64,000 nt of DNA from Azolla caroliniana (taxonomy: Eukaryota > Plantae > Polypodiophyta). The DNA is taken from the NCBI GenBank assembly GCA_043228905.1, contig JBHGNT010000012.1, positions 17,732,001 through 17,796,000 on the forward strand, read 5' to 3'. Of this stretch, positions 1 to 64,000 are shown piece by piece; position 1 is the stretch's first letter; each line of letters opens with the position of its first letter. A program made the translations under genes and the position numbers. Below the pieces are notes generated by a model. That model was given only the letters and a program-made list of their open reading frames with translations. It did not search any database and was not told where the DNA came from.

Positions 1-111
1 GTGTTTGTTTTACATATAAAGTGCTTGGAAATGTATGTAAATGAACATGAATTTTATTTGTTGTGAATTTTTTTCTATTTCTTTGTCCATAAAATAGTGG
101 ATAAATAAACA

Positions 112-114
<3 letters not shown>

Positions 115-180
<66 letters not shown>
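115..180. repeat. (CT)n microsatellite
   Basis: Uninterrupted CT dinucleotide run. Confidence 0.95.
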
Positions 181-184
<4 letters not shown>

Positions 185-409
185 CTTTTTTATTGTCAAT
201 ATCATAATCATCTCCAATAACATCTTTCCCACTGAGAATAGCAACATACGATGTTTTCTAATGTTTTGTAGAATCAATACACTTTTTGCCTCTTGTAATT
301 TTCATTACCACATCCATCAACAATCATCAACTCACTTCCTATTGTTGTGTCAGCCATCCTAATAGAGATTGAGATAACTAACTTGAGACGATGACACTTT
401 TGCTTGTAG

Positions 410-411
<2 letters not shown>

Positions 412-476
<65 letters not shown>
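412..476. repeat. (CT)n(AT)n compound microsatellite
   Basis: CT run followed directly by an AT run. Confidence 0.95.
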
Positions 477-479
<3 letters not shown>

Positions 480-2669
480 TTGCAACACCTATAAGCAAAG
501 CTTCAATTATGGTTTTGTTCGGGGACACATACATGAGAAACAACCCAATTTCTTTCCTTTTATTCATGTCTTATATATAAGGATTTACATAAGAAGGTTA
601 TCTATAACGCTCTCAACATCTTTGATCAACTTCAACTGTGGCATGTGTTAGTTTGTTTCAACCATAAGGTTATGGATATACCGACCTTTTCTTTGCATTG
701 TTATGTGTAAAAGTCATGGTTGCTTCTTTTCAATGTCTTATTTTTTTAGTTAATAGAGACGATGTCACACATTAAACAATCATACTCTCTTATGCATAAA
801 AATATATTCTCTTATATCTTGTATGTGGTCATCCATATTGTTTTCGTTAAGTTGCAAGAGTTCTTTATAAAAGAGCATTCGTCCATGCTTGTTTTATTCT
901 ACCCTCCTTTTTATCGTGTTGTATGTACACATCCATTGTTTTATACTTGCCGTTATATGTGTGTCTTATGCATAGGATTATTCATATGATACTTAATTTT
1001 ATTCCGCCTTTCATTTTGTTGCGTGTTTTACGCATAAAATGATAAATTTGAGTTCATTCTATGTAAAAAGCATAGCTTGAGGGATCAAAACTAGATGTGG
1101 ATGATAATGATGACATGGATACCAAATAAAAAACATGTGATTAGACTCCAAGAACCATGTAAACTTCCATATTCATTATTAGAATAAGCTAATTGTATTA
1201 TGTTCTAGTTTGATTTTTACAGGGTTTATCGTTTTGATGATGTGTTTCAATTGTAATTTTTTGTTAAATATGTAATATGTAATATATATCAACTACAAAC
1301 AAGTGATTTGAATTATACTTTGACAACTCCCCTTCTATGGGTATGGTCAATGTTGAAAATAACCTAAATTTGGTAGAAAGAGCTTAAAAAAACACACACG
1401 TTAGGGGAGAAAAACTATGAAGGCGAAGGTTGACTTTTTGGGTTTCTGCTGAATTTGATTATTTAAATCTGAGGAGAAAGGTTCTATTAGTCCTCTTGGA
1501 ATTATGCACTAATTATGGCAATTAGCACTTGAAAATGGTTTAGTTTAAGCCAATAACGAGTTACAAAACAAGAACTTAATCAATAGGTTTAGGGTTTAGA
1601 GTAGTTTGTTGGTTGTTCCCTCTCCTTTTCCTCCCTTCCTTGCTACTCGTTGGTCCTCCTTCTTCCTTCTGCTCTTTCATGAAACCTTTCCATGAAGTGA
1701 ATATTCGTCACTTCTTATTCATGAGAGTCACCCAATTGGAAGGGCATCAAATTTTAGAGTTTGAGTCCTGATGCCTGTCGAAATTTTAACATTAAATCCC
1801 CTTTGTTATTCATAAATCAGAGCCATGAATTTTTCATGACATGCCTTGCATGAATGGCTCAAAGGTGGTTTGCCTCTTGCAAAAATAAAGGTTGATTATG
1901 CGAAACTTTTAGTCTGATGCTCAAATTGAAAATTGAAAATTATGTCATGATCATTGTTAATCTTGATTCACCAATAACACAATTTATAACATAATTTTGA
2001 AATGAGTAGAATTTGAAACATTAAGGCAATTATATATTTTCTGCAAATCAAATTACAATAAATTCGAGGGGATAAAATCAAAACAAGATAGAATAAGTTC
2101 TTTTAGAATAGTTAAATTTGACAACATGGAGCAAGAGCGATTAAGATAAAGATAAGCATCAAGGGGATATCCTTGAGTATCGAGGTATGATCAATAACAC
2201 ATTGGCTTGGTGTTCAAATATATTATTGCTTCATTGGTGCCACTAGAGCATTATAACTTATGTTTTCCCCTCCATCACGCGTTGCAAGTTTCAAACGCTT
2301 AAAGTTACAGTTCCAATGGATACCCCATGATTCGGGAGCTCCATCCACTGTTAAAATGGGATCGCTATTGTCGTGGCATCCTCCTACACTAGGAGTTGGT
2401 GTGTACACGAATTCCATAGAAATTAATGGGGTCTTTGATTATCTACGATGCAAAAATCCCTACCTTTTCCCACAATAACTCATTCCTCGACGCAACCTTC
2501 ATGTCCTCGTATTTTATTATGGTAACTGCTTCGTCTTGAATCTTTACCTATTGTAAACCTTGACATTTTGGCGTTTTTCTCCATTCATACACACCACATT
2601 ACCATACTAGCATCAAGAAAACTAGGTAGAATTATTGCCACTAGATGAGTTCTCTTACAATAACAATAC

Positions 2670-3898
2670 CCTCGTAGAGTAAGTTGAGAATGTAGTGCAG
2701 TTGAGAGATCATTATTCCGATTGGTGTCCGAATTACTTCAATGCCTAGGAAGTAATGGGGCTCGTGCAAGTCTTTCATTTCAAATCTCCCGGAGAGAAGT
2801 GATTTGACCTTGTTAATCTCAGTGAGATCCGTTCCTCTGATGACCAAATCATCCACGTAGGATGATGATAATCGGACTGTCCGACTCGTTTCGGATGTAC
2901 AAAGAATTATTAGATTTTGACATTCGAAATCCGATTTGATGAAGATACTACATGATCTTCGAATGCCACGCACGTAGTGCTTGTTTGAGGCTGTAGAGTG
3001 GCTTCTTGAGTCAGCACATGACGTTCGGATGATTATGTGATTCAAAATCGGGTGGTTGGATCATGTATACCTCCTCTTCTAATTCACCTTGAAGAAAGGC
3101 ATTCTTGATGTCCATCTGGTGGAGGTGCCACCCTTTCTCTGTTGCGATTGCAATCACGGTTTGCACAGTTATCATCTTTGCCACCGGGGCAAAGGTCTCT
3201 TCGTAGTCAACTCCATGCGTTTGTGCGTATCCTTTTGCAATGAGTCGTGCTTTGAAGCGATTTATGGAGATGTCAACATTATGTGTCACTTTGCAAATCC
3301 ATCGGCAGCCAATCGTGTTCTTGTGCGGAGTGTGAGGAATGAGATCCCATGTCTTGTTTTTGCATAGGGCTTGCATTTCTTCATTCATCACGTCAACCCA
3401 TCGCGGATCCTTTACGGCTTCGAAAAGGGTTTCCAGCTCCCGTATTGACGCTACCTTCATAATAAAGGCGTAATGATACGCCATGTACTCGTCGTAGCCG
3501 TAACGACTTACGAGGTTCTTTTCTCGGGTCGACCAGCGTAGTTTTTCGTTCGCGAATATTGAGGCTTTCTTCACATCATTTGTTTGGGTATGGAGACCTT
3601 CGAACTCACTATCAAGGGAGTGAGTCGATTCATTGCCGTCGAAGTGATCGTCTTCATACTCCGACATTTTCACATTCCCTTTGTCCAGCTTCGGACTCGG
3701 CAAAGATGTGCTTTGATCGCTCGGAGGCTCTTGTGGCCCACTACGCCTTGTCGTAATCGGGCTTTCTTTGAACATGCGCGTGAGCTGATCTTCGGCTTCT
3801 ATCTCTATTTTGGCGGATTCCGGGTCGAGTGGAATCGGAGTTGAAGTGGTCTTTGGTGCGTACCAGGATGCAGACTCGTCGAAAATGACGTCTCGACT
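2670..3898 (-). mobile_element. Ty1/Copia family C fragment (end of integrase to partial RT), decayed
   Basis: SRDVIFDE, RWVDVMNEEMQAL..NKTWDL, FKARLIAKGYAQ..GVDYEETFAPV, HQMDIKNAFLQG and YVDDLVI motifs, with frameshifts. Clearly different in sequence from Copia A/B. Confidence 0.9.
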
Positions 3899-6281
3899 CT
3901 TCATCTGAATCCGTTTCGGGATCCTAGCCGGTTCCGGTATCAACTTCTTCTTCCTCAGCCGGTTTTGTCTCCTTACCGTCACCGGCCGGTTCATCGAGTG
4001 CTAACCGGTCTCTTGTCGGTTGGGTCTGCTCATCGTAGAATTGATCCTTACCGGTCGACTCTGAGTTCATTATCTTCTTCTTCGACTCCCAGTCGGCGAG
4101 CGTCTTGTCCTCCATGAAGATAATATCTCGACTCCGGAATACCTTCTTGTCGACCGGGTCCCACACTCGGTAGTCGAACTCATCGTCGCCGTAACTGAGG
4201 AATATGCATGGCCGGGTCTTTGGATCCAACTTTCCTCTCCGGTCCTTGGCAACATGCACATACACGAGACACCCGAACACCTTCAGATGCCAGTAGGACA
4301 CTTCCTTACCGGTCCAGACTCTCTGTGGCGTGTCTCCGTCCAAGGGTACTGAGGGTGATCTGTTTATCGCATATGTCACCGTCGACAGTGCCTCAGCCCA
4401 AAACGTCTTGGGTAGTTTTGCATGCGCCAGAATACCCCGGACCCTCTCCATTATGGTCCAGTTCATCCTCTCGGCCAGCCCGTTTAGTTCCGACGTCTTC
4501 GGTACGGTAAATTCGAGCTGGATTGCCTTCAAGCGATAGTACTCCTCGAACTGCCCCCGGTATTCTCCTCCGTTATCTGCTCGAACCGCCTTCAGTTTTC
4601 GACCGGTTTCTCTTTCCACTCTCGCGTGGAGCTCTTTGAAGATGGATAGCACCTGATCCTTCGTCTTCAACGGCGTGACCCACAACATCCGGCTGTGGTC
4701 ATCTATGAACGTCACGAAATACTGCGATCCGGCATGTGACTTCGTGTCCACTTGACACACATCAGTATGCAGCAACTCCAGTGGTGCATTTCGTCTCATC
4801 GGTGGCCTCAATCGGAAGGCGGTTCGGTTTTGCTTACCGGCCAGGCAGTCGGTGCACTTCTCAAGGTGCACGTGCTTCACTGGAATGAGGTTGTTGTCTG
4901 CAAGCCTCTTCATCCCCTTCTCGCTCATGTGACACAACCTCTTGTGCCATAGCTCATCGGCCGTGTCGGATGCCACGTTCACTTCCTCCGGACATAACCA
5001 GGCATTCATCAGGTACAAAGTGTTGACTTTTCGAGCCCGAGCCACTATCAAGCTCCCTTTGCTGAATTTCATGATGTCGTTCCGAATGCTACCCATGTAG
5101 CCTTCATCATCCAGTCGACCGGTTGATATCAGGTTCAATCGAACCTCTAGAACGTGTCAGACATCTTTCAGCAACATCTTGCATCCGGTTGATGTCGTCA
5201 ACCACCAAGGTTGTTAGGTACGTTAGGTACGGTACAGATACTATACGTATTTAACGTATTAATACCCGTATAGTACCTCCCAATTTAAAAATACGTTAAA
5301 TACGTTTTTTTTAATATGTTAAATACTTATAAAATACGTAAAGTACATAAAATACGTATTTTACGTATAGTACGTTAAATACTTCTAGAATTTGAAAATT
5401 ATTTACCTTTCTAAAAAATATCTATAATATTGTAAAAAAATCTATGTTTACACAATTTTGTGATGTACAATATAGTTCTACATCCTAAAATGCATATAAG
5501 ACATTTGAACATTTCACATCCTAAAATACTTGTCGTAATATGGATGTCGACATTCCCTTATTCTATAAATCAGTGTAAGTGTGTATCACGATGTTCTACT
5601 TCAAATTGTAATTATTTACAATTATGCCTTCATAGATTGAGGAATAGTCTACGATTATCACACTCATGATTGGTTTCTCTTTTCTTTGTTTTCTTCTTCT
5701 TCTTCTTCTTCTATCTTCTGCGATTATCACACTCAAGATAGGTTTATGTCTTCTTTTCTCTCTTCATCTTCTTCATTGTCATCTCTTCTATTCTTCTTTC
5801 TTCTTTCCTTTGGCTTCTTTTTCAGTAAAATCTTTTTTTTCTTTTGCTTTTTGTTAGGGTTTTATTTACATTTTCTTTATAAATACGTATTATACTTGTT
5901 TTTTTATAAATACGTTAAATACCGTATTGGACAAATGTACATGATATTTGACTGAACAACATTGAGGTATAGTACATACTATACAAATGATTAGGTACTA
6001 TACGTATTTAAACGTTAAATACGGGTACGTAAACAACCATGGCGACTCAACCACACATCTCCTATGCCGACAATTCGGCATGTACCTTCATTCCCCATCC
6101 GAACACGGCTGTGGTCACCGGCCGAGTAGGATGAGAAGCATTTTCTATCCGGGGTCAGGTGGAACGACACTCCGGAATTGACCACCCAGGTCATCTCATT
6201 GCTGGCAAGGTTCAGTTCACTCTCCTCGGTGATGAGCACTAGCTCCTCTTCACTTGCTGCGATTGCCGTCGTTCCTTTCCG
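3897..6281 (-). mobile_element. Copia A, distal part (protease and integrase); RT, RNase H and 3' LTR deleted
   Basis: WVVNSGVSFHLT protease; LWHKRLCHMS..CTDC, ELLHTDVC, RADNGGEY and NGLAERMN integrase motifs. Continues the gag at 16528+ once Copia B is removed; interrupted by a MITE at 5206-6041. Confidence 0.92.
5206..6041. mobile_element. hAT-like non-autonomous DNA transposon (MITE) inside Copia A
   Basis: AT-rich insert with TIRs CAAGGTTGTT...AACAACCATG (9/10 match). 8-bp duplication TCAACCAC at 5198-5205 and 6047-6054. Subterminal TACGTATTTAA-type repeats. The homologous Copia B site (~14680-14700) is uninterrupted. Confidence 0.8.
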
Positions 6282-7282
6282 TGACGAGAACTCAACGCTC
6301 GTTATGCACAACGCTCGGCCACCACCGAACTTAGAATCATACACAGAAAACAAGAAACGAAAACACGACACAAAGGAGAAGAAAAAAAGTACACAAGATG
6401 TTCACGTGGAAAAACCCAAACTAAGGGGAAAAACCACGGCAACCCACAGGCTGCAAACTATCACAATGTTGGAATGTACAAACTGTGAGTTCACGGAGGC
6501 AACGACCTCGTGCTCACGATCTTCGTCACAGGCGGCGGTTACAACAGAGGCAACAACCTCTTTCTCTCTCCCTCTCTGTACACTGTTACGTTGTCGTGAA
6601 GAAAACTGTCCCTTAGCGCAATCGGTGCATAGCGCGCGTGAACCGGCGCTTCACGCGTGCGCGCCCTTAATGTATATAATAGGGAATTAGGTACATAGAG
6701 GTATCCTGGGTAGTTAGATTCGGTAGGTAGGAAGTAAATGAGGGAGACAACTCCTTTCTTGACGCTATAAAGGAGAGGGAGACGCAGGGAGAAGGGATCA
6801 CGCATTAAGGAGGACGAAGTGCGGTCGGACCGTAACCGAACGCTTCTCCTCTGTTCGTTCTCCATCGCTCTTCTCTGCAGGTTTTCGGGAGGCTCGCGCT
6901 GCTTCGAGGAACGCCCGTGTGCTTCCGACAGCACCTCCACCCTTTTCTCCTTTCGTGCGCATACGAACAAGCATCGACATCTGTTCACCGGCCTGTTCGG
7001 TTGTAACCGCTCGCGTGTTCTGTTGTGTATTTGTTATTCGTTAATATACAAACACTTGTGTCTCCCTGTCTTTGTGTCCATTCACGTCTTCTGTGTTGAC
7101 GGGCCGTGCCCTTGTGTTTCTTTGCTCATACGTGACAGGGTGTCTCTCTCTTTCTCTTTCCCCTTCTATCACCTGCTCTTCGGTTCAAGACCCCGGTGGT
7201 CCCGCCTCGTTTCTCCACGCACGCGCGTAGTAACGCGACATATTTGGTGAACTCAACGTGAAGAGGCGGCAGAGGAGTGGAG

Positions 7283-9409
7283 ATGAGGGGGTCGGATCTT
7301 GCAGAGGCCATGGCTTTGGCCGTGGACCGGATAGTGAGCGTGCGCGAGGGCACCGGCGCCCTTGACAGGGCTATTGAGGCGATCGTCGGTATGATCGGCC
7401 AGTTCAGTGGAAAGGATGCCACGAGTTATTTGGCGTCCTACCGGGTGGAGATGTTGATGAGGGATATTTCGGAAGAGAGGCGTCTTGCCGGATTCCCTCG
7501 AGTGGCAATGCCCAACATCCATGCGGAGGTGCTCGAAGTCCGGGCAGAGAGCTGGACCTGGGAGGAGTTCGAAGGACGGCTCCTGGAGAAATACGGGCTG
7601 GATGACGCGCTTTGACTTTCGAAGCGGGGCTTCATGGAGTGGGTGGAGTCCCCCAACAAAGGAAGAAATGCGTCGGTACTCCTCTAGGAGTTTGAGGAAC
7701 GCTTTGCGCACCTTTCGGCGCTCGATCGGACCGTTCTGGACACAAGTCGTGTCCTAATGTTTGTCAAATTGGTTGACGCACGGGATCGGGGGCAAGTGGG
7801 CTCATTACTGGAAACCGAAGACGGGCTGACGGCCGATTGGGCCGCGGTAAAAAGAGTCTGTGGTTGTTTTGACAAACGGTGGGAGTGGGCTAATACAGAG
7901 GCGACCGGGGCGGGACCTGTCGCAGCAAGGAAGCTTGAACCGATACCGCAGGCGCAAAGGGAAGAGACCCGGGAGTGGCTCGAAACCGGTTCGGCTCCGA
8001 CCGGCGTGGTCAGAGGCTCGTCCAGGGGAACAACTTTGGAGGAGTTGACACGAGTGGTAAAGGATCTCCAGATCGCCCAGGCTCGGAGGGAAGGCAGCGA
8101 TCAGGCTCGTGACCGACGGCCTCCGGCAGGAAGTAGGTGCATGTGGTGCGACGAGGTCGGCCACATCCGGAAAGACTGCGGGGACTTTACGGAGGCTTTG
8201 AGAAGCCGGGTAGTGTACTTTTGGGAAGGTCGGGTGCACGCCAGTGATACCCGGAGGGCCCTGAACCGAAACAACGGGCGAGGAGGAATGAAAAGGCTGA
8301 TGGAAGAGGCGGCAACCCGGCACGCGGAGACCGTCCACTACTCAGCGTCAGCCGGTATTCGGGTCGGAGGCAGCGAGGCCCGGAAGGAGAGCAAAGCCGG
8401 GTTCGGGCCGATGGTGCTGGAAGGCCTCGCCGGTGCCCGACTAAAGAGAGACGAGGCGGACCACGCGGAGAAGCGGGTCCAGGAGGTAACCGGGTGGAGT
8501 GACCCGGTCGAAGAAAAGACGGGTTTCGTCGAAGCAGCTTGCCAGAACTACAAGGCTCTGGTTGAAGACAAACGGGTAGGTAAAACCGGAGGGGCCGGAC
8601 CCTCACAGAGATACGAAACCCGATTCGGGCCGAAACGGAACGAGGGCGGTGAGTCCAGTGCCCGGGATAACCACAAGAAGGGCGGATACCGTTTGGGCAC
8701 GGAGATCGAAAGGACCACGGACCTACGAAAGGTCCTGGAAGAACGAATCCTCGACAGCAAAGTGGAATTGTCGTTGCGGGAGGTGCTCGGGATCGCCAAG
8801 AAGGAGTTCCTTGACTCCATCGTGGACTTGGTGAAGAGGAAGAGGCTGTCGATGGAGGCAGAACCGGAAAGGCCGGTGGAGGTGCGGACGGTGCACATAG
8901 AGGACATGGCGCTGGAAGACGAGTGGGCGGAGAGCCACTATTCGAGGCCACACTGGGCCCGAGCGACCACGGAAACCCCGGTGAAGATCGGAGATGTTTA
9001 GGAACCGGTGGTGGCGTTGGTGGACCACGGTTCGAAAATAAACCTGATGTCCATGGACTTCTACAAGAAGGGGAAATGGCCGATCAACACTAAATACGGG
9101 TGGAAGATACGAGCAGCGACACGCGCCACCGAGGAACTACATGGGGCCTACCCAAACGTGTGAGTCAAGATCGGCGACGTCGAGATAAACCAACACTTCT
9201 TTGTGCAGGAGACGTCCTCGCACCCGGTCATACTGGGAGAACCGTACGTTACAGCAGTGCGAATGGAGACCAAGGTGCTGGACAACGGGTCGGCTTACGC
9301 GAGGGTCAAGAGTCAGGACGGGCGTCATTCGGTCCAGTTCCTGACGGTGCGACCGAACCACGAGCGAAACCGCGAGTCCCTTGGTGGTGAGAACCGAGAG
9401 GATTTTTAG
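7283..9409 (+). pseudogene. gag-pro: Gag-protease ORF of element T (one frame, 4 premature stops)
   Basis: ORFs at 7277, 7757 and 9203 share one frame; stops at 7613, 7685, 8999 and 9161. Zinc knuckle CMWCDEVGHIRKDC; protease ALVDHGSKINLM...VILGEPY. Confidence 0.85.
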
Positions 9410-9465
9410 AGAGGGCTGCCAAGGCGTGGGGCCGCGACAGTCCGGACACTCCGGGAAAACCCCAC
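9400..9465 (+). promoter_or_regulatory. Putative -1 programmed ribosomal frameshift signal (slippery heptamer plus pseudoknot)
   Basis: G_GAT_TTT at 9400-9406 followed by TAG. Stem 1 GGGCTG 9413-9418 / CAGTCC 9438-9443; stem 2 GTGGGG 9426-9431 / CCCCAC 9460-9465. The -1 frame is the RT frame. Confidence 0.75.
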
Positions 9466-11593
9466 AAATGTACGATAGAAGCGAAACCGAAGAAACCTTG
9501 TACCATAAGTAGGAAGTTTTGTTTCTCCGACAATGGAGGGTGTACGATAGTCGGCGTCGTAGGCCGAGAAAAGACAAGGGCGGAAGAGCGACTTCGGGCG
9601 TGCAGAGTTCTCGGGCCCAACGAGGAAATCAACGGAGCCGTGGAGGCGGTCTCCTTCGACGATACCTTGGGAATATTGCGAGAGGTGGTCGGAGAGGGCC
9701 TTAAAGAGGACCGGACGATACCGGTTTGTTCAGAAGAGATGTACGAAGTCATCGCGGACTTCAGTTGAGGGCTCAAGTCGGATCGGACGGCCCGGGTTAA
9801 CACGAAGTACAAGATTGTGGACCGGAAGGTAAGGCCAGTCGCGGCACCCTTACTGGAGGGCAGCGAGTTGCGAATCAAGGGGGTCGCGTCGGACCCCAGT
9901 TTACGAGATCCGGCCTACATAGACGCCTTCACCGACAGAACGCTATGGGAGCTCAAAATCGGTGGGGGCGGGTTCCTACTGCCGGCGGAAGAAGACCGGT
10001 TTCGGAGAATGCTCGGAAGGCACGGGAAAGCCTTCGCATTCTCGCCGGGAGAGATCGGGTGCGTAGACCCGGCAGTCGTAAAGCCGATGGTGATATTCAC
10101 GGTACCGCATGTGCCGTGGAATCTCAAACCAATTCCGGTACCGAGAGCTCACATCCCGGAGCTGATGGAGCTGATGGAGCTGTTAAGGCAGAAAGTCGAT
10201 ATGGGTATCCTCGAACCGTCAAGTGCCCCGTACTCGAACCAGTGGTTTACCGTACCGAAGAAGAACGGGACGTTGCGCTTCATTCAAGACCTGCAACCGG
10301 TCAACAGAGTGACTATTCAGAACGCAGGAATCGGACCAACGATAGACGAGTTCGCGGAAGCCTTCGCCGAAAGGTCGATCTACTCGGTCGGTGATCTGTA
10401 CTCGGGGTACGATCAGTTCCAACTAGCCGTAGAGAGCAGAGACATTACGACGATGCGGACTCCTCTCGGCCTAGTGCGGATGTGTACCCTGCCACAAGGA
10501 GGGACGAACTCGGTGGCCCACATGGTGAATGCGATGAACAAGGTGCTGAGGGATTGTATCCCGGACATCACCATGCCATTCTTGGACGACATCCCGATCA
10601 AGGGATGTCCGGTGGAGAAAAAGGACGAATGCCGGAAATTCGTGGCGACACACATTGACGACTGCGAGAGGGTGCTGCAGAGGCTAGAGGACGCGAGGCT
10701 CACCTTCTCCGGGGAGAAATCGGCCTTCGGGCAATCAGAAATCATGGTCGTCGGACATCTATGCGGACCGTATGGCCGGAAACCGTCTCCGGCTAAGGTG
10801 GAAGCCATCTTCGCAATGAAGCCCGACTGTAACTCGATCATGGAGGTACGAAGGTTCTTGGGAGCATGCGCGTTCTACCACATATGGATTTCGCATTACG
10901 CCCACGTTGCCGAGCCACTATACGGGTTGCTGAAAAAGGGGCGAAAATTCGAGTGGCGAGACGAGCATACGGAGTCAGTCCGAAAGATGAAGGAGGCTCT
11001 TGCTGCAGCTCCGGCACTCCGGAAGGCTATCTACGAGAAAGGCACTCCCATCTACATAACGGTAGATACAAGTCCGACCGGGATCGGATGGGTCGTCAAC
11101 CAAGAAGATAAGGACGGCATTCGGTTCCCAATCCGGTTCGGCGCGAAGGTCCTCAGCGAGCGACAACGAGGATACACCCAGGTTAAACGCGAACTCTAGG
11201 GTATCGTTTCGACGGTAAAGGCCGACAAAGACTATCTGATCGGGACAGAGGTGATTATCGAGACGGACTGCCTGCCGATTCTCGGCATGGTTTCCGGATG
11301 CGCAACCTCGGACCTGGCAATGCTCACGTGGATAGCGTACATCAAGTCCCTGGATCCGGAAATACGACACATTTCCGGGAAAGACAATGCCATGGCCGAC
11401 ATGCTTTCGAGGGCGCGATTCGACAACGAGGGCGGCATGGTTTCAGAGGACGAGGAAGTCGGCGTGGACTTCTTCGAGGCGGCTTACGTAACAACCGAGG
11501 GGGGGAGCACTCCGGCGCTTAGCGATTTCAACGAGAGCAAGTACGACGGGGAGTGGCTGTAGATTGGGGGATTCTTGAGGACGATGACGCCGG
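9400..11593 (+). pseudogene. pol: Pol (RT-RNase H) of element T, in the -1 frame relative to gag-pro
   Basis: TKYKIVDRKVRPV, WFTVPKKNGTLRFIQDL, DLYSGYDQ, LPQGGTNSV, FLDDIPIKG; RNase H ITVDTSPTGIG..IETDCLP..NAMADMLSR. In-frame stops at 9766, 11197 and 11560. Confidence 0.9.
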
Positions 11594-14500
11594 AGTACTC
11601 CTCATCCGGTTCTCACCGGGTCTACGTCATCCGGCTCTTCGTAGCCGGGTACTCCTCATACGGTTTCGGCCTCGGCCTAGTTTGTTCATCAGCACTAGTC
11701 TTCTCCCTTCCCATCCGGAGGGACCTGTCTCCCAACAAACTCCCCCTTCACTCCGGCATGGGGTGTCCTACTAGTCTGATCCTCTTCCGGCATGCATCCA
11801 GCTTGTCGGGTATTAGCACTTTGGTCAGCATATCTGACCCGTTCTCGGCCGTGTGGATCTTCGTCAGTGCGAACTCCTGGTCATCTACTCTTTCCCGGAT
11901 CCAGTGAAATCTTCGCTGGATATGCTTCGTCCGGGAATGATATGCCGCATTCTTAGCAAGATGGATGGCACTTTGACTGTCACAATAAAGTCGGTATTCA
12001 TCTTAACGGATACCGAGCTCTTCGATGAAGTCCTTCATCCATAATATTTCCTTGCCGGCTTCCACAACTGCCATGTACTCCGCCTCCGTGGTTGACAATG
12101 CAACCGTCTTCTGCAGCCTCGATTGCATATGTCATTACATACCCGGATGTAGACTGGCTGGTATCCACATCAGCCGACATGTCCGAATCGGTGAAACCGT
12201 CAAGTTGAGGTTTTCCGGAGCCGAATCGGAGACACATATTTGAAGTGCCCTTCAAATACCGGAGTATCCATTTGACCGCGTTCCAGTGCTCTTTGCAGGG
12301 ATTGCTCATAAACCGGCTCACCACTCCGACTGCGTATCCAATGTCCGGTCGGGTACAAACCATTGCGTATATGAAGCTCCTGACGGCAGAGGCATATGGA
12401 ATCTTCATCATATCCGCCTTCTCTGCTTTCGTCTTCGGGCTTTGCTTACCGGATAACTTGCAGTTTGCCGGAAGTGTCGATCCGACCGGTTTCGCATCTG
12501 ACATGTTGAACCGGTGAAGCACCTTTGTCACGTACTTCTCCTGTGACAGCCATAATTGCTTCGCTGACCGGTCCCAAATGATGTGCATCCCCAACATCTG
12601 TCTTGTCGGACCCAAGTCTTTCATTGAGAAGGTTCGGTTGAGAGCCTTCTTCAGCATCCATATTTTTACTTGGTTTCGTCCGACGATCAACATGTCATCC
12701 ACGTATAGGAGGAGTATCAGGAAGTCGCCTCCTTCGAACTTCTTCACAAACACGCAATGATCGGCCTGCGTCTTGTGGTACCCTTGATTGGTCATGAAGG
12801 AGTCGAACTTCTGGTACCATTGTCGGGGGGCTTGCTTCAACCCGTAGAGGCTCTTCTTCAACCGGCAGACCAGGTGCTCCTTCCCTTTCTCCACGAATCC
12901 TTCCAGTTGCTGCATGTAGATCTCTTCTTCGAGGTCACCGTGAAGGAATGCCATCTTCACGTCTAGCTGCTCTACCTCAAGGTCCATGCTTGCCGCTATA
13001 CTCAGCACCGTCCGAATGGAGGTCATCTTTACTACCGGGGCAAATATCTCGTCGATGTCCACGCCCCTTCACCACGATCCTGGCTTTGTATCTCAGGGGG
13101 TTGCCGGCATCTCCCGGTTTCAACTTGTACACCCACTTGTTTCGGAGTACCCGCTTTCCTTTCGGCAACTCCACCAATTCGTACGTATGGTTCTCATGCA
13201 GGGAATCCATCTCATCCTGCATGGCACTTAACCATTTTCGGTTGTGGGTGTCTTCCTTCGCTTCTTCGAAGCTTTCCGGCTCCCCCTCATCGGTCAGCAG
13301 AACATGATCTACATTCGGAAATCTCCGGGGGGGCCTTCTCTCTCTGAGAGGATATCTCCGTCTCTGGGCTTCGGTTACTGGCTCATCCATCTGCTCTTCA
13401 TCCGAATCCGATTCACGGTCTTGGCTGGTTCCGGTTTCAGCTTCCTCTACTTCTTCTTCAGCATGTTCGGTATCCTCACCGTAACCGGCTGGTCCCTCGA
13501 GTGCTAACCGGTCTCTTGCCGATTGGGTCTGCTCATCGTAGAGTTGATCCTTACCGGTCGACTCTGAGTTCATTATCTTCTTCTCCGACTCTCAGTTGGC
13601 GAGCGTCTTGTTCTCCATGAAGATAATATCTCAACTCCGGAATACCTTCTTGTCGACCAGGTCCCACACTCGGTAGCCGAACTCATCGTCACCGTAACCG
13701 AGGAATATGCATGGCCGGGTCTTTGGATCTAACTTTCCTCTCCGGTCCTTAGCTACATGCACGTACGCAAGACACCCGAACACCTTCAGATGCTGGTAGG
13801 ATACTTCCTTACCGGTCCACACTCTCTGTGGCGTGTCTCCGTCCAAGGGTACTGAGGGTGATCTATTTATCACATATGTCGCCGTCGACAGTGCCTCAGC
13901 CCAAAACTTCTTGGGTAGTTTTGCATGCGCTAGCATACTCCGGACCCTCTCCATTATGGTCCGGTTCATCCTCTCGGCCAGTCTGTTTAGTTCCGGCGTC
14001 TTCGGCACGGTAAATTCGAGCCAGATTCCCTTCGAGCGATAGTACTCCTCGAACTGCCCCCGGTACTCTCCTCCGTTATCTGCTCGAACCGCCTTCAGCT
14101 TTCGGCCGGTTTCTCTTTCCACTCTCGCATGGAGCTCTTTGAAGACGGATAACACCCGATCCTTCGTCTTCAACGGTGTGACCCACAACTTCCGGTTGTG
14201 GTCATCTATGAACGTCATGAAGTATTGCGCTCCGGCATGTGACTTCGTGTCTACTTGACATACATCCGTATGCACCAACTCCAGTGGTGCATTACGTCTC
14301 ATCGATGGCCTTGGTCGGAAGGAGGTCCGGTTCTGCTTACTGGCCAGACAATCAGTGCACGTTCTTCACTGGAATGAGGTTGTCGTTTGCAAGCCTCTTC
14401 ATCCCCTTCTCGCTCATATGACACAGCCTCTTGTGCCACAGCTCATCGGCAGTGTTGGATGCCACGTTCACTTCTTCCGGGCATAATCGGGCATTCATCA

Positions 14501-15863
14501 GGTACAGTGTGTTTACCTTCCGGGCCCGAGCCACAATCAGGCTCCCTTTGCTGAACTTCATGACACCGTTCCGGATGCTACCCATGTAGCCCTCATCATC
14601 TAGCCGACCGGCTGATATCAGGTTCAGTCGAACCTCCGGAACGTGTCGGACATCCCTCAGCAGCAACTTGCATCCGGTTGGTGTCGAAAACCACACGTCT
14701 CCTATGCCGACAATTCGGCATGTACCTTCATTCCCCATCCGGACACAGCCGTGATCACTCGCTGAGTAGGATGTGAAGCATTTCCGGTTCGGGGTAAGGT
14801 GGAACGACGCTCCGGAGTCTACCACCCAGGTCATCTCGTCGCCGGCAAGGTTTATCTCACACTCCTCGGTGATGAGTATCAACTCTTCTTCACTTGCCGC
14901 GATTGTCGTCGTTCCCTTCCGGTCCGGCCCCCTCCGGTCTTTACCGTTCCCGTCCGGGGTTCGCTTCAAATCGGTATCGTCGGTCTCCTTATCTTTTCGG
15001 AAATGCCGACAATTCTTTTGCAAGTGTCCCGGCTTGCCGCAATAGAAGCAAGTGGGCCTCCCCCTTGACTTTGACCGTGTCCCCGACTTCTCCCAGTTCT
15101 GGGGACTACGGTTTCTCTGTCTTCTGCGTTCTGATTCGGTAAGGAGCGCCTTGGAGTCGGAGCTCGTATCTTTATCTTTCCGACGCGCCTCCTCATCTAG
15201 CAAGCTCGACCTTACTCTTGCTAGGGATAACCGTTTTCCTTCCGGCCCGGCGTTGCCCAAAGTTACAACCAACGTCTCCCAGCTATCCGGGAGGGAGCCG
15301 AGCAGGAGTAGTCCTAGTACCTCGTTGGCGAGAGGTACTTCCAATGAAGTTGCCTGGTGTATCAGCCCCTGGAAGGCATTCATGTGCTCCGCCATGCTGG
15401 AGACATCTTGGTACCGGAGTCTTACTAGCTTTCGGAATACCGAAACCTGATTAACAACATTATTGTTTTGGAACATTATGCCGATCTTCTCCCAGAGCTC
15501 ATGAGCCTTGCTCTCTTCATTGAAGTTGTTGTATAGGCTCATGTCGATGAAGCACCGTATGTACGCCGTTGTCTTCATGTGCATCACCTTCCATATCGCG
15601 GCGTCTATTTTGTTCGGTCTCTTGTCCCCGAACTGAACCGGCAACCAGAGGTCTTTAACCACGAGCATGTCCCTCATCTTCGACTTCCACACTGAATAGT
15701 TGGAGCCGGTGAGCTTGAACATGCCGCCAAACGATTCGTCCATTTTCTGTGTCGTTTTGCTCTGATACCACTTGACGAGAACTCAACGTTCGTTATGCAC
15801 AACGCTCGGCCACCACCGAAGTTAGAATCATACACAGAAAACAGGAAACGAAAACACGACACA

Positions 15864-15965
15864 AAGGAGAAGAAAAAAAGTACACAGGATGTTCACGTGG
15901 AAAAACCCAAACTAAAGGAGAAGAAAAAAAGTACACAGGATGTTCACGTGGAAAAACCCAAACTA
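15864..15965. repeat. 51-bp tandem duplication in the Copia B 5' LTR
   Basis: Two copies here; single copy in the 3' LTR (~6372-6422). Confidence 0.9.
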
Positions 15966-16281
15966 AAGGAAAAAACTACGGCAGCCCACAGGCTGCAAAC
16001 TATCACTATGTTGGAATGTACAAACTGTGAGTTCACGGAGGCAACGACCTCGTGCTCACGATCTTCGCCACAGGCGGCGGTTACAACAGAGGCAACGACC
16101 TCTTTCTCTCTCTCTCTCTCTCTGTACACTGTTACGTGCTCTCTCTACTTCTTGCACCAACAAGAAAATAACAACCACTACTAAAAGTTTGCCCTAAGTC
16201 ATATTTATACTAATATAACTTTTCGACTATTTACAAATATAGCCTCGATGGACTCTCAGAAACATATTTACGAATATGTCT

Positions 16282-16450
16282 CTTCATCCGGTTCTCACCG
16301 GGTCTGCACCATCCTGCTCTCCGTAGCCGGGTACTCCTCATCCGGTTCTCACCGGGTCTGCGTCATCCGGCTCTCCGTAGCTGGGTACTCCTCATCCGGT
16401 TCTCACCGGGTCTGCGTTATCCGGCTCTCCGTAGCCGGGTACTCCTCATA
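16282..16450. repeat. 54-bp tandem repeat (~3 copies) in the U3 region of the Copia B LTR
   Basis: TCATCCGGTTCTCACCGGGTC... at 16284, 16338 and 16392. Confidence 0.9.
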
Positions 16451-16527
16451 CGGTTTCGGCCTCGGCCTAGTTTGTTCATCAGCACTAGTCTTCTCCCTTC
16501 CCATCCGGAGGGACCTGTCTCCCAACA

Positions 16528-17986
16528 TTCCGGTCTTGCGCTCGCCGATCCGAACCGTTTCGGTCCGTGGCTCCCCGGTAAGCACCATTTCGTTCCGGTG
16601 ACTTCTTCGAATAGGTATTGTCGGTTTACTTGTCCTTCCGGAAATGCCGACAGTTCTTCTGGAAGTGCCCCGTCTTCCGGCAGTAGAAGCCAGTGGGCTT
16701 CCCCCTTGACTTTGACCGTGTCCTCGACTTTTCCCAGTTCTGGGGACTCCAATTCCTTTGTCTTCCGCGTTCCGATTCGGAAAGAAATGCCTTTGAGTCG
16801 GGGTTCGAGCCCTTGTCTCTCCGACGCGCCTCCTCGTTTAGGATACTTGTCTTCACCGTCTGTAAGACAAGTTCTCTTCTTGGCAGGAGGTGCTGAGAGT
16901 AACCACCAAGTTCTCCCAACTTTCTGGCAAGGTACACATCAACATGATTGCCTGCATTGCATCATCCAAGGGGAACTTGATCGCCGCAAGTTGATTTACA
17001 TACCCCATAAATGTGTTGATGTGTTCTACCATACTCTCATTGTCCCGGTACTTCAGGTTCACAATTTTCCTCATCAATGAGGTTCTGTTCAGAGCGTTCT
17101 TCCTCTCATATAGACCCGACAGCTTCTGCCACATCTCATGGGCATTCGTGTCGTTCGCCACGTGCTGAAGGACACTTACGTCGACGCATTGTCGGATGGT
17201 GGCCACGACCTTTCTGTTCAGAAGTTTCCACTCCGACTCCAGTACCCCTTTGGGTATTTCGGCTCTGTTGATCAGTTCATATAGGTCTTTTACAATGAGA
17301 AGGTCTTCCATCTTGATCTTCCAGTCGGCATAGTTCTGTGAGTTAAGAACCATCATTCCCGGGAGTCCGCTCCCGCCTCCTTCCATTTTCTGTGTTTTCG
17401 CTCTGATACCAGATTGATCGGATGCTTGTCTCCAACTATGCTCGGTCACAGCCTAGATGTTGGATCAATCACTGAAAACAGGGATGTGGAGAGGTGTAAC
17501 TACACACGAAACAGTAAAGAAAAGAGTGCAATGGATGTTAACGTGGAAAACCCGAATATGGGAAAAACCACGGCAGCCCTCAGACTGCAAAATATCACTA
17601 TATCAAGATTACAACAATGGGGCACAAAGGCAACGACCTCTTGCTCCCTCACTTCGCCACCAAGCAGTTATAACAAAGGCAACAACCTCTTCCTCTCTCT
17701 CTCTCTCTCTCGCTCTCTCTCACTCTGTACACAATTACACTCTAAATTATCGTCACACAACGATAATAACACAACCAACTCAATACAAAGATTTGCCCTA
17801 TGTCATATTTATACTGATATGACTATTCGGCTATTTACAAATATAGCCCCAATGGGCTCTTAGGAACATATTGATGAATATGTCCCTTCATCCGGTGAGC
17901 ACTCCTCACCGGGCCTGCATCATCCGGCGGATGCCGGGTCTTGTCGGGCCTTGTTCATCCCATCCGGAGGGACCGATATCCCAACA
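16528..17986 (-). mobile_element. Copia A, proximal part (5' LTR, PBS, gag)
   Basis: LTR 17986-17415 (TGTTGGGA...GATCA); iMet PBS 17411-17400; ATG 17386; gag motif NYADWKIKMEDLL...LPESWE; decayed CCHC. Confidence 0.92.
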
Positions 17987-20900
17987 TTCATGACCAGCCA
18001 CTGTGTCAAGGACACTATCCGTGAACGGAAGAGGAAACCCATCCATGCCTGTTGTGGCATTGAGTTTGTGGTAATCAACGCAAACACAGATTTTCCCGTT
18101 TTTCTTGGGGACGACGACGATTGGGCTTAACCATGTGGCTCTTTTTACTGGGCGTATAAAGCCTACTCGAAGGAGTTTGTCGATTTCCTCTTTGACCTTA
18201 GTCGCGTAGTTGGGGTTCATACGGTACCATCGTTGTTGGATCGGCCAAGTGTCCGGCAGGAGGTGTACTTGGTGTTGGTAATATTGGGGATCCAATCCCT
18301 TCATATCAGTGTAAGACCATGTGAATACATCATGATACTCCGTGAGCAGGCGTATCAGGGCTGACCGTTCGTCGGCGGGTAAGTTATTAGCGATTTGTAG
18401 TGTACGCAGGTTCTCGTCGGAGCCGAGGTTCAGTGACTCAAGTGTTGATGCTTTGACTCGCTGGGAGATGGCGAGTTCTCGTTCAAACGCGTCCCGAGCT
18501 TGTCGTAATTCTGTGATAGTTGTGGAATCAGCTTCCTCCTAGGGAAGGGAATATGTCGTGACATCCTCGTCCAGTGGTGTGCCGAAACCCGAAATGGCGT
18601 TTATTTCAAAAAGGGGTATGATAGTGGGATGATCTTCCAGGAAGTCATCAACCTCTTCGTCGGCTAAGCCGTCGAGCATGTGTACCCCTACCGCGTATAA
18701 GGGTGTAGTGTTGTGGGGCATGGTGAGGCGTTCTTCTGTTATTACTTGTACCTTGGTCTTCCCCCGGCGGAAAGAGATCATATTCCGTTGCCAATGTTGT
18801 TTAATATTTGTTGTGCGCAGCCAGGGTCGGCCAAGCAGCACTGGGTAAGCGCCCGGAGCTTCGAGGCGTAACACGACTGCCGAGAAAGTAAACATGTGGC
18901 CGCCTAACGTGAAATCAAGGTGGCGGATTAACCCGATGGGGCAAACTGATCGCGTATTGGCCATCCGAAGCCAAAAGGGGCACGGTTCCCATTGGTTGAG
19001 GCCAAGGGCGTGACATGTGGCCTCGCTGATGACATTCACACCGGAACCACCGTCGATTATGCATCCATGAAGGTCTCGTCCTTTAATCATGATTTTCACG
19101 GCTGGATTCTGGGAATCCATGAGGGGTGGGCCCGTCCCTGGCTCCGTCAGGTTAACAGGGGGTGCGACCAATTTGTCGTTAGTCGTGAGCGTAGCCAAGG
19201 TATCCCGAAAAGCGCAACATGAGCGGTAAAAGCTTATGTAATGGCAACGAGATCCTAGCGCTGGTAAGAGCTTCCCACATATGGTCATCTTCTGCCGCAG
19301 TGGATGGTCATGTGGGCGGTGGTGCGCCGATGGTCACGTCCCGCATCTCTGTGTGCATCCGTTCCACGTTGCTTTTATTGGCGGTCTCAATCCATTCCTT
19401 TGCTGCTTGTCGGACGTCATCTTGTTCTTGCCATTGGCTGGCTTGGGTCTTGCTACGTATAGTGACGTGTTGAACGTCGGCCATAATAGTATTCACGATT
19501 GGGGCCTTGTTGCGGTCCGTGGTTGGGCATTGGGTAGCGTAGTGGCCAGGTTGGTTACACTTAAAGTAGGTAACAGATGTCGAGTTGCTGGTGTCACTGT
19601 GCTCAGTGTGTGGGAAAGGTTGTGAGTGGTTCCCAGCCGCTTGTGTAGGCGTGTTGGCCCGTGATGCGTTGTGCGGGACAGTTGGAGGGGGATCTCGACG
19701 ACGATTGACGTTTTGTTATCGATTGTTACGTGAACCTTTGTAAGAGTTTATTCTATCGTTTCGTGAATACTGTTGATCGTACTGGTCATCCCGGTCGTCG
19801 TCATACTGATCATACTCATTGTTTGTTCTATATTGGTCGTCGTGGTACTGGTCACGACAGTCGTCGTTGCGACGGTAGTCGTCGTCGCGGCGCTAGCGAT
19901 CCGGAGAGTGTGGTCGCTCATTTGCCCGATGTCGGTATGACTGACGTTCATCCTACCAGGAGTATGTATTGCGAAGCTCGATCTGGCGAACCGGAGCCAT
20001 CGTTGTGCGGTTGAGCATGTTGTACTCACATTGTTCGATCATGTGAGCTCAGGACTGACATATTGGGCAGTGTGGCCGGTGAGGGCACTCGAGAGCCAGA
20101 TAGCCTAAGCCTAAGCAGGTCGTGCATTGGAGGGCTTGTTGGAAATGATTATCCTCCTGAGGAAGGGAGTTGTGCAATGAGCCCATGGAGAAAGCCGTGT
20201 TATGTTGTGTCCTATGATCTATCGATGGTGAGGACGCGTGCGATGACTTGCTCGATCGTCTGGTTAGAGAAATTGGTAAGTGCGAGAGTCATCCGTAGAG
20301 GGTCCCGTAGGCTGGACAGGAAGGTATCCGGAATGTGATGGGCAGAAACATCGTCGGCCAGTTGTCGGTAGAGATCCTGAAACCGGATCGTGAACTGGGC
20401 GACCGTCTCGTGAGGTTCTTGGCTCATGGAAAAGAAATGCCAGAGTAGTTCGCGCTTCGGAACTTGGCGATGAAATAATTCTAGAAACTTTGTTCGGACG
20501 TCTTGGAACGTTGTGACCTCCCCCATGTCGAGGTGGGAGTACCATCGAGTAGTCGGGCCATCGAGGGATAAAGTGAACTCTGTGATTTTAGAGGACTCGA
20601 TTTCGGCAGTCGATAACAGTTGTGTCGAGTGGTTGGCATATCATGTGGACACGAAAGCATGGATGTGTGATTCCGCGTCGGGGCCGTCGGTATATCGTGG
20701 GTAAGGGTAAGGCATGGTATCGAGATCCGGATCTTCAGATAAACCCAAAAAAGGGTTAGGGTCAGGTTGGTGACCTCTAGAGGACTCGACGGGGAGGTCG
20801 GTGTGGAATCAACTCGCAATTGGGTATCAGGTGGCGAGGATTGCGACTGGTGAGCCTCTGATAGTTCCTGGAAAGATTGGTCAATGAGCGTTGAGTCGGA

Positions 20901-21036
20901 AGTTTCTTCAATTGGCTCTAGGCGTCGGGCAAGTGGCCGAGACCGCGTGATGCGATTGGGCACCATACTGGCGGCTGGGGTTTGCCTCCTACGTAGTTCG
21001 TTGTGACCTTACAGTTGTAACTGGGCGTGCCAAATT
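17987..21036 (-). mobile_element. Ty3/Gypsy element D (gag, PR, 5' part of RT), decayed, interrupted by Copia A
   Basis: PBS TGGCACGCCCAGT at 21032-21020 (tRNA-Arg type); gag FLELF...QEPHETVAQF; protease IIDGGSGVNV..LLGRPWL; RT WLSPIVVVPKKNGKICVCVDYHKLN..FPLPF. Confidence 0.88.
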
Positions 21037-21173
21037 GTGTTAACCATTTCTGGGGAAACACCTTCGATGAGCCCACAGGCTATCGGTATCAAGGGATCAT
21101 GTTACGTGGATGATCCCTTGATACTGATAGCTTGTGGGCTCATCAAAGGTGTTTCCCTAGAAACGGTTAACAC
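21037..21173. repeat. 64-bp-arm inverted repeat with a 9-nt loop, at the LTR position of Gypsy D
   Basis: Arms 21037-21100 and 21110-21173 with 5 transition mismatches. Confidence 0.92.
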
Positions 21174-23493
21174 CTATGTTCATAGCGAAGATATGTGGCC
21201 CATGGTTTTCACGTAAAAACCTGTGTATTGTGTATTCTCTATCAACTTCTTGTTTTATGTTTCCATGTTGTGCATTTCAGTCTATCTTTCTCATAGATCT
21301 ATGGTCAAGCTACAACAAATCTTATAGCGTGGGTGACTCGGCCACATGTCCCAAGTCGAACTAGACCGGCTAATGGCGATCGGCTACATCCCGAAACTCC
21401 AGACAAATACGGACTTCTGAGAGCATTGTCATTATGGGAAACGAACCCAAAGTCCGCACTCTCTCCACTATGAGATGGTATGACAACCCCTAGAGCTTGT
21501 GTATGCCAACATTTGCGGGCCAATGCCCGAAAAATCTCTAGGAGGCTCCCGACACTTCATCTCATTCGTAGATGATTGTACACGGAAGTTCTAGGCCTAC
21601 TCAATTAGGTCAAAAGACAAAAGCGTTCAAGGTCTTCTCTCGATGGTTAGCCGAAGTGGAGAACTGATTACGGCACTGAGTGAAGATACTCTGGTGTCAT
21701 GATGTTTTCGACACATAGTGCGAAACCACCCTCAAAAGAGAATAAAATAATAGTTCAAATAAACTAATGTTGTGAAGTCAAATATTATAATAAATAAAAG
21801 GATAAAAAGTTAGAGGCGGGTTTTCAAAAGTAGAAAGAGGAGAAAAAAATAGGAAAAAAAAGTTAGGCGTGGATATGAGGAATAAGGTAGAGAAAAAAGC
21901 TCATAATTTCCTCGTCCGATGTCCAAATTAGAAAAGAAAATATTCATAAGAAAGCTAACATGAAGGGCTTTCCAAATATACCTTGCATGTCAATTTGAGC
22001 TTACAAAAGAGAAATAATGATAGAAATAAAAAATGCCTCATATAGACAAGCTTTTTTTAGGAGAAAAAAAAAAGCAAGCCATAGAAAACAAATAAATAAG
22101 AGCTATTCTTAAGAAGAAGGGGGGGATGGATGGGGATTTGAAGAAGAAAAGATTTATGTTTCCTTTCTCATACTCTTATACCCTTAAAAGGGAGATAGAA
22201 AAAAAATTTCATGTAACAAAATAAGTCCATTAGATTGATGATTTAGTAATAAAAAACTTTCTATGTTTCCTCTCTCATACTCTCTTTGTTTATCTATAAG
22301 TATAATTAAGTGTTATTCATACTCTCTTACTCTAAGCATTCTTACTCATAAGCATACACAAGTATTATTCGATCTCGCATCTCGCATAATCTCTTACTCG
22401 AAGCTTTTCTTGTGCATAACTATAATTAAGTATTAATCAATCTCTCATACTATCTTACTCTTATTCGAAGGAAATATCTCGTCTTAAAACTTAAAGTGCA
22501 TAAATCATTTAGCCCTAAATCCTTCCGGTCTAGAACCTCGACAGTTCCACTACACAATCCACACTAGATGGTAGATTTTCACGACATAATTAAGTGGTGA
22601 ACCCGACGTGAAGAGGCGGTAGGAAGGATTCAAGTGCTTGAAATAGAAGATTAGAAGATGGCTTCTTCGACAAACACCCAAGTTGATGAAGTGGCGAAGT
22701 TGGTGGCTATTGTCGAGCATATGATGAGAGCTCATGATAATGATGCAAGATTAGACAAGGCCATCGACCGGACCGTTGAGAAAGCAGGCCAATTTGGTGG
22801 AAGAAATACTACGGATTTCCTCGCTACATACAAGACAGAGACGCAACAACGAGATGTCATCGAAAAGAAACAAATATCAAGCTTCAAGCATGTCGTGGAA
22901 AATGGGTTACAAGGCCATATAATGGAGATTCAAGTCCCCCAAACAACATGGGTGGGATTCGAAAGGGCACTTTTGGCCGAATATATGCTTGAAGATGCAT
23001 CGAGGATGACTCGACACACGTTGATGAAGTGGATCAAGAAGAAGGGGAAGAACATGAACGCGTTGGAGGTGTACAACGAATTCGACCAAATGTACAATCG
23101 TCTCTGAAGCACCGACCAAATGTTTCTCAAAGGAGATAAGGTTCTATAATTCTTAAATGCGGTGGATGCGAAAGATAGACGAGAACTAGGTAGTCTATTA
23201 GAGGAAGAAACACAACCCAATGGTCTCATAATAGATTGGGTTGCGGTAAGAAGAGCACGTGACTAGTTCGACAACTGTCGTCGATGATTAGATGATTCCG
23301 ACATGGCGGGGTCGATAGTTCAAAGATGGAAGTCTCCAATAGTAACTGAGATGTCAAAGCAGAGTGAGTCGACCGAAAGAGCAATGGAGGACAACAACGT
23401 CAAGATGAAGATGGCTATGGACGACACAACAAAGGCGGATGATGAGCATATTTGAACACACTAGTTCTAGAGACCTGCGCAATTGTGTTTGAG

Positions 23494-24498
23494 AACCAAT
23501 GTAATACTCAAGAAAAGGAAGGTGACAACGAGGAAGCAAAGGTCGAAGCCGATGCGTACGATGAAGAGGCAAGCATAGTTGAGGCATCCTCGATAGAGAA
23601 GTTCAATAGGTACAATGCCCATGAGTTTGAAGAGATGGCCACAAATAATGACTTAGAGGTAGAGGTGTCTATGTACAACATAATGAAGGAGTACGACAAG
23701 TGTGTCGGGACTTCCTCCCCACTATTTCAAGAGATTTGGGCAATGGTGGAGGGGGACATATCGGTGGGTGGAAAAAGGGCCATCACCAAAGAGTCATGCC
23801 CAAACCAAATTAAGACCCAAGAGAATTAAGGTGGCGGTGAGGAAACAAAGGTTGAAGCTGATGTGTATGATGAAGAGGCAAGCATAGTCGAGGCATGCTC
23901 GATTGAGAAGTTCAATGGGTACGAGGCCCATGAGTTTGAAGAGATGGCCATGGATAACGAATTAGAGGTAGAGTTGGCTATGTACAACACAATGAAGGAG
24001 GACAACAAGTGTACCGAGACTTCCTCCCCACTATTTCAAGAGACTTGGGCAATGGTAGATGGGAACATATCGGTCGATGGAGAAAGGCCCATCACCGAAG
24101 AGACATACCCGAACCAAATTAAGACCCAAGAGAAGGAAGGTGCCAGTGAGGAAGCAAAGGTCAAAGCCGATGTGTACGATGAAGATGCAAGCATAGTCGA
24201 GGCATGCTCGATGGAGAAGTTCAATGGGTACGAGGCCCATGAGTTTGAAGAGATGGCCATTGATAACGAATTAGAGGTAGAGTTGACTATGTACAACACA
24301 ATATAGGAGGACGGCAAGTGTATTGAGACTTCCTCCTCACTATTTCAAGAGACTTGGGCAATGGTAGATGGGAACATATCGGTCAATGGAGAAAGGGCCA
24401 TCAGCGAAGAGACACACCCGAACCAAATTAAGACTCAAGAGAAGGAAGGTGGCGACGAGGAATCAAAGGTCAAAGATAATGCATATGATGAAGAGGTC
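23494..24498 (+). repeat. 309-bp (103-codon) tandem repeat, ~3.2 copies, encoding a Glu-rich sequence
   Basis: AACCAA(A)T anchors at 23494, 23803, 24112 and 24421. Confidence 0.93.
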
Positions 24499-24946
24499 TG
24501 TGAATGTTAATGTGCAAAAGCGTCAGACATAACCGGCTCAGCCGGATAGCAACAGAAAATGAGATGAAGGTTTAATGGAAAAGCTTCAAAACACAGAGGA
24601 GACAAAGAGAGCAGAACATAAAACTATATTCAAAAAATAACTCTAAAACTCTGTAGATACAACGTGCTAAACAACATTATTTATACAAGTCCATAAAGGA
24701 TTGACAGAAGTACTGACAGGTACTTCAATGCTCACAAGTGCAACTGACACTAACTACGAGACAATGATTACCTAGTAGTCTAGGCTACTACAAGGCTTCC
24801 GATTCCCGCTCGAATCCGGCTCTCCGATCCGACTCCCCAATCCGGACGGTTGTTCCCGGATACTAATCTAGCTCATCCTTTCGGATGCCGATCTGGCTCA
24901 GGCGTATTCAGCCGATCCGGATCTAGTTGAGCTTGCTCGTTCAACA
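24499..24946. mobile_element. Solo LTR (448 bp) inserted in element F
   Basis: TGTGAA...TTCAACA termini; 5-bp TSD AGGTC at 24494-24498 and 24947-24951. Confidence 0.88.
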
Positions 24947-25519
24947 AGGTCAAACAATGCACAATGGTGCACGACGAGGGCCAAACGAACGAAGTGAATT
25001 CGAATGGGGTTCCTTGGGATTTGATCACAATATCCAACTCGAAAGAGGCATACCATGAAAACGGACGAAGTGGAAAACATAAAATGTGGTCATCTAAGGG
25101 CCTAAATGTGCGCATGTACTTGAAGCATGGGCTACGAGGAGTAGTCAAAGTCAATGTTAGGATGAGGCCTAACAAAGACAAGCTTGGATTGACGGAAGAA
25201 GGAAGATTGAAGTGCCTTGACCATGAATATGGTCGGAACGAAGGCGGCACATGCATGGTGCATGAAGGATTATGCTTGGGGAAGGTGGAAGAGGCCACGA
25301 CAATCAGTCGTGGTGGTGCAAAGCTCGGACAAAGGATTTGGTGGTTTGGATTGCTTCCCTAGCTATGGTAGAAAAAATGGTTGTGGTGGCATTGGAAGAA
25401 GAGAGATAAGGAGCCAATGAGTTGGTTCAAGGTCAATCTCTATAATTGATAGTTAGGTTATGAAGAAAGGAAAATATTAGGAAAAGGATTAAAGATTTCA
25501 ACTAGGATGATGCAACTCA

Positions 25520-25721
25520 ATACCACACCTAGCACATGCCGAAGGATGTGCAGGTTTGGTGGGGGTGGATGTCGTGATGTTTCGACACATAGTGCGAAAC
25601 CACCCTCAAAAGAGAATAAAATACCACACCTGGCACATGCCGGAGGATGTGCAGGTTTGGTGGGGGTGGATGTCGTGATGTTTCGACACATAGTGCGAAA
25701 CCACCCTCAAAAGAGAATAAA
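25520..25721. repeat. 101-bp tandem duplication of the PPT and 3' LTR start
   Basis: ATACCACACC... at 25520 and 25621; LTR start TGTCGTGATG at 25570 and 25671. Confidence 0.92.
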
Positions 25722-26268
25722 ATAATAGTTCAAATAAACTAATGTTGTGAAGTCAAATATTATAATAAATAAAAGAATAAAAAGTTAGAGGCAGGTTTTC
25801 AAAAGTAGAAAAATGAGAAAAAGTAGGAAAAAAAGCTAGATGTGGATATGAGGAGTAAGGGAGAGAAAAAAGCTCATAATTTCCTCATCCGATGTCCAAA
25901 TTAGAAAAGAAAATATTCATAAAAAGCAATAACACGAAGGGCTTTCCAAATATACCTTGCATGTCAATTTGAGCATACAAAAGAGAAATAATGATAGAAA
26001 TAAAAAACGCCTCATATAGACGAGCTTTTTTTAGGAGAAAAAAAGCAAGCCAAAGAAAACCTATAAATAAGAGCTATTCTTAAGAAGAGGGGGGGATGGA
26101 TGGGGATTTGAAGAAGAAAATATTTATGTTTCCTTAAAGGGGAGATAGAAAAAACAAATCATGTAACAAAATAAGTCCATTAGATTGATGATTTCGTAAT
26201 AAAAAACTTTCTATGTTTCCTCTCTCATACTCTTTTTGTTTATGTATAAGTATAATTAAGTGTTATTC

Positions 26269-26754
26269 GAGCGGTATACCGACCCGCACTCCTTGCAAAG
26301 CCATAAGGCAAACCCTAAATGTGATGCTAATATACTATGGAGGGATTACACCTGAGTGTAGAATCCGCCATCATGAGGTGATTGCTAATCACGGGCCTCC
26401 GGTGGTTGCGTAGTTCACGCTTGTAACTGGTGTGACGTTTGCAATCGGTATACCATCCACTCGCGGGTGACCGCCAACCACTTGTTGGGGATCAATGTGT
26501 AACACATTCCTACCTACCTTGACAACTCACATGCCATGAGTTTTGTGGTTGCCTGGATGCTTCAAGCATTGCAAGTTAATCGTGCTTGAGCCAGAACAAT
26601 ACTGGGATGGGTGACCTCTCGGGAAGTCCTGGTTACATCTACGATAGTAATGGGTTCGGGGGGGCCCATTGCTATCAAGAGTGGACACGCTCCATATTCG
26701 AGCGGTATACCGACCCACACTCCTTGCAAAGTCGTAAGGCAAACCCTAAATGTC
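26269..26754 (+). mobile_element. Cassandra-like (5S-containing TRIM) insert in the 3' LTR of F, circularly permuted
   Basis: Absent from the 5' LTR. ~55-bp terminal direct repeats with 431-bp period; contains a 5S rRNA-like segment. Confidence 0.7.
26574..26639 (+). pseudogene. 5S rRNA-derived segment (A box to C box, internal Pol III promoter)
   Basis: AGTTAATCGTGCTTGAGCCAGAACAATACTGGGATGGGTGACCTCTCGGGAAGTCCT aligns with the 3' half of plant 5S rRNA (AGTTAAGCGTGCTTGGGCGAGAGTAGTACTAGGATGGGTGACCTCCTGGGAAGTCCT, recalled); 5' half absent. Confidence 0.9.
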
Positions 26755-28615
26755 ATACTCTCTTACTCTAAGCATTCTTACTCGTAAGCATAAGCAAATA
26801 TTATTCGATCTTGCATCTCGCATAATCTCTTACTCGAAGATTTTATTGTGCATAACTATAATTAAGTATTAATCAAGCTCTCATACTATCTTACTCTTAT
26901 TTGAAGGAAATATCTCGTCTTAAAACTTAAAGTGCATAAATCATTTAGCCCTAAATCCTTCCGGTCCAAAACCCCGGCAGTTCCGTCGCATGATCCGCAC
27001 TGGTTGGCGGATTTTCACGCCACCGGTCCAACAACGAAGGTGAATACACCTCCCAAGCCTTCAAACAGTACTTGTCCGAAAAAGGAATCCGACATCAAAA
27101 GACCGTTCCCTATACCCCCATGAAGAATGGCATGGCAGAACAGATCAACCAAATGATCCAAGAGAGAGTGATGACAATACTCCAGCAATCCGGATTGAAG
27201 TTGGAATTCTGGGCCAAAGCATTGCAAACGGCAATATACTTGATAAATTTGTCACTGTCGAGAGAAATACGGCTCGAAGTTCCATATGCACTATGGTCTA
27301 GCAAACATCCGACCTACGATAGGCTCCATATATTCGGATATGAAGCCTATGCTTTCATCCCCAGGGAGAAAAGGACCAAGCTGGCACCCCATGCACTTAA
27401 GTGTATATTTCTCGGTTATGGAAACTCCATGAGTGCACGACTACTTCGACGAACAAAGCCAAATATGTTGCCAAGTTCGATGTGGCTAAAGAAGCACTAT
27501 GGCTCGGTCGACTAGCTTGCACATTTCGACAAGCCAACCCGAATTTGGCTCCAGTTGTCTTCAATGATAATCAAGGAGCAGTAGCTTTGGCGAAGAATCT
27601 GGTTCACACAATGCCTCGAAGCATATCGACGTTCAATACCATTTTATTCGGGATTGCATGACCAAAGGAAAGCTCATATTGGAGAAGCTTTCTACAGCCG
27701 ACAATGTTGTGGATGCGATGATGAATATTCTTTCGGCCAACAGGTTTCGGTTGATTCGGCAACTAATGAGTGTGGAGATTATTTCAACTCAAACTCGGAA
27801 GCAAACTTCGGCCCAACTACGATCGAAGTCTTCGTATATCATTCGCCCTGGTGTATCTGTATTTCTTTGTTTTCTTTTTACATATTTTTTGTAATACGCT
27901 CATTACGGTGTCGTGAAGTACGAAAACTTCACATTAAAAGTCTACAATAAGATAAATACGTAACAAAAATAAAATAAACCTTTATAATGTTTTATACATA
28001 AAGACAATATTAATAACAGACTATGATAACATTATACAATATATGTAGAGGCAAAAATATATATTATATTACATGGACAAGAGAGGACTTGAACCTGAAC
28101 CAATAAACCCTACCTTATAACACTCAAAGGTTACCATTTAGCCTATACTTATCATTTATAAGATATATGTTAATTTATTTGAAGTAGTATTTTATAGTCT
28201 AAACCATGTAATATAATACATGCACACCATATAGCAAATTACATGGGCAAAAGAGGACTTGAACCAACAACCTTAAACTTACAACATTCAAACCTTACCA
28301 ACGAGATATTGAAGGGAAGACTATGGTCTACCATCAAGAAAGAGAAGAGCGATTACCTTGTGAGACAAAGCTTGAAGGATCAACAATGCTCACGATCATT
28401 TTGTAACTCATTCATCAAATAATTATAAGTTTCTTTCATTCCTTCAAATATAATTCTATATCCCATCTTGTCATATCTTGTTGATCTCTATTTACTCTTC
28501 TCTATTCTTCGTCTCTTCCATCCATAATCCCAGTGATTCCTTCCTCACTTTCACGATATCTTTTGTCTACGCAACGGTACGCTTCTAGGCGAGCCACGCC
28601 ACGACAACGGGGGAG

Positions 28616-28850
28616 TGTCAAATACAATCATATAGTGGACATATTCACATTACCCCATTGGACAAATTAAGTTAAGCTATCTTTGTAAATATCATAAAGG
28701 GTAGTTGCTCAAAGTCAATTAGTATATAACTGACTTTGTAACTATTTGTTATTTTGAATAATACAAGTTGTATTGTGCGCCTCTCTGTTCTTCCCTCTCT
28801 CTCTGTCTATCTCAAGCTTTCCATTGATATCTGTCTATTTTGTTTCATCA
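28616..28850 (+). mobile_element. Orphan Copia-type 3' LTR
   Basis: PPT GGGGGAG immediately before TGTCAAAT; TATA-like TATATAA; ends TTTCATCA; no partner LTR seen. Confidence 0.5.
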
Positions 28851-30654
28851 TGTACACAATGTGTATTATTGTTCTAGACAAGATCATCATATTGTTCGGG
28901 AATATAAGTTGAATAACTCCAACAAGGTAGATAAGAGAAAGAGAGAGAAAGAAGGGTGTCGATCCACCTGATCACCCCCGAGTTAAGGGATCGAGATGGA
29001 CTCGAGCCTTGATCATCATCCCATACCACCACCATGGCTATGGCATCAAATCATGCATGGTATTGTCATGCTCCCTACAAGAGTATGGTCACCACAAGAT
29101 CACACTCTTGACATAGTTAAATCATGTGTCTAATGAGGGTAGTTAGGCCTTACATCTATTGCCAAACCTAAAGCCCCCATGCAAGTTCATACTTGGCCCT
29201 TATGGGTTGTCTCAATTCCTAAGATTCAAAGTACTCCTCCCTTCTTTACACTCTCGATTAACCCTCGCACTTTATCCTCGTGTGTAGAATACTACGGTAC
29301 AACTTCCCATAGGATAAATGATGGTCATGCCCATAACACTTACCCTCGTCCCTCTCCTTGTCTATGTAGAGTATCTATTGTAAAATGCATGGATATACAA
29401 TTACTATTATTGACTTTCATTTATAATCTACCTTAACATTAATGATTTTAGTAATTATGGAAATGAAGCCCAACTTGTACGAGGATATATCCATGTGTTG
29501 TAATTATCTAACATGTTTGTTTACACCTTATTCAATGTCTTAATATTTGCAACTCGATCATTGTTTTATCTTATGGATAAGAACTTGAGCATATTGAAAA
29601 ATTCATTTGTCCTAAGATGATTATCACAAACCATGGAGGTTTGGATGGATACCTCAGGGTGCGTAGAAATGCATACATGACCAAGTATTGTTACATTGAT
29701 TCCTTTTCTCTTATCATGGTTTGCTAGACGGTTATCAAAAACTTATATGTGTAGGTAGAAATGCATTTGTGACCAATTGTTGTTGCATTGATTCCTTTTT
29801 CTCTTAAAATGGTTATCATGGTTTACTAGACAATTATCAAAAACTTAATATGTCTATCACCTTTGTTGGATGGGTAGAATCACATACATGAATAGGTGTT
29901 GTTACACAAGTCCCCTTACAATGGTCATTTTGTTTGATATACAAATAAACTTACTAATCATACCTTGTAGTGGAAATAATCGCATTAGAGGTGATTGTGT
30001 TCTATGAAGATTTCGAGAAGCCCAGGGCTATTAAATGGATACCATAAACAAGACAATATCGCATTGCTGAACAGGTGTAGACTGATTGATACCTTGGGAC
30101 ATACGGATGGAAAACGAGGTTAGGCGGATATATCATACTCTATACAAAATCACATTGCTTAACATGTGAACGAACGTATGTACACATGCACGTCTGCATG
30201 ATATGATTGAGCAATGGAGAGATATGAACTAAGGGGCGGCGCTGATATGACATGGATAGATGGATGAATTCCATGGGGCCGAGATAGAATGGAGGTGCTA
30301 ACGTGGGTGTATACATGCATATTTACCTGAAACATCAATGGATGGATGGATGGATCGACAAGTGGAGATGGATGGTCTGGATGGGGAGGAGCCGAGAGAT
30401 CTGGTAGCTTGTTGGTCTTGCTGGGTTCCACACAATGTCCAACAGATGGAGCCTAATGGACTGTCCGGGGGGGGGGGGACAATCGCTCGTGTCCGATAAT
30501 ATAGAAAGAAGCCAATGAAAGTCAAAGACCAATAACCAAAGGCATGTAATGTTTGTTAACCCACAAAGGCCCACTTAGAAGAATTCCTGTGCTTCATAAT
30601 AATATTATACATATGTTCCTCATGGATTCCCCTGTTTAGGATTCAATCCAATCC

Positions 30655-32888
30655 ATGGATTCAAGCCTTGCTGGAGATGGGCTGGAGAGCTTCTTCCTTG
30701 ATCCCTTGCTCCAGACCACTCCCTTCATCTACAGCCATGGCCCTGCTTCCATGGAAGCTTCTCCCCACATCAAGGAATCTCTACATGCTGCTGCTGCCAC
30801 ATATGGCTCAGATCATGTTGTGGGAGACATGATGAGGGAGAATCATCCAGCAGAGGTGAGCAGTGGCAGCAGCAGCAGCAGCAGAAGGACAAGAAGAACC
30901 CACAGAAGAGCACACTCGGAGACCCTGTTTCGGATACCCGATATGTTTACAAGCGAAGAAGAAGTGGGCAATTTACATGGTCATAGTAATAGTGGTGAGG
31001 TTCTTATGGGTTCAGATGGAACAGGGGAGGATCTCCTCTCTTCTTACATGGCCATGGAGGCTAATTCTACATGCCTGTCAGGTAAAGGCCCGGAAGCTTC
31101 CGGAAACCATGTGGGGGTTCCTTTGTCATCGCCATCATCGTCAGTGGTTCGATCCGATGATTCGAACATGTATCCCAATAAAGCTAGGCCTCCCCGGCAT
31201 CATCATAGCATGTCGATGGATGGCTCTTTCAACATGCCCACAGAGGATCTATTCATCATGAGTGATTTAGATGTCCTCGAAACAAAGATGTCTCTCTCCG
31301 AACTCTCTCTTATTGACCCTCGCCGCGCCAGGAGGTCGGTTGGTTCATCCTCACAATTCATTTGTATTACATGACAATCATTTGTGAACTCCATACCCTT
31401 ATGTGAAAAGAAAATGTTTTGTGTTCGTTCCGATAGGTCATTTTTGAACCCCCGGGGGGAAGATAATGAAAATCAATCTGGTCTATGAACTAACAATCTG
31501 GCTCATGTGTATTACATGAGAATCATTTGTGAACTCCATACACTTATGTGAAAAGAAAATGTGCCGCGTTCATTCCAATAGGTCAATTTTTAACCCCTGG
31601 GGGGAAGATAATGAAAATCAATCTGTTCTATGAACTAACAATCTGTCTCATGTATTACATGAGAATCATTTGTGAACTCCATACACTTCTGTGAAAAGAA
31701 AATATTTTGTGTTCGTTCCGATAGGTCATTTTTGAACCCCCAGGGGGAAGATAATGAAAATCAATCTGGTCTATGAACTAACAATCTGTCTCATGTGTAT
31801 TACATGAGAATCATTTGTGAACTCCATACACTTCTGTGAAAAAAAATGTTTCGCGTTCGTTCCGATAGGTCATTTTTGAACCCCCGGGGGGAAGATAATG
31901 AAAATCAATCTGGTCTATGAACTATCAATTCCGGGGTTAATCATAGTCATCTTTTAACAGGATTTTGGCGAATCGGCAGTCTGCAGCTCGGTCCAAAGAG
32001 CGCAAGGTCCGGTATACTGCGGAGTTGGAGGAGCGAGTGCGTACACTTCAAAAAGAGACCGACTCACTTTCGGCTCACTTATCCAGGCTACAAGTAAGTA
32101 TACAACCATATATAAATGTATAATTCAATGCAATACTAGCTATTAGGGTACTATCATGCTAGGCAATACTATGTGAAATCCCTATGTGTTCTCTTTTGAT
32201 GAAAGAAGGATGTGTTTCATTCCGAGGCAATATTAGCCAATGACACCAAAACCAGTATCTACAAATCGCATGCCACCCCATCTCATAGATGCACACATAA
32301 AAAAAAAACTAAGTCATCTTTGTGTTGTGTAGAATAATAGCATTCTCGTGACGAGAAAAAAGAGGAAGAGGGCTGATTGAATTTCACGTCATTTCTTACC
32401 TTTCGCAGAAAGATTCTGGAGGTCTTTCGATAGAGAATAGTGAGCTTAAACTACGATTACATGCCATGGAACAACAAGCACATCTTCGTGATGGTAAGAT
32501 TTTTCCATGATCTACTAAATAACAAGGCATACCGTTTCTTTTAAAGAGCCTTGCATTGGTTAGGTTTATGGCTAATTTAGATGTATAAAAAGAAAAGAAA
32601 GCAAAAGGATTAATTTGAAAAGTTTGTGACCCAATAGAGTAAAGCTGCAAAGATTGATTAAAAATCTTTCTAAAACAAGCTTAGGAAGACATAATTAAGT
32701 TTTCTTCTTTTATGTTGTACATGAATTTTTTCTACATTTGAAAGATGAATATTTGGCTGACTTGGCTTTTGTGAGTTTTGTAATTATGTCAAAAAGCCTT
32801 GAACGAGACGTTGAAGGAAGAGATAAGGTGGTTGAAATCATCAACGATGGTTCGAATGAATGATGGGAAAAATGGGCATCCTTTTTGA
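30655..32888 (+). CDS. Group I bZIP transcription factor (RF2b/VIP1-like); exons 30655-31334, 31961-32093, 32409-32493, 32797-32888
   Basis: HRRAHSE and [10 protein letters not shown] motifs. Spliced [22 protein letters not shown] basic region (group I Lys) and [31 protein letters not shown] introns keep the frame. Confidence 0.9.
31363..31929. repeat. ~145-bp tandem repeat, 4 copies, in bZIP intron 1
   Basis: TGTATTACATGA at 31363, 31508, 31651 and 31796. Confidence 0.93.
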
Positions 32889-33357
32889 GCCCAAGTGACT
32901 ACTCTCTTGCAGGGAAGCATCCATCAAGTCTCTCTTTCTCTTTTTGGCTTAATGAGCACTGAATGAGTCCATTGTTGGCCCTAGCTTGCCCATGTATATA
33001 GCATATAATCAATCAGCTTTGTGAGACAATTCCCTCCAAGATGAAGAGTCAAAACTAGATTTCGTTGGATCAACACAGTATCGTCATAAAAGGTCCATGA
33101 AACTATTGTTAAAGAAGAGTAGTGAAACAAAGACCGTGAATGTAATCACCTACAATAGATGTATAGGTTCTATGACCATAATTATAGTGTCTATATTAGC
33201 ATTTACATGTAATCAAAACATTAATTTCTCGATAGATCTTATAAGAGAAATTCTTTAATTCCGACATTAAGCGTTTGCCAAATTTGTGTGAGCCATTGTC
33301 ATTGGTATGGCAAGTACATTCATGAAGATTAAACATCAAGCAATAATGTTAACAATA

Positions 33358-34599
33358 CAGTAGACATTCGGTTAAGTGCGCACTTTGAACGCAAGGAAGA
33401 AGTGCGCACTTAACCGAGCTGCGCACTTAGGGGTTTTCTGAAACATTTTAGGGTTTTTTGGAAATTTTTAGGGTTTTCTGAAATATTTTCCTTCTGTATG
33501 CTAATCATACAATTCGTGATAAGAAAAGTGATAAATTTATGTGATAAATTGACCTAAAATGTTTCTAGTTCCACCATTCATACTTTTCAATTTCTTTCTC
33601 TCAAACATTTTAGGGTTTTTGGGAATTTTTTAAGGTTTTCTGAAATATTTTTCCTTCTGTATGCTAATCATACAATTCTTGATAAGAAAAGTGATCAATT
33701 TATGTGTTAAATTAACCTAAAATGTTTCTAGTTTCACCATACACACTCTTCAATTTCTTTCTCGGTTCTAGATGGTATTTGTCTTTTTGCTACATCTGAG
33801 AAATACATCCATTATGCAACAAACCTAATGAGCTTCCTTGGATGCATCATGCGATGGGATTTTTTCTTGCGTTTTCTTCCTAGTGGCAGCAAGTTTGAGG
33901 AATTGAAGTACAGATGGAGGAGACAAGAAAAGAGAGAGGGGGAGCAACAGATAGATCACCGACTACAACTTTTGTCATCTAAACAAGATGCACAGAAAGA
34001 GAGAGGGAGGGAGAGAGGCTTTTTTCATGCAAGAAAAGAGCACACACAGATGTGATACAGGCACACACAGAAAGAGAAGGAGAACAGATGGATATGTTGC
34101 GCGTGGAGAAGGAGAGCTCACGTTCACAGCCAATTGCTACAAAACTTGACTATTCACGATCATCAAGATTTGTTTTCCATTCTTTGCTTATGTTCTTTAA
34201 TCAAGAATCAAAATCACAGATTTGTAATCGTAACACACACACGCGCACACACACATGTAGAACACATGACACACATGACATACCCACAGAAACTCCTTTC
34301 GTTGTTTTCTTAATGTTTGGACTCGCTCTCGTTACCATAACACTTCTTGGTTCCTGTGTGACTAAACTTGTGGGATGTCCTTGTAATCGTAAACACACAC
34401 ATATGACACACACATAGACATACCCATAGAAGCTCCTTTCGTTGTTTTCTGAATGTTTGGAACATAGTTTTAACTTGGTTTGATGTAATTTCGTCATGAA
34501 ACAATGTAATTTTTTTGATCCAGATTTTGACCACTAAAAAAAGCGCACTTAATAGAATGGTGCACTTATGTGGGCACGCACTTAACCGAATGTCTACTG
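33358..34599. mobile_element. Non-autonomous Tc1/mariner (pogo-type) element
   Basis: Perfect 23-bp TIR CAGTAGACATTCGGTTAAGTGCG; TA on both flanks; internal ~160-bp duplication 33440-33763; no transposase. Confidence 0.9.
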
Positions 34600-37462
34600 T
34601 ATATTGTTATTGTGTACTTTTATAAAGACTTTAAGTGTAGACTCTAGAATTTGTTTGGAAATCTGTATTTTAAGAGAGAAGTCATAGATTATACGAACAT
34701 TTTTTCTTTGCATTCAATCATTGAATTTCAGAGGAAGAGTTCTAAAAGGATATTTTTTAATCAACATATTGCAAAATGTAAACCGTGTGTTGAGCAAGAT
34801 GGGACTAATGCATGTGGTAAAACTACATAAACTTTGTGGTGACATGAAATTTGGGGCGTTGTAGCATGAAGGATAATCAACATGCAACTTGCCTTATCTT
34901 ACATGCAGATGTATAATCTATTGTGTTGCTTACAACCCACTCCCCATACATTACAACTTTGTGTTGTTTGAAATCGACTTGTCGGATGAGCCCTTCCACC
35001 TTGGATTGGATGTTATCTAAATGACGGAGCAATGAATCCTTCCACCTCTGATTGGATGTTATCAAAATGGAGCAAAGAAACGTCCACCTCCTCTTGGAGA
35101 TTGTGACAAAATGATCAAATTTTTGAAACTAAGTGTTGAATTTACACGGTATGCTATTAAACAAGCTCAAAAATAGTTTGATAATAGTCTCTAGTCTACG
35201 CAAAATATGTAACTTGGTGGTCTTTCTTGCCATGTTCCCATGAAAAACTTGAATCTACAACATCATGGAGCTCAAAAGTCCACCCCTAGAGAAATTTGTT
35301 TCATGCCTTCATATGTGTGGTTTTGTTATCATCTGCTTTGTTGGATATAGATCAATATTATATATTGTGTAGAGAAAGAATGACAAATATATCTTTTTTC
35401 TTCAATCACACAATGTTGAAGACATGTATGAGTTCATATAGATGTTTGGTGCATAGACATTTTTCTTTCTACAAAAATAGGACCCCACAGATATGAATTG
35501 TCTATTGACATTCGCCAATCACTAATTGAATATTACTAACTAACAATGCTCATCAAATGATGACGAGTAGAGGAGACTCTTGGGTGCATTGTCATCAAAA
35601 TTTAACACCCTATATGGTGGTCTCCCCCAATATGCCCATATAATTGCATTTGCCATATGGTAGAAAAACTATACTAAGATTGCCTATTCAATAACGAATG
35701 TGATACTCATAATGTATAATGATGAAGTTTATCACAAACTATTTGAAATAAATCTTGCCTAGTGGTGAACATGTTTAAATGGCACAATAACCAACATTAT
35801 GAATGTGCCATTGAGTGTTTTAAGTTGATGAAAATACCACTTCCACTCCATGCAATGATAACTTATAAGGCGGACTTTGGCTATAGTTTCACAACACCAA
35901 CACATTAAAGATGGGAGATTCTTTTTCAAGGCAATGTGGAGAAGGATACCTAAAACAAATTGTTCACATGACAAAAGATTGTTGACGCAACATTGGATGT
36001 TATGTCTCAACTTTGGGCATCATTAACTTGGATATCCATCCTTATGTCAATGAGCTTTTGGTTTGAAGGCCACACTCTATTCTTCTTATCATATAAGTTA
36101 CCATTCAATACCATAAGTCTCAGGGTCTAATGTACAATTGGACTGCAAGAACATGATTCTTGTTTATTAGTTTCCACGGAATACCACAATCAATATGTAT
36201 TGTTGAAAGGAAATTTGATTTGATAGGTCTTGCATTAATTGAGGTTTATATGCATGTTATCGTAGGAGTTACTTTCATTTGATGTATTAAGTCTTACAAC
36301 ACATTGAGGGTGTACCTTGCCATAAAGATCTTGAGTTTTCTACATGTCTAACAAGGAGGTTTTGTAGTGTAGTGTTGTTTACAACATACATACATATCCT
36401 ACTTTTACAAAGAAAAAGACAGACTACAATGAACATATTTGAACAACCCTCTAGACGAATTTATCCCACTTGGTGACAAGGTAATTGAGAAAACCAAAAG
36501 AAGTGAGATAGGCAAAAGCGATGAGACGAGGGATGTATAAATTAAAGAACAAAAGCTCGATTTGAACATGCCCCAATACTCTTTACTTCCTTATACACAC
36601 ACACACACACCAAAGTTCTCGAAAAGAGTTGCACTTCTCCATAAAAACCATACTTGGGCTCGTGTTCCTAAATTCATGTGCACCTACTTGAATCGATTGT
36701 AATAATTATGGAATTGTACATCATACTCATTTCCTTAGAAGAAACGCGTGAAACTCAAGAGTTCATAAATGGCATTCAAATGTCCATAAAATGCTTGCAT
36801 TGGATGTGTGTACTTGGTTAAGATGAACTATATTAGAAAACTCATGCAAGAATTCCAACAACCTTTTCGAGTGGATTATACTTGTTTTGATCCGATCTAA
36901 AGGTGTCTCCGAGAAAGTATTCGTAACATTTGAAAGGCGTCTTGAGTCACTATTCACATAGCAAGACAATCCCAAATTTACGTAAAATAAAAAGACAATG
37001 CTTCGCTCTAATGTACTAACTTGGCTTTTAAGATAACTTTTCAAAACAATGTACTTGCTAACTCAGTGCAAAGCTTGTTAAGAGAGGGAGTAATGTTTTA
37101 AAAAGGAGTGATAGCGTGGCCCCATTGGCAAAGGAGGTGTGAGATTGGTGGGAAGATCTAAAGCCATTGAATGAGTTAGGTAACCCTCTCTACTACTACA
37201 TTGTCCCATGTTTTAACATCACAATGTGCGGATCTTCCACGCTCTTCATTCAGGCCCCTTCATGTAATATGAATCCAACCACACTTGTCTTCGGATGGAA
37301 CACTGACCAACACTTCGGTTCGATTCGGGCGTGGTTGGCACATGGACTTTAATGCTAGCAAAACCATCATCAATAAACACTAGACTATGCCTCCCCTCTC
37401 TCCTCCCCAAGCTTTCTTTTTATGCATCAATGTCTGATGGTTGGTTGGCATATGTGCATTAA

Positions 37463-38009
37463 TAACAATTTGCATGGTTCGGTTTGAGAGTGTCAAAACC
37501 AAACCGTTTTTAAAATTTGAAACTTGAACCGAACCACAAAACCATTAAAACTGAAACCGTTACAAAAAATCCAAACCATTAAACCGTTAAAACCATGATT
37601 TCGTGGTTCGGTTTCGGTTTTCAAGTTAGGTCAAAATTCAAAATTTCAATTTGATCTTAAAAATTTAAAAATTTTTATTTTTTCAAATTTTAAATTTTCA
37701 AAAATTTAAAGTTTTTTCCTAAAATGTGAGAATTAGGCTTAAAAATGAAAAGGTTGTTCAAAGTATTAAAAAAAATAATCAACTGGCATCCCTAAGCCAT
37801 CAAACTGTTTTTAACTGAATCATTCACCCCCAAACCGAATCGTTCACCCCCCCCAAACCTAACCGAAACTGAATCGTTAAAAAAAACTTGAACTTGAACC
37901 GAATCATTCACTCCCCAAACCGAACCGAAACTGAATCGTTAAAAAAAACTTACATGAACCGAACCGAGCCGAACCGTTTAAACCGTTAAGCTGCGGTTCT
38001 GCATTGTTA
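37463..38009. mobile_element. Probable non-autonomous DNA transposon with AACCG subterminal repeats
   Basis: Clusters of AAACCG/GAACCG near both ends around an AT-rich core; weak TIR TAACAAT..GCA; GCATTAAT near both flanks. Confidence 0.5.
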
Positions 38010-39030
38010 GCGGCATTAATGCCATCAAAACCCAGGATCATCATCAATAAACATGAGATGTGGTACGAGCGATTCGACCTCGATCGCAGGGGGGAGCAAA
38101 AGATCGATCGATCACACACACACGTGGCGTGAAGGAGAAAGAGCGGGAGCCTGGAGGCGAGGGATGGGTGGGGCGGGCGTATGGACGGACATAAGGACGG
38201 ATGGACGGGCAGGGTTTGGCAAAAGGTATTGAATTGCCAAGCCCCCTCCCCTCATGAATGGATGGATGGTAGGTGACATAATATGAACCATACGCGCATT
38301 CGCATTCGAGTATGTTAAACAACCCTCGAAGTATGGTAAATAACATACGTTTGTATCCATTTTTATGATAAGGTAAAAAAAGAAATTTCACGGTAAAAAA
38401 GTGTAAAGAAAAAAAAAACATAAGAATGTTATGACAACATACGCATTCGTTTGAAAAAAGAATGTTTGCCCATGCATTGGAGTATGTTATTTATCTATGG
38501 TAGGTGTATCTAACACAAAATGGGAGTGTGATGGCATGGCATCTACATACATATATTCATGATTCTGAATCATGAATATGGGGAATTGGAGGACTGTTGA
38601 ATTCCCATGAAATTCCATGAGATCTAATCTTAAGAAGACAGACAGAACAGAACAGAACAGAACAGAACAGAATAGAGCAGAACAGACTGACTGACAGAAG
38701 AGAAAGAAAAGGTATATGTAGATGGATCATGGATAGAAAGAAAGAAAGAAAGAAAGAAAGAAATAGAGAGAGAAAGATGTGGGTTGCATGGGCCATGAAG
38801 AATGCATGAAAGAAAAAGAGACAGGCAGAGAAAACCAGAGAATAGGAAAGGGAGGAAAGAGAGCTTCTTCTTCTTCTTCTTCTTCTTCTCTTTGAAGAAG
38901 CTTTTCTTGGGTGTTTTACATAAATCAACTGTACAGCTCTTGCTCTGTTTCCTCCAAGAAGTTGGAAAAAAACTCTTCTTCATTCTGATTCCATCACCAC
39001 CACCAGCCATCCAGCCATCCATCCTCAGCA

Positions 39031-42000
39031 ATGGAAACTTCTCAGGCTATACCACACTCCTTCACTTCCTTTGATGGCCTCAAAGGACGCAGAAATCCAC
39101 ACCCTGCATCTCACCTCCCTCCCACCAAGCTCATGAAACAAATGGGTATATTTCTCTTTCTTTCTTCTTTTCTGCTCCACTGTAATAATTTCTTGTGAAA
39201 TTAGCTTTCTGGCTCTGTCTGTCTTTCTCTTGCTTGCATCTAATTGTTCGGGTTTGTTTATTGTTGCATTAATTTTTTTAATGTTTGGATATGCTGGTAG
39301 CTTTAATTTAGAAGAAAGACATGGAAAAACAACCTGAATCCTCATACTCACTTTCTTTGCAGAAATTCATGTACTCACTTTCTTTTTTGCATCAAATCTG
39401 AGCATGAATTGTTTGTATACAGTATATGTACATACATATCAGACATGCATGTATACGTATTCATAACATACTGACATCATATGTTTGTTTGTATATTGAT
39501 GTATGTATTGTAACATGTATGCGTACATGAACATTTGTACTGCTACAGAACCATGCTGATGTGCATAATGTGTTTTTATTGTATATGTGCATGTATGCAT
39601 ACATGTGCACTGTTTAACATTTGTACTGCTACAGAACCATGCCGATGTGCATAATGTGTTTGTATTGTATATGTGCATGTATGCATACATGTGCATTGTT
39701 TAACATTTGTACATTCTTACAAATACACACATAGTTTTAAGTATTATTGCATGTGGGTTATGCATGGTCTCTTTACAATACATGTATGCATACATGTGCA
39801 CTGTTTAACATTTGTACTGCTACAGAACCATGCCGATGTGCATAATGTATTTGTATTGTATATGTGCATGTATCCATACATGTGCATTGTTTAACATTTG
39901 TACATTCTTACAAATACACACATAGTTTTAAGTATTATTGCATGTGGGTTATGCATGGTCTCTTTACAATACATAAATCTATTGATTTGTGCATGCATTG
40001 TATATATACATGTGCACATACATGTGTATATTTGATATGTAGGTATGTGAGTGACCAGTGTAGTAGAGATGCTAAGAAAAAACACGCTTAATGATTTTTC
40101 TTGCTTTCAGATCCAAGAAACAAGAGTAGATGCACCACAATTGCAGCTTCTTCTGCCGTGTCTGCTCCAAAGAGAGAGACAGATCCAAAGAAACGAGTGG
40201 TTATCACAGGCATGGGGCTTGTGTCTTGCTTTGGGAATGATGTGGATGCCTTCTATGATTCTCTACTCCAAGGAAAAAGTGGTGTGAACTATATTGATCG
40301 GTTTGATGCTTCGACCTATTCCACCACATTCGCAGGACAAATCAAGAACTTCTCATCCGAAGGATACATTGATGGGAAGAATGATAGAAGACTCGATGAT
40401 TGCTTGAGATATTGCTTGGTCAGTGGAAAACGGGCTCTTGAAAATGCCGATTTAGGAGGAGAGAAGCTTGATAAGGTATCTTAAAGATCTTGTGCAGTGC
40501 ATGCATATATTTAAGAAAACTTAAATGCTAAAAATTCTCATTTTTTTACTTTTTCAAGCATAGAAAAGAAAAATATTGTTAATGATTCATGCAATTCAGG
40601 TGAACAAGCAACGGGTCGGTGTGTTAGTAGGATCAGGGATGGGCGGATTGTCTGTCTTCTCGGATGGTGTGAAAGCCTTGGTGGAGAAAGGATACAAGAG
40701 GATCACACCTTTCTTTATTCCGTATTCCATTACAAACATGGGATCTGCACTATTAGCGATAGATCTAGGGTTGATGGGACCGAACTACTCTATTTCCACA
40801 GCTTGCGCAACTGCAAACTATTGTTTTTATGCTGCAGCCAATCACATAAGAAGAGGGGATGCTGATATAATGATAGCGGGGGGTACGGAGGCAGCGATTA
40901 TCCCCATTGGTTTAGGTGGTTTCATTGCCTGTAGAGCCTTGTCTTCAAGGAATGATAGCCCTCAAACAGCATCCCGCCCTTGGGATAAAGACCGTGAAGG
41001 TTTTGTGATGGGAGAAGGAGCTGGAGTACTGGTAGGGTAACACATACATGTTTTTACTTCAAACATATTTTTTCTCTCATTGTTCTTTTGTATAATTCCT
41101 CTTGCTGTTTATCATTCATATAGATTTGAATGCATGTTCTCTCATGTAATTATATATTTTCTCCTCTTCTCTCATTTTTCTTGATACAATTTGTTTCGGT
41201 CACCCTTTCTCACTGCTCTCAATGATGAAGGTTATGGAGAGCTTGGAGCATGCGATTAAGAGAGATGCTCCTATATTTGCTGAATACCTTGGAGGTGGAG
41301 TCACTTGCGATGCTCATCACATGACGGACCCTAGGGCTGATGGCTTGGGTGTATCATCATGCATCGAACAAAGTCTCAATGATTCTGGAGTCTCACCCGA
41401 AGAGGTGATACCCTAAACCCTTGAGTATGAAATTTAAGTTGATTTTGGTATTAACCCATATGCATATATGCAACTTTGAGTTGTTTGCTTGACATGTAAC
41501 AGTATGTATATATATTCCTCGGGTTTGCTTATGCAACTTAATTTATTTCATTAGTCTAGTGAAGTACATTTCTTCTTGGGTTTATGACCAGGTAAATTAT
41601 ATAAATTGCCATGCCACATCTACACTTGCTGGCGATCTGGCCGAGGTTAATGCACTTAAAAAGGTCTTCAAAGAGTCGGCTGATATCAAAATCAATGGCA
41701 CAAAGGTTCTTTTATTTTTCTCTTCTGTTGTGCTTCCCATCTGTTCACATACTTTTATCTTTTGTAAACTATGTTTATGTATGTGTGTAATGGTGATTGG
41801 GCAGTCAATGATTGGACATTGCTTGGGAGCAGCAGGAGGGATAGAAGCCATTGCTACAATTAAGGCAATAACCACTGGCTGGATACACCCTACGATTAAT
41901 CAATTTGTAATGAGTCTTATCCTTTTCTTTTTACTTATTAACTTATATCCATATCCCCACAAAATGCAACTGCGCTTCATATATGTATTTACCAAAGCAA

Positions 42001-42341
42001 AATTCCACTCTTATTTGTGTTGGTAGAATCCTGAGCCTGCTGTGACGTTCGATACAGTCCCCAATGTGAAAAAGCAGCATGAGGTCAATGTTGGTAAGAA
42101 GAAATGCCCCCCTACTCTGTTTTCAAGTATTAAAAAAAAGAAAATTCCATTTCTTTTGTCATCTAATCTCATGTTTTTGGATTAGATCCCTTATTAATGA
42201 GCTAGACAGATTGAGATTGAGACTTCATTTTCATCGAACATTGATTACCAAAATCTTTTTAAAACCTTTGCTGCAGGTATTTCCAACTCTTTTGGGTTTG
42301 GAGGCCATAACTCTGTAGTTGTATTTGCTCCTTATCGATAA
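39031..42341 (+). CDS. KASI: Plastid 3-oxoacyl-ACP synthase I; exons 39031-39145, 40111-40475, 40600-41031, 41231-41404, 41592-41705, 41805-41906, 42027-42093, 42277-42341
   Basis: Transit-peptide-like N-terminus (SFDGLK); APKRETDPKKRVVITGMG; catalytic STACAT, INCHATST and GHCLGAAG; C-terminal SNSFGFGGHN; all introns GT-AG and in frame. Confidence 0.96.
39525..39975. repeat. Complex tandem duplications in KASI intron 1
   Basis: AACATTTGTACTGCTACAGAACCATGC x3, nested within a larger ~190-bp duplication. Confidence 0.85.
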
Positions 42342-43559
42342 GCGTTACATATCTCCAGATGATTTAACGCACTATTAAGGATTTTGTTTCATTGAAGGTG
42401 GCAAGAGTTTTTTCTATACAAATAGACAGACAAAGTATAGGAAGGGATTCCGACGAAAAAGATCCACTTCCCCATTGTTACTCCAATTTTGTTACAGATA
42501 TGGGCACAGGAATGATTTCCTTATAATTTCTCACAATATTTATGTGTTTATCCTTCTTTCTTTGCACGATATATATTTTTGTTATCTCATCTCCAGAGAA
42601 AAAGAATAATTGAATTGGGCTATTTATCAAAACCGTGTGCATATTGACAATTTGCATAAAAATAGCATATTGCTTCAGAGGGGAGTTATTCCTATCCATC
42701 TACCTGATTCTTATTGAAGCCCATTTATAATACACCTAATTGCAATTTATAATTGAAAATTTATTAAATGTTTGGAGTTTACGCTCTTTCATTTGTTCTA
42801 GAATTGGACTTGGTATGAAGAAATCTTTGTTCCTTTTGCACCTTCTTTGATAATGTAATTATGGTGGGTTATATGTAGTTCGAGCCATTTTAAAAACTTT
42901 GGAAATCAATACTTAGCAACAATTGTATTGAATGTCATGCAGACCTCTTTTGAGCATATGTAATCTTGGTTATAAAAGACAGATCATGAGGAAAAGCAAG
43001 AATTAGAGAGCTACAAAAGAATGAAGGACATGCTCCAATGCAATAAGACATTCCATAGCTGAGCATAAGCAAGATATGCTCATAATGATAATGTAAGACA
43101 AAGTCACAGAATCTAAGCCATGAAGAGAGGATCGGGCAAGGTGACATGTCACAAAATCTAAACCATGAAGAGAGATGATTGTCCAATGTTAGAGAAGTCA
43201 CAAAATCTAAACCATGAAGAGAGGCGATTGTGTAAGGTGACATGCCATCGTATTTGTCATTTGAATTGGTGTGTGGGGTGGTTTGAGTTCATCGTATTTA
43301 GAGACCAAGAGCTCTAAAGTGTATATAGAGACCCAAAGCTCTAAAGTTTGTTGCAAGTTAGTCATGGTAGCATTATCTTTCATACTGAAAGACATTATTT
43401 ACAAAAAAATGAAAAGAAATGGAAAACCCAATGGTTAAGAAGAGAATGTCAAATCATTTGGCTCTCTACTAATAATTAAGTCAAAGGTTTCCAATTATGA
43501 GGAGAAAAAATGTCAAATGATGGGAGCATATATGTCAATCTTTGAGTTAGAACAAGGGT

Positions 43560-44350
43560 AAACACCAAACCACATTCATTGAACTGTACTTAGCTTCTTA
43601 TTGGTGGCATGCTCACATTAGTTCCTCTTGGATGGGGAGCATTTTGGCTATCCTTGTTTTTGTCTAAAGCTACTTTCATCTCTCTAAGTCCGGTTCTCTA
43701 GAACCTTTTCCTTTCCGTAAACCCTTTTCTTCTTTAGCCGGTTAATATACATCTTCTTATTGTAGAAAACTATATCATTGTTCAGGATCATGGTTCAAGT
43801 TGTTGGAACCCACATTTGATACCCAAACTTGGCGTTGGGTTCATTGCCGAAAAAGTATATTTTCTTGACTTTGGGTCCAACTTTTGGTGTAGATATTTGG
43901 GCATGTGGACTTCACAACCAAGCGTCTACATGTGATAATATTGCAAGGCCTTTTTGCACCAAAGGTCTTGCGCTACTTGCTAACCCTTAGTTTGCTTGGA
44001 GAACTGTCGATACGACTTCCACCCAATGTTCAAATTTGTGTTGCAAAATTGGAAGGACAAAATCCTAGATTGTTTATTCATCCAATCAACAATATTATTA
44101 TGAGTTGATCTTTGTATACCAACCAACTATCATCGGATAGCTCAAATTTCACAAAAGTTAGATTTCATTCTAATTGAATCCCCCCCCCCCCCCCCCCACA
44201 TTGTTCAATCAGAGGGCGTTCGTCTCCACTCTTCCATTTCCACAACACCCAACCATACCTTTGCCATAGCAAAGGTCTCATCCTTGCTCTTTAGTATGCA
44301 TGCTTGAATATTTCTTGTGGTGTTGTTGATGAATGTCTCAAAGAGTTATG
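43560..44350 (-). mobile_element. Highly decayed Copia integrase C-terminal fragment
   Basis: Minus strand reads ..TLGCEVHMPKYLHQKLDPKSRKYTFFG..FGYQMW..DIVF. Confidence 0.6.
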
Positions 44351-44586
44351 TTTCATCTAGTGAGTGAATGGTCATTGGTCTACTGACAATATAGTATACA
44401 AACTTTTTGGGTTTATAATGGATTTTGCATGCACATTGTGGATATTCAATGTCTTCTTTCCAATTTTGTGGTGTTCTCAGAAATAGAAGTTGGAATGTGA
44501 CAAAGAAAGCATATAACTAAAGCTCTATTACACCTTCATTCTAGTTTATGCCATATGTCCTAATTTGCCATGCTAGATGCTCACAT

Positions 44587-47500
44587 TGTTACACTTACGT
44601 GTTCCTCGAGTAGCTTTGATGTGAACCTTTTCCCTATACGTGGGCACTTTTTACTCTAGTGCTAGCTAGAGGTTTTTTCCCCATGTTACCACATACATGA
44701 CTCACTCATATGTGGTGGTACTTAGTACTTAGGGATATATATTTCAACTCTTACTAGTTTTGAGTTATTCATCAATAGAGAGAGCTATTCCAGCCATTGT
44801 CTTCTTTGTGTGAGTGCTTATTGTGTGTGCTTCTAGTGTGTCTCCCAATCTTCCACATACACCCAACAGTGGTATCAGAGCGAGTTCTTAATCCTCTCCA
44901 TCTTCAGTTTTCCGCGTCGCGGACAATGCAAATCAACTTCCGAATATAGAGAAGTGATTTTCAGCACTTTGAGAGCATTTCCCTCAGGTGCCCTGCTATT
45001 TACCCCCATTTTGAAGTCGTTTGTGTAGTCAAAATCGCCATCCGAGTGACGGTTTATGAGCTGAAATTTCAGCTCTCATTTCCGATTTCGTTGAGGTAAG
45101 ATTTTACCATTTTCTTGTTCTTTGGTGAAATGGCTAACAATAGTGACTTGTTTGGCATGCTTCAAGCTGAGGATAAGCTTGATGGGACTAACTATCCAAT
45201 GTGGTCCTACATGATGAAACACGTACTTGTTGCCAAAGAACTATGGAACATAGTGGTAGATGCAGATCGGCGTCCCGCCAGTCCTTCTACTTCACAGTCT
45301 ATTGTCACAGATACAGGTTCTTCTTCGAGCACAATGACTTCATCTACTCCACCTACTCAGGAGAAACTTAGATGGGATGGAAAAGATGCTCAAGCTCATG
45401 CATTGATTGCACTTTCTGTGAAGCGTCAGATAGTTCCACATATTTAGTCATGCCCTACATCCAAACAAGCATGTGACACTCTTGCTTCATTGTAAGTTGT
45501 GCATAATGAAGCACCTGTTGCATATTTGAGAAAGCAACTTGAGGATGTATATATGGTTGAAAATGAATCGGTAGATGTGTATGTGACATGCATCAAAGAT
45601 TTGAAAGAGAAATTGGCAAACATAGATGAGATCATTCCGAATACATCACTCATCTCTACATTGTTGAAAGGGTTACCCGAATCTTTTCAAAGCTTTGCTA
45701 CTACAATCTGTTTGGTTGCAAAAGGGAATACCGATATGTATGCATTTGATGAGGTTGTGTCTCTTCTTTTGCAAGAAGAACAATCTAGAGTGAATAGAAG
45801 TGGTTTGATAGAGGGAACACAAGCACTTACTATCTCACAAAAGGGAAAAATCAAGTATAGTTCAGCTTTTGGTTCATCAAAACCAAAGCCTCAACCTCCC
45901 GCTTCCACTTATTCCTCTAATGATGGCGATTTGCAAAAGAAGAAAATATGAAAATATTGCCGGAAGGATGGTCATACTATTGATGAGTGTAGAAAGCTTG
46001 TTAAGCGCAATGAGAAGAAGACGGAATCCGGCATGACCATTGTTGAAAATGTTTCATGTGCAAAGAGTGATGAAGCCAACATGGCCCAAGATTATTGGGC
46101 ATGTGTTGTTACATATCATTATGATGCATCATTGCACTCTCAGTGTATGGTTGTAAGTGAGATTGATTCGGATTGGTTCTTTGATAGGGTGCTTCAAAGC
46201 ACATTACTTCATGCAAACATTTTTTTTTCATCCTTGAAAAATGCACCCAAAGGAGGACATGTGGTGTGTGCAAACAATGCCTCCTATCCTATCATTGGAG
46301 TAGGAGAACATGAGCTTACGACTGCAAATGGAGGTGTTGTCATCTTAAAGAATGTATTGTATGTGCCCAGTATCAAGAAGAACTTAATTTCGGTTCCTTT
46401 GATTGCCAAAGCTGGACTTCATGTACATTTTGTTGATGATAAGAGCATGGTTCATGATTTCAGCAATGGCGATGTTATCGTGATGTCCGGTACATTATGC
46501 AATGGCTATATCGCTTGGATACATACAAGAGGGCTGCTCTAAATGCCTTGGCAGTCCATACTTCTTCCATGGTTGAAATGGAGCTTTGGCATGCTCATTT
46601 TGGGCACTCGAACTTCAATAGTTTGCTCCACTTGCAAAAGAAGAATATGGTTATTGGGTTTCCTACACTTGAGTCCATTGAAAAACATGCATGTGAAGGT
46701 TGCATTCTTGGAAAAATGCATCGTGCCCCTTTTCCAAAAGATAGTCATACACACACTACAAGAAAATTACAACTTGTTCATAGTGATGTGTGTGGTCCCG
46801 TGAAGACTCCATCCTTTGGAAAGCATGTATATTTTGTTACCTTCATTGATGATGCTACTCGCCATGCATGGGTGTATCCTATGAAAGCAAAGAATGAGGC
46901 ATTTTCTTGCTTCAAATCATTTTTAGCTATGATTGAAATTTTTTCTGGAAATAAGCTCTTGACTCTACTCACGGATCATGGTGGCAAATACATGTCACAT
47001 GAGTTTAATGCTTTTATTTGTTAATGAGGTATTTCACATCAATGTACGATGCTATATACATCTCCACAAAATGGTGTTGTAGAGCGCAAAAATAGAACAC
47101 TCTTAGAGATGGCACGATGTATGGTTGAAGGAAAGCATCTTCCTAACAAGCTTTGGATGGAAGTGGTTATGTGTGCAAATTATGTGTTGAATCGTTGCCC
47201 TACAAAAGCATTGAGAGTCATTACTCCATATGAAGCTTGGAATGGACATAAACCTATGGTTAGTCATATGCGTGTGTTTGGTTGTTTGGCATATGCTCTT
47301 GTGCCATCACAACAACGTCACAAACTTGATGACAAGGCAAAGAAATGCATATTTGTTGGTTATAGCGCTGAAAGTAAGGGATATTGTTTGTACCATCCAT
47401 TGACAAATACAATTATTGTGAGTCAAGATGTGGTATTTGCTGAAAATTCAGCCTTCCCTTTTCTTGAATGCAAAAAACAACCAACAATTAGCTCACAAAA

Positions 47501-49762
47501 TGTGTTTGATGCACTCATGCCTTTGTTCCAAATTGGTGTGCTTGACTATGGACATGTAGACCAGCCAAGTGAGCTTCAAAGGGCTGAAAATTTCCAGCAA
47601 ATAAGTGCTGAAAATGCACGAAATGTCCAGCCAAACATGGCTGAACATTTGCAACAAAATATGGTTGAAAATGAGCATGAAATTCAGCCCACGCATGATG
47701 TACATATTAAAGATGTATTACATAATGAGCGCATGTCTATCAAGAGTGCACAAACTATGCCAAAGTGGCTAAAACAAACTTTGCAAGATAGCAAATTGAG
47801 TGCACCTTTACTTGGTAGAACAAAATCAAGCTCTCGCCATACATCAAGTAATTTTATGGATTATTCTATTGTTGCAATAGCATGTAATGAGGAACCACTT
47901 ACTTTTGAAGATGCATGTGATGATCCATATTGGATGAGTGCTATGCAATTAGAAATGGATTCCATACATAAGAATGGTACTTGGGAGTTATGTGAATTGC
48001 CAAAAGGAAAGAATGTCATTGGTACTAAGTGGGTTTACAAGATTAAACGAAAGTCTAATGATAGCATTGATCGCCACAAAGCTAGATTGGTTGCCAAAGG
48101 ATATGCACAACAATATGGCATTGATTATGAGGAAACTTTTGCACCTACTTCATGCATGACTACCATTCGTACCGTGGTTGCATTGGTTGACCAAAGAGGT
48201 TGGGAAGTGTATCAGTTGGACATAAAAACAACTTTCTTAAATGGTGATTTGCAAGAAGAGGTTTATGTGAAGCAACCTCCTGGATTTGCTATGAAAGAGA
48301 AAGAGCATATGGTTTGTCGCTTGCATAAAGCCTTGTATGGTCTCAAGCAAGCTCCACGTGCATGGTATGAAAAAATCCATAAGCACTTGATTGCTCTTGG
48401 CTTCATTTGTAGTCCGATTGAAAGCACGCTTTATGCACGCAAAGATGGGGCTGATCTTATAGTGCTCATTCTTTATGTTGATGATATACTCTTGACAGGG
48501 TCATGTGATGCAAAACTTGACATTCTTATGGCTGATTTGTAGCATACATTTGATGTCATTTATCTTGGTCTTTTGAGCTACTATCTTCGCATCCAGTTTG
48601 TATCCGTTGAGGGGGGAATGGTTATGCATCAAGGAAAGTATGTTGAAAAACTACTTCAACGTTTTGACTTTGAGGATTGCAAGCCGGTTTCTACACCTAT
48701 GGAGATAGGATTTAGGTTCTCAATTGAGGATTCTAGTGATGCATTTGATACTTCTCTTTATCAGCAAGTTGTGGGATGTCTTACATATACATGCAATACA
48801 AGGCAAGATATACACTATGCAGTTTCCCAATTGAGTCGATTCATGCATAGCCTTGGCACTAAGCATTGGCAAGTACTGAAACGTGTGTTTAGATATCTCA
48901 AAGGCACTTTGAGCTTGAGTCTCTTTGGTAGAGATACTCAACCATGCTTGCATGTTTTTACCAATAGTGATTGGGCTAGTTGTTACGATACTCGTGTGTC
49001 CACTAGAGGTAATTGCTTTTTCCTTGGAAACTCATGTATATCTTGGTTGAGTAAAAAGAAACCTATAGTGGCAACATCAAGTTGTGAAGCTTAGTACATG
49101 GCAATTTTCACAGCTACAGTGGAGTGTATATGGCTAAGACACCTTTTGATGGATCTTTGCATGGAGATTGATGTTGGTACACATGGTCTCATAGATAGTC
49201 AGAGTGCATTGGCTATTGCACAAAATCCTGTATTTCATGCATAGACCAAACATATTGAGCTGCATTATCACTATGTGAGAGAGCACCTTCATGCAGGAGA
49301 AATTGATTTGGTATATGTGCCTACACAAGATAATGTGGCAGACATATTCACCAAAGCTCTTCCACGAGAAAAGTTTGAAGCTTTTCACAAAGCTTTAGGC
49401 TTATTGCGTTGTGGGGATTGATCTGTCACTCCCTGTACGTGTTCACATAATTTGCTCTAGGGGGGTTTGTTACACTTACGTGTTCCTCAAGTAGCTTTGA
49501 TGTGAACCTTTTCCCTATACATGGGCACTTTTTACTCTAGTGCTGGCTAGAGGTTTTTTCCCCATGTTACCACATACATGACTCACTCATATGTGGTGGT
49601 ACTTAGTACTTAGGGACATATATTTCAACTCTTACTAGTTTTGAGTTATTCGTCAATAGAGAGAGCTATTCTAGCCATTGTCTTCTTTGTGTGAGTGCAT
49701 CTTGTCTGAGCTTCTTGTGTGTGCTTCTAGTGTGTCTCCCACCCTTCCACATACACCCAATA
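44587..49762 (+). mobile_element. Full-length Ty1/Copia element with disrupted ORF
   Basis: LTRs 44587-44868 and 49468-49762 (~10 substitutions plus a 13-bp indel); TSD CACAT; iMet PBS 44870-44881; PPT AGGGGGG; gag ATG 45130; IN, RT (YVDDIL) and RNase H with many stops and frameshifts. Confidence 0.96.
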
Positions 49763-50233
49763 CACATAGCATATTATTGTGTGTGTAGCTTCTCTTCATG
49801 ACGATTGCCTATTGTCTCAGCTCTTCTTCTCCTCGACAATGCGAGACCGATGGAAGTTCAACAACTCATCGTGTGATAAACTTCTTCTTTTTTTCCTCCT
49901 CAATGGCATGCATCATCGAGTTCGACGGGTTGGAAGTCTGGCAAGTCACCGTGGTGAGCAGAAAACTCCTCGCCACAAAGCTTAGTTATAGATGTGATCT
50001 CAGGCACATTATTATCATTATTATGAGCTGGGGGGGGGGAGAAGAAATGGAAGCGCGAGGGCATATCACGGACATGACTGGAAGATCGACGAGGCGGCGA
50101 AGAATGGTGAAGATACTGATGACCAGATCATGGGGAGAGTCCGGTAGAGAAGCAGGTCAAGATTTCATGCCTCCCCAGAGAGAGAGAGAGAGAGAGAGAG
50201 AGAGCACACAGAGAACTTAACTTGTGGTGCTCC

Positions 50234-50268
<35 letters not shown>

Positions 50269-50559
50269 TCTTCTTCTCTCCCTTCATTATCCCCTTACAA
50301 AAAAACATTATAGAACAGGAAAATAAAATAAAAGACCCCCCCCCCCCCCACATTATTTGAAGCTCCCATTGCTTGCCCCCCCCTCCTCAAGGAACAGGGG
50401 AATCAGAAGAAGAAGAAGCAGAAGAAGCAGAAGGAGGAGGAGGAGCAGAAGGAACAGAGGATGCCCTTCTTCTCCTCTTTCAACGATTCTCTGCTCCTCT
50501 CCTTTTAACCCTAAACCCTAAACCTTCGGTCTTTGCACAGAGAAACCTCTTCCTCCTCA

Positions 50560-50591
<32 letters not shown>

Positions 50592-50596
50592 TCACC

Positions 50597-53500
50597 ATGA
50601 GCCTTGTGGTTGGAGCTAGAGCTTCTTTGGCATCCACTTTGAATGGCCACCATGGAAGCTCCGCTCTTCTTCCTCATCCTTCTTCCACGAATCGCGCAAC
50701 CTACAGACAGGTAGCCTCACCAGATGGAAAAAGAATCACTACTACCACTTTCTGTGTCTGTGATCAGTCTTCTTCTTCTTCTTCCTCCTCCTCCTCTTCG
50801 TTCACAAGCATATGTAAAGAAACTGTTTTTCAAGCTCACCGGCAACATCATCAGAAAGCGGTATCATTCAGTGTTGCACATTCTTTCTCTGGTATTCAAG
50901 AAGAAGCAGAAGAAAATGTTTCTGTTGTGGAGGAGGGTCCATTCATAGAACCTGGTACTGATCTGACTTTGATTCGAGAGTGGGAGCTCGACTTCTGCTC
51001 CCGCCCAATTATTGATGCTCGAGGGAAGAGGCTGTGGGAACTTCTCATCTGTGACAGTGGCAAAAACTTTCAGTTTGCTAAATTCTACCCCAACAATGTC
51101 ATCAACAGCATCACTCTTAAAGATGCACTCATGCTGATGATTCAAAGAGGACTCCCAAAACCCCAGAAAATCCGCTTCTTCAGGTATGTTTTGCTGCGTT
51201 ATCTTTAAGTATTTGAAGTGTGGAAGATTGTTCAAATGAATGTTTTAACTTAGGAAAAGATTTCAATTGGTATTGAAATCAAGGCTGGTTGTACTGAGGT
51301 TGGCACATTTCAAGAGATAACATTTGATTTAGATTCAAAATTTTGCCTATTTAAGCGAACTTGCCTTAGTCATGTGGATTTGTTTCGTAATATTAAGCAA
51401 CCAGCCAGATGAGAGGATTTTGCTCTTATTAGTTCTTTTGTACATCTTGCATCCTATGTTCTTAGCCCAATTGCATGTTTTGGATAGGATGTGGAGAATT
51501 TAACTCCCAAATTGTCTATGTAAAAATAATTTTCTAATTTTCTCTATTTCAATCCATGCTCTAAGTTAGATACTGCCAACCCACCTTCCATTCCATAAAG
51601 CAGTACTTGAACCACCATATAATTGAATAATATCAATTTCACTTCCCATTCTCTAATATCAATTTGGCTGCAGAGATTCTGAAATATTTAATAACTTCTC
51701 AAACCTGCTTGAAGTCTAGACGCATAACATACATTCCACCTATTTGTCAATAGACATTAATACCAAGGTATTTGGGGCTTTGCACCATTTATGTTGGCTC
51801 TCTCATGTATGTAAAAGTGGGGTAGTGTCTTGGTTTTATTTCCTTTATTGCCACCACTTTCGTCTTGTCCATGTTCACACTTAGCTTGCTGATTTGACAG
51901 AATGTTTCCAACACCAAGGGTTAGATATCATCCAAATTATATGAGAATAACACATCTTTGGCATATAGAAATATAAAAATAAGCTCTTGCATATGTTTTG
52001 GGTCATCTAATCCTTCTTCCATGGATTTGTTTACGAATTTGACGACTTTAAGTTATCATCAACTTTCACATTTTGATAAGTTCCAATGTTAGCATTAAAA
52101 TCTGTCACAAGTAGTTTTTTTCCTATATTCTCATATGTAAGAATGTCATCACACAAATTGAAAAAAGGATCATCACGGTCTACAAACAATACTAGTTGGA
52201 CTGTCTATGAGGAATGTAATAGTATACCCAAAATAAAGTTTACCTTCACATATTGTTACTTCAATCCAAATATATCTTTTCTATTCATCATACTTACATA
52301 CTTGTATGTAGTATTCCATGCCATGAAAAACACATAATCGACCGAATTATTTGAAATGGATAAATCAATCTGGTTAGGGCATTCTTTAGAACCTTTTTAG
52401 GAAGAATCATCTAGAGAGAGAGAGAGAGAGAGGTTGTACAATGTATTATGGAACCCATGATATTATATTACTTGCCATTGTTGCCATGGACAAAGAAGGC
52501 TTTGCATTCTGTTTTGCCTTTTCGATATGTGTTGTGGAAGAAGAGGGATAAGATGGGAATCACATAGGTTGCGTGGAATCATCTAGCAACCCCTAAGCGC
52601 TTGGGGGGAGCTAGAATATTGGGTTTGTCTATGCACATGATGGCTCGTAGATTTTCATTATTACAAGACATGTGTTCAGACTCATAACCATGATATCTAT
52701 TGTTCAATATTTCATTGAGAACAAGGGTTTAAAACATGGGAGGACAAAGATTAAGGCTTCATGTTGGCAATTACTGAATAGATGTATTTCACATAAGATT
52801 TCAAGCTCTTTATATGTTTAACACTTGGTTATCTCATGGCAAGAAGTTGTCTTGTTATGTGTATGGAAACCATCACGCAGTAGAGCGCATTGTAATTCTT
52901 TGTAAAAAGAGTTACTTGTGTCTTCTCAGTTATTATGTTGGCATGGAAAGGAGAGATTGTACTCTTAGTTTAATCATTTGTTTCATTTGGGGGTCAAAGA
53001 GGTGGGGGGATATAGTTGAGGCTCTATCTCAAAGAATTTTGGAGTTTGTCAAAGCGTGACAATCATTACACATCCCACCTAATTATGGGTTTATCTAGCA
53101 TCAACTACAAAATATTGCATTGATGCAAGGCCCTTTACCTCTACAAATAGAAGAACAATTGTGGATTGATTGGTGTTTACAGGATCGGATGTCGTTATAA
53201 GTGACTATTAATCTTTTGTATCATTGCTCCGTTGAGTCTCTTGGATGGCTATCATCTAAGGCTGAAGAAGAATGGAAAATACACAAATTTGATCATGGGT
53301 GGTGGCAGATCTTAAAACGTAGTTGGCATTCTAAATTGCCACTTGTAGCAAAGGTCTTCATTTCAAGAGTTTTGATTGGAGGATTGTCTCTAAGAGTAGC
53401 TCTAAACGTCGTGGACTAGTAATAGGTAATTGCTTCGTTTGCATTGTTCAAATGGAAGATAGTACTCATCATTTTATACATTGTCAGATTTGGAGTTATA

Positions 53501-56500
53501 TTTCTCAAATTCGGCAAGTTATATCACGGTGTTATTTGACGCCTAGACAGTGGGTGTTTGCACGATTTACATAGGATGACCCAAAATCAGAGATGGAGAT
53601 CGTTTTTCTATTTCTTAGATATTGGGGATTGCATCATAATTGGGATATGCGCAATGCTTTTGTACTTTATGGTAGGCATGGAGTGAAAGCATATTTGCGA
53701 AAGTTGAAGGGAGTAGTAATGGGTCAAATTTCTTTATTGGAGCAAGTGGAAATTCTTTCCTTAGTGGAGTGTTTATCTTGCCTATTGGCAATTTAGAATG
53801 TTCCGCTATCCATGTAGTGTAGTTAGTGGGTGACCATACTCCATTGTGACACCCATTGTAAGTAGTGTTTTTCACACACTTTTATTAATATAATTGTGTG
53901 CTTTCACTAAGAGAGAGAGAGAGAGAGAGAGAGCGCTTCTCCTTTTCAGGTCACAGATGCAGAATATTGTTTCCAAAGCTTGTGCCGAACTTGATATTCA
54001 GGCTGTGCCCAGTCGCAGGGTAGCCATTTTGCCATAAAAAACAGCTTGTAATTCAATTTTTATTTCATTGGATGTATTGATGAATATTCCCAATGATACT
54101 GCAGTGTGTATCCTTGATGCGGTGGATGGATGAGAGATATGACTCGGTTTACAGTCAACATCCTGGTTTTCAGGAAAATGCTGCTCCGCTTTTACAGTTG
54201 GAACAAACATTTCCACTTGAACTTCCAGATAACTTGCGCGGTGAACAATGGGCATTTGTTCAACTTCCCCTATCAGGTCCCTACAGTTGAACATTTTTCA
54301 TTAGATATATATGAATAGTTTCATGGAATGATACATAATATATCCAGCAGTCTCAAAGTTAAGAGCTCTCCTATTGATGTGCATGGATTCTTGCTGTTAA
54401 ATTTTTTATTATCTATTTTTATTCATGACTTAAAGCTACCCTAGAACATTTGATCATGTGCATTTTGATAACATAATAGTGCTGCATTTGAGGTTTTATA
54501 ACGGAATGCTTCAAATTATTTACATGAAGCACTGATAATGGTTTCAATGCTCAAATACACCATGTAATGCAGCAGCAAAGAAACACCTGTCTTGATCTTA
54601 TTTTAGCCCGTCTTCCTTTAAAAGAGGCAACTCATTCAGGAGGCTCTGCCTGAAGTTAGGCCATTTCCATACATTGCAATTTACAAGTCAGGGGATCACC
54701 ACTGTGCCTCTCTTGGTAGTTCACCCTTTTGTTATCTAGTGACCAGTCTTTCATGGTAGCAACGCATATATCCTAGATCTAGGGCTTCAGTTAAAACAAC
54801 CTAACCAGATTTGGGTTTGCAGTCTATCTATGTGGATAATGATTTCTCATTCCAATCCAACATGGGTCTTCTTAGCACATCCTTCAACCTATTTGTTGAG
54901 TTTGCCTCATCATTAAACAAATTGCCTAAATGACCTGAACTTCAATATTTAGCCTCACCATTTGTCGTGAAGCAACCACAAAATTTGGAAGTTGAGGTTT
55001 GCTTTATCAATAATATGTGGAACTGGCTGATTGATAAGTAAAACTCTGAGAAGTTGATAAAGATGAAGATACCTCGATATTCATCCAGGAATTTTGGGCA
55101 TAGACGTATGTGAGAACAAGCTGTTCTCATGCAAACAACAGATGGAGAAAGATATATTAGAAAGGTATATTAAAGTCTTTTAAGAGGCCAAAATGGCCTG
55201 TAAGAGCAAACAAGAGATTACGTCTTAAGTGCTGTCTTGTCTTTGAGAAGAACAAATCAAAATAAATAAATGTTACTAAGTAAAAAAAAGTAAATAAGAT
55301 AAAAAGAGGCTAAAGAATCTTGTTATCGCTACATGTAAGATTCTCAAGTCAGACATATTGTATTTTATCTTCAAAAGATCTCTAGCATAGGGGTAGATCC
55401 AAAATGGAGGCACTTGTGATGGTGGGAGATAAGAGCATTCATCTGTCAATGACAAGGATGGTGAGATTGCAGTCCTTGGGGGCGGGGCCTACGTGCATGA
55501 CAAATTGCTATTCCTGGTTGGGAGCCCATTTTTGTAGCCCTTGATTGGCTTGTAGTATGAGTAGGAGTTATGGGGTTAAAGAAAGTTGTGATTGTTCTTT
55601 GTTGATGAGCTTGTGTGGCTATATTGTCCTTTAACAACTTTTCCCTGTATTGTGGAGAGAGACCTTGCCCTCCTCCCAAGGTAGTAATTCAGGTCTGGTA
55701 CTTCAATTCTGTCTCTCAGCATTTGGGATGAGCTTCCAATAAGTGTTTTAGCATCAGTCTTTGAAGAAAGTACAACAATTACTTGAGCATCAGGCTTCCA
55801 TTACTAGCAAAACATGACATCCAACCACAATGGACAAAGCTATGTAAAGAGATTCTTTCCTTGGTCACACTATCACAGAGTTCATGATCGGTGTGTTGAA
55901 CTGCCGAGGTTATAAATGAGGATAGTCCATGATTCAAGAAGCAAAGAATATATGATAAAATTATGTTTTATTAAATTGAGAGTACGAGAATTTATTTACT
56001 GAAGTTACAATATTTGACCGTAAGGATGACACCTTTTCTCTGCCAAACTCTGGCTTAAAGTTAAACCCTTGATGACTTCTATCTTGAGAATTGAGAAACT
56101 TTACAAATGAGCTAGCTTAATCTCTTGATTTCTAATCAATGTATTTTATCTCTTGATTGATGCCTACATGTTTCCCTTCTCCTTAAATAGGCGTTTGAAT
56201 AAGAGAATGCATGTGATGTATGTGAGAGTACATGTGATATGTGATCGCGACTTAGCAAACATGTGCTACATGTGATGCATGAAAGCCATGTTGCTCATCT
56301 GAGTAACCATTTATGGAATATACATAAGACGTAATTACAATGATGAGAATGTAAACTTATAGTAGAGCTTATCCTGAGGGCCGATGGTTCATACTTGATG
56401 TTTGATACGGGAGGTTATAGGTTCAAACCTCACAAATGTCATGTGTTATAAAATTTGAATTAGTTTTTAAATCGTGAAGCAACTGTTCCACGACAACTTT

Positions 56501-57667
56501 GGAGGATCTAAAACCTGTGGGGGATGTTCATTCCTAACTATTACAAGGACAACATAGAACCCCACTTGCCACAAGAATGGTTGCACTGAATTCGAGTTCT
56601 GGAAGCTGGCGGGGAATCCAATGGAAAAGAACAAAAGGCCAGCCTCTTCAGTTGATTAAAATGCATAACAGTCAGATTTTTGACATTTTATATCAAGAGA
56701 AAAGGATTTGAAAGCATGGAGTGAGACTTGAAGGAAACACAGATGGAGTGAAAGCTGAAGTGAAGTGCAATGGTCCTCTCTGTTGAAGGAAAAATAGCTT
56801 GAAATGAGGCTGAGTAGTGAAAAGACTTAAGACTTGATAAAGATATTGTAATTCTTGTATTCTTTTGATTTACACAACATTATTTACAATTTAGTCATCT
56901 ATAATTTTAACATTTCCATTCAATCCAAAACTGGGTGTACATGTTTCCCCAATGTGTTTCTTTGTTGATATACTTCATCCAGCCATGCCCCATTCCACAC
57001 CACAGATAAAAAGGAAGTTAAAAAAGAGGGTGAAAGAAAGAAATAAATTAAGAACAATCATGTGTTAGTAGTTGTACATGCATAGATAAGTTGGAAAAAG
57101 ATGAGGCTCACAATCATTAGGAACTATTTTGCTAATACCTCCTTAGGGTTGTGCAGGTGTTCTTGAGGAGGTTTCAGCTGTTGAAAATGGTGCAAGTTTC
57201 GGAAGTTATTTTCCATTGGAGATCCTGGGACTAGATCTTCCCGCAAATGCAATTATACCAGGGGTTGCTGTAGCCTCATCAAGGGCAACACCACTTGCAG
57301 GTGAACATCTCTGTCCATGAAAACTGCCCTAGAATTGCGTTTTGGGTTGGGTGTGAATAAGGTTTATAATTAATGACTGAAATGTAGTGCTATTCTGTTT
57401 TTATTAGCTTGGACAAATGCTCTTGAGCTAGCTTCGATACAGATAGATAGGCAAAAGAAATGCCTGGTGCTCACAACTGGTGTTTCTGATCGATGGCTCT
57501 ATGCCTACTATCGCAAAAGCCGCCAAACTGATCAAGAAGCTATTGCCTGGGAGGCATCAAAGAAAGCTTGTGGGGGTCTTCATTTTCTTGCGGTGCAAAA
57601 GTCATTAGATTCAGATGTTTGTGCAGGATTCTGGCTTTTGTATGATGGGCCACCTTGTCGTGTCTAA
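50597..57667 (+). CDS. TAB2: Chloroplast RNA-binding protein Tab2/ATAB2; exons 50597-51183, 53950-54019, 54105-54276, 57157-57300, 57408-57667
   Basis: Transit peptide; [54 protein letters not shown] and [15 protein letters not shown] motifs; GT-AG introns in frame. Confidence 0.93.
52433..53909 (+). mobile_element. 5'-truncated, decayed LINE (ORF2 C-terminal zf-RVT region plus 3' UTR) in TAB2 intron 1
   Basis: [35 protein letters not shown] motif; flanked by (AG)10 and (AG)12. Confidence 0.75.
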
Positions 57668-58764
57668 AAAGCTGGATTAGATTCTTCACCTTGTATAACT
57701 ACACATTGTCTTCTTTGTCCTTTTACCTGTGCTAATGTTGTGAAGTATGAGCCTGAGCTTGAGTGTATTACAGCTTTCTCTGATTGCCTCTACTAGAGTT
57801 TTATAATAGTAGGCATAACACTTCTTGTGGGAGTGACATTGAAACATACAAGTAAAATCTTTGTATCATTTCTCAACCTGATCGATTCATCAATTTGAGA
57901 ATTTTTTTCGCATTTTTGGTATGTTAGTGGAGGTGATTTGTGAATTAGAGGCGTAGGCTTGTGATTCTATTTTGATCAAGTCAACAACTTCAAATACGAA
58001 GCGTTAATAACATTGCTATCCTCTAATGGCATGACTTTGGATGTTGGTGTAATTTCTTTATATAAACAGTTGATCATTGTACCAAGTTTGGTACATGGAG
58101 AGAATTTATATGCTATTGTTCACTTTTATGAGCTAATCTCGTCAACTTATGGAAGATGGCAGATTGTCACTCAAATGAAATAAGCCACTTGTGTTTCCAC
58201 ATCAGAAGTTGCATAATACATTTCATCTCATACAGTTGCACTTGCTTCTTGTCCAAATAGTATTGTTATAGATGACCACAATTCTAGCTTGGCCTCTTGG
58301 CATCTCGTCTAATCAAGAATATTCATCATTATAGAAAGCCTTGGAATTTGTTGGTTTGTACATTGTCCGCATATTATGCTCCTTACCTTATTCATCATTA
58401 GTGAATCTTCAATGTGGACCTTGATTTTAGAATTGATAATTTAATATAATCTATCTCTCTATAGTGAACCAAATGAGTGATTTTAACAAAAGACCACAAT
58501 CACATGTGGTTACTCTTGCAATTCTCCTTTGGGATGCCATAGGGGTTGTTTCTTATGGCTTTATGAGAGCATTAAAACATCACCAATCAGCATCTCTCTT
58601 TGCCTAGAGAGTTCTTGGGGTAGGATGGTCCCTCGACACACACACGTGGATACACACACACACACACACACTCCCAGCCCCTTTGTGTTCAATGACAATC
58701 AAGAGGTAAAAATCCCCACCCCTTGTGTTCGATGACAATCAAGAGGTAAAAAGTGGAGCACTTA

Positions 58765-60155
58765 ACTTCTCGTGGCTAACTGCAACCAAATAATAAAGAG
58801 GGCAAGCAAGGGAATCGTGGGCACATACGGTCCAAGTCGCTTAGTTGAAGATGCATGCGATCTGTACCATCCGATGTGGATAAAAAAAAGCACGCTAATA
58901 AAAAAAGTTGTCACTAGACATCCGATCCGCCAATATTTAGACACCCTGCTCATAATTCTCAAACACCTTGCTCAAATCAAACGCCCGACAAACATGAAAT
59001 CGTTGAAAAAAATCCAAGTGTAAAAAATTAAATTTGACATTTAATTGACACTCAAAATGTTATACAATAACTCCACTAAAAAACATCACTCTTCCAATTA
59101 CACTAAACTTAATACTTAAATCTTCAAATTACAAAATATATAATCACAAAATGTCCAATATCTAACTTTACTTCATGTCCCCAATCGAAGTCCAAAACCC
59201 TAAGGATGAAAACTAACTCCAACATAAGACGCAAATCTGGCTCATGTTGGGGATGATGGTAGAATGCAACCACATTTTTTGCAGCAAATAGCATTTGAGT
59301 CCCTTGAGGTCAACGTCAAGCCATCAAAATGCAAACATCAAACCTTCTCGGTCTCACATATTGACAACCACCTCCTAGCCCAATTTGCATCTCTTTGTAG
59401 TTTTCCAATGTGGGATTTGGAAGTGTTTGGGGGGTTCCCAATAAGTTCTTGCAAGATGCCAGTCGTAATTCCTCTTTTTGCACCAATTTGTTGCTTCTAA
59501 CTTATAGATCATGCTCCTTTGTTGTGAGTTGTATTTGGTGCACTAAAACCATACATGCTTTACCACAAATCTGCCATTTGTTGCAGACAAACCTCAATTG
59601 TTGTCCGTTCGAGGGATCCTAACCCATTCCATAACTTCCTTGATTGATTGTATTCAAGAGACTTCCATGATTCCATGTCTCTTGGTTCGGCCAAGTTTGT
59701 CTCCATGTCGATTTCGGCCTCTCTTTCCACGTCTAGATCTGGCTCTATCTCCACATCTCTTTCTAATTTGAAAATCCCTCCAAATAGCTCAATCTTTGAT
59801 TTGAAAAATGATGAAAAATCAACAAACACTTGCGTTAACCCTTCTAAGTTGGGTGTCTACAATTATGACCAGGGTGTCTGATTTGGGCAGGGTGTGTGAC
59901 AATTATGAGGAGGATGCCTAACAATTATGAGCAGGGGTGTTTGACAATTATGAGCAAGGTGTCTGAATGCTAATGGGTCGGGTGTCTGGTGACAGCCTTT
60001 TCATTGGCACTTTTGTTTTTTTTAATCCACATTGAACAGTGCAAATCGCATGCGTCCTCTCGACCGAACGACCTGCACAGTCCGTGACCGCGATTCTCTC
60101 GCGTGGCCCTCTTTATAATAATATATTTGGTAGCAATTAGACACGTTGCAGTTTA
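58765..60155. mobile_element. Long-TIR (Mutator-like or foldback) non-autonomous element
   Basis: ~190-bp degenerate inverted repeats (58771-58960 vs 59945-60145) sharing blocks TAAAGAGGGC, GCATGCGAT, ATGTGGAT and AGACACC.TGCTCATAATT; TSD not resolved. Confidence 0.75.
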
Positions 60156-60218
60156 ACTACATACATATTTTGAGTGAACATAAAGAGATGCATGTGAACT
60201 TAAGAACCCCTCCAACAA

Positions 60219-60255
60219 ATGGGCCATGGTGGGGCAGAGCAGGGCCAGGCCCAGT
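60219..60255 (+). promoter_or_regulatory. Site II (TGGGCC/GGCCCA) motifs upstream of telomere-like boxes
   Basis: TGGGCC at 60220 and GGCCCA at 60248; established plant site II plus telo-box promoter arrangement. Confidence 0.45.
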
Positions 60256-60405
60256 TGTTCCTTTGGACCCCCCTTAGTATGTATGTATGTATGTAGTTAG
60301 CTTTTGTGTGTTCACGTGAAAACTTTGGCAGTTGGGCAATTATTCTTGAAGACGCTCTTTCGTTTTGCGTAAGGGTTTCTCTCTTCCTGCTTCTTTCTCT
60401 TTCGT

Positions 60406-60459
60406 TTAGGGTTAGGGTTAGGGTTAGTGTTAGGGTTAGGGTTAGGGTTAGGGTCAGGG
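60406..60459 (+). repeat. (TTAGGG)9 telomere-like array
   Basis: 9 units, two of them variant (TTAGTG, TCAGGG); a second short array at 60593-60610. Confidence 0.95.
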
Positions 60460-60648
60460 TCATATTACTTATTGGCTGATCATTCGATTTTGCTTACCCC
60501 ACTCTTTGGCTTGGACTAAATTTGGTCTGTAGGGTTTGTGGTGTTGTGCCCCCTGCCCCTCCCTCTTTCTCTGTTTCTTGTTGGTCGACATTGGGTTAGG
60601 GTTAGGGTTACCGTCAAGATTTTGGTCAAATAAGGAAAATATAGAAAG

Positions 60649-62560
60649 ATGTGGTCACAAGAAAGACGGTCTAGCTCACGAAATTTGCGTTCCCCGGTTG
60701 TTGAGAGCAGCGGCACCTCCAATGATCAGAGCGTCCACCAAACACAACCTTCTTCTCGCTCCACTGGTATTCGCACAAACCAGGTACACACACAGACACA
60801 CATCTTTCTTCTCTTTCTTCTTCTTCTTCTTCTTCTTCCTTTCTAATTCACACAAGCATTCCATCATGTTTTCATATGCATGTTCATACCATTTTGCTAT
60901 TGCCTTGACAATTTTTTACATAAATTCCTGGTGAATTCAGCCTGCCGGTGGAGTAAGCACAATTTCTTTCGGCGAAAGTTTCTCATTAGAAGAGCCTGAT
61001 CCAACATTCCACAGAAGGTAAGTTAATTTGGGACGTAAGGCAATATGTGGTTTACACATTCAAGACTCCATCTATTTATAATTACTATGAGAAAACCTTT
61101 GATGCATCAACTATGCCCTAAATCCAAAAACTTTCACAGTAAGAACCAACTGTTTACATGGACTGCAAAATGCAACCCAGGAGTTTGAGAGTTTAAAAAA
61201 AAAAAACATACTAATTAACATCCCACATGTATGCATATAGAGGTGAGAATGTTGTGTACATATCGTGTATTTCCTGAATGCAGGCGATCCGGTTCTGACT
61301 ATAAGAGAAGAGAAATGACAGGGAGTGGAATATTTGATTATGATCCTGAGCCAAAGTTGTCTGCAACTTGTCTTCCTGTTGAAAAGAGATTGGTTAGAAC
61401 CAAATACGAAATGACTAAAACTCCAAACTTAATACAGATTTCTAACACATGTATATGTGAAACTCTTAAAAACTGACAGAAACATTTGCATGCATGCATT
61501 TAGAATCCATAAAACTGAAGTAGAAATACAACATATGAAAGTATAAAGAAAGATTTTGCGTCGTCTGTATCAATGTCTTTCAATCGAAACTGAAATTCAG
61601 TCCATCACACCTGTATAATGATGATGAATTGATTTGTCAATGATGCTAGTAAAGCCGACATGCATATAATATTGATTGATGGTGTTTGAAATAGGCACCA
61701 GAAATCCCAATGCCAATGCCAGAGACAATCCCTTCATTTGTTGAGGCTGAAGACTCAACTCTATCTCCAAAGCATACTCTCTCCCCGTATGAGGCAGCAA
61801 AACAACGTGATCTTAGTGGAAATTATTTCGATATGGGCGGGGTCTCGGTGCGGAGGCCTTGTTCCTCAGCTAAAAGCAAGGAGCTTGAAGGCAGTGATAT
61901 CTTTGGTAGATCAACCCAGCATACTAGTACCATATCCCCAAAGTCTTTCACCAATGAAGTCAACAGTAATATAGTTGAACATGAGCAACAAGAGAATGCA
62001 GTGCCCAGAACTTGTGTTAAAGTTTCCAATGTAAGTACAACCATGTTAACGAGTAATGTATGCCAGGATAGTTAATCATAAGACCTCTCTAGACATAGTC
62101 AAATTCTCATAATACACATTAAAATCTTATATATATTCTGCATCCACACCCACATATAGTATGCATATATGTCACACATACATGCATATAAAATACATGT
62201 GTATGCATACAGTAAATAACAATGGCTTCCCATGTCATCTATTAGCCTGCAGGCGGACGAAGTCAGATCTCATTTGGTTCCGATGACGGGCCTGACTATG
62301 GGATACAAGGCACGAAGAATACGCATCCCAACCAGAAAGTTGTCGAGGTGTCAGGAAACAAGCTCTTTGAGAAGGATTCAGCTCTACATGGATATAGTAC
62401 TGAGCATAAGAACAGTAGTCATAGTGTGAGTGCTGCAAAGCGTCGAGAAATGCTGGGAAACAATATTTTCTCTACCTTGGACACTCCTGCTCCAGAAATC
62501 TATTCAAGGATTAGCTATAAACAACCACCAGGTGGTAGAAGCAACTTGAAGCTTCTTTAA
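60649..62560 (+). CDS. DUF4057-type protein with PxGG repeats (HN1/Jupiter-like); exons 60649-60783, 60941-61017, 61284-61392, 61695-62030, 62246-62560
   Basis: Spliced frame gives PAGGVSTISFG, KRREMTGSGIF, AKQRDLSGN, AKSKELEGSDIF, KVSNPAGGRSQISFG, SAAKRREMLGNNIF and C-terminal QPPGGRSNLKLL. Confidence 0.85.
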
Positions 62561-63616
62561 AGAGCACCAAAAATGTGATATACATGGATGGCCGAAGTAG
62601 GCCTATTGTTTGAATATGTGCACAGTGATTTCTTTGTATGTTGTCATTTTTCGAGAGTTTTTCTTTATATAACTAGCTCTTTTGTTTTCTTGATCTACCA
62701 TGCCATCACCACAGGAGAATATCTTTCAAGGTCTAGAATTTCACTTCTTATTGGATAGATGTTCATAAAAAAAGTTGACATTCTCTTGTGTCCTTAGTTA
62801 TCATGCATGTTTGATAAATCGTTGAATGAAGCCTCATGGTATGCTACTGCCATTAAAGGATGTGATAGAATCTCAAGCAAAGCATTAGTGTTAATTCTTG
62901 AGATCACAAGAATTTTTCATGAAACATCTTCGTTTTATCAATTAAATGATGTGTCCCTTGAAAAGCTGATGGTCTTGCTTTCAACCAAAATTTGGACATG
63001 GGATGTAACAGTCTTTGGCATGAAAAGCTCAGATTCTACCATTTACGTGATCAATTGTTGCCGCTCAAGAATTCCCTTTGTTTTCATTACCAATGAACTC
63101 TTATCTTTTTACCTCAACTAACCAAATTTTCGGTTGTTTATATTATCACAAATTTTAGAAGGCCATAAGAGCAGACAAAGCAAGTAATGTTTGCCAAATA
63201 GAATCACATACATGAGGTACATGAAATGTGGTTTGCATGCTTCTAAATGTGATTATATGCCTACCTGGTATTGAAATAGCATTTTCTAAAACTAATGAAC
63301 CTAACTTTGTTGAGAGTTGCAAGGATGGAAGTGCCTATGTTGGTAGAGAATAACTATGTTGTATCATTTACCTACCAAGTGATAACCAAAGGTACCATGT
63401 CGTGCCATTTTCCACCATTTGGTATGACATGGAACAGTTGTACTAAACCCAACCATGAAAGCAAGATATGACATCCTTGCATCAAAACCTTTATGAGAGA
63501 TAAATTGGCCATTTACTCAACCAATGCCAATGATCACATGCCCTCGCCATATTACAATTTGTTGTTTGGACTGCCAAAAACCTAGTCTTGTTGAGAATCA
63601 TTAAGCTGTGCAATGG

Positions 63617-63880
63617 AAACATAAATATTAAATGTCCTTAGAAACAAAAGCAAATCCGAACACGGTGAAGATGAACACACGAGCACCACCAAAATGCCAA
63701 TCCCAACGAACCACGACCACCCGAACGGCGAGCACACGCCGAACCACAAGCTCAATCAAAACATAAATATTAAATGCCCTTAGAAACAAAAGCAAATCCA
63801 AACACGGTGAAGATGAACACACGAGCACCACCAAAATGCCAATCCCAACGAACCACGACCACCCAAACGGCGAGCACACG
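63617..63880. repeat. ~142-bp tandem duplication, probably a TE end
   Basis: AAACATAAATATTAAATG.CCTTAGAAAC... occurs twice. Confidence 0.85.
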
Positions 63881-64000
63881 GGCTTGCAATGACGAACCAA
63901 CGAAGCTTGGGCTCACGAGCACTTTGAGTGCCGACACGAAGAAGACGAGCACGTGACGATGGGGGGATGAAGGGGTATGAGATGAAGAGAAGTGGTGAAT

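Follow-up and report, generated by a model that had tools for sequence, protein, structure and literature searches.

How does a plant Gypsy element express its polymerase when protease (PR) and reverse transcriptase (RT) lie in different reading frames? The question is raised by a locus in Azolla caroliniana, within a 64,000-nucleotide stretch of DNA that was analysed whole and is referred to here as the window. An earlier note on this DNA had proposed a complete -1 frameshift cassette between the two domains, made up of a slippery heptamer, a stop codon and an H-type pseudoknot. The heptamer GGATTTT phased as G_GAT_TTT, the TAG behind it and the -1 position of RT were all confirmed in the sequence, and the stem arms that it described (9413-9418/9438-9443 and 9426-9431/9460-9465) are present in the window, as are TGA codons at 9388 and 9766.

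Layout and decay of the window element

In the window the Gypsy element is dead and truncated at its 3' end (Table 1), with four stops in gag-PR (7613, 7685, 8999 and 9161) and three in pol (9766, 11197 and 11560). Gag and PR do share one frame, as the earlier note had it, but that frame is not open. Pfam RVT_1 and RT_RNaseH match the window pol in the -1 frame. The element breaks off where a piece of Copia LTR adjoins it, before any integrase or 3' LTR. The ACGT at its 5' flank recurs in an empty Copia LTR at 16119-16150 of the window; this is one insertion only, with the 3' end of the element gone, and NCGN is also the target motif of the Phygy lineage. A second element bearing a primer-binding site occurs in the window, its PR/RT junction not in view.

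Table 1. Features of the Gypsy element in the window (positions in the window)
Feature	Position	Strand	Basis or remark
ACGT target-site flank (NCGN type), inside Copia LTR	6588..6591	+	3' copy lost
5' LTR (TG...CA)	6592..7240	+	sequence; locus L002 similarity from ~6587
Primer-binding site, tRNA-Trp type, two decay changes	7245..7262	+	18-mer motif
gag-protease frame, broken by four stops	7283..9409	+	DUF4100 match; intact homologues 700-890 aa
CCHC zinc knuckle	8138..8179	+	C-X2-C-X4-H-X4-C in translation
Retropepsin-fold protease, D-H-G motif 9023-9031	8960..9360 (approximate)	+	
Slippery heptamer G_GAU_UUU	9400..9406	+	window sequence; conserved in relatives
gag-PR stop TAG (9407-9409) and 6-nt spacer	9407..9412	+	
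pol, -1 frame	9403..11594	+	~125-aa linker, RT ~10252-10758, RNase H from ~10954
Stem 1, 5' arm	9413..9420	+	covariation, RNAalifold, shuffle test
Stem 1, 3' arm	9436..9443	+	covariation, RNAalifold, shuffle test
Stem 2, 5' arm, within stem-1 loop	9426..9431	+	
Stem 2, 3' arm	9460..9465	+	
Extra hairpin	9442..9454	+	not conserved; probably outside core signal

In four DNA runs, position 9388 carries another letter in ~98% of contig depth, and thus the TGA there is private to the window copy; the stops at 8999, 9161 and 9766 are mostly absent as well. TGA 9388 was therefore rejected as a frame boundary, and the PR-RT overlap of ~16 nt drawn from it is an accident of decay.

The 18-mer of the primer-binding site was present upstream of gag, with 16-18 of 18 matches, in 43 of the 73 sequences scanned, the window counted. 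It is probably of tRNA-Trp type, to judge by the sequence of plant tRNA-Trp and by the REXdb entry for Phygy. A search of viral contigs returned no matching tRNA gene.

The protease fold is indicated by the predicted structure of a close relative, P0285 (pLDDT 83.6), which matches Ddi1 and retroviral proteases at E ~1e-6; Pfam Asp_protease_2 matches 7 of 25 relatives. The motif reads DHGS in 108 of 110 cases, D-H-G being an unusual motif. Speculatively, this non-standard motif may weaken the enzyme, in which case abundant protease production would be favoured.

Frame offset and slippery site in the family

The evidence on copies comes from sequencing runs and metagenome contigs, low-share runs having been left out. 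Since 76 of the 80 metagenome loci share one accession series, host sampling is narrow. Relatives were found in Riccia, Calypogeia, Adiantum and Physcomitrium (liverworts, ferns and mosses), and none in viral contigs; contigs of prokaryote genomes held two stray loci, one that fits the pattern (L081) and one without the junction (L082).

Among the 61 sequences having both domains, RT lies in the -1 frame relative to PR in 59 and in the -2/+1 frame in two; not one has them in a single frame, the arrangement which the earlier note had named as evidence against its proposal. Intact relatives consist of two overlapping ORFs of ~710-830 and 1150-1190 codons, the second of which carries RT, RNase H (RH) and integrase. 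Pfam searches of four pol ORFs returned these families only, with no chromodomain or extra domain (for aRH, as far as Pfam covers it). The overlap of the two frames ranges from 10 to 121 nt across relatives and is only 10-13 nt in 15 loci, a span so short that it places the shift at the heptamer. Among 120 Gag-PR homologues the C-terminus is DF in 59 cases and PL in 21, the latter mostly being DF or GF plus five residues, with models from Riccia, Physcomitrium and Adiantum among them. P0332, a distant protein (44% identity, single-member), combines PR, full-length linker and RT within a single ORF.

No site was recovered at five of 73 junctions (L007, L016, L029, L069 and L076). The other 68 carry GGATTTT (58), GGATTTC (4), GGGTTTT (2), GGTTTTT (2), GGTTTTC (1) or another heptamer (1), so that G_GAU_UUY accounts for 62. 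All 20 divergent representatives retain the first G, although the codon to which it belongs encodes ten amino acids among them (background third-position G 27%), and all 16 Asp codons are GAT (background 67%). A stop directly behind the heptamer, described earlier for the window, holds at 60 of the 68 junctions (TAA 27, TAG 22, TGA 11) and stands one or five codons further on at the remaining eight. Both G_GA and G_GU are given as -1 site variants, the former in umbra- and dianthoviruses, in a review of frameshifting (PMC5009743).

RNA structure downstream of the site

Two canonical features of -1 frameshifting are thus found at the junction, an overlapping -1 ORF and an in-phase heptamer of the form X_XXY_YYZ or an accepted variant. 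The accompanying 3' structure typically lies 5-9 nt downstream of such sites; here the core of stem 1 begins 6 nt past the site, or 5 nt if one extra pair is counted. In the family, stem 1 is 8 bp long rather than the 6 bp first described: 97.3% of its cells are paired, with two-sided (compensatory) changes in six of eight pairs, against 34-54% paired for the whole structure in slid controls. RNAalifold recovers it unaided, and when the pol frame is shuffled synonymously the natural stem exceeds the shuffles in 47 of the 49 junctions at p<0.05 (p=0.008 for the window), in tests which, like the permutations below, ignore the relatedness of the sequences. The stray locus L081 differs in sequence yet has a stem at the same offset. 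The comparison across relatives that the earlier note had called for supported it: heptamer, spacer and -1 offset are kept, and stem 1 covaries. The additional hairpin CCGGA-CAC-UCCGG, though present in the window, was rejected as a conserved part, having 42% of its cells paired and zero covariation across the family.

Stem 2, and hence the H-type topology claimed at the outset, is moderately supported, collectively rather than sequence by sequence. It is paired in 73.9% of cells at fixed columns, its 3' arm slides in register, and the cognate arm comes out on top in just 6 of 20 rows; a simple stem-loop could therefore be the stimulator. Frameshifting would then be real, with stem 1, often extended inwards, acting by itself and stem 2 incidental to the coding of W-G...P. 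Such an arrangement gains from the finding that stem 2 exceeds synonymous shuffles individually in just 11 of 49 junctions, from lineages in which stem 1 is lengthened to 11-13 bp with a 7-nt loop, and from competing inner pairs predicted by RNAfold. However, a helix of 4-10 bp joining the loop to sequence 11-16 nt past stem 1 can be formed in 49 of 49 junctions and lies above the shuffle mean in 46, its matched arms being lineage-specific, and in 20 representatives cognate stem-2 arms pair better than swapped ones (permutation p=1.5e-4). On balance we regard the plain stem-loop as unlikely, if still worth weighing.

Routes from protease to polymerase

The frame offset, the heptamer, its spacing, the covariation of stem 1 and the pol frame open from the site to RT are direct observations. 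With these in hand, we consider it very likely that the junction is the gag-PR/pol boundary in a Gypsy family of high copy number (probably Phygy), at which the heptamer and the co-varying stem drive programmed -1 frameshifting. Most ribosomes would terminate and release Gag-PR. A minority would stall at stem 1, probably within an H-type pseudoknot completed by stem 2, with tRNA-Asp and tRNA-Phe on GAU UUU; the paired tRNAs would slip one base back onto GGA UUU, giving Gag-PR-RT-RH-IN. Protease output would in this way match that of Gag one-to-one, with RT and integrase being rationed.

It is very improbable that pol is instead translated in its own right, whether through termination-reinitiation or by internal initiation, the stem serving as an initiation element. 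The stop does adjoin the structure, and an AUG lies near the junction in some members, including both with the -2 offset; however, the first Met of the pol frame falls anywhere from residue 2 to 110 in 20 representatives, an off-frame AUG is frequent by chance (13 of 20), and the heptamer is kept at synonymous positions.

Splicing in the manner of Ogre, with an intron correcting the offset, appears slightly less probable still. In its favour are database gene models in which PR and RT are joined, 15 of the 120 homologues (13 Physcomitrium, one Riccia, one Adiantum); judging from the protein models, we read them as predicted-intron artefacts, since the stretches skipped differ between models. 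Against an intron, the linker is conserved as protein and the pol frame is stop-free from the slippery site through to RT in 59 of 61 sequences, and three runs contain 176 poly(A) reads that span the junction unspliced, at a depth of ~8-21 and with no splice joint listed. These reads come from one study of low depth, whose species label differs from that of the best DNA sources. The heptamer and its fixed spacer would also be left unexplained.

Least credible is that the polymerase slipped on the T run or that a private indel caused the offset: five T in GGATTTTT and a decayed copy might suggest it, but the offset is family-wide, which already refutes a private indel, members with GAT TTC or GTT TTC have just three or four T, no indel of at least 8% share is listed across 8950-9850 in the four DNA runs (5,352-7,125 contigs each), and no one-base indel is listed at the junction in the RNA reads, where power is low.

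Relation to known elements and viruses

REXdb describes Phygy as a Ty3/Gypsy non-chromovirus lineage of non-seed plants, sampled in Physcomitrium only, with a tRNA-Trp primer-binding site (81%), an NCGN target, a short coding-dense interior and an ORF organisation given as 'ND' (Neumann et al. 2019, PMC6317226). The present family shares the non-chromovirus status, non-seed-plant host and compact interior and probably the Trp-type site and the target, its Physcomitrium homologues are 60-68% identical in protease, and it is probably Phygy; the RT tree stands without Physcomitrium, whose RT pieces were too short. The organisation left undetermined in REXdb would accordingly be GAG-PROT overlapping RT-RH-INT. 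For plant LTR elements at large, 'one ORF or splicing', as the earlier note put it, understates the range: REXdb enters Retand and Ogre as GAG-PROT, stop, RT, and gives Tcn1, Selgy and SIRE overlapping GAG/PROT frames (PMC6317226). The family resembles Retand and Ogre (Tat) in its ORF break between GAG-PROT and RT, but Retand has a single in-frame stop and Ogre a spliced spacer, both with aRH, and frameshifting is listed for neither. The junction would thus be a third route by which plant Gypsy elements split Gag-PR from RT, and would explain the odd 'spliced' PR-RT models found in the annotations of mosses, liverworts and ferns. A 2016 review gives only +1 offsets for plant elements, and no description of the junction was found in a literature search that took in neither subscription journals nor Repbase reports nor the 2003 recoding survey.

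Alpharetroviruses carry protease in the Gag frame and use a tRNA-Trp primer, and the family is like them (RSV/ASLV) in the first respect, probably in the second, and in the proposed combination of a -1 shift with a pseudoknot. It differs in being an LTR retrotransposon, with no envelope domain seen, a G_GAU_UUU heptamer and a D-H-G protease, and the resemblance would be convergent. In the frameshifting review, the RSV shift is pseudoknot-stimulated at ~5%, and the alpharetrovirus protease is placed in pol, contrary to the Gag-frame position (PMC5009743). MMTV and HTLV (beta- and deltaretroviruses) also shift -1 between protease and RT but need an extra gag-pro shift first, whereas Gag and PR share one frame here. 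PEMV RNA2 and RCNMV (umbra- and dianthoviruses) use G_GAU_UUU on plant ribosomes with a stop nearby (PMC5009743), but their stimulator is a bulged stem-loop with long-range loop pairing, whereas the stem here is local and compact and probably belongs to an H-type pseudoknot. The family suggests a chromosomal, high-copy -1 frameshifting substrate on plant ribosomes, its stimulator offering dozens of natural compensatory variants.

The two members with pol in the -2/+1 frame, L050 and L057, represent two subfamilies (Gag-PR 80% identical) that are sisters with 100/100 support among -1 elements. They keep stems 1 and 2 and have the site AG_GUU_UUU, which permits A-site re-pairing at -2, while their -1 frame closes immediately or within five codons; to reach pol, ribosomes would have to slip two bases back or one base forward. 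The site is one base nearer to the same structure than in -1 elements, so the geometry after the slip would be unchanged. In a laboratory study, shortening the spacer by 1-2 nt converts -1 into -2 frameshifting (PMC3458567), of which the pair would be a natural case. The -2/-1 frameshift of the arterivirus PRRSV, which gives nsp2TF, has the same site type, GG_GUU_UUU, and a -1 frame that closes at once (PMC4937337), but requires nsp1beta and PCBP without RNA structure, whereas L050 and L057 keep both stems. We give even chances to the broader proposition of a bryophyte- and fern-wide lineage with a pseudoknot-driven -1 PR/RT frameshift, in which one clade has been naturally converted to RNA-structure-driven -2. 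The -1 and -2 sister cassettes would form a natural pair for the mRNA-tension model of slip size. No third -2 member emerged from a search around the L050/L057 clade. A Calypogeia protein, known from its protein sequence alone, likewise ends in VFY.

Frame layout of the element and its relatives

The decayed Gypsy copy in the window carries the slippery heptamer, TAG stop and stem arms described in the earlier note, and its RT and RNase H are both read in the -1 frame. The accompanying description of a gag-protease frame holds in part; the N-terminal ORF does end in protease (PR), but four internal stops break the frame. With three stops in pol and an abrupt end at 11594, before integrase, the copy is more decayed than first described; it had inserted at ACGT within the LTR of a Copia element. 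The PBS is probably of tRNA-Trp type, judged by the plant tRNA-Trp sequence. A structure predicted for one close relative resembles Ddi1 and the proteases of retroviruses, and the motif at 9023-9031 reads D-H-G, replacing D-T/S-G, in 108 of 110 homologue motifs; DSG or DTG was found in more distant relatives. The linker of about 125 aa between shift site and RT (9410-9800) is conserved at the protein level across relatives and gave no Pfam match.

Coordinates of the element and of the sister loci L050 and L057 (unprefixed positions refer to the window)
Feature	Position	Basis
Slippery heptamer G_GAT_TTT	9400-9406	read from sequence
gag-PR stop TAG	9407	read from sequence
Stem 1 arms	9413-18/9438-43	read from sequence
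Stem 2 arms	9426-31/9460-65	read from sequence
LTR	6592-7240	
PBS	7245-7262	
Sister elements with -2/+1 pol, site and stems	L050:2835-2914; L057:2497-2576	

Other copies were surveyed via contigs of four DNA runs (5,352-7,125 aligned per run), in which the family's copy number was very high. No indels at a share of at least 8% were found across 8950-9850, and the stops at 8999, 9161, 9388 and 9766 were mostly missing; the TGA at 9388, previously taken as the boundary of a 16-nt overlap, is therefore private to the window copy, as is that overlap. The substitution table holds the best 40 of 202 by support and says nothing on cassette invariance.

The metagenome scan contributed 80 listed of 176 confirmed loci, giving 81 sequences with the window, and a PR-frame stop was present in 73. 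The -1 offset is family-wide: among the 61 sequences with both PR stop and RT, 59 have pol at -1, two at -2/+1 and none in frame. Site and stem were located in 68 of the 73 junctions, where the heptamer was G_GAU_UUU in 58 and G_GAU_UUC in four; the rarer G_GGU_UUU and G_GUU_UUC are likewise of slippery type. Its first G was kept in 20/20 representatives (<75% identity) across ten amino acids in that codon, all three stop codons occur after the heptamer, and an upstream pol-frame stop restricts the possible shift to 10-13 nt in 15 loci. At the protein level, the Gag-PR C-termini of 120 listed of 213 homologues included DF (59), PL (21; mostly DF/GF plus five residues), GF (3) and NF (2), and 15 of the 120 were database gene models running on into RT. 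A D/G/N/V-F motif lay within six residues of the end in 39 of the 80 protease-end-covering sequences among 132 newly listed 50%-level representatives; the others were fused (8) or had other tails (33). In a distant relative, P0332, PR, linker and RT form one ORF, either a natural variant or a mutated copy. Plant-type retrotransposon contigs also occurred within two prokaryote genome assemblies (L081 and L082), probably as contamination; in L081 the -1 layout is present and the sequence of stem 1 differs.

Probable recoding signal and expression of pol

The structure set comprised 50 distinct junctions, of which 49 entered the synonymous-shuffle test (L021, with an extra T, was omitted). The proposed stem 1 is borne out by covariation, with 8 bp, 97.3% of cells paired and two-sided changes in six of eight pairs; it was recovered unaided by RNAalifold and beat synonymous shuffles preserving the pol protein in 47/49 junctions. 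For stem 2, a helix of 4-10 bp with lineage-matched arms was present in 49/49, but its register slides and it was individually significant in 11/49. Swapping its arms among 20 representatives gave 15.85 for cognate pairs vs 13.35 (p=1.5e-4, in a test that treats the sequences as independent). The extra CCGGA-CAC-UCCGG hairpin failed the conservation test and is dropped as a conserved part. Together the stems probably fold as a pseudoknot.

The junction is conserved and real, and pol is very probably reached by programmed -1 frameshifting after the protease, which would yield abundant Gag-PR and minor Gag-PR-Pol. The layout is observed directly; the slip and its rate we infer. Avian sarcoma/leukosis virus has Gag-PR in one frame, Pol at -1 and a tRNA-Trp primer. 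Reinitiation at pol fits poorly, as the position of the first Met varies from residue 2 to 110. Splicing, raised in the earlier note, also fits poorly: the junction is covered continuously and without joints by 176 reads, all from one study's three poly(A) runs, which are labelled as the species of a related carrier and of which about 12% each was sampled; DNA carry-over may contribute. Polymerase slippage as the cause of the offset fits poorly too; these 176 reads held no one-base indels, and the sole indel listed was an in-frame 6-nt deletion at 9478.

A sub-branch with pol at -2/+1

In L050 and L057 the pol ORFs are intact and lie in the -2/+1 frame (1181 and 1106 codons), and the -1 frame is closed immediately or within five codons. 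On a midpoint-rooted RT-RH tree with 39 rows (eight named proteins and 31 rows left after dereplication of 43 sequences), the two pair as sisters with 100/100 support, among -1 elements. Their Gag-PR ends, QVFD and QVFY, recur in 6/15 listed and 2/4 cluster members, so one assembly error is unlikely. Both retain an 8-bp stem 2, and their site, AG_GUU_UUU, lies five bases upstream of the stem-1 core vs six in -1 members. These comparisons give an even chance that the -1 cassette turned into a structure-driven -2 frameshift here. PRRSV makes its -2 shift at GG_GUU_UUU with help from protein and without an RNA structure (PMC4937337). Shorter spacers are reported to favour -2 in vitro (PMC3458567), and L068, with G_GUU_UUC, a 6-nt spacer and -1 pol, agrees with a role for the spacer and shows that the heptamer alone does not decide. 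Against a -2 shift, only two subfamilies are involved, a search centred on the clade found no third member, and many -1 members add one stem-1 pair, making their effective spacer also 5 nt. Alternatively, L050 and L057 may reach pol by +1 slippage, or by separate initiation, for which AUGs lie near the junction, but such AUGs are frequent by chance.

Lineage and neighbouring elements

The family is likely a member of Phygy, for which REXdb gives tRNA-Trp, NCGN and organisation 'ND'; REXdb assigns a prevailing PROT/RT overlap to no lineage (PMC6317226). All named relatives are from non-seed plants. GAG/PROT frames overlap in Tcn1, Selgy and SIRE, with the direction unstated (PMC6317226), so a plant element with a -1 shift may have been recorded before. 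In the literature searched, no PR/RT-positioned shift with a defined signal was found; REXdb's large element table or FASTA could list such a layout. The PR/RT junction is apparently undescribed, and would represent a known recoding mechanism in a new variant form.

Between LTR-like repeats at 21692-22583 and, interrupted, at 25667-27019, a second and non-autonomous relative (21692-27019) carries at 22595-22612 the PBS also seen in the main element, then what is left of gag and, replacing PR/pol, a tandem array of three 309-bp units. Nested and tandem minus-strand Copia elements occupy 3900-6591 and 11595-17900, including 54-bp repeats at 16280-16455, and one LTR of this group is the insertion site of the main element. 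A Gypsy element from a different lineage, truncated to gag, protease and the start of RT, lies on the minus strand at 17909-21008; a 64-bp inverted repeat comes after it, at 21037-21173. Judged by eye from their translations, host gene exons at 30640-31371, 40564-42023 and 50522-51205 resemble those of a bZIP factor, a KAS II-type synthase and a Tab2-like protein.
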